Shown here: positions 1-26,819 of the stretch, in pieces | Layout of the letters: each line of letters begins with the position of its first letter | Numbering within the stretch: the stretch's first letter is position 1 | Source: an uncultured Candidatus Saccharibacteria bacterium | GTDB lineage: Bacteria > Patescibacteriota > Minisyncoccia > Minisyncoccales > UBA1441 | Assembly (NCBI GenBank): GCA_964437355.1 | Contig: CAYTGH010000001.1 | Location: 1 to 26,819, forward strand | Reading direction: 5' to 3' | DNA: 26,819 bases | Position numbers and translations under genes: made by a program | The notes under the pieces: model-generated | Seen by the model: the letters and a program-made list of their open reading frames with translations, nothing else | The model's database searches: none | Told to the model about the DNA's origin: nothing

Positions 1-55
1 AAGTCTCTTAATAGTAATTATGAGCCCTAGTAAAGTCTCTTAATAGTAATTATGA
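1..55 (+). repeat. 32-bp tandem repeat (about 1.7 units visible, may extend upstream of the window) ending in the dnaA start codon
   Basis: AAGTCTCTTAATAGTAATTATGA occurs at 1-23 and 33-55 (period 32). The ATG of the second copy is the dnaA start at 52. Confidence 0.95.
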
Positions 56-1419
56 CAAAAGAAGAGCTCTGGGAATCCGTTTTAGCTCAACTTCAATTTA
101 AAGTTTCTAAAGCTAATTTTGCCACCTGGCTAAAGAACACCAGAATCACCCAAATGACAAATGGGGAGGTATATGTTGCTGTTCCTAATACTTTTTCTCG
201 TGAGTGGCTAAGTAAAAAATATCATCATTCTATTTTTGAGGTTTTACGAGAAGTAGATCCCCAAATAAAAAGCATCAAGTATATTATCCAAAAGGATCTG
301 GTTTCTGGAAAGAAATCATCCAAGCCAAACACTCAGCCATCTTCTCGTCCTTCCTTAAAAAACGAGCAGTCGGCCTTTGAAGAACTAAAAATTAATTCTC
401 AAACTAATCTCAACCCCCGTTATACCTTCGAACAATTTGTTATCGCCCCTTTTAATGAATTAGCCCAGGCAAGTGCTTGGGCTGTTACTAAAAATCCGGG
501 ACGGGTTTACAATCCTCTCCTTATTTACGGAGGCGTCGGTTTGGGAAAAACCCATTTGCTTCAAGCTATCGGTAACGGAGTTGATGCCGTGGCTGGTTTT
601 AGAATTCAATATCTATCATCAGAAAAATTGGTTTCCTCCATTGTTTCTAGTATTAGAAATCACAGCATTCAAGAATTAAAAGATAATCTTTGCCGCTTAG
701 ATATGATAATTGTTGACGATGTCCAATTTATGGCTGGCAAGGAAAAAACTCAAGAAGAATTCTTCCATATTTTTAACGCTCTTTACGAACGCAATAAACA
801 GATTGTTCTGTCTTCGGACCGACCCCCCAGCGCTATTGCTACTCTTGAAAAAAGACTCCAATCTCGTTTCGAGGGAGGCATGATCGCTGATATCAGCCAG
901 CCTGATTATGAAAGTCGCTTGGCTATTTTGGAAACCAAAGCTCAAGAATTAGACACAGAAATAGAGGCCGAGGTTTTATCTTATGTTGCTAATAACGTTC
1001 AAAAAAACATTAGAACATTAGAAGGAGCTATTCATCGAATTCGAGCTTATCAGAAACTCCATAACGAATCTCTCTCTCTGAGCAAGGCTAAAACCCTCCT
1101 TAAGGACTTGGCTGGATCTCCGCCAAAGATAACAACTCCTCAAAAAATCTTCAGCGCTGTCGCCGGTTATTACAATCTTAATCAGCAAGAATTATTTTCG
1201 GTAACACGCAAAAGAGAAATTGCTTGGCCAAGACAAGTAGCTATGTATTTTTTACGCAAGGAATTAAGAAAATCCTTCCCTCATATTGGAACAATATTTG
1301 GAGGAAAAGACCATACGACAGCTATTTATGCTTACAGAAAAATAGAAAAGCAGATAGAAGATGACGAGCAAACAGCCGAAGAAATTCATTTAGTTAAACA
1401 GAGGATTTATGCTGAATAA
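52..1419 (+). CDS. dnaA: Chromosomal replication initiator DnaA
   Basis: N-terminal LWESVL...FATWL, Walker A GGVGLGKTHL, IVDDVQF, RLQSRF, NIRTLEGA, domain IV RQVAMYF...GGKDHTT. Confidence 0.99.
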   Translation: MTKEELWESVLAQLQFKVSKANFATWLKNTRITQMTNGEVYVAVPNTFSREWLSKKYHHSIFEVLREVDPQIKSIKYIIQKDLVSGKKSSKPNTQPSSRPSLKNEQSAFEELKINSQTNLNPRYTFEQFVIAPFNELAQASAWAVTKNPGRVYNPLLIYGGVGLGKTHLLQAIGNGVDAVAGFRIQYLSSEKLVSSIVSSIRNHSIQELKDNLCRLDMIIVDDVQFMAGKEKTQEEFFHIFNALYERNKQIVLSSDRPPSAIATLEKRLQSRFEGGMIADISQPDYESRLAILETKAQELDTEIEAEVLSYVANNVQKNIRTLEGAIHRIRAYQKLHNESLSLSKAKTLLKDLAGSPPKITTPQKIFSAVAGYYNLNQQELFSVTRKREIAWPRQVAMYFLRKELRKSFPHIGTIFGGKDHTTAIYAYRKIEKQIEDDEQTAEEIHLVKQRIYAE

Positions 1420-1618
1420 AAAGTGGAATTCCTGTGGTGTTTTTAAAGCTGTTTTTGATTCGGAAAAAATAGTCAGTTTTTATTCAGAGAAAATCCACTG
1501 GTAAAATTTAAGCAAAGCCACGTGTTATATATAAAGAAAGCAAAATGCTAAATAATTCACTGTCTAGTAATAACAAGTAATTTAAATTAATAGTATAATT
1601 AATATTATAATAAATACT
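1420..1618. other. Probable replication origin (oriC) in the dnaA-dnaN intergenic region
   Basis: 199-bp gap, the largest in the window, between dnaA and dnaN. It has degenerate DnaA-box-like 9-mers (1422-1430 minus AATTCCACT, 1480-1488 TTATTCAGA, 1491-1499 AAATCCACT, 1553-1561 TAATTCACT) and an extremely AT-rich stretch at about 1566-1618. Confidence 0.7.
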
Positions 1619-2752
1619 ATGAAGTTAAAAGTTTTAAAAGAAGAATTAACTTTTGGTCTTAGTGTTGTTAGTCGTATTGCTACTCGCAATCCTAACTTGC
1701 CTATTTTAGAAGGGGTTTTATTGAATGCTGAGAAGAACTCTCTTTCTTTAACGACTACGGATTTGGAAGTGGGGACGAAGTGGTGGGTCTTAGCTAAAGT
1801 GGAAAAACCAGGGAAAGTGGTTATTCCGGCTCGAGTTGTTTCAGATTTAGTAAAATTGATTAGCGATCGAGAGCTTCAATTAGAGTCGGATAAAAAAAGT
1901 CTTCTTATTAAATATCAAAACGGGGAAAATCAAATTCAGGGATTAGAAGTCAATGATTTTCCTCTTTTACCCGAAGCCGAAGGAAAAACTTCGGTATGGG
2001 TTGATAGTTTTAAATTTTGCCAGGGGTTAAAACAAATACTCTATTGCGTTGCTTCTTCTGAAAGCCGTCCAGAAATCTCCGGGGTTTATTTACAATTTGA
2101 AGCCAAGCGCATTATCATGGTGGCCACGGATAGCTTTCGCTTAGCTGAAAAAATAGTCGAGCCAGTAGAAAAAGTGCAAGGGGATATTAAAAAACTTACT
2201 TTTATTCTTCCGGTCAAAACAGCTCAGCAGGTTATTGCCGTTTTTGAGACAATGGGAAAATCAATAAAAATTTATCTTTCCCCCGATCAAATGGTGTTCG
2301 AAAGCGATGTTGATGGTGCTTCTCATCCTCAAGTTCAAATTGTATCAAGACTGATTGAGGGAACTTACCCTGATTATCAAGGAGTTATTCCTAAAAGCTT
2401 TAAAACCAATGTCAAACTTTCACGCTCTCAATTATTGAATAAAATCAAGGCGGCTAATTTATTTAGCGATCAGGTGCGCGAAGTGCAATTAGCCATTCGT
2501 CCTAAGGAGAAGAAAGTATATATTGAATCTCGCAGTACGAAAATCGGAAAAAGCAAAGCATCTATTTCAGCTACTATTAAAGGAGAGGATTTAGATATTT
2601 CTTTTAATAGTAAATATCTTATTGACGTTCTCAGCAATCTTAGCAACGAGGAGATAGAGCTTAAACTTAATGATGGGGAGAAAGCTGGTCTTCTAAAACC
2701 AGCCGGAGACACTTTTTACCGCTATGTTCTTATGCCAATTAAATCTGCCTGA
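1619..2752 (+). CDS. dnaN: DNA polymerase III beta sliding clamp
   Basis: NLPILEGVLL, TTTDLE, SRPEISGV, VATDSFRLAE, SRLIEGTYPDY, ISFNSKYLID, C-terminal YVLMPI; follows dnaA. Confidence 0.99.
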   Translation: MKLKVLKEELTFGLSVVSRIATRNPNLPILEGVLLNAEKNSLSLTTTDLEVGTKWWVLAKVEKPGKVVIPARVVSDLVKLISDRELQLESDKKSLLIKYQNGENQIQGLEVNDFPLLPEAEGKTSVWVDSFKFCQGLKQILYCVASSESRPEISGVYLQFEAKRIIMVATDSFRLAEKIVEPVEKVQGDIKKLTFILPVKTAQQVIAVFETMGKSIKIYLSPDQMVFESDVDGASHPQVQIVSRLIEGTYPDYQGVIPKSFKTNVKLSRSQLLNKIKAANLFSDQVREVQLAIRPKEKKVYIESRSTKIGKSKASISATIKGEDLDISFNSKYLIDVLSNLSNEEIELKLNDGEKAGLLKPAGDTFYRYVLMPIKSA

Positions 2753-2753
2753 A

Positions 2754-4652
2754 CTAGGGAATAATTGGCAGAGCCTGTTGCATAAATTGATTCCAAATCC
2801 AGCCGGCGGTAGTGACGGCGGGCACTTTAGCCATTGGAGCCTGATTGTTATTACCCAACCAAACGCCAACGATAATTTTTGAAGTATAGCCAATGACCCA
2901 GGAGTCTCGAAAATCGTCGTTAGTTCCGGTTTTAGCAGCGACTTTATAGCCCGGGACATATAAATTGGAATGATAGCCGAACATTGGCGCTCGATCTTTT
3001 TCACTTGACAAAATATCAGTAATGGTCTGGGCAGTTGCCTCGCTGACCACTTGTCTTTTTTCTTCTTGACTTTGAGCTTGAAAAATAATATCGCCTTGGC
3101 TGTCTTCTATTTTAAGGATATCAAAGGGTTCTACTTTGTAACCGCCAGTGGCAAAAATACCGTAAGCGCTGGTCAGATCCAAGAGCTTGACGCCGCCTCC
3201 TCCAAGGACTAAAGAAGGAACAGCGGGCAAGGATGAAGAAATGCCAGCTGATTCTAAGGTTTGAATGCTGTCTTTTATACCAGCGAGGTATAGGAAAACT
3301 TTAACAGAAGGAACATTCAAAGACTGGGCTAAAGATTGTTTCAGCGTAACCGGTCCTCGAAAACGACCGTCGTAATTACCAGGAACGTAATCTTTGCCTC
3401 CCCAATTTCCGAAATTTGTTTGTTCGTCAATAATAATATGGGAAGGAGAAATTCCTTTTTCAAAAGCAGTAGCGTAAACGAAGGGCTTTAAAGAGGAGCC
3501 AGGGTGTCTTTCACCAAGACGAGCAATATCGAATTGAGGATTAAAAAGGCACTCGTTATTTTCAACTGAGCAACCAGAGGGATACGAATCGTCAGCGAAA
3601 TAATCCTTGGATCCCACGAGGGATAAAACTTCTCCTGTTCGGGGATCAATAGCGACCAAAGAACCATTATATACTTTATAGATTTTGTCTTTTGCTACTC
3701 CATTCTCGATAATTGTCTCAGCCTTTTCTTGGAGGGACCAGTTAAGGGTCGTGTAAACTTTAAATCCGCTTCGCTGGAGCAAGTTCAGTCCATAGGTGGT
3801 TTTTAATTCTTGGACGACATGGAGGGTAAAGTGAGGGGCTCTAAGGAGATGAGCTAGGCTAGAAAACTCGGGTTTCTGTTCCTGTGCTTCGGTCATTTGG
3901 TCTTGGCTGATATATCCTAACAGAGTCATGCGTTGGAGAACATAAGTTCTTCGGTCCGTAAGCTGGTCAAGATGTTGGCCGTAGGGGGAAAGATAACTGG
4001 GTGCTTTAATAAGGGCGGCTAAAGTGGTAGCTTCTACCAAGGAAAGATCGCTTGCCGGTTTATTAAAATAGCCCTGGCTGGCGGTTTCAGCGCCATAAAA
4101 ATTAGAGCCAAAGGGAACTTGGTTCAGGTACCATTCCAAAATTTGTTCTTTACTATATTTTCTTTCTAATTCTAAGCTTAAGATAATTTCTTCGGTTTTC
4201 CTCTTAACTGTTTTTTGATTATTGAGGAAATACGAGCGAATAAGTTGCTGAGTAATAGTTGATCCGCCCTGGGAAGGACTTTGGAGCCTTAAATCAGTGA
4301 GAATAGCTCGCGCTAAGCCGCGAAAATTAAGACCATGATGCTGGTAAAATTGGCCATCTTCGGCTGAGATAACGGCCTGTTGAAGATAGAGGGAAATTTT
4401 CTCTAAAGGAATAACAGTTCTATTTTCTTCGCCAACAATATTGTAAAGCAAAATCTGTCCCGTCTGGTCGTATATTTTAGTTGGCTGGTTGAATTGACTT
4501 TCAGCGAAATCCTCTGGTTGCGGCAATTCGCGGAGGTAGTTTAGGAAGACAACGGAAACAACGGCGGCTGATAACAGCAAGAGTATTATTATGGTTCGGC
4601 TCGTCCAGATAAGAACAGTATATAAAAAATGACGATGCTTGTTTTTTTTCAT
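2754..4652 (-). CDS. Class A bifunctional penicillin-binding protein (PBP1A family transglycosylase-transpeptidase)
   Basis: N-terminal TM; GT51 motifs EDGQFYQHHG, GGSTITQQL, RKTEE, YLN, FYGAETAS; transpeptidase SSLK, SLN, KTGT. Confidence 0.96.
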   Translation of the reverse strand: MKKNKHRHFLYTVLIWTSRTIIILLLLSAAVVSVVFLNYLRELPQPEDFAESQFNQPTKIYDQTGQILLYNIVGEENRTVIPLEKISLYLQQAVISAEDGQFYQHHGLNFRGLARAILTDLRLQSPSQGGSTITQQLIRSYFLNNQKTVKRKTEEIILSLELERKYSKEQILEWYLNQVPFGSNFYGAETASQGYFNKPASDLSLVEATTLAALIKAPSYLSPYGQHLDQLTDRRTYVLQRMTLLGYISQDQMTEAQEQKPEFSSLAHLLRAPHFTLHVVQELKTTYGLNLLQRSGFKVYTTLNWSLQEKAETIIENGVAKDKIYKVYNGSLVAIDPRTGEVLSLVGSKDYFADDSYPSGCSVENNECLFNPQFDIARLGERHPGSSLKPFVYATAFEKGISPSHIIIDEQTNFGNWGGKDYVPGNYDGRFRGPVTLKQSLAQSLNVPSVKVFLYLAGIKDSIQTLESAGISSSLPAVPSLVLGGGGVKLLDLTSAYGIFATGGYKVEPFDILKIEDSQGDIIFQAQSQEEKRQVVSEATAQTITDILSSEKDRAPMFGYHSNLYVPGYKVAAKTGTNDDFRDSWVIGYTSKIIVGVWLGNNNQAPMAKVPAVTTAGWIWNQFMQQALPIIP

Positions 4653-4681
4653 TGGACTCTTAGGACTTCAGCTATTATAAT
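4653..4681 (+). promoter_or_regulatory. Sigma70-type promoter for tyrS, probably leaderless; the -10 is symmetric
   Basis: TGGACT (4653-58), 17 bp, TATAAT (4676-81), with ATG ATG at 4687/4690. ATTATAAT (4674-81) is palindromic, so it also gives TATAAT on the minus strand toward the PBP gene. Confidence 0.6.
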
Positions 4682-4686
4682 AGAAA

Positions 4687-5898
4687 ATGATGGAAAAGAA
4701 TACCCTTAATCAAAAAATTCAAGAGATTTTAGAAAGAGGAGTGGAAAAAGTATATCCTTCTAAATCTTTCTTAAAAGAAAAGTTGCTTACTAAAAAACCG
4801 ATGAAGCTTTACGCCGGTTTGGACCCGACGGCCTCTTCTTTACATATTGGGCACTTGGCCATTTTAAATAAACTGGCTCAATTTCAAAAGCTAGGACATC
4901 AGGTCTTTTTTCTGATTGGAAATTTTACATCCCTTATCGGTGATCCCACGGGACGCTCTGCTGTTCGTCCCCAATTAACCGAAAAAGAGGTTTTAGCTAA
5001 TAGTCGTGTTTTCAAAGAGCAGGCGGAAAAAGTTTTGTCATTTGACTCTCCTAATCCTGCTCGAATAGTTTACAATAGCCAATGGCTTTCTGAATTAACC
5101 TTAAAAGATTTGATTAAGCTGACTTCCCATTTTACGGTTCAACAGATGATGGCGAGAGACATGTTTCAAAAAAGAGTAGCTAGTAAGAAACCGATATTTA
5201 TTCACGAGTTTCTTTATCCAATCTTCCAGGCCTATGACAGCGTCGCTCTCGAAGCGGATATGGAGGTGGGAGGCAATGATCAGACCTTCAATATGCTTTG
5301 TGGCCGATCTTTAGTAAAAGACTTACAACACCGGGAAAAGATTGTTTTGACGGGACAGCTTTTAATAAACGCTGACGGATCTAAAATGAGTAAAACTGCT
5401 TCGAATGCCGTTTTTCTCAGCGACGCTCCGTTAGAAATGTTCGGTAAAATTATGTCTTACCCTGACTCACTAATCGAACCAGCTTTTACTCTTTGTACGC
5501 AGGTTTCTTATGTCGAGGTAAAAAAAATAGGTAAAAATCTGAAGAAGCAAGAAATTAATCCTCGCGATGCTAAAATTCGTCTGGCCCAAGAAATCGTTGG
5601 CATTATCTGGGGGAAGGGAAAAGCCGTCCAAGCGGCTCAAGAATTCCAGCGCATCTTTCAGCAAAAATCATTGCCGTCTGAGATAGTAGAAGTTAAGCTG
5701 TCGAAACGGCGTATTTTGCTCGTTGATTTATTAATAAAAACCCATCTTGCCTCCTCCCATTCGGAAGCTCGAAGGTTAATTGCCCAAGGGGGCATTAAGA
5801 TTAATCAGCAAGTTCAAAGAGAATGGAATCAAGAAGTGGCCATACCCAAAGGTACGATTGTCCAGCGCGGAAAAAGGAAATTCGTGCGAATTCAATAA
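4687..5898 (+). CDS. tyrS: Tyrosine--tRNA ligase
   Basis: YAGLDPTASSLHIGH, YPIFQAYDS, GGNDQTFN, KMSKT, C-terminal S4 domain (SEARRLIAQGGIKIN). Start may be 4690. Confidence 0.98.
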   Translation: MMEKNTLNQKIQEILERGVEKVYPSKSFLKEKLLTKKPMKLYAGLDPTASSLHIGHLAILNKLAQFQKLGHQVFFLIGNFTSLIGDPTGRSAVRPQLTEKEVLANSRVFKEQAEKVLSFDSPNPARIVYNSQWLSELTLKDLIKLTSHFTVQQMMARDMFQKRVASKKPIFIHEFLYPIFQAYDSVALEADMEVGGNDQTFNMLCGRSLVKDLQHREKIVLTGQLLINADGSKMSKTASNAVFLSDAPLEMFGKIMSYPDSLIEPAFTLCTQVSYVEVKKIGKNLKKQEINPRDAKIRLAQEIVGIIWGKGKAVQAAQEFQRIFQQKSLPSEIVEVKLSKRRILLVDLLIKTHLASSHSEARRLIAQGGIKINQQVQREWNQEVAIPKGTIVQRGKRKFVRIQ

Positions 5899-5905
5899 AG
5901 AGTTA

Positions 5906-6844
5906 TTAAGTTCTAGAAAGGGATTTTTTTTGAAAAAATGCAAAGATGCTATTGGCGGCAATAGTGCCTTCGCTAGCAGCGGTAATGATCTGGCGAACAT
6001 TATCCGAGCTATCAGTAATATCTCCCGCGGCCCAAACGTGAGGATTGCTTGTTCTCTGATCTGCCCGAACTTTAATATAACCCTGGGTATTAGTTTCTAA
6101 TGCTAGCTGATTAGTTAATAATTTTTGAGGAATGGTTCCTATCTCAACAAAAATTCCCTGGAGAGGAATTCTTTTTTGTTTTTGATAAGGCTTATCTAAA
6201 ACGACAGCTTCTAAATCTTTTTCTCCTTCAAGAGCAGCAATTTGTCTTTCGTAAATCACTTCGATACGAGGATGATGAGTGACTTGGTTTATCCAGATTC
6301 TTTCTCCATGTAACTGAGGCCCTCGACATATTTGATAAACTTTTTTAGCTATTTTGGCTAAGTAAAGAGAAGCCGTTGTCGCGCTATCTCCACTGCCAAT
6401 AACAGCAACGATTTGATTTTTGTAAAACTGAGCGTCACAAGTAGCGCAATAAGAAAGCCCCTGCCCTAGGAATTTTTTTTCTTCAGGCAATTCTAACCGA
6501 CGATGTTGAGTTCCCGTTGCCAGCAAAATAGTTTCTGCAGAAAAATCTTTGTCCTCACGAGTCTTTAATTGAAAATTCTGCCCAGGAGATATTTTAGTTA
6601 CTTGATCAATTATTATTTGGGTCCCTAATGATTCAGCGTGTTCTCGCATCTTATTGACTATCTCGGCGCCAGAAATATTTTTTTCGGTAGGGAAATTACA
6701 GATTTGATGAGCTTCAGACATAAGTCCGCCCGAAGTAGCCCCGATAATAAGATGATTAATACCATAACGGGAAGCGTAAATCGAAGCGGTTAGCCCGGCC
6801 GGACCGGCTCCAATAATAATCAAAGGGTATTCCTTGTTTTCCAT
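5906..6844 (-). CDS. trxB: Thioredoxin-disulfide reductase family flavoprotein
   Basis: IIGAGPAGLTASIY FAD motif, GLSYCATCDA redox CxxC, VWAAGDIT, QIITAASEG. Confidence 0.93.
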   Translation of the reverse strand: MENKEYPLIIIGAGPAGLTASIYASRYGINHLIIGATSGGLMSEAHQICNFPTEKNISGAEIVNKMREHAESLGTQIIIDQVTKISPGQNFQLKTREDKDFSAETILLATGTQHRRLELPEEKKFLGQGLSYCATCDAQFYKNQIVAVIGSGDSATTASLYLAKIAKKVYQICRGPQLHGERIWINQVTHHPRIEVIYERQIAALEGEKDLEAVVLDKPYQKQKRIPLQGIFVEIGTIPQKLLTNQLALETNTQGYIKVRADQRTSNPHVWAAGDITDSSDNVRQIITAASEGTIAANSIFAFFQKKSLSRT

Positions 6845-6853
6845 AACAACTTT

Positions 6854-8083
6854 TTAAATTTTTCCTCTTAATTTTTCAGCGGTTAAGATTCTTCTAATGG
6901 CTAAAAGATAAGCCGCTGTCTTTAAGCTTATTTTTTGATGATGTTCTTTCTGGAGAGAAAGAACCCGAATCCAATTATTAATCATTTTTTCTTTTAGGAG
7001 CTTAGCTAAGTAGTCTTCCGCTAAAATATTTCCGGTTTTATTCTGGCACCATTCAAAATAGCTTACAATAACTCCACCAGAATTCACTAATACGTCTGGA
7101 ACAACAGTGATGTTTTTCGAAAAAAGTTGCTTCTCGGCAGAATAGGTAACCGGCCCGTTAGCCACTTCAACAATGTAAGAAGCATTAATTTTACCCACAT
7201 TTTTTTCGGTAATTTGGTTCTCAAGAGCGGCGAGGATGAGAATATCTACCGGAAGTTCAAGAATTTTTTGATTACTAATCGGTTGTCCTTTAGAATAATT
7301 AACAACAGATCCTTTTTCCTTTTTAGTTTTTCCCACCGCTACAATATCCAAACCATTTTTGTCATAGATTCCACCTTGGCTATCGCTGACGGCTACTATT
7401 TTGAAATGATTTTGATTTAACATTTGGGCCAAGTTAGCACCAGCATTGCCAAATCCCTGCATGGCAATCTTGAGGTGGCTTTTAGGCAAGCGATAAGTTT
7501 TTATTATTTCTTGGATAATAAAAAATCCTCCTTTAGCCGTGGCATCTGCCCTGAGTTTTAAACCGCCAAGAATTAAAGGCTTTCCGGTAATCATTGCTGG
7601 TTCGTGATGGCCAGTTTTCTTTTCATATTCGTCTAACATCCAAGCCATGGTCTGTGAATTTGTATAAACATCGGGAGCGGGAATATCTTTGTCTTGCCCC
7701 AGAACTGGGTAAAAGAAATCAATGAATTTACGGCTGATAATTTCTTGCGTCTTTAAAGAAGTTTTTTTCGGATTAAACTTGACAGCTCCTTTAGCTCCGC
7801 CATAAGGAATTTCCACTAAAGCGTTTTTGATAGTCATCCAAAAAGATAAAGAAGTTACTTCATCTTGATTTGCTTGCGGATGAAAACGGATGCCTCCTTT
7901 GCCCGGGCCGAGAGCATCATTAAAAAGAACGCGCCAAGCGGGATAAGCTTTCCCTTGAACCCTTAAAATCGTTTTTTTGACCCTCTGAGGATGAGAAAGC
8001 AATTGGACCTCTTTGGAGGACAATCGGTCAATTTTTTGGACCTCTTTAAGATAATAACGAATATTATTAAAGGTGTTGTTCAT
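6854..8083 (-). CDS. gdhA: Glu/Leu/Phe/Val dehydrogenase, most likely glutamate dehydrogenase
   Basis: GPGKGGIRFHP, MTIKNA, PYGGAKG, DIPAPDVYT, TGKP, QGFGNAG, EVANGP, PDVLVNSGGVIVSYFEW. Confidence 0.92.
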   Translation of the reverse strand: MNNTFNNIRYYLKEVQKIDRLSSKEVQLLSHPQRVKKTILRVQGKAYPAWRVLFNDALGPGKGGIRFHPQANQDEVTSLSFWMTIKNALVEIPYGGAKGAVKFNPKKTSLKTQEIISRKFIDFFYPVLGQDKDIPAPDVYTNSQTMAWMLDEYEKKTGHHEPAMITGKPLILGGLKLRADATAKGGFFIIQEIIKTYRLPKSHLKIAMQGFGNAGANLAQMLNQNHFKIVAVSDSQGGIYDKNGLDIVAVGKTKKEKGSVVNYSKGQPISNQKILELPVDILILAALENQITEKNVGKINASYIVEVANGPVTYSAEKQLFSKNITVVPDVLVNSGGVIVSYFEWCQNKTGNILAEDYLAKLLKEKMINNWIRVLSLQKEHHQKISLKTAAYLLAIRRILTAEKLRGKI

Positions 8084-8090
8084 GGTAAGT

Positions 8091-8444
8091 TTAGTTTTTC
8101 GATGTTTGAATATTTTTTAGAATTTCTTCTAATTCTTGCTGAAGAGCTTCTTTGGGCCTTAAGCCGATAAATTCTCGGATTATCTCCCCCTTGTAGAATA
8201 GTTTCATATTGGGAATACTGCGAATTTGATACTGGCCAGCTAAGTTAAGATTTTCTGGAATTTCGGTATTTAATTTAGCAATTCTTATTTTATCTTGCAT
8301 TTCATCGGCGATGCTTTCTAAGGCCGGCGCCATTAAAAGACAAGGCTGGCACCAAGGAGCCCAAAAATCCACGAGAACAGGAAGATCTGATTGTAAGACC
8401 TCCTTGTCAAAATTTTGGCTATTGACTTCAATAGATTGAGACAT
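8091..8444 (-). CDS. trxA: Thioredoxin
   Basis: FDKEVLQSDLPVLVDFWAPWCQPC and cis-Pro motif RSIP. Confidence 0.96.
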   Translation of the reverse strand: MSQSIEVNSQNFDKEVLQSDLPVLVDFWAPWCQPCLLMAPALESIADEMQDKIRIAKLNTEIPENLNLAGQYQIRSIPNMKLFYKGEIIREFIGLRPKEALQQELEEILKNIQTSKN

Positions 8445-8450
8445 GGTAGT

Positions 8451-8693
8451 TTATTTTTTAAGTATTTCTCGAAGAAGGAATTCCCACTCTTTTTTCTTTT
8501 TAACATTAAAAGAATAAAAACAGGCCTTGAAATGGTCCTGCAAATATAATTCAGTAATTTTTTTAATGGCCGCTTGAGCCGCTGATAATTGCTCAATGAC
8601 TTGACGGCAATTGGCTTCTTTTTCGATAAGCCGGCTGATTCCGTCTATTTGTCCCTTAATGATGTTGAAACGTTGGGGAAGACTTCTTGGCAT
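8451..8693 (-). CDS. CsoR/RcnR/FrmR-family (DUF156) transcriptional repressor
   Basis: RFNIIKGQIDGISRLIE...C29..VIEQLSAAQAAI...H54xxxC58, the C-H-C fingerprint; 80 aa; first gene of the operon. Confidence 0.93.
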   Translation of the reverse strand: MPRSLPQRFNIIKGQIDGISRLIEKEANCRQVIEQLSAAQAAIKKITELYLQDHFKACFYSFNVKKKKEWEFLLREILKK

Positions 8694-8700
8694 CTAAATC

Positions 8701-8730
8701 ACTATATACCCCCCGAGGGTATATTGTCAA
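8701..8730 (-). promoter_or_regulatory. Sigma70 promoter of the csoR-trxA-gdhA-trxB operon (leaderless)
   Basis: Minus strand: TTGACA (8730-8725), 18 bp, TATAGT (8706-8701), 7 bp, ATG (8693). Confidence 0.85.
8704..8724. promoter_or_regulatory. CsoR-family operator
   Basis: Perfect inverted repeat ATATACCC-CCCGA-GGGTATAT with C/G tracts, matching the TACCC-N-GGGTA type operators of CsoR/RicR/CstR. It lies across the promoter spacer directly upstream of the CsoR-family gene. Confidence 0.88.
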
Positions 8731-8755
8731 GTTTTATTGAAAAGGTTATTTTTAT

Positions 8756-9259
8756 TTATCTTCCCTGAGAATTATCCAACCATTGATTCTTGATAAGAAA
8801 ACAGAGAGAGGTTCCTAAAGCATCAGCGGCGTGATCGGGTTCTGGTTTATGATCAAGTTTTAATATTTTCTGAACAGCTTCTTGAACTTCTTGCTTTTCT
8901 GCTCGTCCGTAGCCAGTGAGAATTAGTTTTATTTCTACTGGTGAAAATTCATAAACGGGGAGTTGCGCTTTTTCGGCTACGAGCAGAATAACGCCTTTTG
9001 TTTGACTAACGCTCATAACAGATTTCTGATTTTTAAAAAAGTAAAGGCTTTCAACGGTTAAAATATCGGGCTGATAAAGACGCACTATTTTCGATAGACT
9101 TTTTTCGACTATCCTTAAGCGGAAAGCGTCTTCTCGGTCCGAAGGAGTGATGATTGTTCCGTAATTTAAAAGGACTATTTTCTTTGAAGCGTCTTCAACT
9201 TTCACTAATCCATAACCGATAGCGGCGGCTCCGGGATCAATGCCAAGAATGGTAACCAT
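8756..9259 (-). CDS. ruvC: Crossover junction endodeoxyribonuclease RuvC
   Basis: ILGIDPG, VESLYFFKN, EFSPVEIK, GYGRAEKQEV, DHAADAL. Confidence 0.97.
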   Translation of the reverse strand: MVTILGIDPGAAAIGYGLVKVEDASKKIVLLNYGTIITPSDREDAFRLRIVEKSLSKIVRLYQPDILTVESLYFFKNQKSVMSVSQTKGVILLVAEKAQLPVYEFSPVEIKLILTGYGRAEKQEVQEAVQKILKLDHKPEPDHAADALGTSLCFLIKNQWLDNSQGR

Positions 9260-9969
9260 TAGCTTGCGTTAGTGTAAACCTCTTGAATATCTTCTTCTTC
9301 GATAGATTGCAAAAAGTTGTCTAATTTTTTTTGATCTCCCGGTTTCAAGGTAATAGTTTCCTTGGGGACCCAGCCGATAGAAGAAGAATCGATGGTGTAT
9401 CCTTGTTTTTCTAAAGATTCAACTACTTGTTGTAAATCCTGGGGCTTGGTGTAAATCACGAGGTGATCATCCTGTTTTTGAATATCTTCAGCGCCAGCCT
9501 CAATCAACTCTAATTCTAAATCATCGCTCAAATTGTATGATTCTGGTAAATGAATTAGTCCTTTTTGTTCAAAAAGCCATTTTACTGAACCAGCTTCGGC
9601 TAATTTCCCGCTAGTCTGATTGAGAATTTTGTGGAGATGTTCTCTGACCCGATTCTTGTTATCGGTAATAGCCTCAATAATTAAAGCTGTTTTTCCGGGG
9701 CCGAAGGCTTCATAAACAACTTCTTCTAAATTCCCTTCTTGGCGACTGACGGCTCTTTGAATGGCCCTCTCAACGCTTTTGGCGGGCATATTAACCGCCT
9801 TCGCTTTATCCAGAGCCGCCTGAAGAGCGGGATTGCCGGCCGGCGTCGGACCTTGTTTTTGGACAGCAACCGTGATGAACCGAGAAATTTTTGAAAAAAC
9901 CTGGCTCTTTTTCAAATCTTCGGTTTGCTTTTGATGTTTAATTGATGACCAATGAGAATGTCCGCTCAT
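9259..9969 (-). CDS. yebC: YebC/PmpR family protein
   Basis: MSGHSHWSSIKH, NPALQAAL...NMP, YEAFGPG, TDNKNR, GSVKWLFE; classical yebC-ruvC linkage with a TAATG overlap. Confidence 0.97.
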   Translation of the reverse strand: MSGHSHWSSIKHQKQTEDLKKSQVFSKISRFITVAVQKQGPTPAGNPALQAALDKAKAVNMPAKSVERAIQRAVSRQEGNLEEVVYEAFGPGKTALIIEAITDNKNRVREHLHKILNQTSGKLAEAGSVKWLFEQKGLIHLPESYNLSDDLELELIEAGAEDIQKQDDHLVIYTKPQDLQQVVESLEKQGYTIDSSSIGWVPKETITLKPGDQKKLDNFLQSIEEEDIQEVYTNAS

Positions 9970-10092
9970 AATTACTATTAAGAGAATTTATTAAGACTCA
10001 TAATTACTATTAAGAGAATTTATTAAGACTCCTAATTACTATTAGAAGATCTACTGATCTTCCTAATTACTATTAAAAGGATTTACTAAGAC
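9966..10092 (-). repeat. Four-unit 31-32 bp tandem repeat filling the whole gap upstream of yebC; same family as the repeat at 1-55
   Basis: Plus-strand units start at 9966, 9998, 10030 and 10061. Units 1-2 are identical (TCATAATTACTATTAAGAGAATTTATTAAGAC) and units 3-4 are diverged. The proximal unit supplies the yebC ATG. Confidence 0.95.
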
Positions 10093-10779
10093 TTATAATT
10101 TTCTTTTTAAAAACAAAATAATAGCGATACTCAATATGCCAAAACCTAGGCCCAGCCCCAAAACCAACCATTTCTGAAGAGGTTTGGGCGTTTGATTACC
10201 TAAAATTAGATTACTCGGTTCGGGTGAAAATGTCAACTGCTCAAGGAAAAAATCTTCTTGGTTGGAATTGCTATCAAGATAACAGTTTTGGAATCGTTTT
10301 CTCTTTAGGAGTTGATTAGCTTCTGGATTTTGCGCAAAAGGATTTCCTTCACTTAAGGGGTTGTTTCCGGTTCCCCAAGCCACGGCGTCTATAATAGTGC
10401 CCTGGGAATTTAATAAAGCAATGCTGTTATTGAGAGAGAGAGTCGCTTGGCTTTGATATTGAGCTTGAATAAGTTTTGCAAACTCGTCTTTTGAATTAGC
10501 CCAAGTTAAATATTCCCCCGGTTCAATTTGGCTTTCAGAAGGAAAAACCCTTAGAGAATATTCTTTTCCTTCCCGGCTTCTTTTTCTTAGGCGGAAATTT
10601 TGAATATCAACAGTCTCGGCCGTTGGATTATAAATTTTTATGTAGTCTTGGGAAGACTGCGATCCGGCTATCTGAATTTCAACGATTAACAGATGATTGT
10701 TTTTTGTTTGAGCGGAAGAAAGCAAAAGAGGAAAAACAAAGAAGAACAAAACAAGCCAAAGAAAAATTTGTTTTTTCAT
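10093..10779 (-). CDS. Secreted, C-terminally membrane-anchored lamin-tail-domain (LTD) protein
   Basis: Signal peptide; LLIVEIQ...DYIKIYNPT...VDIQNFRL, IALLNSQGTIIDAVAWG, DSNSNQEDF typical of LTD; C-terminal TM followed by KRK. Confidence 0.8.
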   Translation of the reverse strand: MKKQIFLWLVLFFFVFPLLLSSAQTKNNHLLIVEIQIAGSQSSQDYIKIYNPTAETVDIQNFRLRKRSREGKEYSLRVFPSESQIEPGEYLTWANSKDEFAKLIQAQYQSQATLSLNNSIALLNSQGTIIDAVAWGTGNNPLSEGNPFAQNPEANQLLKRKRFQNCYLDSNSNQEDFFLEQLTFSPEPSNLILGNQTPKPLQKWLVLGLGLGFGILSIAIILFLKRKL

Positions 10780-10783
10780 TACT

Positions 10784-12082
10784 TTAAGTCACTCGATGAA
10801 CTTCATCAAGAGTGGTTTGGTGATCGAGCACCTTAACGATACCGTCGAGGTACATAGGAAGCATCCCCCTTTCAACAGCTGCTTTCTTTAATTCGGGGAT
10901 AGAAGGAGATTGAATAATTAAATTTTCCATTTCATCATCTACTCGGAAAGCTTCAAAGATGCCGATTCGATCTTGATAACCCGTAAAATTGCAGAGAGAA
11001 CATCCTTTAGGATTAGCGTGCAATATTTTTGTTTTATTATTAAAAGGAGAAATGTGGACAGAAGAGGGAATTTTCTCATAAGCTTCTTCTATCTCTTTGT
11101 ATTCCTCTAAGGTAGGACTGGAAAGCTGAGAGCAGTGGGGACAAACGCGCCGAACCAATCGCTGAGCGATAGCTATATTAAGGGCGGGAGCGATATCGGT
11201 GCCACCGACTCCCAAAGCTTCTAAACGGGCAATGGTTCCCGCGGCATCATTAGTATGGAGAGTGGAAAAAACTAAATGCCCCGTCATGGCTGCTTGGATA
11301 GCAATCCTTGATGTTTCTCCGTCTCGAATTTCTCCAACTAAAATAACATCGGGATCTTGGCGAACAATCGCTGACAAACCAGACGCAAAATCATAACCAT
11401 GTTTAGAATCAATTTGAGTTTGAGAAATTCCCTCTAATCGATACTCAATAGGATCTTCAATAGTAATAATTTTTGAACCGGGATTCTTGATTTTATTTAA
11501 GAAAGCATAGAGAGTCGTCGTTTTTCCCGAGCCAGTGGGTCCGGTTAGAAGAATCATTCCATTGGGGCGTTCTAGCTCTTGATTGACGACTTTCAGAAGT
11601 CCGGGGCGCATTCCCAGCTTGCTAACATCTTTTAAGGAACGAGGGTCTAAAATCCTCATCACAATTGTCTCGCCGTATTCTGAAGGCAGGATGGAAGTTC
11701 TTATTTCAATTTCTCTTTTTTCAAATCGGATGGTAAAACGTCCATCTTGAGAGCGTTGGGTAATATTTAATTTTAATCCGGATGATAATTTAATTCGACC
11801 AAGTATCGATTTGTACACCTGAGCCGGAAGAAAAGAAACAATTTCTAAAACACCGTCAATTCTGATTCTTAAACGAGTGCGTTCTTCATCTTCCGGTTCG
11901 AGATGAATATCTGAAGCCCGGAGAATAATAGCGCCGCCGAGGACAACATCAACCAGGCGGGTTGTCTGTCCTAGAAAATTTGCCTCTAGCGCTTTTTGGA
12001 AGTCTCGAATATGTTTAACCTTGGGCAAGATTTTCTCGGCGACAGAGGGGTCGATGGTGACTTGGCTCGTTATTGCTTTCAT
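10784..12082 (-). CDS. GspE/PilB-family type II/IV secretion ATPase lacking the N-terminal domain
   Basis: ASDIHLEP, QDGRF, GPTGSGKTTTL, TIEDPIEY, RQDPDVILVGEIRD, TGHLVFSTLHTN, AQRLVRRVCPHC...CSLC. Confidence 0.95.
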   Translation of the reverse strand: MKAITSQVTIDPSVAEKILPKVKHIRDFQKALEANFLGQTTRLVDVVLGGAIILRASDIHLEPEDEERTRLRIRIDGVLEIVSFLPAQVYKSILGRIKLSSGLKLNITQRSQDGRFTIRFEKREIEIRTSILPSEYGETIVMRILDPRSLKDVSKLGMRPGLLKVVNQELERPNGMILLTGPTGSGKTTTLYAFLNKIKNPGSKIITIEDPIEYRLEGISQTQIDSKHGYDFASGLSAIVRQDPDVILVGEIRDGETSRIAIQAAMTGHLVFSTLHTNDAAGTIARLEALGVGGTDIAPALNIAIAQRLVRRVCPHCSQLSSPTLEEYKEIEEAYEKIPSSVHISPFNNKTKILHANPKGCSLCNFTGYQDRIGIFEAFRVDDEMENLIIQSPSIPELKKAAVERGMLPMYLDGIVKVLDHQTTLDEVHRVT

Positions 12083-13164
12083 ACTGATTCCTCACTTAAT
12101 AATTGCCATATTCGGGTTTTGACCGAAGATAAATTGGTTCCCGTTATTCTAAAGAGTCCGACGTTGCCTCTTTTTGTTCCGTTGAGCTTCTCAAGAATGT
12201 CGCTCCATTTCTTTTGATTCTTAAGAGAAATAATTCCCTGGACTGTCTGGCGGTCTGGGGCCCAAAGGACAAGCAGATTGTCAAAATGGAAAAGTCCGGA
12301 TTTCAATTCTTTGATAAGCAGGGAAAGGTAGGGAGGAGAAACATAATGGAATTCATGGATATCTAAAAGAACGAAAGCCAATTCAGGTTTTAACGATACT
12401 TGAATTTTTTCTATGATTTTTTGGAGAAAATCAATTTGATTTTGGGAAGTTAGAAGCGGAAAAGGAAGGGTAAAATCTAAAGCGCCTTTACCGATTAAAT
12501 AATGCATTTGTGACAACGAGGATTTGCTTTGTTTCTCTGAAGGGAGGAGCTTGATGCCTTGTAGAAGATAAGCCGCGACGTGAGAATCAATCCAATCCTC
12601 ATTAATTTGTCGAAGGATTTCCGTCAGCCACTCACAAAGAGAAGAGGATGACGGCTGGACTAAATTAATCTGACCAAATTGTTGATTTGAGGGATGATGG
12701 TCAATATTAACCAAAGGCTGGGAATTAAAATTATTTTGAAAAACAGGGGAAACAATATCTTTTGTTTTTTGAGCATTAAGGGTAATCAGTAAATCGGGTT
12801 GAGGTTGAGGAGATAAAATAAAATCAAAATTTTTTTGATCGAGTAAATGTTCTTCGGCGTCTAGATAAATAATGATTTGTCGGTTTTTTTCTTCGTAGCG
12901 TAATTGCTTGATTTGAGTGGAAGATGGGGGTCGGATAATAATTTTGGGCTGAAAGGTAGAAAAGCTTTTAACGGCAAAAGGTTGAACCGACCAGGGGAGA
13001 GTGCCGAGAATAAGATTTGCTTTTTGTCCAGAATTTTCTAAACTATAGAAAAGAGCTAAACTAGCCAAAAGGCTATCTTCTTTTTCTTTGAGAAAAGGGA
13101 AAATAAAAATATTCTCTTTTTCGTTTAACAAAGATTGAAGAGATGCAATTTGTTTTTCTTCCAT
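12079..13164 (-). CDS. Degenerate DHH-family (NrnA-like) phosphoesterase-like protein
   Basis: LVNIDHHPSNQQFGQINLV...SSSLCE motif is intact, but the other DHH motifs are eroded. ATGA overlap with the ATPase gene. Confidence 0.75.
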   Translation of the reverse strand: MEEKQIASLQSLLNEKENIFIFPFLKEKEDSLLASLALFYSLENSGQKANLILGTLPWSVQPFAVKSFSTFQPKIIIRPPSSTQIKQLRYEEKNRQIIIYLDAEEHLLDQKNFDFILSPQPQPDLLITLNAQKTKDIVSPVFQNNFNSQPLVNIDHHPSNQQFGQINLVQPSSSSLCEWLTEILRQINEDWIDSHVAAYLLQGIKLLPSEKQSKSSLSQMHYLIGKGALDFTLPFPLLTSQNQIDFLQKIIEKIQVSLKPELAFVLLDIHEFHYVSPPYLSLLIKELKSGLFHFDNLLVLWAPDRQTVQGIISLKNQKKWSDILEKLNGTKRGNVGLFRITGTNLSSVKTRIWQLLSEESV

Positions 13165-13195
13165 AACTCTTAAGGTAATTTAAGCTGATTTTAGC

Positions 13196-13672
13196 GTGTT
13201 AGTCAAATTTATAACTCATTCTTCTTCAGAAACTAAAAAAGCCGGAGAGAAATTAGCTCGACTTTTATTACAAAAACGACTTTCGCTTTCTAAAGCCCTC
13301 GTTATCACTTTAGAAGGAAATTTAGGCGGAGGCAAAACTACTTTTTTACAGGGACTAGCTAAAGTTTTTCAAATTGAAAAAATTCTTAGTCCGACTTTTA
13401 TTATCTATCGAGAATATCGCTTAAAGGGGTTGCCCTTCCGAAAATTTTATCATTTTGATTTTTATCGCCTTCAAGAAGCATCTCAAGTTCAACAATTAGG
13501 TTGGCCGGAAAAGCTAGCTGATCCCCAGAATATTATTGCTGTCGAGTGGGGAGATAAATTCCCTGCTCTAATTCCTAAAAAAAGAATCCAAGTGAAATTT
13601 AAATTAACTCAATTAAAAGAAAGAGAGATTACCATTCAAACTCCCTCCTCTTTCTCTGAAAATGATCAATGA
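13196..13672 (+). CDS. tsaE: tRNA threonylcarbamoyladenosine biosynthesis ATPase TsaE
   Basis: LEGNLGGGKTT, SPTF, YHFDFYRL, AVEWG; GTG start (exact start uncertain). Confidence 0.96.
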   Translation: MLVKFITHSSSETKKAGEKLARLLLQKRLSLSKALVITLEGNLGGGKTTFLQGLAKVFQIEKILSPTFIIYREYRLKGLPFRKFYHFDFYRLQEASQVQQLGWPEKLADPQNIIAVEWGDKFPALIPKKRIQVKFKLTQLKEREITIQTPSSFSENDQ

Positions 13673-13685
13673 TCAATGATTAATG
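13661..13685 (+). repeat. 7-bp tandem repeat (AATGATY x3.5) at the tsaE/exonuclease junction
   Basis: AATGATC AATGATC AATGATT AATG; contains the tsaE TGA and four ATGs. Confidence 0.9.
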
Positions 13686-14575
13686 TTCCGTTAAATCTAG
13701 GCAATGACAAGAAATGCCTGATTATCGATGCGAATGCTCTTATGCATCGGGCCTATTATGCTTTGCCGAGATTAAAGGACAAACAGGGAAAATTAGTGAA
13801 TGCCATTTATGGCTTCTTGGCTTGTCTTTTGAAAATTCTTAGGGATCAAAATCCTCAGTATGTTGTTGCTGTTTTTGATTCCCCGGGTAAAACTTTTCGT
13901 CATCTGGAATATCCCTTATATAAAGCAACACGCACGAAAACACCAGATGAATTCTATGCTCAATTTCCTGAAACCAAAGAGATTCTAAAATTCCTTGGTA
14001 TTCCCGTTTTAGAAAAGATAGGCTATGAAGCTGACGATCTTATCGGAGCCATGGCTCACAAAGTTAAAGACCCAAAAACAAAAGTCCTTATTCTAACGGG
14101 AGATTTTGATCTTCTTCAACTAGTGAATACTCAAGTGAATGTCCTTTTGCTGAGAAAAGGAGTTAGTCAAACGGCTTTGTATAATACGAATAAAACAAGA
14201 GAAAAACTAGGAGGGCTGGCCCCTAAGAAAATCTTAGATTTTAAGGGATTAGCCGGCGATTCCTCGGATAATATTCCTGGCGTTCCGGGGGTTGGTCCTA
14301 AAACAACCCTGACTCTCTTGCAAAAATTTGGGAGCTTGGAAGAAATTTATACTCAAATGGACAAAAAGACAGAAGAAATTAAACCATCGCTTAAGATCAA
14401 GCTTCAAAAGTTTAGAGACCAGGCTTTTTTAAGCAAGAAATTGGCGACTTTAAAAACAGATATGAAGCTAAATTTGTCCGTGGCAAAATGTTCTCGGGCG
14501 GGCTATAATAAGACAAAGGTTGTGGAAATTCTTGAGGGCTTAGGTTTTAATACTCTTATTGCTCGATTACCTTAA
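13676..14575 (+). CDS. Stand-alone 5'-3' exonuclease/flap endonuclease (PolA N-terminal domain homolog)
   Basis: IIDANALMHRAYYA, VFD, YKATR, GYEADDLI, TGDFDLLQL, H3TH GDSSDNIPGVPGVGPKT; no polymerase domain follows. Confidence 0.95.
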   Translation: MINVPLNLGNDKKCLIIDANALMHRAYYALPRLKDKQGKLVNAIYGFLACLLKILRDQNPQYVVAVFDSPGKTFRHLEYPLYKATRTKTPDEFYAQFPETKEILKFLGIPVLEKIGYEADDLIGAMAHKVKDPKTKVLILTGDFDLLQLVNTQVNVLLLRKGVSQTALYNTNKTREKLGGLAPKKILDFKGLAGDSSDNIPGVPGVGPKTTLTLLQKFGSLEEIYTQMDKKTEEIKPSLKIKLQKFRDQAFLSKKLATLKTDMKLNLSVAKCSRAGYNKTKVVEILEGLGFNTLIARLP

Positions 14576-15423
14576 TGAAATTTTTAAATAGTTTTTCTCA
14601 ACAAAACAAAGATTTCCGAGAGTTCCTTCGGAGAAAACAACTTTCTTATTCTACTTTTCTTTTGATTTTATTGGGAAGTTGGTTGGCTTGTTATGGGACA
14701 TCTGTCTATTTTGGCATTCTTAATTTTGGATCTTGGCAAAGCGTAGGACGCTATCTTTTATTGTGGCTAGCCTGGATTGCTATTAGTTTCTGGCTAGGGT
14801 CAAAGCCTCGATACCAGAAAATTATCTGGTACAGTAATCATTTATTTTTCGCTTTTATAATTTTCTTTATGATGCTTAGCCAGCCAGAAAGCTGGTTCTT
14901 GATTTTTTTTGAGTACAATCTTCTGCTTTTTTTGATTTTAATTTGGGCCAGTGCTTGTTTTTTTTCAATTGTCGATATTTTATTTCCTCTAGTGCTAGTG
15001 CTGGTTGGTTCTTCTGTTTTTTTGGGTCAGAATTATTCATTGTTCTTTGACTCCTCGTCTGCCGTTCTTAGTTTACTTTTGTCTTTTATTTTTGCGGTTA
15101 CGATTATTACGACATCGGTTTGGAACACCTGGAGAGAAACGGAATCTTTAGGGAACGTTTATCGAGAGAAACAGAATTTAGAAGAAACAGCTAAGGTTTT
15201 GAGAATTCGTATTCGGGCTAAAACCAAAGAGTTGCGACAGCAAACGGAAGATTTAAGGCAAGACAGCGCTTTAAAAACTCAGGCCCTTCGAGAAAGAGTT
15301 CAGACCTTAGAGAGATTGCGCCAGGTAACTGTTGGACGAGAGCTGAAGATGATAGATTTTAAAAAAGAGATTAATCAACTTCAGCAAGAAATTGAAAAAC
15401 TAAAGGATGGAAGAAGAAAATAA
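14575..15423 (+). CDS. Multi-pass membrane protein with C-terminal coiled coil (kinase-accessory-like, no catalytic domain)
   Basis: About 6 hydrophobic segments, then a coiled coil ending VGRELKMIDFKKEI. Coupled to its neighbours (TAATG overlap and a 17-bp overlap). Confidence 0.8.
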   Translation: MKFLNSFSQQNKDFREFLRRKQLSYSTFLLILLGSWLACYGTSVYFGILNFGSWQSVGRYLLLWLAWIAISFWLGSKPRYQKIIWYSNHLFFAFIIFFMMLSQPESWFLIFFEYNLLLFLILIWASACFFSIVDILFPLVLVLVGSSVFLGQNYSLFFDSSSAVLSLLLSFIFAVTIITTSVWNTWRETESLGNVYREKQNLEETAKVLRIRIRAKTKELRQQTEDLRQDSALKTQALRERVQTLERLRQVTVGRELKMIDFKKEINQLQQEIEKLKDGRRK

Positions 15424-17368
15424 AACAAGACTCGAGAAGCAGATTCTTCTCAAGAACATTGCTCTTCAAGTCCGGATGAGGAAACTTATTCTTCCCTTAT
15501 TAGCTATTGTTCTGTTGTTTTTTAATGTTTTTTCTCCGCCAGTGGCTTCCACTGTTCTTGGCAGTATTTTAGTTCTCTTTTCTTTTAGCCTGTTTTTCTT
15601 CGCGGCCCTCTATGTAAAAAAGACGCCCTCTTTAAGCCTATCAGCCATCCGTCAAATTTTAGTGAACATTATCTTTTTAGAATTATTGGCGGCTTGGGCT
15701 GGTTTCTATTTTTTTAGCTTTGTAGTTAACAGCTGGCTTATTCCTATTGCTTTTCCAGCTTCATTGTTGAGTATTTTTTATCTTGTTTTGATTTCTCCTC
15801 TTTTGGAAGACCTATATCGAACTTTTTTCTACCTAATCAGTTGGTTAGGATTAACTTTTCTTATTCTTCTCAATCATTCTTCGTTTGTAGAATCGGTGAG
15901 TGCTCGTAAGTTTAATACAGATATTATTAGTTCTTCGAGTCTTGTTTCCATTGTCTTAGCCGGAATAGCTATTTTTGGAGTAAGAATTATTATTAGTTCT
16001 ACTCAAGATCAATCTCATTGGCAAAGCGGTGGGTTAAGAAAAGTTAATCAAAAACTTCAGAATAAACTAGAAGAGAAAGATGAATCGATATTTCAACTTA
16101 GAAGAGAATTGCGAGAAACCAGAGAAATTCTTCAGATTAGAACTCTGGCCAGAGGCAAAGAATTGAAGAACCTGACTAAGAATTTTCAGAAAATGCTCAG
16201 TAAGCAAAAAGACAACCTGCAAGCGGAAGACGAAAGACGAAACAAGATTCAAGAAGCCCAGGAAACAACAAAAGCCCTTCTCAACGTTCTTGAGGATAAC
16301 GAAAAAGACAGAGAGAAACTAATGCAAGAAGAGGAATTAACAACAACGATTATTAATAATTTTGTGGACGGGCTCATTATTTTTGATCCTCAAGGAATTA
16401 TTCAAGAAGTTAATAAGCAGGCCCAGCACGTTTTTCATATTCAAGAAAATGACGTTCAGAAACAACCATTGGCTATTCTTCAAAAATATTCTCTGATTGC
16501 CCCCGCGGTGAAAATCATGATTCACGATAATCATGTTCAATTAGTGAAAGAAAAAGAATTTTCTCCACAACCCGCCATGACGATGACGGTCAGTATCATT
16601 GCTTTGCAAGGCAAAGAGCGCCGCCTGGGTTATCTCGCTGTTTTCCATGATGTATCCCGGGAAAAAAATATTCAAAAGATGAAAACGGATTTTGTTTCTA
16701 TTGCGGCTCATCAATTAAGAACGCCACTTTCAGCCATCAAATGGAGTATTAAAATGATTTTAGACGGAGAGGCCGGAAAAATCTCAGCTAAACAAAAAGA
16801 TTGGCTTAATAAAACCTATCAAAGCAACGAACGTATGATTGCCCTGGTTAATGATCTTTTAAACGTGAGCCGCATTGAAGAAGGAAAGTTTCTTTATGAT
16901 GTCCAAGAAATAGATTTAAGAAGTGTTATTCAGAATGTTCTTCATAATGACGAAGAAATTATTAAAAGAAAAAAGATGACGGTTTCTTTTCAAGGGGAAA
17001 ACAAGGAAATCCCCAAGGTGAAAGTTGATGTTGAGAAAATTCAGTTAGCAATTCAGAATTTAGTGACTAACGCCATTGATTATACTCCGGCTGGGGGAAA
17101 AGTCGTTATTACTCTTGATCAGAAGGGTAGGGATGTTTTGGTAAAAGTGAAAGATACCGGCATTGGTATTTCAAAAGAGGATCAAAAGAAGCTCTTCCAT
17201 AGATTTTTTCGGGCTCGTAATGCAATTCAAGTACGAGCTAACGGGACCGGGTTGGGTCTATTTATCACCAAAAATATTGTCCAAGCCCATCGTGGAAAAA
17301 TCTGGTTTGAATCTGAATTAGGGAAAGGAACTACTTTTTATCTGACTATCCCTAGCTCCCAGAGTTGA
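15407..17368 (+). CDS. Membrane sensor histidine kinase (TM - coiled coil - PAS-like - HisKA - HATPase)
   Basis: FVSIAAHQLRTPL H-box, QNLVTNAIDY N-box, VKDTGIGI, FFRA, GTGLGL, GKGTTF. Confidence 0.96.
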   Translation: MEEENKTRLEKQILLKNIALQVRMRKLILPLLAIVLLFFNVFSPPVASTVLGSILVLFSFSLFFFAALYVKKTPSLSLSAIRQILVNIIFLELLAAWAGFYFFSFVVNSWLIPIAFPASLLSIFYLVLISPLLEDLYRTFFYLISWLGLTFLILLNHSSFVESVSARKFNTDIISSSSLVSIVLAGIAIFGVRIIISSTQDQSHWQSGGLRKVNQKLQNKLEEKDESIFQLRRELRETREILQIRTLARGKELKNLTKNFQKMLSKQKDNLQAEDERRNKIQEAQETTKALLNVLEDNEKDREKLMQEEELTTTIINNFVDGLIIFDPQGIIQEVNKQAQHVFHIQENDVQKQPLAILQKYSLIAPAVKIMIHDNHVQLVKEKEFSPQPAMTMTVSIIALQGKERRLGYLAVFHDVSREKNIQKMKTDFVSIAAHQLRTPLSAIKWSIKMILDGEAGKISAKQKDWLNKTYQSNERMIALVNDLLNVSRIEEGKFLYDVQEIDLRSVIQNVLHNDEEIIKRKKMTVSFQGENKEIPKVKVDVEKIQLAIQNLVTNAIDYTPAGGKVVITLDQKGRDVLVKVKDTGIGISKEDQKKLFHRFFRARNAIQVRANGTGLGLFITKNIVQAHRGKIWFESELGKGTTFYLTIPSSQS

Positions 17369-17392
17369 TTAGGTTGAGAGAAATGATACAAT
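17365..17392 (+). promoter_or_regulatory. Putative promoter for the response regulator-mutM-holA unit
   Basis: TTGATT (17365-70), 16 bp, extended -10 TGaTACAAT (17384-92). Confidence 0.5.
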
Positions 17393-17453
17393 TAATTTTG
17401 GACTATTATTTTTTTAGGGGAAAGTGTTTATTTTTTAGAAAAAATTTGCTATA

Positions 17454-17840
17454 ATGGTAAAAAGGATTCTTGTCTTAACAGAAGAAAAGTTAGTTTCTAA
17501 TCTTTTGAAAAAAAGATTATCCGATGAAGACTATCAGGTTGTTATTAGTGATGATCCTGAAAAAGCATTAGTGATCATTATCCGGGAGAAGATTAATTTG
17601 ATTGTTCTTGATTTGGATCTTTCTGACTTAACCGCTTTTAGTTTTTTAGTCAAAAAGAAAAGTGATTCAGATCTTAAAAAAATTCCTGTTTTAGTTATTT
17701 CTAATGCTGGACAAATTGGAGAATTAAGCCAAGCGCAGGAATTAGGAGCAACAGATTGGGTTCTCAAAACGGAGTTTGACCCTGGAGAAATTGCCCAAAA
17801 AGTAAAGAATATTTTTAAATCAATTAAAGCAACTAGTTAA
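17454..17840 (+). CDS. Single-domain receiver protein, atypical
   Basis: CheY-like fold pattern: ILVLTEE, LIVLDL, IPVLVISN, LGATDWVLK. Confidence 0.88.
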   Translation: MVKRILVLTEEKLVSNLLKKRLSDEDYQVVISDDPEKALVIIIREKINLIVLDLDLSDLTAFSFLVKKKSDSDLKKIPVLVISNAGQIGELSQAQELGATDWVLKTEFDPGEIAQKVKNIFKSIKATS

Positions 17841-17851
17841 TTTTTAAAATC

Positions 17852-18277
17852 ATGGCAAGCCTAAATTCTTTTCAAGATTCTTCAAAAACAGTTCTTTCTT
17901 CAGTGAAGAAAGTCCTCATTATCGAAGACGATATTTTTCTAAGCGAGCTTATGGCTAAGAAATTGGAAGATTCGGGATTTAATGTCATTAAAGCTATCGA
18001 TGGGCAGGAAGGTTTAGAAAAAGCAGTTTCAACTAAGCCCGATTTGATTCTTCTAGATTTGATTTTGCCAGGTTTGGACGGTTTTGAGGTTTTGAAACGG
18101 ATTAAAGACAACGCCCAAATAAGTTCTATTCCGGTTATTATTCTCTCTAATCTTGGACAGAGAGAGGATATCGAAAGGGGTTTTGACTTGGGGGCGCAAG
18201 ATTACTTAGTCAAAGCGCAGTTTACTCCGGATGAAATCGTAGAGAGAGTTAAGAAACCGTTGGAGGCTCATGCCTGA
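17852..18277 (+). CDS. Single-domain CheY-like response regulator
   Basis: VLIIEDD, PDLILLDLILPGLDGFEVL, IPVIILSN, GAQDYLVK. The true start may be the later GTG (VKKVLII). Confidence 0.95.
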   Translation: MASLNSFQDSSKTVLSSVKKVLIIEDDIFLSELMAKKLEDSGFNVIKAIDGQEGLEKAVSTKPDLILLDLILPGLDGFEVLKRIKDNAQISSIPVIILSNLGQREDIERGFDLGAQDYLVKAQFTPDEIVERVKKPLEAHA

Positions 18278-19154
18278 ACTACCCGAAGTAGAAACAATGA
18301 AGAGAGAATTGCAGAAAAAGGTCCAAGGGAGGGCCTTTCTTGATGTTTGGACCGATACGCCAAAATTAGTTTACCATCCTTCTTCTTTTCTGGCATTTAA
18401 GAGAGAAATCAAGAATCTAAGAATTCAGAAAGTGGAAAGAAAAGGCAAGGTTCTTGTCCTTTACTTAACTCAGGAGAAAGTTCTTTTAGTTCATCCTAAA
18501 TTAACCGGGCATTTTATTTTGGGCCACTGGGTTTATAAACGTCAGAAATGGGAGCCAAATTTGCCAGATCAATATATCCATTTAATGTTCTGGCTAGACA
18601 ATCAAGAAATGTTAGCTTGGTCAGACCTAAGAAAATTTTCTCGAATAGAAATTCAACCCCTTCAAGAAATTGAAAAGACTCCTTTATTAAAAAATATCGG
18701 ACCGGATCCACTCTCCGTTGAATTTTCATTTCTAAAATTGCAGCAACTTCTCGGAAAGACTCAAAGACCGATTAAGGTTGTCTTAATGGATCAATCTCTC
18801 ATAGGAGGCATCGGCAATATTTACGCAAATGAAATTTTATGGGCGGCTAAGATTTATCCGGGTCGGAAATCCTTTTTGCTTACTCGAGAAGAGGGAAAGA
18901 AAATTTATCAGGCGATGCGAAAGATATTAAAAGAAGCGGTGGAATTAGAAGGAACCAGTGTTAGTGATTTCAGAGGATTGGATAATCAGCCCGGCCGGTA
19001 CCTTTCTCGTCTTAAGGTTTATCGCCGAATAGGAAAGCCTTGCCCGTGTTGTGGTCACCCAATTGAAAAAAGAGAAATGAGAGGTCGTTCCGTCTATTAT
19101 TGTCCCCTTTGTCAACCAAAAAGCGATAATGAAAATGTTTTCTCAAACTTCTGA
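18270..19154 (+). CDS. mutM: Formamidopyrimidine-DNA glycosylase Fpg/MutM
   Basis: N-terminal PELPEVE, RKGK, DLRKFS, H2TH LMDQSLIGGIGNIYANEILW, C-terminal zinc finger CPCC...CPLCQ. Confidence 0.97.
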   Translation: MPELPEVETMKRELQKKVQGRAFLDVWTDTPKLVYHPSSFLAFKREIKNLRIQKVERKGKVLVLYLTQEKVLLVHPKLTGHFILGHWVYKRQKWEPNLPDQYIHLMFWLDNQEMLAWSDLRKFSRIEIQPLQEIEKTPLLKNIGPDPLSVEFSFLKLQQLLGKTQRPIKVVLMDQSLIGGIGNIYANEILWAAKIYPGRKSFLLTREEGKKIYQAMRKILKEAVELEGTSVSDFRGLDNQPGRYLSRLKVYRRIGKPCPCCGHPIEKREMRGRSVYYCPLCQPKSDNENVFSNF

Positions 19155-19182
19155 TCTAAACGGAAAACGTTTAAATAAAACT

Positions 19183-20145
19183 ATGATTTATTTTCTCTAT
19201 GGTCCAGACCGGTATCGATTATTAACGAAAGTAAGAGAAATAACTCATCGCTACCAGGCTATTCATAGCGGGGTGACGAATCCTGTTGAAATTGAAGGAG
19301 AGGGTATTTCTTTTGCCCGCCTGAAGGATATTTATCAACAGCCTTCAATGTTTGTTAAGCACCGATTGGTGATTATAAGAAATATTTTCCAAACACCGGC
19401 TATTTTTCAAACAAAGCTTCAAAAAGAAATGGCTAATTTAAGCCAGTCTTCAACTATTTTTCTATTTTATCAAGTTGGGCCAATTAAAAATCACAAACGC
19501 CTCTTAGAATCTTTAAAAAAATATGCGCGGGTTCAAGAATTTTCTTCTTTGCCGCCGAGAGGAATTCTAATTTGGCTGACTCAAGAAGCCAATCGTTATT
19601 CCTTGGTTCTTCAGCCGGAAGCTTGTTCTTGTTTAGCAAATCTTATTCATAGCGATCTTTGGAAGGGACATCTGGCTTTGGAAAAGATTGCGGCTTACCT
19701 GGGGGGAGAAAAAAAAGAAGTCGATGTAGAAACAGTGGAAAAATTAATAGAGACAACCAACGCTATTAATGTTTTCGCAATGGTTAACGCTCTGCAGAAC
19801 AATCAATTATCTAAAGCTTTGTCAGCCGTGAATTCCTATCTTGACCAAGGGGGAGCGGTGGAGCTTATTATTGGACAGCTTAATTCCTTTTTGATACATC
19901 TCCTGACGATTCGCATTCTCCTAGACGAGGGGAAAAATCAAACTCAAATAAAGCAAGAGGTTACTTTTAATCCCTGGGCCGTTAGCCACCTAATAGGCCC
20001 GGCTCAGAGATTTTCACAAGAAGACATCAATGCTAAAATCCAATATCTTTTTAAAACAGATATTGGACTCAAAACGGGACGAATAGAACGTCGCGAAGCG
20101 ATTAATGATTTTCTTTTACGCTTTGAAGATTTAACCAAGCGCTAA
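19183..20145 (+). CDS. holA: DNA polymerase III delta subunit
   Basis: MIYFLYGPD start (preferred over 19129, which overlaps mutM), RLVIIRN, LEKIAAY, NVFAMVNAL, FKTDIGLKTG; holA-rpsT adjacency is typical. Confidence 0.9.
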   Translation: MIYFLYGPDRYRLLTKVREITHRYQAIHSGVTNPVEIEGEGISFARLKDIYQQPSMFVKHRLVIIRNIFQTPAIFQTKLQKEMANLSQSSTIFLFYQVGPIKNHKRLLESLKKYARVQEFSSLPPRGILIWLTQEANRYSLVLQPEACSCLANLIHSDLWKGHLALEKIAAYLGGEKKEVDVETVEKLIETTNAINVFAMVNALQNNQLSKALSAVNSYLDQGGAVELIIGQLNSFLIHLLTIRILLDEGKNQTQIKQEVTFNPWAVSHLIGPAQRFSQEDINAKIQYLFKTDIGLKTGRIERREAINDFLLRFEDLTKR

Positions 20146-20380
20146 GGCGAGATTTTTTCCGGCTAGCGGTATTTTTTTTCAGAATGTTGACTTTAGCTGC
20201 TTTGTCTATGGCTTTATAATATTGACCAAGTAAAGCTTTTGCATCTTCAAATTTTTTGTTTTCGGCTAAGCGCGTAATTTCTTTACGAACTTCCTTCATC
20301 TTTTTTTTGTAATGAAGATTTTGCTTTTGGCGCTTAAGACTTTGGAGCATCGATTTTTTGGCAGATTTAGTAATAGGCAT
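20102..20380 (-). CDS. rpsT: 30S ribosomal protein S20
   Basis: MPITKSAKK...IDKAAKVNILKKNTASRKKSRL. Confidence 0.97.
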   Translation of the reverse strand: MPITKSAKKSMLQSLKRQKQNLHYKKKMKEVRKEITRLAENKKFEDAKALLGQYYKAIDKAAKVNILKKNTASRKKSRLSAWLNLQSVKENH

Positions 20381-20420
20381 AGTTTCTAAATTTGAATACT
20401 TTATTCTAAACTAAAATTCC

Positions 20421-21731
20421 ATGAGAGTCAAAGAACAACTTAAAAAAATTATTTCCCCTACATTTCTTCAGGCTTATCATTTTGTTCTAGCCTGGTTGGG
20501 CGCGATTATTTATCGCTTTCCCTCTAGGAAAATGATTATTATTGGCGTTACCGGGACGAGCGGAAAATCCACGGTGGTAGAAATGATTTATCATATTCTT
20601 GATTCTGCTGGTTTGAAAACAGCGGCTCTTTCTTCCATTGGTTTCCATCTAGGAGGCAAGTTCTGGTTTAATAATCTTAAAATGACAATGCCCGGCCGGT
20701 TTCGTCTCCAAAAGTTTCTTTTTCGATCCTGGAAGAATCAATGTCAATATGTAGTTATTGAAGTGACCTCCGAAGGTATTCTTCAGCATCGCCACCGAGG
20801 CATTGATTTTAATGTTTTGGTTTTTACGAATCTTTCTCCGGAACATATTGAGCGTCATGGCGGATTTGAGAATTACAAAAAGACCAAGGGGAAATTATTC
20901 CAAGGATTAAGCAAAGCCAGCTTGATTAAGAACAGGCGGTGCTTAGATAAAACCATGATTATTAATTTAGATGATTCAGCGGCTTCTTATTTTTTGTCTT
21001 TTCCAGCGGATAAAAAAATAGGTTATGGGTTGCGGTCCTACCCAGATAAGGCAGGGACCATTGAAGCGGAAGATATTGTTTTAACCGATCAGGGATCAAG
21101 CTTCAGGGCGAGAGGAACAAGATTCTCTCTTAATTTACCCGGAAAATTTAATATCAGCAATGCTTTGGCTGCCATAGCGGTGGGTGACACTCAGGATATT
21201 CATTTTTCAGTGATGGCTCAAGCCTTAGCTCAAATCAAAAACCTGCCCGGCCGATTAGAATTAGTTATTGCTCAACCTTTCCGCGTTTTTGTTGATTATG
21301 CTCATACTCCGGTTGCTTTAAAAAAAGTTTATCAAACACTCCAAAGGCCGGAAGGAAAGATGATCTGCCTTTTAGGGTCCTGTGGCGGTGGCCGAGATAA
21401 ATGGAAACGTCCGGTTTTAGGGAAGATAGCTTCTCAATTTTGTCAGTGGGTGGTTCTGACCAATGAAGACCCTTATGACGAAGATCCTTGGCAAATTATC
21501 AACCAAGTCAAAGAAGGGATTGATAAAAATTTCCCCCGAGATCGTCTTTTGACTTTTCTGGACCGGAGACAAGCTATAGAAAAAGTTTTAAGAATAGCCC
21601 AGCCCGGAGACACGGTTGTCATTACGGGAAAAGGGTCAGAATCACTAATGTGCTTGGCTCGGGGGCAAAAAATTCCATGGAGCGATAAGAAAATAGTTCA
21701 GGGAATAATGGAGAAGCTTAAAAATTTTTAA
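20421..21731 (+). CDS. murE: MurE-family UDP-MurNAc-dipeptide amino acid ligase
   Basis: GVTGTSGKST, EVTSEG, TNLSPEHIERH, PGRLE, VDYAHTP, GGGRDKWKRP, TNEDPY, GKG. Confidence 0.94.
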   Translation: MRVKEQLKKIISPTFLQAYHFVLAWLGAIIYRFPSRKMIIIGVTGTSGKSTVVEMIYHILDSAGLKTAALSSIGFHLGGKFWFNNLKMTMPGRFRLQKFLFRSWKNQCQYVVIEVTSEGILQHRHRGIDFNVLVFTNLSPEHIERHGGFENYKKTKGKLFQGLSKASLIKNRRCLDKTMIINLDDSAASYFLSFPADKKIGYGLRSYPDKAGTIEAEDIVLTDQGSSFRARGTRFSLNLPGKFNISNALAAIAVGDTQDIHFSVMAQALAQIKNLPGRLELVIAQPFRVFVDYAHTPVALKKVYQTLQRPEGKMICLLGSCGGGRDKWKRPVLGKIASQFCQWVVLTNEDPYDEDPWQIINQVKEGIDKNFPRDRLLTFLDRRQAIEKVLRIAQPGDTVVITGKGSESLMCLARGQKIPWSDKKIVQGIMEKLKNF

Positions 21732-23307
21732 TCATATAGGTCCCCTTGAGGCGATAGCCGAGGTGGCGATAGTATTCTCGCACGCCGATACCACTAATAA
21801 CGGCTAAACCGTGAAGAGAGGGAAATTCTTGGCGGACAATTTTTTCCGCCTCAGCCATTAATTTCTTTCCCAGTCCTCGATGCTGAGCTGATGTTGATTT
21901 TCTGATTTTTAGTGGGAGCTGTAATCCATAAGTGCGCAATTGCCTGATTAAAGCCTCTTTTTCAAGAACAGGAAAAAGAACGGGAGTCTGGTGATAAAAA
22001 GAAGAGGGAATGCGCAGGCGAAGAAGAGCGTAGAGGTGTTCTCGACGGCTGTCTTCAAAAGTCAAGAAAATTTCTTTTCCTTGAGAAGATTGATAATCAA
22101 GGCGAAAAAGTTTGAGCTTAATTTGCGAGGAATAGGATTGTTTGATTTCTCGACAGCGAATGCACTGGCAAGGATGTCCTTCTTCTTTTAATTCTTGCAT
22201 AATAATTTCTCTGAGATTGGAAATTTTGGCGGGACCAGCGACAATGCGGTTGGAGGGAATATCGCGGATAATTCTTTCTATACGGCAATAAATAGGAACA
22301 TTTCTCTTAGCCTCCTTGAGTAAATCGATCATTACTCGAGTGCTGTACGGATGGTATTTTTTAGCTAGCCAAAGTTGGTAGAGAGGGGCTTCTTTGACAA
22401 TAGCGGTTGGATAAATTTTTAAAAAGTCAGGGCGGAAACGCTCGTCAGCAAATAGTTGCTGAAATATTTTTCTATCTTTCTCAGACGTAGAACCATAAAG
22501 GTTGGGCATAAGATGATAGCCGATTTTAAAGCCAGCGTCTTTTAAGAGTTGGGTGGCTTTAACGGTTGCTTCGACATCATGACCACGGTGATTTAATCGC
22601 AGGATTTGATTATCTAAACTTTGAACGCCTATTTCAACTTTGGTAATCCCAAGTTTTCTTAATTGTTTTAATTCTTCGGGGTTAATAAAATCTGGTCTGG
22701 TTTCAACATTAATACCAATAATCCGATGATGAGCAGTCTCATTAAGTTTTTGAGCATCTTTTAGGGAAGAACTTTTTTGACCATTAGCGGCTTCGAAACA
22801 TTCTTTGACAAATTTTTCTTGGTAATTCTTAGGCAAAGCGCTCCAGGTTCCTCCGAGAATAATGAGCTCAATCTTATCAGTTGGGTGTCCAGTAGCGGTC
22901 AAAGAATGAAGGCGATTTAAGAATTGGGCTTTAGCGGAATAACGGGAACGAATAGCCCTCATTACCGCTGGCTCATTGTCTAAATAGCTGACGGGTAAAT
23001 TGTCTTGGCGAGGACAAAACAAACACTGTCCCGGACAAGGGAAGGGGTGCGTTAAAACGGCAATGACGGCGACGCCTGACCAAGACCTCACTCGATGAAT
23101 TTTGAGATTTTCCTCAAGTCGGAGATCTGGCTGAATTCTTTTCTCATCTACGAGTTTGTGATAAACTTGGAGTAAGATAGAATTCTTCAAAAGAGGACAA
23201 TGATAAAGGCGAGTCGCCTTTCTCTTGAGTATTTCAAAATCAGCGGGGGTTTCTACTGGATATTGCCGGAGATAATTAATAATTTCTAACCAAGGATAAG
23301 TATTCAT
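21718..23307 (-). CDS. elp3: Elp3-family tRNA uridine(34) carboxymethyltransferase (radical SAM + KAT)
   Basis: RSWSGVAVIAVLTHPFPCPGQCLFCP (CxxxCxxC), GGTW, ETRPD, TKVEIGVQS, KIYPT, CQCIRCRE, GNAT QHRGLGKKL, VISGIGVREYY. Second Met (23307) preferred because 23331 would overlap the divergent gene. Confidence 0.96.
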   Translation of the reverse strand: MNTYPWLEIINYLRQYPVETPADFEILKRKATRLYHCPLLKNSILLQVYHKLVDEKRIQPDLRLEENLKIHRVRSWSGVAVIAVLTHPFPCPGQCLFCPRQDNLPVSYLDNEPAVMRAIRSRYSAKAQFLNRLHSLTATGHPTDKIELIILGGTWSALPKNYQEKFVKECFEAANGQKSSSLKDAQKLNETAHHRIIGINVETRPDFINPEELKQLRKLGITKVEIGVQSLDNQILRLNHRGHDVEATVKATQLLKDAGFKIGYHLMPNLYGSTSEKDRKIFQQLFADERFRPDFLKIYPTAIVKEAPLYQLWLAKKYHPYSTRVMIDLLKEAKRNVPIYCRIERIIRDIPSNRIVAGPAKISNLREIIMQELKEEGHPCQCIRCREIKQSYSSQIKLKLFRLDYQSSQGKEIFLTFEDSRREHLYALLRLRIPSSFYHQTPVLFPVLEKEALIRQLRTYGLQLPLKIRKSTSAQHRGLGKKLMAEAEKIVRQEFPSLHGLAVISGIGVREYYRHLGYRLKGTYMIKNF

Positions 23308-23310
23308 AAA

Positions 23311-23976
23311 ATGAAAGATAATTTTGCTCAATATCTTCTAAAAAAGAATAAAGAGAATTACGACTTGATTGCTGAAGATTTCTCGAGCACGCGCTCTTCT
23401 CTTTGGCCCGAGTTGCAACAATTCAGTTCTTGGGTGGAAGAAGGAGACCGGATTCTTGATATTGGTTGTGGCAACGGCCGGCTTCTCAATCTCTTTTCTG
23501 ACAAAGACGTTTCCTATATTGGACTAGATAGTTCTTCTCGTTTGGTAAAGTTGGCTCAGCAAGATCATCCGGGGCGTGAATTTATTGTAGGAGATTTTTT
23601 AGAGGTGACTTTTCCAAGCGATACTTTTGATAAAGCTTTTGCGATTGCTTTTCTCCATCATATTCCTTCTGAGGTTATGCGTCTTAATATTCTAGCGGAA
23701 GCGAGAAGAATTTTAAAGCCGGAAGGTATCCTTTTTTTAACGGTTTGGACTCCCGCTAAAGCAGTTCTCTCTCCGTTATTTCAAAAATCTAAAATTCTAA
23801 AATCAAGAGATATCATTCGCCCTTGGGGGAAACAAACAGATCTTTACTGTCATTTTTTTAAGCCTAAAGAAATTATTCATCTGACGCAGAAAGCAGGTTT
23901 AAGCATTGTTCAGCACGGGGAATTGGGAGAAAAAGCGGTTCAAAAGAATTTTTATCTCTTGGCCCAGAAAATCTAG
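23311..23976 (+). CDS. Class I SAM methyltransferase, Trm9/ALKBH8-like
   Basis: YDLIAEDFSSTR...WP, LDIGCGNGR, GLDSS, AIAFLHHIPS...R, LTVW, DIIRPW, YCHFF. The methyltransferase call is firm; the Trm9 subfamily call is from motif recall. Confidence 0.85.
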   Translation: MKDNFAQYLLKKNKENYDLIAEDFSSTRSSLWPELQQFSSWVEEGDRILDIGCGNGRLLNLFSDKDVSYIGLDSSSRLVKLAQQDHPGREFIVGDFLEVTFPSDTFDKAFAIAFLHHIPSEVMRLNILAEARRILKPEGILFLTVWTPAKAVLSPLFQKSKILKSRDIIRPWGKQTDLYCHFFKPKEIIHLTQKAGLSIVQHGELGEKAVQKNFYLLAQKI

Positions 23977-24049
23977 GCCCTTATGGCTCAAATGGATAGA
24001 GCGCAACCCTCCGGAGGTTGAGGTGAAGGTTCGAGTCCTTCTAGGGGCA
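23977..24049 (+). tRNA. tRNA-Arg(CCG), CCA not encoded
   Basis: Acceptor GCCCTTA/TAGGGGC, D arm GCTC/GAGC with A20, anticodon arm CAACC-CTCCGGA-GGTTG, T arm GAAGG-TTCGAGT-CCTTC, discriminator A followed by CTA. Confidence 0.97.
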
Positions 24050-24126
24050 CTACTAGAAAGAGTAAACATCTATTGAAAACATTAATATAGAGAATAAAAA
24101 ACATCTGCTCTTTTAAACTCAAAGCC

Positions 24127-24136
24127 AAGGAGGTGA
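24127..24136 (+). promoter_or_regulatory. Perfect Shine-Dalgarno AAGGAGGTGA
   Basis: Lies 5 nt upstream of the ATG at 24142. Confidence 0.85.
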
Positions 24137-24141
24137 GAATT

Positions 24142-24333
24142 ATGATTTCTCGTTTAAGCAGGTTTTCTCGAGCTAAGACATCCTTCGTAGCATTATCGGT
24201 CTTAACTCTTTTTACAGGACTCATCGGCCTTATAGGAGGGCAATGGATTATCGCCGGCGTTTTATTATTTGTTGCCTTAACTAGCTTTCTTCTGGCAAAA
24301 ATTGCCTCAAAAGCTACTTTTCCTAAGGGTTGA
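24142..24333 (+). CDS. Small (63 aa) two-TM membrane protein of unknown function
   Basis: Perfect SD, basic N-terminus, two hydrophobic helices, downstream hairpin. Confidence 0.75.
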   Translation: MISRLSRFSRAKTSFVALSVLTLFTGLIGLIGGQWIIAGVLLFVALTSFLLAKIASKATFPKG

Positions 24334-24348
24334 AAACCCCAATCAATG

Positions 24349-24389
24349 AGCTCTCCGTAAGAGGTCAATTTACGGAGAGCTTTCCCTTT
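24349..24389 (+). terminator. Hairpin / probable intrinsic terminator
   Basis: Perfect 12-bp stem AGCTCTCCGTAA (24349-60) / TTACGGAGAGCT (24370-81), 9-nt loop, imperfect U-tract TTCCCTTT. Confidence 0.7.
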
Positions 24390-24415
24390 GACCTCTGAGT
24401 GAAATTTGATAAAAT
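24388..24415 (+). promoter_or_regulatory. Sigma70 promoter for the 24437-26306 genes
   Basis: TTGACC (24388-93), 16 bp, extended -10 TGaTAAAAT (24407-15). Confidence 0.7.
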
Positions 24416-24436
24416 AAAGAAAGTTTAAATCTAGCT

Positions 24437-24697
24437 ATGTCTAATCAAAAAGAAGAAATTTTAGTCGGGAAAATCACTCACTTCTTTCAAAAGATTATGG
24501 TGGCTGTCCTTAAGCTTTCTAAAAGCTTAGAAATGGGAGACGAGATTAGAATCCAAGGCGGAGAGGTTGACTTCACTCAGAAGGTGAAATCTATGGAGAT
24601 GGATCATCAGAAAGTGAAGAAAGCAAAGGCAGGTCAGTCTGTTGGTATGAAAGTAGAGGCAAAAGTTCATCCCGGCTATAAGGTTTTCAAAATTTAA
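24437..24697 (+). CDS. Small EF-Tu domain II / U32 C-terminal-like beta-barrel protein
   Basis: VGKITHFFQKIMVAVLKL...GDEIRIQG...FTQKVKSMEMDH...AKAGQSVGMKV, the pattern of the stand-alone 'translation elongation factor-like' proteins. Confidence 0.8.
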   Translation: MSNQKEEILVGKITHFFQKIMVAVLKLSKSLEMGDEIRIQGGEVDFTQKVKSMEMDHQKVKKAKAGQSVGMKVEAKVHPGYKVFKI

Positions 24698-24710
24698 TTA
24701 CTTTTTAATT

Positions 24711-25160
24711 ATGACAGGGGTCTGCTTAGGTGAAGTAAATCTTCAAGTGGTTTTCCAATTATTGCTCGCTGTCGCTTTGGGAGGATTAATTGGTATTGAA
24801 AGAAAACAGCAAGGAAGAATGGCTGGCTTGAGGACTTTTGCTTTGGTCTCGTTGGCTTGTGCCCTTTTTACTATTCTCTCTTTGGGGCTCATGGATCTTT
24901 CCTATTCTCAACCCGTAAGTTTTGATCCGATCAGGATTGTTCAATCTATTGCTATTGGATTTGGATTTTTGGGAGGAGGAATTATTATCTACCGGCGTTT
25001 TCAATTAGAAGGATTTACAACAGCGGTTGCTTTGTGGATTACCGCCGCTATTGGTATTAGCGTGGGTTTAAAATTTTATTTTTTAGCGGCACTTGTTACC
25101 CTTATCGTTATAATAGTTTTGTCGGGTTTCCGACATATTGAAAAAAGAATTTGGGAATAG
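24711..25160 (+). CDS. MgtC/SapB family membrane protein
   Basis: LGGLIGIER...AGLRTFALVS, DPIRIVQSIAIGFGFLGGG, GFTTAVALW. No C-terminal ACT domain. Confidence 0.93.
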   Translation: MTGVCLGEVNLQVVFQLLLAVALGGLIGIERKQQGRMAGLRTFALVSLACALFTILSLGLMDLSYSQPVSFDPIRIVQSIAIGFGFLGGGIIIYRRFQLEGFTTAVALWITAAIGISVGLKFYFLAALVTLIVIIVLSGFRHIEKRIWE

Positions 25161-26306
25161 ATGAACAAAAAGATTATTTCAGCAACTGCTAGTTTAATAG
25201 GAGCGGTTATTGGAGCCGGTCTTTTTGTTCTTCCGCATTTTCTAAAAGAGGGAGGATGGTTAACGTTTTTAATTTGTCTCATTATTTTTGGCGGAGGAAT
25301 GATACTTTGCCATTTATTGCTAGCGGAAATTATTCTTCGCACGAAAAAAAGAAAATATTTTACCGGTTATGTCGGGAAATATTTAGGAGAAAGAGCAAGG
25401 CGGCTTTCTTTTCTTTACCTCTTTCCTGGATTAGTTGGTGCTTTGCTTGTCTATATGTTAATGGTCGGGCAATTCTTGTTTCTTTTTGGTCAGCCATGGT
25501 TAAAAATTCCTCCTTTTTACGGCAGTCTGGCTCTTCTGGTCTTTGCTTCCCTTCTTGTTTTCCGAAAAGAGAAAATGTTGCTTAAAACGCAATCAGCATC
25601 ATCTTTTTTTCTTGCTGTTATTTTATTAGCGACTATTGGTTATGCTGCTTTTAAAATTAACCCGGATTCACTAATCGCTTTTGGCAAATCTTTTCCTCTT
25701 GGCTTGCCGGGAATCATTTTCTTTAGCTTGACGGGGTGGAACGCACTCCCAATGATGGCTAGGATTCTCACTACTCCAGAAAATAAAAAAAAGATGGGAG
25801 CCATTATTCTTTTTTCTTTGGGAGGAGTCGCTTTGCTTTATTTTTTATTTAGTCTGGCCTTGACTAGTCTGGGGGTTGATATTATTAATTGGAGCCAAAT
25901 TGATTATCTTTCTGTCTCCAGTTTTTATTTAGTCAAAGTTTTGGCCCTTATTGGTCTCATAGCCGGAGCGGCTTCTTTTTTCAGCTTAGGGAATTATTTG
26001 AAAAACAGTTTAGTGGTTGATTATCATTTCCCTAATCGGTTAGCCATAGGAGCGACTATTCTTTCTCCATTGCTTCTTTATCTTTTATTGGGATCAGGGC
26101 ATTTATTAAGTTTAATGGGTATCGTTGGTGCTTTTTTAGGATCGCTTCAAGGAGGAATTATTCTTTTAATTTTTTTGAAAGCCAGAAAGAGAGGAAATCG
26201 TCCTCCGGAATATTGCTTAAGAAACCCCCGGCTGGCGGCTGGCTATATGGTATTTACTTTAATAGCAGTGACAGTCCTCCAAATTATTTCTCTGCTTAGG
26301 GGGTAG
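25161..26306 (+). CDS. Amino acid permease (aromatic amino acid/HAAAP-like, APC superfamily)
   Basis: LIGAVIGAGLFVLP in TM1 and about 11 TM segments. Substrate not determinable. Confidence 0.82.
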   Translation: MNKKIISATASLIGAVIGAGLFVLPHFLKEGGWLTFLICLIIFGGGMILCHLLLAEIILRTKKRKYFTGYVGKYLGERARRLSFLYLFPGLVGALLVYMLMVGQFLFLFGQPWLKIPPFYGSLALLVFASLLVFRKEKMLLKTQSASSFFLAVILLATIGYAAFKINPDSLIAFGKSFPLGLPGIIFFSLTGWNALPMMARILTTPENKKKMGAIILFSLGGVALLYFLFSLALTSLGVDIINWSQIDYLSVSSFYLVKVLALIGLIAGAASFFSLGNYLKNSLVVDYHFPNRLAIGATILSPLLLYLLLGSGHLLSLMGIVGAFLGSLQGGIILLIFLKARKRGNRPPEYCLRNPRLAAGYMVFTLIAVTVLQIISLLRG

Positions 26307-26315
26307 TTTGTCAAG

Positions 26316-26350
26316 TTGACGATTGTTTCAAGAAGAATTAGCATTATATT
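26316..26350 (+). promoter_or_regulatory. Putative promoter(s) of the Gre-family gene
   Basis: TTGACG (26316-21), 17 bp, TAGCAT (26339-44); alternative TTGTTT, 16 bp, TATATT (26345-50) close to the ATG at 26359. Confidence 0.45.
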
Positions 26351-26358
26351 TAAGACAC

Positions 26359-26819
26359 ATGAAAACAGAACACATATATCTTACTCTTCCGGGGTTGAAG
26401 AAAACTCAAAAGTTTTATCAGCAACTTTGCGATCGCCGCGACAATCAAAATAAAAAAAAGCGATCGGGAATTTCCTCTTTTCTAGAAAACGAAGCGGATG
26501 ATTCTGATTTGGACGTGGTGACGGAGAAGGAAATATTGAGAGGACAAATTGCAGAATACGAGTTTATTCTTCAACATTATCGATTAATTGCTTCGCCTCG
26601 CGGAGATAAAAAGGATAAAGTAGGATTAGGAGCAACCATCCTGGTTGAAATGAATCAGCATGTTCGAAGATTACATATTGTTGATTCTCCTGAAGCTGAT
26701 CCCGATCAAGGGAAGATTAGCTATCTTTCTCCGGTAGCGAAAGCTTTGATGGGGCGGATAGTTGGGGAGGAGGTCAGAGTCAAAGTTATTCCTCCGGAAA
26801 TTATGAAAATCAAGAAGAT
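26359..26819 (+). CDS. GreA/GreB-family transcription factor, 3'-truncated by the window edge (absent from the ORF track)
   Basis: Open frame from ATG 26359 to the end: MKTEHIYLTLPGLKK...KVGLGATILVE...IVDSPEADPDQGKISYLSPVAKALMGRIVGEEV. Confidence 0.9.
   Translation, partial: MKTEHIYLTLPGLKKTQKFYQQLCDRRDNQNKKKRSGISSFLENEADDSDLDVVTEKEILRGQIAEYEFILQHYRLIASPRGDKKDKVGLGATILVEMNQHVRRLHIVDSPEADPDQGKISYLSPVAKALMGRIVGEEVRVKVIPPEIMKIKK

Follow-up and report, generated by a model that had tools for sequence, protein, structure and literature searches.

The stretch of DNA analysed here (the window; 26,819 nt, from an uncultured Candidatus Saccharibacteria bacterium) begins within a tandem array of short repeats adjoining dnaA, and carries a second array of the same repeat between yebC and the gene upstream of it, which encodes a lamin-tail domain (LTD gene; Table 1). 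The 32-nt unit has the consensus ATGAGTCTTAGTAAATCCTCTTAATAGTAATT. In other assemblies, ~230 nt lie upstream of the dnaA array, followed by the divergent rnpA. The LTD-gene stop codon falls at the TGA/ATG junction position of yebC unit 1, and the palindromic variant that forms unit 2 also heads the dnaA array in full-length assemblies. A first, sequence-only reading of this DNA had the ATG of the two distal yebC units changed to AGG; in the distal units the position reads ATA, AGG and AGG.

Table 1. Genes, repeat arrays and repeat units at dnaA and yebC, in window coordinates.
Feature	Position	Strand	Remarks
dnaA array	1-51	+	adjoins dnaA ATG at 52
Partial unit, 3' 19 nt	1..19	+	truncated by contig end; array continues upstream in other assemblies
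Full 32-nt unit ATGAGCCCTAGTAAAGTCTCTTAATAGTAATT, dnaA-proximal	20..51	+	sequence reading; 36.8 bits
Mini-ORF MSPSKVS	20-43	+	inside dnaA-proximal unit; stop TAA, then TAG TAA
dnaA	52..1419	+	Pfam DnaA; N-terminus MTKEELW; ATG stands where the next unit's ATG would be
yebC (TACO1/YebC family)	9259..9969	-	Pfam YebC; ATG 9969-9967 directly after unit 4
yebC array	9970-10096	-	spans LTD-gene stop to yebC ATG
yebC unit 4 (gene-proximal), ATGAGTCTTAATAAATTCTCTTAATAGTAATT	9970..10001	-	mini-ORF MSLNKFS; missing from 3-unit allele
yebC unit 3, AGGAGTCTTAATAAATTCTCTTAATAGTAATT	10002..10033	-	ATG changed to AGG, hence without mini-ORF
yebC unit 2, AGGAAGATCAGTAGATCTTCTAATAGTAATT	10034..10064	-	31-nt palindromic variant; 8-bp hairpin, two GATC sites
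yebC unit 1, ATAAGTCTTAGTAAATCCTTTTAATAGTAATT	10065..10096	-	farthest from yebC
LTD gene (lamin-tail domain)	10093..10779	-	upstream of yebC, co-oriented; stop TAA 10095-10093

A genuine, dispersed repeat family tied to start codons is confirmed. Tandem Repeats Finder reports 9965-10100 as 4.3 copies of period 32 (80% matches), positions 1-55 pair with 9966-10020 at 91% complementarity, and the 19-mer TCTCTTAATAGTAATTATG, allowing up to three mismatches, has seven matches versus 0.02 expected from shuffles. These results agree with the dispersed 32-bp tandem family that the sequence-only reading had described at dnaA and yebC. Direct reading likewise bears out its statements that the dnaA and yebC units it quoted are identical at 28 of 32 positions and that each contains TAGTAA twice, 16 nt apart, a period that continues through the arrays.

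The arrays vary in length among strains. Independent assemblies (ENA, JGI, Logan, NCBI) contain yebC alleles of 3 or 4 units and dnaA alleles of 2, 5, 6 or 7, so that extension upstream of base 1, suggested as a check on the initial reading, shows the dnaA array to continue there; trmD has 3 or 5 units and rpsD 1 or 2. Since independent assemblies carry the arrays with differing unit numbers, they are not an artefact of assembly, a possibility raised at the outset. The array alleles are accompanied by different flanking SNPs. Growth and shrinkage proceed by whole units, and the register of duplication takes in the gene's own ATG: yebC unit 4 is a duplicate of unit 3 plus the ATG of yebC. Most strain differences in copy number consist of identical gene-proximal units, in keeping with the gene-proximal expansion proposed earlier.

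Beyond the window, the association with start codons, also proposed from the two arrays here, extends to 13 distinct gene loci at which a unit ends at, or no more than 1 nt from, the ATG of a real gene; the exception to this abutment is an 8-nt insert at yebC in one relative (L029). Carriers in this small, Saccharibacteria-like clade include dnaA, yebC, rpmJ, rpsD, rpsP, rpoC, trmD and adk as well as genes for type IV secretion and for the cell wall; sites with copies include prgI, traC, a gene of 208 aa and a LysM-M23 gene. Units are always oriented as the downstream gene is, and tandem copies number from one to at least seven per locus. In a control scan with a pattern lacking the ATG, an ATG came next in 7/7 lineage matches versus 2/77 chance matches elsewhere. 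The metagenome scan used a pattern that included ATGA and that subset is thus biased, whereas the profile matches and the genome scan are free of this bias. Roughly 69 of the 74 matches in the genome-contig scan were chance matches in unrelated taxa, and the real units were confined to two Saccharibacteria-labelled metagenome-assembled genomes (MAGs), the source genome itself not turning up in that scan. Relatives are labelled 'Candidatus Saccharibacteria' MAGs, and the gene content is CPR-like. Within the contiguous source region, about 5 of roughly 45-50 genes carry a unit; the census as a whole draws on fragments totalling ~250 kb and not on a complete genome. A role as the general initiation signal of the genome is not supported. 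No further copies were found in 8 kb of the source contig beyond the window, and in a search of the literature no account of a comparable repeat from Saccharibacteria or Patescibacteria came to light.

Because rpmJ, trmD and prgI share linked variants (TAACAGTAGTT), and because the dnaA and yebC arrays have the palindromic unit in common, copies appear to move between loci. Viral contigs gave no hint of a phage vector, yielding seven core-only chance matches, no full units and none with an ATG next.

The sequence-only reading held that the repeat supplies the start codons of dnaA and yebC. This does not stand, as relatives without the repeat keep the same N-termini (MTKEELW for dnaA, MSGHSHW for yebC) and yebC unit 4 has itself copied the ATG of yebC. 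In L115 the LTD-gene stop overlaps the yebC ATG (ATGA) with no repeat between them, an empty site; dnaA lacks a unit in L112, L114 and L115, as does the prgI-traC junction in L116. Given these empty sites, sequence comparison indicates that the start codons are ancestral and that the repeat copies rather than supplies them. Where units have been inserted, relatives have a stop/start junction that is either short or an ATGA overlap, and the same overlap can be seen where the TGA of infA, of the gene for S11 and, in L029, of the LTD gene meets the ATG of the first unit. A MITE or IS-derived element would have terminal inverted repeats, of which the consensus shows none, and a target-site duplication; the flanking ATGA/TTATGAG repeats could represent such a duplication or merely the register of the repeat. 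The set of carrier genes varies between relatives, with dnaA carrying a unit in the source genome only, and copies have decayed in places (a variant core in L112, a remnant in L113).

A full unit mimics a gene start, in that an unstructured, AU-rich leader of ~25 nt (TTAGTAAATCCTCTTAATAGTAATT) is followed by ATGAG and thus by an ATG and six codons, and then by TAA-TAG-TAA. In tandem, each ATG opens a seven-codon mini-cistron for which the next leader provides the stops (TAA-TAG-TAA), and 8 nt separate the first of these stops from the following ATG. Stops occur in all three frames, the other two being closed by TGA at positions 2-4 and TAG-TAA at 9-14. Positions 13-15, 18, 21-24 and 31-32 are invariant. 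Upstream units have no ATG in the yebC 3-unit allele, in all units of L112 and in the copies at prgI, traC and the 208-aa gene. We rejected the mini-ORF peptide as a selected product: 15 different peptides result from the 19 distinct units that have an ATG, and third codon positions are not the variable ones.

The predicted RNA of the arrays is no more structured than that of shuffles (z -0.5 and -0.4), except for the hairpin of the palindromic unit, and Rfam at gathering thresholds finds tRNAs only, and no known structured RNA leader, in 133 kb of lineage DNA. A terminator scan of both arrays flagged nothing in the repeats. Before the trmD array, direct reading reveals a long-loop hairpin with a T-run that the terminator scan did not flag. 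A DnaA-box role at oriC was also ruled out, as TTATCCACA, with up to one mismatch, occurs at chance level and not in the arrays, and rpmJ, rpoC and other genes carry the unit as well.

The genome around these arrays is tightly packed, with short stop/start spacing (same-strand gene gaps are mostly -26 to +13 nt) and no enrichment of Shine-Dalgarno (SD) sequences: SD-like 4-mers precede 3/37 genes versus a background of 9.8%, and relatives are alike in this. Within the repeat, the 16 nt before the ATG read TCTCTTAATAGTAATT, with no GGAGG-like motif. Translational coupling requires very short distances and is abolished by ~20 nt (Huber, 2023), so a plain 32-nt insert at such junctions would break coupling unless it carried an ORF of its own.

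On balance, although by no means firmly, we favour a clade-specific, MIRU-like family of 32-bp repeats at start codons that forms a self-contained, SD-independent start site and spreads between junctions. The repeat is probably a portable translation-start cassette that would act on the RNA level. Ribosomes from the upstream cistron or unit would be released at the stop cluster and reinitiate at the AUG that follows within a few nucleotides or, alternatively, ribosomes might be recruited de novo by the unstructured leader. The gene would therefore not be silenced when a unit is inserted or an array expands, and copy number may tune its translation. New TT^ATGA junctions would be reached by recombination or template switching, and array length altered by slipped-strand mispairing. 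We infer these functional steps (initiation, restart and tuning) from sequence. A pure termination-reinitiation relay cannot be the whole story because several copies have no ATG in their upstream units; by the distance rule for coupling (Huber, 2023), genes behind such units would have to initiate de novo. Nor do slippage and drift account for one identical 32-mer in genomes whose YebC is no more than 65% identical as protein, with 41% at four-fold sites; some sequence-specific constraint is implied, be it a trans-acting partner or a requirement of mobilisation.

While the repeat, which the sequence-only reading did not recognise as a named family, indeed belongs to none by sequence, its behaviour has a known analogue. 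According to a review (PMC12548453, citing Supply, 1997), MIRUs insert at start codons and contain an internal ORF coupled to the gene. As in MIRUs, short tandem direct repeats lie here at many loci, between co-oriented genes and exactly at start codons, with a small ORF per unit in the orientation of the flanking genes such that translation can pass on, and with apparent mobility and copy numbers that vary between strains (VNTR). The likeness drawn here is one of arrangement. MIRUs are ~46-101 bp and G+C-rich, whereas the present unit is 32 nt and AT-rich. The host is also not mycobacterial, but of a Saccharibacteria-like CPR clade with ~39% G+C and no SD enrichment. Moreover, the mini-ORF is closed by a TAA-TAG-TAA cluster 8 nt ahead of the next ATG in place of the -4 overlap of MIRUs, the -4 ATGA overlap being confined to the 5' boundary of some arrays (infA, S11, LTD gene in L029), and many copies have lost the internal ATG. 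The initial reading had offered either an initiation module or a self-amplifying element; both are plausible and, as has been proposed for MIRUs, they probably describe one phenomenon from two sides.

Other known systems resemble the repeat in part. In upstream-ORF coupling and the bicistronic design (BCD), a short leader cistron ends beside the real start and delivers ribosomes or unfolds the start, making initiation independent of the gene's own context. However, in BCD and the majority of natural cases the leader cistron contains an SD and there is a stop-start overlap, as opposed to an SD-less seven-codon cistron that is tandem and dispersed as a family. Baez and colleagues in 2019, and Nakagawa and colleagues, are said to have described SD-independent 'Kozak-like' regions in Bacteroidetes and leaderless initiation. 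Here too there is no SD enrichment, the upstream region is AU-rich and unstructured, and an A stands at -3; but Kozak-like signals are short, degenerate position preferences at most genes, in contrast to a near-identical sequence of 25-32 nt that occurs, with tandem duplicates, at a minority of genes. REP/BIME, ERIC, Correia and RUP/BOX elements are likewise short, non-autonomous, dispersed intergenic repeats, some affecting the expression of neighbours. They are palindromic or have terminal inverted repeats, whereas direct reading finds none of the latter in our consensus and only a single variant is palindromic, and most of them occupy the 3' ends of genes or sites at varying distance, without single-nucleotide abutment to an ATG. 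Finally, contingency-locus repeats also lie upstream of a gene and change in copy number by slippage between strains, but are usually 1-7 nt and locus-specific, altering promoter spacing or reading frame, while the 32-nt units are common to several loci and leave frame and ATG spacing unchanged.

Among the rival explanations, a dedicated ribosome-binding leader fares best, although we consider it unlikely. Here the ~25 nt would be an adaptive SD substitute, recognised in trans by rRNA, a ribosomal protein or an initiation factor, and the arrays a side-effect. Conservation of the unit far exceeds that of the genes around it, identical 32-mers being shared by genomes with 65% YebC identity. The invariant positions, the fixed distance to the ATG in a genome without SD enrichment, and the ATG-less single copies that still stand before genes would also fit, as would the many hosts that are highly expressed housekeeping genes (rpmJ, rpsD, rpsP, rpoC, adk, trmD). 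Yet only ~10% of sampled genes carry a unit, the carriers are not conserved (dnaA in the source only, yebC empty in L115) and copies decay in L112 and L113. No complementary RNA was found in the lineage DNA examined, which contains neither a 16S rRNA nor an initiator tRNA whose anticodon loop might be compared with UUAUGAG. In addition, reduced detection of the anti-SD motif has been reported, among CPR bacteria, only for a Parcubacteria subgroup (PMC9297842). A bolder version, which we also hold to be doubtful, would make the leader a new sequence-specific ribosome-recruitment signal that replaces the SD, is read by a clade-specific feature of the CPR ribosome or by an initiation factor, and reaches the start codons of genes across the genome as a portable cassette; the length of an array would then be a heritable and quickly mutable dial on the translation of dnaA and other core genes.

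Alternatively, the unit might be the operator of a regulon, binding a DNA- or RNA-binding regulator or an sRNA through TAGTAA half-sites every 16 nt and co-regulating growth genes. A long conserved motif common to replication, transcription and ribosomal genes, and the regular TAGTAA period through the arrays, are what this would predict, but the carrier gene set is not conserved among close relatives, and strict co-orientation, exact ATG abutment and whole-unit copy variation are unexpected for operators. Neither an antisense copy nor a partner RNA turned up on either strand of the loci searched, and we regard this explanation as improbable.

We think it very improbable that each unit is a promoter from which a leaderless or near-leaderless transcript starts at the next ATG. 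Leaderless promoters need single-nucleotide spacing to the ATG, as observed here, and in the source genome tyrS, dnaN and a csoR-like gene have TATAAT 5-7 nt ahead of their ATG, in leaderless arrangements; by direct reading, unit-junction variants read TATAAG or TATGAG. On the other hand, a sigma-70 promoter calls for a -35/-10 pair spaced by 16-18 nt, with A2 and T6 in a -10 that lies 5-8 nt from the transcription start. A sigma-70 scan found no -35/-10 pair inside the repeats of either array, and those hexamers that are suitably placed (TTAATA, TAATAG, CTTAAT) are, by direct reading, without A2 or T6. Canonical TTGACA/TATAAT-type promoters elsewhere in the genome make its sigma factor look standard. 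Many copies, moreover, lie inside operons (infA-rpmJ, rpsK-rpsD, rpoB-rpoC). The conserved promoter-like TGcTAAGAT at dnaA lies upstream of the array, and TTGACA-N16-TAGGGT upstream of the LysM-M23 unit (read directly; not flagged by the scan) would place that unit in the transcript.

An assembly, adapter or chimera artefact might be suspected from a window that starts inside an array where many contigs end, as is typical of repeats that break short-read assemblies, but is of negligible probability given that the same arrays, in the same unit order, lie inside long contigs (ENA megahit, JGI, Logan, NCBI) from independent samples, between conserved genes and with flanking SNPs that differ between alleles, and that related species carry related arrays at other genes.

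The MIRU-like start-site reading bears on how start codons are chosen in bacteria without SD signals, especially inside operons; we know of no experimental work on this in CPR/Patescibacteria. The repeat would provide a dozen or more essential genes with a start cassette that is natural, compact and nearly the same from copy to copy, and its natural series of 0 to 7 copies, together with the ATG-to-AGG and ATG-to-ATA mutants, could serve as constructs for testing termination-reinitiation versus de novo initiation. It may also be an independent second example of the MIRU lifestyle, that of a repeat survivable only at start codons through its own mini-cistron, which would make that lifestyle a recurrent evolutionary solution and not a mycobacterial oddity. 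In practical terms, the arrays provide strain-resolving copy-number markers for an uncultured lineage. They also interrupt short-read assemblies at dnaA, and gene callers can be led to wrong start sites by the ATGs within them.

Two arrays of a 32-nt unit lie in the window, one ahead of dnaA and one between a lamin-tail-domain (LTD) gene and the co-oriented yebC directly downstream. A sequence-only reading had described them as a dispersed tandem repeat family ending at both start codons, and this description proved correct: the units read as listed in the table, Tandem Repeats Finder gave a period of 32 with 4.3 copies at 9965-10100, the two loci form a 55-nt inverted repeat with 91% complementarity, the 19-mer core with up to three mismatches has seven matches versus 0.02 expected, and Pfam confirmed DnaA, YebC and the neighbouring genes.

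Repeat units, LTD-yebC junctions in the source and its relatives, and other features of the window and retrieved loci (L-numbers)
Feature	Location	Strand	Remarks
3' part of a unit, 19 nt	window 1-19	+	sequence reading
Complete 32-nt unit ATGAGCCCTAGTAAAGTCTCTTAATAGTAATT	window 20-51	+	dnaA ATG next, at 52
yebC array, four units	window, between LTD stop (10095-10093) and yebC ATG (9969-9967)	-	sequence reading
yebC array, first unit ATAAGTCTTAGTAAATCCTTTTAATAGTAATT		-	
yebC array, second unit AGGAAGATCAGTAGATCTTCTAATAGTAATT		-	31 nt, palindromic
yebC array, third unit AGGAGTCTTAATAAATTCTCTTAATAGTAATT		-	
yebC array, fourth unit ATGAGTCTTAATAAATTCTCTTAATAGTAATT		-	
Palindromic 31-nt unit, GAAGATCAG[C/T]AGATCTTC	window 10034-10064	-	two GATC sites, 8-bp hairpin
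Palindromic 31-nt unit, same form	L002 6410-6440		
Core match within dnaN	window 2600-2618	+	three mismatches, no ATG after; judged chance
dnaA-dnaN gap	window 1394-1620		inverted repeat 1394-1425 / 1474-1505; AT-rich ~12-nt repeats (1585-1620) reach into dnaN ATG; possible unwinding element or origin; no DnaA-box cluster found
Divergent PBP1A/tyrS gap	window 4653-4686		palindrome CTATTATAATAG; TATAAT 5 nt before tyrS ATG suggests a leaderless start
Upstream of CsoR-like repressor gene (8451-8693)	window 8694-8745	-	TTGACA-N18-TATAGT-N7-ATG, perfect palindrome ATACCCTCGGGGGGTAT between TTGACA and TATAGT; resembles an autoregulatory operator placed within a leaderless promoter
Small repeat AAATCTTTTTT x3	L001 915-960		separate repeat, fills gap before the PrgI-like gene's unit
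8-nt insert ATGAAATT	L029 1505-1512		between last unit and yebC ATG in this relative; makes a 3-codon ORF (MKL) overlapping the true yebC start
Hairpin ACAGTGC...GCACTGT	L030 6780-6827		13-nt loop, then TTTTT, directly before trmD array; not flagged by terminator scan; as a transcription terminator it would leave trmD in need of an array-borne start signal
AT-rich TAATAAATAA-type filler	L114 20374-20424		the source genome has a unit at this junction; the filler may be a decayed one
VirB4/TraG-like ATPase with intein	L116 (outgroup) 16270-20061		Intein_splicing and LAGLIDADG matches
LTD-yebC junction	source		YebC 100%; 3-4 units
LTD-yebC junction	L112		YebC 79% to source; 2.6 units, variant core (TTTTAATCTCAATT), every ATG changed to ATA
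LTD-yebC junction	L113		YebC 76% to source; 24-nt remnant
LTD-yebC junction	L114		YebC 71% to source; one unit
LTD-yebC junction	L029		YebC 65% to source; 3 units
LTD-yebC junction	L115		YebC 65% to source; unit-free, LTD stop overlaps yebC ATG (AAATTATGAGTGG)

The family extends to other genes and genomes. Of 18 loci that matched CTCTTAATAGTAATTATGA in a metagenome scan, six are chance matches in unrelated DNA; at the remaining 12 (G+C 0.37-0.44) the units always ended at a real gene's ATG (12/12), namely that of rpmJ (preceded by infA), rpsD (by rpsK), rpoC (by rpoB), rpsP, trmD, a LysM-M23 peptidase gene, a relative's yebC, and dnaA. A profile HMM built on 17 units picked up additional, more diverged single copies, every one with a start codon at its end: those of PrgI-like, TraC-like and T4SS-pilin-like genes, which in the source genome lie 3-9 kb upstream of dnaA, and further those of a 208-aa gene and rpsD. 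When 185,579 species genomes were scanned with a pattern lacking the ATG, real units were confined to two MAGs with the title 'Candidatus Saccharibacteria', where they stand at trmD (three or five units), rpsD (two) and adk (two); in this and a viral scan together, an ATG came next in 7 of 7 lineage matches versus 2 of 77 chance matches. Thirteen different genes carry units, always co-oriented with them, and abutment is inexact only as a 1-nt deletion, a 1-nt insertion or an 8-nt insert. The family is not universal, there being about five carrier genes in ~45 kb of contiguous source sequence, and a search of 8 kb past the window found no further copies. A 20-nt core (AAAGCCTCTTAACAGTAATT) that many Bacillus cereus-group genomes (L039, L047, L070, L088, L095, L106 and others) carry at a single conserved locus was rejected as a family member for want of a full unit.

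The 32-nt layout consists of an ATG (3 nt), six codons (18), TAA TAG TAA (9) and TT (2), and the ATGA of the following unit contributes an in-frame TGA. Direct reading finds all three frames stopped (TGA at unit positions 2-4, TAG-TAA at 9-14, TAA-TAG-TAA at 22-30), with T..TAGTAA.T common to both 16-nt halves. Across 27 distinct units, positions 4, 13-15, 18, 21-24 and 31-32 are invariant, and the variable ones are 6-7, 10-12 and 16-17. Since variation in the mini-ORF does not fall at third codon positions, and 19 distinct ATG-bearing units yield 15 different heptapeptides, the peptide is not what is conserved. The arrays folded no better than shuffled sequence, the palindromic unit's hairpin excepted; an Rfam search gave no match and a promoter scan of the repeats found none.

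In the source genome, Shine-Dalgarno (SD)-like 4-mers precede 3 of 37 genes versus a 9.8% background, gaps between co-oriented neighbours run mostly from -26 to +13 nt, and relatives repeat both patterns. Across the clade (window and L112-L116) SD-like motifs stand at background (3/37, 2/20, 2/21, 1/21); the count is 4/17 in the outgroup, whose YebC is 54% identical. In several genes TATAAT-like boxes lie 5-7 nt ahead of the ATG, which suggests leaderless starts. Judging from these three features, the lineage appears to start translation by coupling, leaderless mRNAs or AU-rich leaders.

The exact, co-oriented abutment on the ATG argues for a translation-level role or constraint, as do the sites inside operons, the lack of promoter features and, at dnaA and the LysM-M23 gene, the promoter-like motifs that lie upstream of the units. 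In E. coli and Haloferax, stop-to-start spacing of ~20 nt was found by experiment to abolish coupling (PMC10666635), so 32 nt inserted into an ATGA overlap would break the coupling of the two genes if no suitable ORF came with them. A coupling-preserving insert would need an ORF from the upstream stop to near the downstream start, such as the intact unit offers: its 5' edge reads ATGA, and its stop precedes the next ATG by 8 nt, a spacing that falls among this genome's natural gaps. Copies without an ATG (the three-unit yebC allele, L112, prgI and traC) imply that the leader alone must permit de novo, SD-independent initiation. Where the unit lies, how it is built, its polymorphism, its empty sites and its SD-less context are observed; we infer how ribosomes behave at it, any effect of copy number and how it spreads: it would be a portable start-site cassette, tolerated and possibly useful at start codons by recreating a start; arrays would expand through slippage, taking in the ATG in register; and units would pass between TT^ATGA junctions via recombination or template switching.

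A dedicated, sequence-specific ribosome-binding leader (TTAGTAAATCCTCTTAATAGTAATT) would suit the unit's extreme conservation but not the set of carrier genes, which is patchy and not conserved. The hexamers and the operon-internal sites disfavour a leaderless-promoter module, and variable copy number and non-conserved membership disfavour a regulon operator or sRNA target. The behaviour has a precedent in mycobacterial MIRUs, for which the same logic was proposed: according to PMC12548453, citing Supply 1997, they 'insert themselves at start codons', and their internal ORF is coupled to the gene. New here are the unit's sequence and size, its host, the stop-cluster design and the SD-less setting; in the literature we did not find such a repeat described for Saccharibacteria or CPR bacteria.

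The arrays are polymorphic. The exact DnaA protein occurs on 17 other contigs and the exact YebC on 22 (ENA, JGI, Logan and NCBI assemblies), and in long contigs ~230 nt separate the dnaA array from rnpA, which is divergent. The complete alleles at dnaA hold 2, 5, 6 or 7 units, always with the palindromic unit first, and vary mainly in the count of identical gene-proximal units (ATGAGCCC); runs of identical units are where many contigs, the window included, stop. Because flanking SNPs also distinguish these alleles, they represent different strains and not collapsed assemblies. The yebC alleles have three units, none bearing an ATG, or four, the fourth being the exact product expected of a 32-nt duplication (unit 3 plus yebC's own ATG). 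The artefactual origin that the sequence-only reading had itself raised is excluded: independent assemblies carry the arrays, with unit number and flanking SNPs differing by strain.

Filled and empty sites can be compared within a clade of ~11 clusters of YebC homologues (identity at least 65%, then a gap to 54%), throughout which gene order is kept. The dnaA genes of L112, L114 and L115 have no unit; as they have the N-terminus MTKEELW and a conserved promoter-like TGcTAAGAT in common with the source, the source species has gained its dnaA array recently. The palindromic unit at the head of this array occurs elsewhere only in the array at yebC, 10 kb off on the opposite strand, which suggests that the yebC array seeded the dnaA array, and this unit may mark the copy event. 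The prgI-traC and 824-aa/486-aa junctions of relatives are likewise short and without a unit. Where an array follows a co-oriented gene, the upstream stop and the ATG of the first unit often share an ATGA overlap (infA, S11 in locus L020, the LTD gene in L029). A linked substitution pair (TAACAGTAGTT) recurring at rpmJ, trmD and prgI indicates that variant copies moved between loci, and an identical 32-mer (ATGAGTCTTAGTAAATCCTCTTAATAGTAATT) shared by genomes with 65% identity between their YebC proteins and 41% identity at four-fold sites indicates that the consensus is held by more than recent common descent.

Follow-up and report, generated by a model that had tools for sequence, protein, structure and literature searches.

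A CsoR-like repressor gene heads a predicted thioredoxin, glutamate dehydrogenase and thioredoxin reductase operon in an uncultured Candidatus Saccharibacteria bacterium

The window, by which we mean the whole stretch of DNA analysed (26,819 nucleotides), carries on its minus strand four co-oriented genes in the order CsoR-like gene, trx, gdh and trxB, as obtained by translation of the window. The first gene encodes a CsoR/RcnR-family repressor of 80 aa (8451-8693), the second a thioredoxin (Trx) of 117 aa (8091-8444), the third a hexameric-type glutamate dehydrogenase (GDH) of 409 aa (6854-8083) and the fourth a low-molecular-weight thioredoxin reductase (TrxB) of 312 aa (5906-6844). The gaps between them are 6 bp (CsoR-like gene to trx), 7 bp (trx to gdh) and 9 bp (gdh to trxB), and no room is left for internal promoters. 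The first-pass annotation had described promoter, operator, repressor, trx, gdh and trxB as co-oriented with gaps of 6-9 bp, and the reading frames and gaps are exactly so. On the basis of these short gaps the four genes are predicted to be co-transcribed. At its 3' end the operon is separated by 7 bp from tyrS, which is convergent, and ruvC and yebC are the other neighbours of the locus. No RNA run was found to contain the locus, and the DNA runs that contain it come only from salt-lake and marine (sediment) metagenomes. All functions discussed below are predicted from sequence.

The promoter, of sigma-70 type, consists of a -35 hexamer, TTGACA (8725-8730, minus strand), and a -10 hexamer, TATAGT (8701-8706, minus strand), separated by 18 nt. 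It agrees with the consensus at 11 of 12 positions, and a promoter scan of positions 5500-9400 gave no better site. A 21-bp palindrome, ATATACCCTCGGGGGGTATAT (8724-8704), fills the spacer and overlaps the -10 hexamer. This G/C-tract inverted repeat, ATATACCC-TCGGG-GGGTATAT, has the form ATATACCC-N5-GGGTATAT and overlaps the promoter as operators of the CsoR/RcnR family do, and we therefore regard it as a putative operator. The ATG at 8693 is only 7 nt past the -10 hexamer, which suggests that the operon mRNA is probably leaderless. The same promoter and predicted operator design is seen at 7-8 orthologous trx-linked CsoR-like loci in CPR genomes. TTGACA is directly followed by the operator in L024, L026, L027, L023, L019, L022 and L111, and lies 20 nt upstream of the operator in L018. 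Recurrence of this layout in orthologous loci argues against a chance arrangement.

The strict operator pattern ATACCC-N3-7-GGGTAT occurs at this single site in the whole 495-kb genome, with no occurrence in the backwards-read control. Looser patterns are present at the chance rate (ACCC-N3-7-GGGT, 13 against 11.3 in the shuffled genome; TAYCC..GGRTA, 11 against 11.4), and a loose match located some 170 bp upstream of nrdD is taken to be a chance occurrence. The genome scan for more operators, suggested in the first-pass annotation, supports no wider regulon. The other 11 genomes of the taxonomic family to which the window belongs yielded neither the repressor nor the operator, which suggests that the regulation is a late or patchily distributed addition.

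The repressor matches PF02583 with 61.1 bits (cut-off 22.8) over residues 6-63. Its best match among PDB structures is MtCsoR (2hh7, E 8e-9), and it also matches structures of InrS, FrmR, Geobacillus CsoR and SpCstR. Residues C29, H54 and C58 align with C36, H61 and C65 of MtCsoR and make up an x-C-H-C triad, in which the residue before the first cysteine is asparagine (N28) and not tyrosine, as had been read earlier from the letters of this locus. The full C-H-C copper triad of the window's own protein counts against reading it as a redox switch, and binding of copper by this protein is possible. With the 80-aa repressor as query, a word-indexed protein search returned only the query and one orthologue, and therefore orthologues were gathered via GDH loci and whole-genome searches. 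The trx-linked CsoR-like proteins so collected share 18-63% identity with the window's protein and may belong to more than one clade. In their alignment (A1) all eight proteins have the first cysteine and seven have the second, which is displaced in L018. The histidine position reads H/N/N/N/E/E/E/E, with the histidine belonging to the window's protein and a replacement in the other seven, and the residue before the first cysteine reads N/D/D/D/S/T/G/E without a tyrosine in any of them. The closest orthologue (P0002), which is 63% identical and shares the yebC-ruvC-csoR-trx synteny, has asparagine at the histidine position.

Published fingerprints link x-C-H-C sensors with CopA/CopZ neighbours and x-C-x-C proteins with persulfide sensing (PMC8643695). 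A genuine Cu(I) sensor, CsoR proper, at this locus would mean that copper stress induces repair of copper-damaged thiols by Trx and that the exporter has been lost. Such a reading would account for the complete triad in the window's protein, for MtCsoR as its best solved relative and for an operator of the CsoR G/C-tract type; RicR is also its best NCBIfam match, though far under the cut-off. We consider it improbable nonetheless, because asparagine or glutamate takes the place of the histidine in seven of the eight orthologues at the head of this operon, among them the one with 63% identity, and the conserved triad with a second-shell tyrosine expected of Cu(I)-CsoR is not seen among the orthologues. 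The surroundings of the gene are also unlike those of a copper sensor. Canonical Y-C-H-C/H CsoRs of the same order, in which Y-C and H are present in 5 of 5 aligned sequences, adjoin genes for a P-type ATPase (CopA), cupredoxin-like or DsbD-like proteins, whereas the neighbours here are ruvC, yebC and tyrS, with no CopA/CopZ-type gene in the neighbourhood or the predicted regulon. No P-type (E1-E2) ATPase was detected in the genome by profile, with controls positive in 14 of 14 cases, and a CopA fragment of a relative used as query gave no match in the genome. The first-pass annotation had noted that the operon lacks a metal exporter, and its preference for a thiol sensor over a copper sensor agrees with the retained cysteines, the replaced histidine, the missing tyrosine and the copper genes beside the canonical proteins. 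The repressor is most likely a cysteine redox switch, and His54 is most likely a lineage-specific change from asparagine to histidine rather than a copper ligand.

The question arises whether the switch could be a true CstR, one specific for persulfide or polysulfide as reactive sulfur species, with depersulfidase activity as the role of Trx in a sulfidic habitat (salt lake or sediment). At the level of the clade two cysteines are conserved and a ligand histidine is not, as in CstR, although the window's copy has the histidine; the asparagine of the closest orthologues corresponds to the 'wedge' Asn of S. pneumoniae CstR, and the metagenomes in which the sequence occurs would suit such a habitat. 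Against this, the genes of sulfide and reactive sulfur detoxification (sulfurtransferase, persulfide dioxygenase, SQR, TauE) do not make up the predicted regulon, and the operons seen neither contain nor adjoin a gene for a sulfurtransferase, persulfide dioxygenase or SQR. The solved CstR also shows low sequence identity, its match (E 2e-5) ranking after those of CsoR, InrS and FrmR. We regard a sulfur-specific sensor as rather unlikely, and a more general cysteine redox switch is the reading followed below.

The enzymes of the operon can be assigned to their families with some detail. Trx scores 103.5 bits against TIGR01068 (cut-off 96.8), has the WCxPC active site in the form WCQPC instead of WCGPC, and is the only Trx homologue in the genome by tblastn. 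GDH contains both domains of the hexameric ELFV type (ELFV_dehydrog, 213 bits; ELFV_dehydrog_N, 146 bits) and matches the GDH of B. subtilis with 321 bits as well as those of Pyrococcus and Thermotoga. The catalytic lysine and the glutamate-binding motifs are in place, the conserved motifs being GPGKGG, PYGGAKG, TGKP, ANGP and GGVxVSYFEW. Its score against the NCBIfam equivalog GdhA_Arch (383.7 bits) is under the cut-off of 750, so that membership of the GDH family is firm while the substrate and the cofactor are predicted. The cofactor segment is closest to the GDHs of P. furiosus and T. maritima, ahead of the NAD-specific RocG. Assignment of the cofactor from the variable residue of 'SDS(K/Q/R)GG' was given up, K, Q or R at this position being unrelated to linkage and not separating linked from unlinked GDHs.

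TrxB scores 295.6 bits against TIGR01292 (TRX_reduct), below the equivalog cut-off of 343. It has the CATC redox centre together with the FAD and NAD(P)H motifs GAGPAG and GSGDSA of an NTR, and its best PDB match is S. solfataricus TrxB3 (3f8p, E 6e-60). HRRxxxR is the motif for NADPH, and its absence goes with use of NADH or F420 (PMC6262447, PMC10880999). In the window's TrxB the segment aligned to IHRRDTFKA of 3f8p is CRGPQLH, the most degenerate form of the motif in its clade, with arginine at position 2, histidine at position 7 and no acidic residue. Among GDH-linked TrxBs, arginine is found at position 2 in 22 of 23 and glutamate at position 1 in none of 23, while 39 of 41 unlinked TrxBs of the order show glutamate at position 1 and 4 of 41 show Arg/Lys. 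Two types of TrxB are thus present within one order, the Glu type in an nnrD-trxB-eno-apgM context and the Arg type beside gdh and trx. These residues suggest an NADPH-type site in the GDH-linked enzymes and an NADH-type site, marked by the glutamate, in the unlinked ones. We set aside an interpretation of CRGPQLH as a sign of NADH use, because the NADH-type TrxBs of the order carry the glutamate that is absent from the GDH-linked clade.

The neighbourhood of gdh and trxB recurs well beyond this genome. Among 81 GDH loci, TrxB lies within 300 bp in 16, which come from CPR and DPANN genomes, and Trx or TrxB within 1.5 kb in 23; the other 58, including the two nearest relatives of the window's GDH (L020 and L021), are unlinked. 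The window's GDH belongs to a clade of 13 rows (support 100/99; 10 CPR and 3 DPANN), 10 of which are linked. In the window's family GDH is present in 6 of 12 genomes, always directly beside trxB and in the order trx-gdh-trxB wherever the contig reaches. Four GDH-less genomes of the family were examined, and in these trx and trxB are adjacent. Since half of the genomes of the family do without GDH and have trx-trxB, GDH is accessory to TrxB and not obligatory. A relative (G007) has the order nrdD-nrdG-trx-gdh-trxB, and the CsoR-led operons seen contain trx, gdh and trxB, with one variant having a Glu_synthase-domain protein instead.

It could be argued that this linkage has no function and that a trx-gdh-trxB cassette was spread by horizontal transfer among CPR and DPANN, its genes staying together by descent. 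The mixture of CPR and DPANN rows in the window's GDH clade, the patchy presence of GDH inside one family and a TrxB type different from the housekeeping TrxB of the order would all be expected of such a cassette. But the genes have been rearranged into at least five orders or orientations (Trx-GDH-TrxB, Trx-TrxB-GDH, TrxB-Trx-GDH, TrxB-GDH and divergent pairs) that keep GDH beside TrxB, and rearrangement with retained adjacency argues for selection. Linkage is also clustered on the GDH tree, where it needs at least six changes (none of 500 shuffles was as low), and a separate, weakly similar GDH-TrxB pair in G017 is adjacent as well. Mere co-inheritance is therefore quite unlikely in our opinion. 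The coupling of GDH with TrxB proposed in the first-pass annotation is strengthened by the adjacency in many CPR and DPANN genomes and by the NADPH-type site of the linked TrxBs, and the recurrence of the pair in ultra-small bacteria and archaea gives it the look of an undescribed self-fuelling thiol-reducing module. The arrangement had been noted as unfamiliar as a regulon, and our literature search likewise found no paper describing csoR-trx-gdh-trxB.

The genome-wide context bears on what GDH might contribute. AhpC/TSA peroxiredoxin was not found in the genome, and rubrerythrin and SOR gave no match by tblastn. Class I and class II ribonucleotide reductases (RNRs) were not found, and the class III enzyme NrdD with NrdG is present. 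NAD kinase (PF01513) was found in none of 12 genomes of the family and above the cut-off in 2 of 61 of the order, and PF20143 in 1 of 61. Some 60 of the order's 61 genomes thus show no detectable enzyme, which sits badly with a TrxB of the NADPH type. GDH may be present for its product, either because 2-oxoglutarate destroys H2O2 non-enzymatically or for stress-induced nitrogen and amino-acid catabolism, with TrxB drawing on the general NAD(P)H pool. The undetected peroxide-removing enzymes would fit with this, as would the half of the family that has TrxB without GDH; scavenging of peroxide by 2-oxoglutarate is documented, and gdhA aids peroxide tolerance in S. mutans (PMC5700188, PMC5884300). 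A role for the product leaves unexplained, however, why GDH is tied more to TrxB than to Trx alone, and why linked TrxBs are of the NADPH type and unlinked ones of the Glu/NADH type. As the main reason for the presence of GDH it seems to us a minor possibility. Supply of the product and supply of the cofactor are compatible roles.

Taking these observations together, we lean towards the view that the locus is a self-regulated four-gene thiol-redox operon, in which the repressor acts as a cysteine redox switch and GDH as a supply of reducing power. In the proposed mechanism the reduced repressor tetramer would sit on the palindrome and block RNA polymerase. Oxidation of C29 and C58' would link the subunits through a disulfide or polysulfide, in the manner of CstR, and release of the repressor from DNA would allow expression of all four genes. 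TrxB would then reduce Trx, which would repair oxidised or persulfidated thiols, probably also feed NrdD, the class III enzyme and only ribonucleotide reductase of the cell, and re-reduce the repressor, closing the loop. GDH would serve as the module's own supply, oxidising glutamate to 2-oxoglutarate and delivering NAD(P)H to TrxB, with NADPH suggested by the cofactor site of TrxB. Such a supply would matter in a cell with no detectable NAD kinase or peroxiredoxin, and the resulting 2-oxoglutarate may in addition scavenge peroxide non-enzymatically.

A wider proposal can be put forward tentatively, and we hold it to be possible and not yet probable. CPR and DPANN may share a portable closed-loop module of NADP-type GDH and NADPH-type TrxR, with or without Trx, which would recycle a small NADP(H) pool, perhaps obtained by scavenging, in cells without NAD kinase, the oxidative pentose-phosphate pathway or peroxiredoxin. 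In several CPR lineages this module might stand under an undescribed fifth functional class of the CsoR family, a disulfide-stress switch resettable by Trx. If true, control of the thioredoxin system would be a new task for the CsoR family beside the sensing of copper, nickel/cobalt, formaldehyde and persulfide, and the repressor would be the first plausible redox-stress regulator named for CPR bacteria. The pairing of GDH with TrxR would offer a testable answer to how ultra-small, biosynthetically stripped symbionts reduce thiols and, probably via class III RNR, make deoxynucleotides. That GDH-linked TrxRs are of the Arg type and stand-alone ones of the Glu type, and that NAD kinase is apparently absent, raises the question of whether these cells contain NADP and from where they obtain it.

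In comparison to known systems, TrxB resembles the canonical NADPH-dependent TrxR and the TrxR of Thermoplasma acidophilum, which is NADH-dependent (PMC6262447), in being a low-molecular-weight enzyme with a CxxC centre (CATC) and FAD and NAD(P)H Rossmann motifs. Loss of HRRxxxR is known to accompany a change of electron donor. What sets the present locus apart from known TrxR systems is a dedicated dehydrogenase between trx and trxB, which is not known to have been described. In S. mutans, gdhA aids peroxide tolerance when spx is mutated (PMC5700188).

Similarity to CstR of S. aureus, E. faecalis and S. pneumoniae (PDB 7MQ1-3; PMC8643695) lies in membership of PF02583, in the two-cysteine x-C-x-C pair without conserved histidine or tyrosine, in the asparagine at the histidine position of the nearest orthologues, in a G/C-tract operator overlapping the promoter and in the predicted derepression through inter-protomer thiol oxidation. 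In contrast to CstR, the predicted targets are trx, gdh and trxB instead of sulfurtransferases, persulfide dioxygenase and SQR, the window's copy appears to have regained the histidine, its C-terminus is shorter and its host is a CPR bacterium. With the Cu(I)-CsoRs of M. tuberculosis (2hh7), Geobacillus (4m1p), S. lividans (4adz) and B. subtilis it shares the C-H-C triad, the ATACCC..GGGTAT operator and predicted autoregulation; it differs from them in the missing second-shell tyrosine, in the histidine not conserved among orthologues, in a genome without CopA/CopZ or P-type ATPase and in having the thioredoxin system as predicted target. RsrA/SigR-trxBA of Streptomyces, Spx and OxyR rely on a cysteine switch that responds to disulfide or peroxide stress by inducing Trx and TrxR and that Trx then resets. 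The logic of sensing, induction and reset that we propose here is the same, but it would be carried by an unrelated protein family and condensed into one repressor, one operator and one operon that includes a dehydrogenase.

The operon lies on the minus strand of contig C1, in a genome of 495 kb (85 contigs, 91% complete). By GDH, the named genomes closest to it are Patescibacteria MAGs, Shapirobacteria among them; DNA of the window occurs in salt-lake and marine metagenomes. It consists of a CsoR-like gene (8693..8451, 80 aa), a thioredoxin gene (trx, 8444..8091, 117 aa), a glutamate dehydrogenase gene (gdh, 8083..6854, 409 aa) and a thioredoxin reductase gene (trxB, 6844..5906, 312 aa, redox centre CATC), separated by gaps of 6, 7 and 9 bp, and the family assignment of all four proteins is firm. 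The upstream neighbours ruvC and yebC are co-oriented with the operon; downstream, the convergent tyrS stops 7 bp short of trxB. The best promoter site of the region (TTGACA, 18-nt spacer, TATAGT; 11/12 consensus positions) is located in the 62-bp ruvC-csoR spacer, and its 18-nt spacer is filled by the operator palindrome ATATACCC-TCGGG-GGGTATAT (8724-8704). The first-pass annotation had described promoter and operator, repressor, trxA, gdhA and trxB as co-oriented with 6-9 bp gaps, and ORFs, gaps, promoter and palindrome were all recovered in this form.

Since the csoR-like ATG is only 7 nt past the -10 hexamer (8693-8706) and is preceded by no Shine-Dalgarno sequence, the operon transcript is probably leaderless. 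The same -10/ATG layout is seen in L111, the locus of the closest repressor orthologue. The Trx active site reads WCQPC (8340-8354) instead of the canonical WCGPC; orthologous thioredoxins carry WCQPC, WCMPC or WCRPC, and WCGPC is present in relative G043 only. The genome contains a single CsoR-family gene and single homologues of Trx, TrxB and GDH. The strict pattern ATACCC-N3-7-GGGTAT occurs once in the whole genome, at the palindrome (0 sites in the backwards-read control). The genome scan for more operators proposed earlier thus yielded no further strict site, and relaxed patterns were found genome-wide at the frequency of shuffled sequence.

The best solved relative of the repressor is M. 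tuberculosis CsoR (2hh7, E 8e-9), with whose Cu(I) ligands C29, H54 and C58 align; these residues, and the Asn (N28) preceding the first Cys, are read in the protein as previously annotated. Copper sensors are identified by CopA/CopZ neighbours, and persulfide-sensing CstRs have the fingerprint x-C-x-C (PMC8643695). By itself the window's protein fits the published copper fingerprint, x-C-H-C. Comparison with orthologues, however, alters this copper-like picture. Seven more CsoR-like genes are located immediately 5' of trx in CPR genomes (L024, L026, L027, L023, L019 of G054, L018 of G043, and P0002 of L111); their products share 18-63% identity with the window's protein and may belong to more than one clade. 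Across the eight aligned proteins the first Cys is invariant and the second is retained in 7/8. The residue ahead of the first Cys is N/D/D/D/S/T/G/E, Tyr in none, and the His position reads H/N/N/N/E/E/E/E. Even the closest orthologue, P0002, which is 63% identical and has the yebC-ruvC-csoR-trx synteny in common with the window, carries Asn at this position. The remaining CsoR-family genes of the order show a Y-C...H...C/H pattern and adjoin P-type ATPase fragments, a cupredoxin-like protein, DsbD-like membrane proteins or rubrerythrin/SOR genes. No E1-E2 ATPase was found in the window's genome (control genomes positive in 14/14). We conclude that the sensing unit would be the Cys pair and that His54, retained in this copy, would be a local substitution. 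Copper sensing by the window's repressor is very improbable, and the thiol sensor preferred in the first-pass annotation is favoured by the sequence comparison. This conclusion is limited by the low identity of the trx-linked proteins and by the lack of repressor and operator in all 11 other genomes of the window's family.

All eight trx-linked loci have TTGACA with a G/C-tract inverted repeat 3' of it, which abuts the hexamer in 7/8 and follows it after 20 nt in L018. L024, for instance, reads TTGACA-TATACCCCCTAGGGGTAT, and L111 reads TTGACAaATATACCCCCTGGGGGTATAT. In a Shapirobacteria locus (L022:3290-3400), trx-gdh is preceded by a TTGACA promoter and by ACACCCCCCAGCGGATAT, a G/C-tract site that resembles a degenerate operator; no CsoR-like gene is present there within 3 kb, and the regulator may have been lost or have its gene at another site. 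At L019:5567-7803 (G054:C8), a CsoR-like gene (C-N-C) and the same kind of operator head a 397-aa FMN protein with a Glu_synthase domain (PF01645, 389 bits), followed by trx. Here another glutamate-linked oxidoreductase, distinct from GDH, stands under a regulator of the window's type. A 2x[4Fe-4S] ferredoxin gene is located on the same strand just upstream of its promoter/operator.

The association of GDH with the thioredoxin system was surveyed in 81 GDH loci (80 from a scan with one genome per species, and G043). TrxB is present within 300 bp of GDH in 16/81, and Trx or TrxB within 1.5 kb in 23/81. The gene order is variable: Trx-GDH-TrxB in the window, L023-L027 and genomes of its own family, Trx-TrxB-GDH in L018, L030 and L078, TrxB-Trx-GDH in L039, and TrxB-GDH in L029, L032, L050, L061 and L080, with divergent GDH/TrxB pairs in L067 and L047. 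The hosts, by record title, include CPR bacteria and, extending the linkage to DPANN, Aenigmatarchaeota, Micrarchaeota, Woesearchaeota, Nanoarchaeota, Parvarchaeota and Undinarchaeota, with MAG binning as a caveat. In a maximum-likelihood tree the window's GDH falls in a clade of 13 rows (10 CPR, 3 DPANN; support 100/99), 10 of which are linked. Linkage is clustered on this tree (0/500 label shuffles reached as low a value), and at least 6 changes of linkage are required by well-supported branches.

In the order, 58 of 61 genomes have TrxB and 17 have GDH (E<=1e-20). GDH is present in 6/12 genomes of the family and directly adjoins trxB in all six, and in the four GDH-less family genomes examined trx adjoins trxB. 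This distribution suggests that GDH is an accessory whose gene was inserted exactly at the trx-trxB junction; it would assist the thioredoxin system yet be dispensable to it. A distant pair is seen in G017 (L106:2724-5076, G017:C11), where a TrxB-like flavoprotein (28% identical, Glu type at the cofactor motif) adjoins an ELFV dehydrogenase (371 aa, 40% identical) shorter than the window's GDH; it may be the pairing in an independent, NADH-type form.

Supply of NAD(P)H to TrxB by GDH, as proposed in the first-pass annotation, requires matched cofactors. In low-molecular-weight TrxRs the NADPH 2'-phosphate motif is HRRxxxR, and TrxRs without it use NADH, F420 or ferredoxin as donor (PMC6262447, PMC10880999). 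The window's TrxB has CRGPQLH at this motif, aligned with IHRRDTFKA of S. solfataricus TrxB3. Two TrxB types emerged when trxB neighbourhoods were surveyed throughout the order. TrxBs not adjoining gdh or trx (n=41) have Glu at motif position 1 in 39/41 and Arg/Lys at position 2 in 4/41, and GDH-linked TrxBs (n=23, CPR and DPANN) have Glu in 0/23 and Arg in 22/23; for this Arg/Glu split Fisher's exact p is ~2e-15 and 4e-12, uncorrected for shared ancestry. One exception is the weakly similar G017 pair, adjacent yet of Glu type. The textbook NAD(H) determinant is an acidic residue that closes Rossmann strand beta-2. The cofactor segment of the window's GDH has its greatest similarity to P. furiosus GDH and T. 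maritima GDH (VAVSDSK/RGGIY), with 'NAD-specific' RocG of B. subtilis behind them; the P. furiosus and T. maritima enzymes accept NADP(H). The K/Q/R residue of GDH does not track with linkage. Together, TrxB motif type and GDH segment similarity favour a matched NADP(H) pair.

Unlinked trxB of the Glu type, the predicted NADH type, usually resides in the string ftsZ - galU-like nucleotidyl transferase - NAD(P)HX dehydratase - trxB - enolase - iPGM (archaeal-type phosphoglycerate mutase), which is present in most genomes of the order (L121:2614-6909 and ~35 similar loci among L115-L153); the pairing of a nicotinamide-repair enzyme with Glu-type TrxB is curious in itself.

NAD kinase (PF01513) was detected in 0/12 genomes of the family and over cut-off in 2/61 of the order, and its C-terminal domain (PF20143) in 1/61; control genomes were positive in 14/14 and 12/14, and the negative genomes include single-contig ones. 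Set against an NADPH-type TrxB, this absence is a paradox, for which scavenged NADP, an unrecognised kinase or binding of NADH by the Arg-type site are possibilities. With a scarce, scavenged supply of NADP, it would make particular sense to co-express a dedicated NADP+-reducing enzyme with the main consumer.

Searches of the window's genome revealed no AhpC/TSA peroxiredoxin and no homologues of the rubrerythrin and SOR genes that relatives carry. Class I/II RNR was likewise not found; class III NrdD and NrdG are present. In relative G007 (L104/L025) the co-oriented order nrdD-nrdG-trx-gdh-trxB suggests that Trx also feeds deoxynucleotide synthesis. The window genome's own nrdD (C3:15748-18777) has an in-frame insert of ~330 aa between ...DVRSM and CRLRLDL, which, from its Cys start, its ...THN end followed by Cys and its internal LAGLIDADG-like motif, reads as a typical intein; it is located at a Cys-Cys loop that is uninterrupted in G007. 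2-Oxoglutarate scavenges H2O2, and peroxide tolerance elsewhere is partly due to gdhA (PMC5700188, PMC5884300), so GDH may serve twice, by cofactor and by peroxide-scavenging product. The same reports speak for a reading in which GDH is in the operon for its product and not for its cofactor, which we consider unlikely; cofactor supply is preferred.

Beside what is read directly, namely the operon anatomy, a unique and conserved operator, the Cys pair and a GDH-TrxB adjacency of matching motif type, the following circuit is proposed. The reduced repressor would occlude the promoter and be released on oxidation or persulfidation of C29/C58', upon which Trx, TrxB and GDH would be produced jointly. 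By oxidising glutamate, GDH would renew the NAD(P)H that TrxB uses, and Trx would reset the repressor. Full-text literature searches brought up no account of trx genes under a CsoR-family regulator, nor of a trx-gdh-trxB operon, in agreement with the earlier view that the arrangement is not a described regulon. Its components belong to known kinds, CsoR-family proteins and thioredoxin systems.

Follow-up and report, generated by a model that had tools for sequence, protein, structure and literature searches.

The window (the whole 26,819-nt stretch of DNA that was analyzed) contains an elp3 gene on the minus strand and, head-to-head with it, a plus-strand gene encoding a class I methyltransferase of 221 amino acids. 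The features of the locus are as follows.

21718..23331, minus strand: elp3; the probable ATG start at 23307 gives 529 amino acids, and the longest open reading frame, with a TTG start at 23331, gives 537 amino acids
23311..23976, plus strand: Trm9-like class I SAM methyltransferase, 221 amino acids, a predicted carboxyl methyltransferase converting cm5U34 to mcm5U34
23307..23331, no strand: head-to-head junction, a 3-nt spacer (ATG start) or a 21-nt overlap (TTG start)
23977..24050, plus strand: tRNA-Arg(CCG), identified by ARAGORN; Rfam score, 65.9 bits

The minus-strand open reading frame matches the NCBIfam Elp3 model TIGR01211 with 541.3 bits (cutoff, 350) across model positions 11 to 521 of 522; together with the open reading frame coordinates, this bears out an earlier note on this DNA, which had described a full Elp3 head-to-head with a methyltransferase. 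The in-frame ATG at 23307 yields the 529-amino-acid length that is also called in the two closest relatives. Pfam searches identified Radical_SAM (PF04055) and Radical_SAM_C (PF16199) domains along with a weak GNAT match, and the protein carries the cluster motif CPGQCLFC and the acetyl-CoA motif QHRGLGKKL. The radical-SAM Cys triad and the Q-H-x-G-x-G residues are invariant among 13 CPR Elp3 sequences. By family membership, the open reading frame is predicted to encode a radical-SAM plus GNAT/KAT tRNA U34 carboxymethylase. In PDB, the strongest matches to it were archaeal MinElp3 (6ia8; 8.8e-125) and bacterial DmcElp3 (5l7j; 4.4e-122). DmcElp3 (PDB 5L7J) and the Elp3 of Methanocaldococcus infernus are, like the window protein, single-subunit enzymes with radical-SAM and KAT domains, and they score 411 to 420 bits against it. 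The window Elp3 has an N-terminal extension of roughly 75 residues, as do archaeal and eukaryotic Elp3 proteins, whereas DmcElp3 does not (PMC6367351).

The 3-nt spacer between elp3 and the methyltransferase gene recurs in a relative of the window (locus L167). With the two genes this close, the promoter of either one must sit within the coding sequence of the other; a scan for the sigma-70 consensus returned sites no more often than expected by chance. The intergenic region that the two genes share is almost nil, which suggests, as a subsidiary claim of lower weight, that they are co-regulated.

The methyltransferase contains the motifs YDLIAEDFSSTRSSLWP, DIGCGNG, IAFLHHIPSEVMR, TVW, DIIRPW, and YCH and a C-terminal AQKI, with which VYEQIASHFSxTRYKPWP, DVGCGNGKY, SIAVIHHLSTPERR, YVWALEQ, QDVMVPW, and RYYHLY of the fungal Trm9 consensus are aligned. 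An hhalign comparison with the fungal Trm9 profile ran end to end over 202 columns (probability, 100%; E value, 4.3e-41), and by this measure the agreement between the motifs is far beyond chance; all of the motifs on which the earlier note had based its claim of Trm9-type character along the whole protein are present. A phmmer search of PDB with the window methyltransferase retrieved the Yarrowia Trm9 chain 5cm2_Z first (4.4e-17; runner-up, 5e-12), as did a Foldseek search with its AF2 model (pLDDT, 92.3), which gave 3.5e-17 and a TM score of 0.83; the solved Trm9 chain is without the N-terminal 37 residues. Strands 167 to 172 and 176 to 181 of the model form a two-stranded lid hairpin. The fungal Trm9-Trm112 enzymes (Saccharomyces cerevisiae; Yarrowia lipolytica, 5CM2) and the animal ALKBH8 methyltransferase domain with TRMT112 are, like the window enzyme, class I SAM methyltransferases of about 220 to 280 amino acids. 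The likeness extends to the N-terminal Y..IA..FS.TR..W helix, DxGCGNG, the HH motif, the W after beta-5, the lid hairpin (between beta-5 and alpha-E) with PW and RYYH, the C-terminal N, and, as predicted here, action after Elp3. The window enzyme differs from them in being bacterial, in sharing only 26 to 28% identity, and in having its gene head-to-head with elp3.

An HMM made from named fungal Trm9 sequences only was run on 30,464 open reading frames in CPR loci totaling 1.95 Mb. It recovered 153 members of the methyltransferase family (26 to 122 bits; median, 91), with the window sequence scoring 93 bits, and matched only two open reading frames outside the family (24 and 16 bits). About eight other class I methyltransferase open reading frames in the same CPR DNA received no score, so the comparison with fungal Trm9, one part of the HMM check that had been proposed, does set the family apart from other methyltransferases in CPR loci. 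A profile of the family retrieved 1,717 cluster representatives at an E value of ≤1e-30, counted by profile score alone.

Other searches were less specific. Pfam and NCBIfam returned only generic class I matches (UbiE, UbiG, and BioC), all under cutoff, and a search of PDB with the family profile placed Yarrowia Trm9 best (4e-26), with the generic, uncharacterized methyltransferases 1ve3 and 3sm3 only slightly lower. Such matches would suit a Trm9-fold enzyme acting on another substrate (a different site in RNA, a protein, or a small molecule) and lying next to elp3 through inherited gene order or shared regulation. The separation achieved by the fungal Trm9 HMM within the same DNA argues against this explanation, as do the active-site residues. 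Eight residues of yeast Trm9 are essential as judged from alanine mutants (R29, D72, H116, W145, W168, R241, Y243, and N271), whereas K31, R122, E148, Q149, and D270 are dispensable (PMC4678810, Table 2). Among 109 CPR sequences, R29 is kept in 108, D72 and W145 in all 109, and H116 and N271 in 104 each; W168 is represented by 95 W and 13 F residues, R241 is kept in 93 sequences, and Y243 corresponds to Y or F in 64. The five dispensable residues show no conservation across the same set, and this drift beside retained Trm9-specific residues speaks for a Trm9-type active site and against an enzyme with a different substrate.

The window methyltransferase keeps six of the eight essential residues (R28, D73, H117, W146, W172, and N213, equivalent to R29, D72, H116, W145, W168, and N271) and has lost two, with L178 in place of R241 and C180 in place of Y243 (ScTrm9 numbering). 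The YCH motif, which the earlier note had matched to the YYH of yeast Trm9, does align, but the match concealed a real difference, Cys180 at the essential Y243 position. In yeast, about 1% of activity is left in R241A and about 10% in Y243A (PMC4678810), and Leu at the R241 position is common to 11 of the 109 family members, about ten of them close relatives of the window. These observations would fit a family of cm5U methyltransferases in which the window copy and its Leu178/Cys180 subclade have become weakened or shifted in specificity, leaving the host with cm5U, or with some other derivative such as ncm5U, as the end product. This outcome appears very unlikely when set against the six residues that remain and against the selection acting on the gene. 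Within the window subclade, the methyltransferase dN/dS is 0.08 to 0.13, like that of Elp3 and of housekeeping neighbors, and the window methyltransferase is under purifying selection. Weakening is also at odds with position 170, which is Arg or His in 8 of 12 Leu-bearing sequences and Arg in only 4 of 93 Arg-bearing sequences. The strand of position 170 is paired with that of position 178 in the AF2 model, where the facing of the two positions is a reading of the hairpin register. The pattern suggests that the Arg moved from the R241 site to position 170, in what amounts to only one or two evolutionary events, and Arg170, in the adjoining hairpin strand, may compensate for the loss of R241 in the window enzyme. 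An active cm5U methyltransferase is the reading preferred here for the window copy as well as for the family.

A comparison of interface residues bears on whether such an enzyme needs the activator Trm112. The position of V59 in Yarrowia Trm9 is occupied by K or R in 82% of CPR sequences and that of F78 by D, E, N, or S; at these two core hydrophobic contacts, about 90% of the sequences have charged or polar residues. The V102 position is Q or R in 39%, and L91R, at the equivalent site of yeast Trm9, breaks the Trm9-Trm112 complex (PMC4678810). No Trm112/UPF0434-like open reading frame was found in 161 neighborhoods comprising 1.95 Mb, or about 12 kb per genome (best E value, 2.1). Because charged residues replace the hydrophobic Trm112-binding patch, the methyltransferase probably works without a Trm112 activator, a subsidiary claim of lower weight; both the altered V59, F78, and V102 positions and the neighborhood search support the possible Trm112 independence raised in the earlier note. 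The CPR family therefore differs from Trm9-Trm112 in a patch of Lys/Arg and acidic or polar residues and in having no trm112 nearby, and the window copy differs further in being without R241 and Y243. The alternative is a canonical Trm9 that still depends on a zinc-knuckle partner resembling Trm112, with its gene at another site in the genome. Without Trm112, eukaryotic and Haloferax Trm9 proteins are insoluble or lack activity (PMC4678810, PMC6144793). Bacteria have YcaR/UPF0434 homologs with no assigned function, and Trm112 orthologs whose partners are not known occur in bacteria (PMC5372719). The interface residues F116 and D117 are also conserved in CPR sequences, although they are part of a generic methyltransferase motif. 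Weighed against the charged or polar V59 and F78 sites, the frequent Q or R at a site where yeast L91R is disruptive, and the neighborhoods without a Trm112-like gene, a hidden partner is rather doubtful.

The gene pair is widely conserved. Elp3 is upstream and divergent in 76 of 78 informative methyltransferase-centered genome loci, and 73 of 77 informative Elp3-centered metagenome loci contain the methyltransferase; the tight layout, with the methyltransferase immediately divergent, occurs in 69 of these 77 and in most methyltransferase-centered loci. The pairing amounts to about 95% of loci, compared with only 56 of ~150 (about 37%) for the best-kept flanking protein family. Because CPR genomes retain some gene order, a portion of this linkage signal is shared ancestry, and the wider synteny among CPR loci is a point in favor of a methyltransferase with some unrelated substrate. 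However, no flanking gene family exceeds about 37%, and in a second phylum, where the neighbors are different, the two genes are still paired. In Dehalococcoides mccartyi, a divergent Trm9-like gene lies 43 nt upstream of the Elp3 gene, and the pair is found there and in three other non-CPR loci whose flanking genes are different; the methyltransferases of these four score 59 to 69 bits on the fungal Trm9 HMM. No methyltransferase partner is mentioned in the DmcElp3 papers that were consulted. On this evidence, a substrate outside the Elp3 pathway is quite improbable, and genomic linkage points to functional coupling of the methyltransferase to Elp3. Conserved linkage with elp3, proposed earlier as a check, holds in both sets of loci and extends to Dehalococcoidia; the two-gene arrangement that the earlier note had placed in a CPR bacterium is present there, but the CPR is not its sole home.

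Together, the two divergent genes would thus be a module of the archaeal/eukaryotic type that modifies the wobble uridine in two steps. In the first step, the stand-alone Elp3, using its radical-SAM and acetyl-CoA/KAT domains, would carboxymethylate C5 of U34 to give cm5U34 in a subset of tRNAs, as suggested by family membership and published Elp3 biochemistry. In the second step, the adjacent Trm9-like methyltransferase would use SAM to methyl-esterify the carboxyl group and produce mcm5U34, a prediction drawn from the conserved Trm9-type active site and the linkage of the genes. The module as a whole is likely; the wobble pathway originally proposed for this DNA is supported by tests of sequence, profile, fold, active site, and gene linkage alike.

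Stand-alone Elp3 together with Trm9 is also seen in prokaryotes among the archaea, in Haloferax (HVO_1032, with Trm112) and in Sulfolobus solfataricus (elp3-trm9). In Haloferax volcanii, mcm5U has been shown and is Trm9 dependent (PMC6144793), and in Sulfolobus, the Elp3 and Trm9 genes cluster (PMC2584109). Haloferax Trm9 requires Trm112, whereas the CPR enzyme probably does not. The usual bacterial xm5U34 system is MnmE/MnmG, which produces cmnm5U/mnm5U. It, too, acts at C5 of wobble U34, in tRNAs reading split codon boxes, but involves unrelated enzymes and chemistry (a GTPase plus an FAD enzyme, glycine, and methylene-THF). A literature search found nothing on absence of mnmE/mnmG from genomes with the Elp3/methyltransferase pair. 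In Escherichia coli, CmoM converts cmo5U to mcmo5U by methyl esterification. This Methyltransf_11 enzyme is analogous in forming a SAM-dependent methyl ester on the side-chain carboxylate of a wobble uridine; the signature residues of the window enzyme, however, are those of Trm9, and its partner gene is elp3 and not cmoA/cmoB. None of its PDB matches is named CmoM or SmtA, a weak indication since a CmoM chain may be absent from the set searched.

Reviews treat bacterial Elp3 as rare and limited to Dehalococcoides, and xcm5U has never been shown even there (PMC7663514), and Trm9/Trm112 specialists detected no bacterial genes similar to those of eukaryotic Trm112-partner methyltransferases (PMC5372719). 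With a Trm9-type partner tightly paired with Elp3 across Patescibacteria, and beside the crystallized D. mccartyi Elp3, a wobble pathway thought to be nearly absent from bacteria looks, from the genomes, to be widespread there. If so, the presence of mcm5U in bacteria could be tested directly by using two small proteins that are probably soluble, and a Trm9 possibly able to fold on its own, with no Trm112, would aid structural studies of tRNA recognition by Trm9, so far held back by the insolubility of Trm9. The pathway would also be relevant to decoding accuracy in reduced genomes and to gene flow between archaea and the CPR. A more speculative possibility, put forward tentatively, is that Patescibacteria and Dehalococcoidia use a self-sufficient, Trm112-independent Trm9 with stand-alone Elp3, possibly in a physical two-enzyme complex encoded by the divergent genes, as their main xm5U34 system in place of MnmE/MnmG. 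In that case, mcm5U-type decoding, regarded as a trait of archaea and eukaryotes, would be native across much of the bacterial tree.

The tRNA gene at the locus is a separate matter. The TAG stop codon of the methyltransferase occupies 23974 to 23976, and the first base of tRNA-Arg(CCG) follows directly, as the earlier note had reported; the tRNA, listed there with the candidate pathway, is ruled out as an Elp3/Trm9 substrate because position 34 is C. The tRNA also abuts the methyltransferase stop codon in loci L166 and L167, and in 55 of 144 informative loci, it is found on the same strand at a median of 13 nt downstream of the methyltransferase. Its frequency climbs with similarity to the window methyltransferase, from 4 of 42 loci to 24 of 32. 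tRNA-Arg(CCG) is a neighbor conserved in one sublineage and is probably cotranscribed with the methyltransferase.

The earlier note described an Elp3 gene head-to-head with a methyltransferase gene and directly followed by a tRNA gene, a layout that the coordinates of the open reading frames and the tRNA bear out.

21718-23331, minus strand: elp3, 537 aa from a TTG start
23311-23976, plus strand: methyltransferase gene, 221 aa
23977-24050, plus strand: tRNA-Arg(CCG), beginning at the first base past the methyltransferase TAG stop

Read from an in-frame ATG at 23307, Elp3 has 529 aa, and the two closest relatives have their Elp3 called at that same length. From these coordinates, the start codons of elp3 and the methyltransferase gene are 3 nt apart, or the reading frames overlap by 21 nt if the TTG start is used. 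A shared regulatory region for both genes may follow from the head-to-head arrangement; this suggestion comes from the layout, and the promoter scan was uninformative, as the count of promoter and terminator consensus sites in 21500-24800 was no higher than in shuffled sequence.

The minus-strand protein is, by its sequence, a complete Elp3. It covers essentially the entire TIGR01211 model, scoring 541 bits against a cut-off of 350, in agreement with the full Elp3 of the earlier note, and contains the Pfam domains Radical_SAM, Radical_SAM_C, and GNAT. The closest solved structures are archaeal MinElp3 (8.8e-125) and bacterial DmcElp3 (4.4e-122), the latter of which lacks the N-terminal extension that is present in the window protein (PMC6367351).

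The methyltransferase returned only generic class I matches below cut-offs from Pfam and NCBIfam, and no Trm9-specific family, a result that counts neither for nor against Trm9. More specific tests, based on PDB sequences, fold, profiles, and a fungal HMM, point to Trm9. The top PDB sequence match was 5cm2_Z (4.4e-17; second match, 5e-12), which is Yarrowia lipolytica Trm9 from the Trm9-Trm112 complex. An AlphaFold2 model built with 28 homologues (pLDDT 92.3) includes a two-stranded lid hairpin (residues 167-172 and 176-181), and Foldseek with this model again placed 5cm2_Z first (3.5e-17, TM 0.83). Trm9 also ranked first in a PDB search with the family profile, but by too slight a margin over uncharacterised methyltransferases to be relied on. 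The Trm9-type motifs noted earlier along the whole protein were recovered by profile-profile comparison, in which the 28 CPR homologues aligned end to end with 18 named fungal Trm9 sequences (probability 100%, E 4.3e-41, 202 columns), the aligned stretch opening with the N-terminal Y..IA..FS.TR..W helix and closing with N..A.K at the C terminus. An HMM made from fungal Trm9 only and run against all 30,464 open reading frames in 1.95 Mb of CPR loci identified 153 members of the methyltransferase family (median, 91 bits) and just two other reading frames (24 and 16 bits); approximately eight other class I methyltransferase reading frames in the same DNA gave no match. The similarity to Trm9 was not invisible before this analysis, because automated JGI annotation already labels a few family members "TRM9". 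The family is probably large, as its profile matched, at E<=1e-30, the representatives of 1,717 clusters formed at 50% identity.

Of the 15 yeast Trm9 residues that Létoquart et al. tested by mutation, eight were essential (PMC4678810, Table 2). The conservation of these eight was counted across 109 CPR homologues.

Residues essential in yeast Trm9 and their state in 109 CPR homologues
R29: kept in 108
D72: kept in 109
H116: kept in 104
W145: kept in 109
W168: W in 95, F in 13
R241: kept in 93
Y243: Y or F in 64
N271: kept in 104

The residues K31, R122, E148, Q149, and D270, which are dispensable in yeast, were unconserved in the same homologues. Retention of essential residues while dispensable ones drift is the pattern expected if the cm5U-binding and catalytic pocket has been retained. 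In the proposed pathway, Elp3 would produce cm5U34 on some U34 tRNAs, as has been established for archaeal Elp3, and the Trm9-like enzyme would methyl-esterify cm5U34 to mcm5U34, a step suggested by the active site together with the gene linkage.

The methyltransferase of the window is an exception at two of these positions, with L178 in place of R241 and C180 in place of Y243. The leucine is common to the window protein and approximately 10 close relatives. Gene decay in this subclade was ruled out, since the methyltransferase dN/dS (0.08-0.13) equals that of Elp3 and of flanking housekeeping genes. Position 170 is Arg or His in 8 of 12 leucine-bearing sequences and Arg in only 4 of 93 arginine-bearing sequences; by reading of the hairpin register, without a coordinate check, it would lie opposite position 178 on the adjacent strand. 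The dN/dS values and this distribution of residues at position 170 argue that the window copy is likely still functional, and relocation of the arginine from 178 to 170 in the leucine subclade is a plausible explanation, for which the sequences supply one or two evolutionary events as evidence.

In Yarrowia Trm9, the patch that binds Trm112 is hydrophobic and consists of V59, F78, V102, A110, P112, and F116 (PMC4678810). The V102 position, where the equivalent yeast substitution L91R breaks the Trm9-Trm112 complex (PMC4678810), is Gln or Arg in 39% of the CPR sequences. At the V59 position, 82% carry Lys or Arg, and most have Asp, Glu, Asn, or Ser at the F78 position. The HMM used to search for Trm112/UPF0434 proteins was made from five bacterial sequences, four from PDB alignments and one a YcaR sequence, whose family membership was confirmed by a PDB search. 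This HMM had no match in 161 neighbourhoods (best E 2.1), and a motif regular expression detected no Trm112 in the cluster either. A Trm112-type partner may be encoded elsewhere in the genome, but the interface with which it would engage is altered in CPR, and none of the 161 neighbourhoods contains a Trm112-like reading frame. The surface residues suggest that the Trm9-like enzyme probably works without Trm112, and the evidence supports its description as a putative stand-alone methyltransferase.

A scan with the methyltransferase profile, using one genome per GTDB species, identified 80 loci with 33-46% identity, all from metagenome-assembled genomes of Patescibacteria/CPR. In 76 of the 80, Elp3 was encoded upstream of the methyltransferase and on the other strand, and two of the four exceptions are truncated upstream. 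In the reverse test, an Elp3-centred scan of metagenome contigs, the methyltransferase was present in 73 of 77 informative loci and was immediately divergent in 69. The link to elp3 put forward in the earlier note is conserved from either side. As a synteny control, all flanking reading frames of ~150 loci were clustered, and the commonest families occurred in only 56, 55, and 39 loci. In three Lloydbacteria loci (L060, L064, and L069), elp3 and the methyltransferase gene are separated by ~1 kb, with several other class I methyltransferase reading frames nearby.

The pair extends beyond CPR. Dehalococcoides is a known source of bacterial Elp3, and in the complete genome of D. mccartyi CP019867.1 (L161:7283-9380), a divergent gene encoding a 224-aa methyltransferase lies 43 nt upstream of an Elp3 that is 98% identical to crystallised DmcElp3. 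Three more non-CPR loci (L162, L164, and L165) have the divergent layout with different neighbours. The non-CPR methyltransferases retain R, HH, W, PW, RYY, and N and score 59-69 bits with the fungal Trm9 HMM. Genes for QueH and for a GNAT protein occur ~2 kb from the D. mccartyi pair and are kept in L162 and L164. One contig (L023, DAOPTN010000030.1) labelled as a Candidatus Pacearchaeota archaeon carries a CPR-type trio of Elp3, methyltransferase, and tRNA-Arg(CCG), and is either mis-binned or the product of CPR-DPANN transfer.

The Elp3-then-Trm9 pathway is established in Haloferax and eukaryotes (PMC6144793), and clustering of the Elp3 and Trm9 genes had already been noted for Sulfolobus (PMC2584109). 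A 2020 review confined bacterial Elp3 to Dehalococcoides, with no evidence of xcm5U (PMC7663514), and a 2017 review of Trm112 considered bacterial genes resembling eukaryotic Trm112-partner methyltransferases undetectable (PMC5372719). A literature search found no paper connecting CPR, Patescibacteria, or Parcubacteria to Elp3 or Trm9; it did not cover the 2016 DmcElp3 paper (Glatt et al.), which may mention the neighbouring methyltransferase. On sequence grounds, we rate the Elp3 and Trm9-like pair as a probable bacterial form of the known pathway, from which it differs in its changed partner surface and locked divergent gene arrangement.

The tRNA-Arg(CCG) gene lies 3' of the methyltransferase gene on the same strand, at a median distance of 13 nt, in 55 of 144 informative loci, and accounts for 58 of the 94 tRNAs found near the pair, far more than any other. 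Its first base directly follows the methyltransferase stop in the window (23974-24050) and in the two closest relatives (L166:6664-6739 and L167:3557-3632), so that processing by RNase P would sever the mRNA precisely at the stop codon; CCA is not encoded. The earlier note had placed this tRNA directly after the methyltransferase gene, which stands, and named it together with the candidate pathway, of which we read it as no part. With C34 in its anticodon, the tRNA is unable to receive a U34 C5 modification; its linkage becomes more common the closer a locus is to the window, being seen in 4 of 42 loci with identity under 36% and in 24 of 32 with 40-44%, and its overall frequency is close to that of the commonest flanking protein gene. 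A role as substrate or pathway component was rejected, and we read the tRNA as a co-transcribed neighbour inside a conserved block.

An 86-aa protein encoded at 24437-24697 (plus strand) weakly matches EF-Tu domain 2 (PF03144, 27.2 bits against a cut-off of 30.3), with an NCBIfam match also in the EF-1alpha/SelB domain II region, and appears from these matches to be a stand-alone translation-factor-like beta-barrel; homologues occur on the methyltransferase side and same strand in 56 of ~150 Elp3-methyltransferase loci. In ~55 of the loci L001-L160, the methyltransferase gene is directly followed by one for a LOG/TIGR00725-like Rossmann protein (~190 aa), absent from the window, and on the far side of elp3 there is often a Nif3-like gene, both named by sequence reading.

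The window is bacterial chromosome with a G+C content of ~39% and typical bacterial genes: dnaA and dnaN at its start and those encoding a class A PBP, TyrRS, RuvC, YebC, TsaE, ribosomal protein S20, the Pol III delta subunit, and a Mur ligase. With dnaA and dnaN at 52-2752 and a cumulative GC skew that climbs over its entire length, it probably represents the region just past the replication origin. It also encodes a lamin-tail-domain (LTD) protein (10093-10779, minus strand) and two proteins without Pfam or NCBIfam matches, one of 282 aa (14575-15423, plus strand) and a membrane-like one of 66 aa (24133-24333, plus strand).
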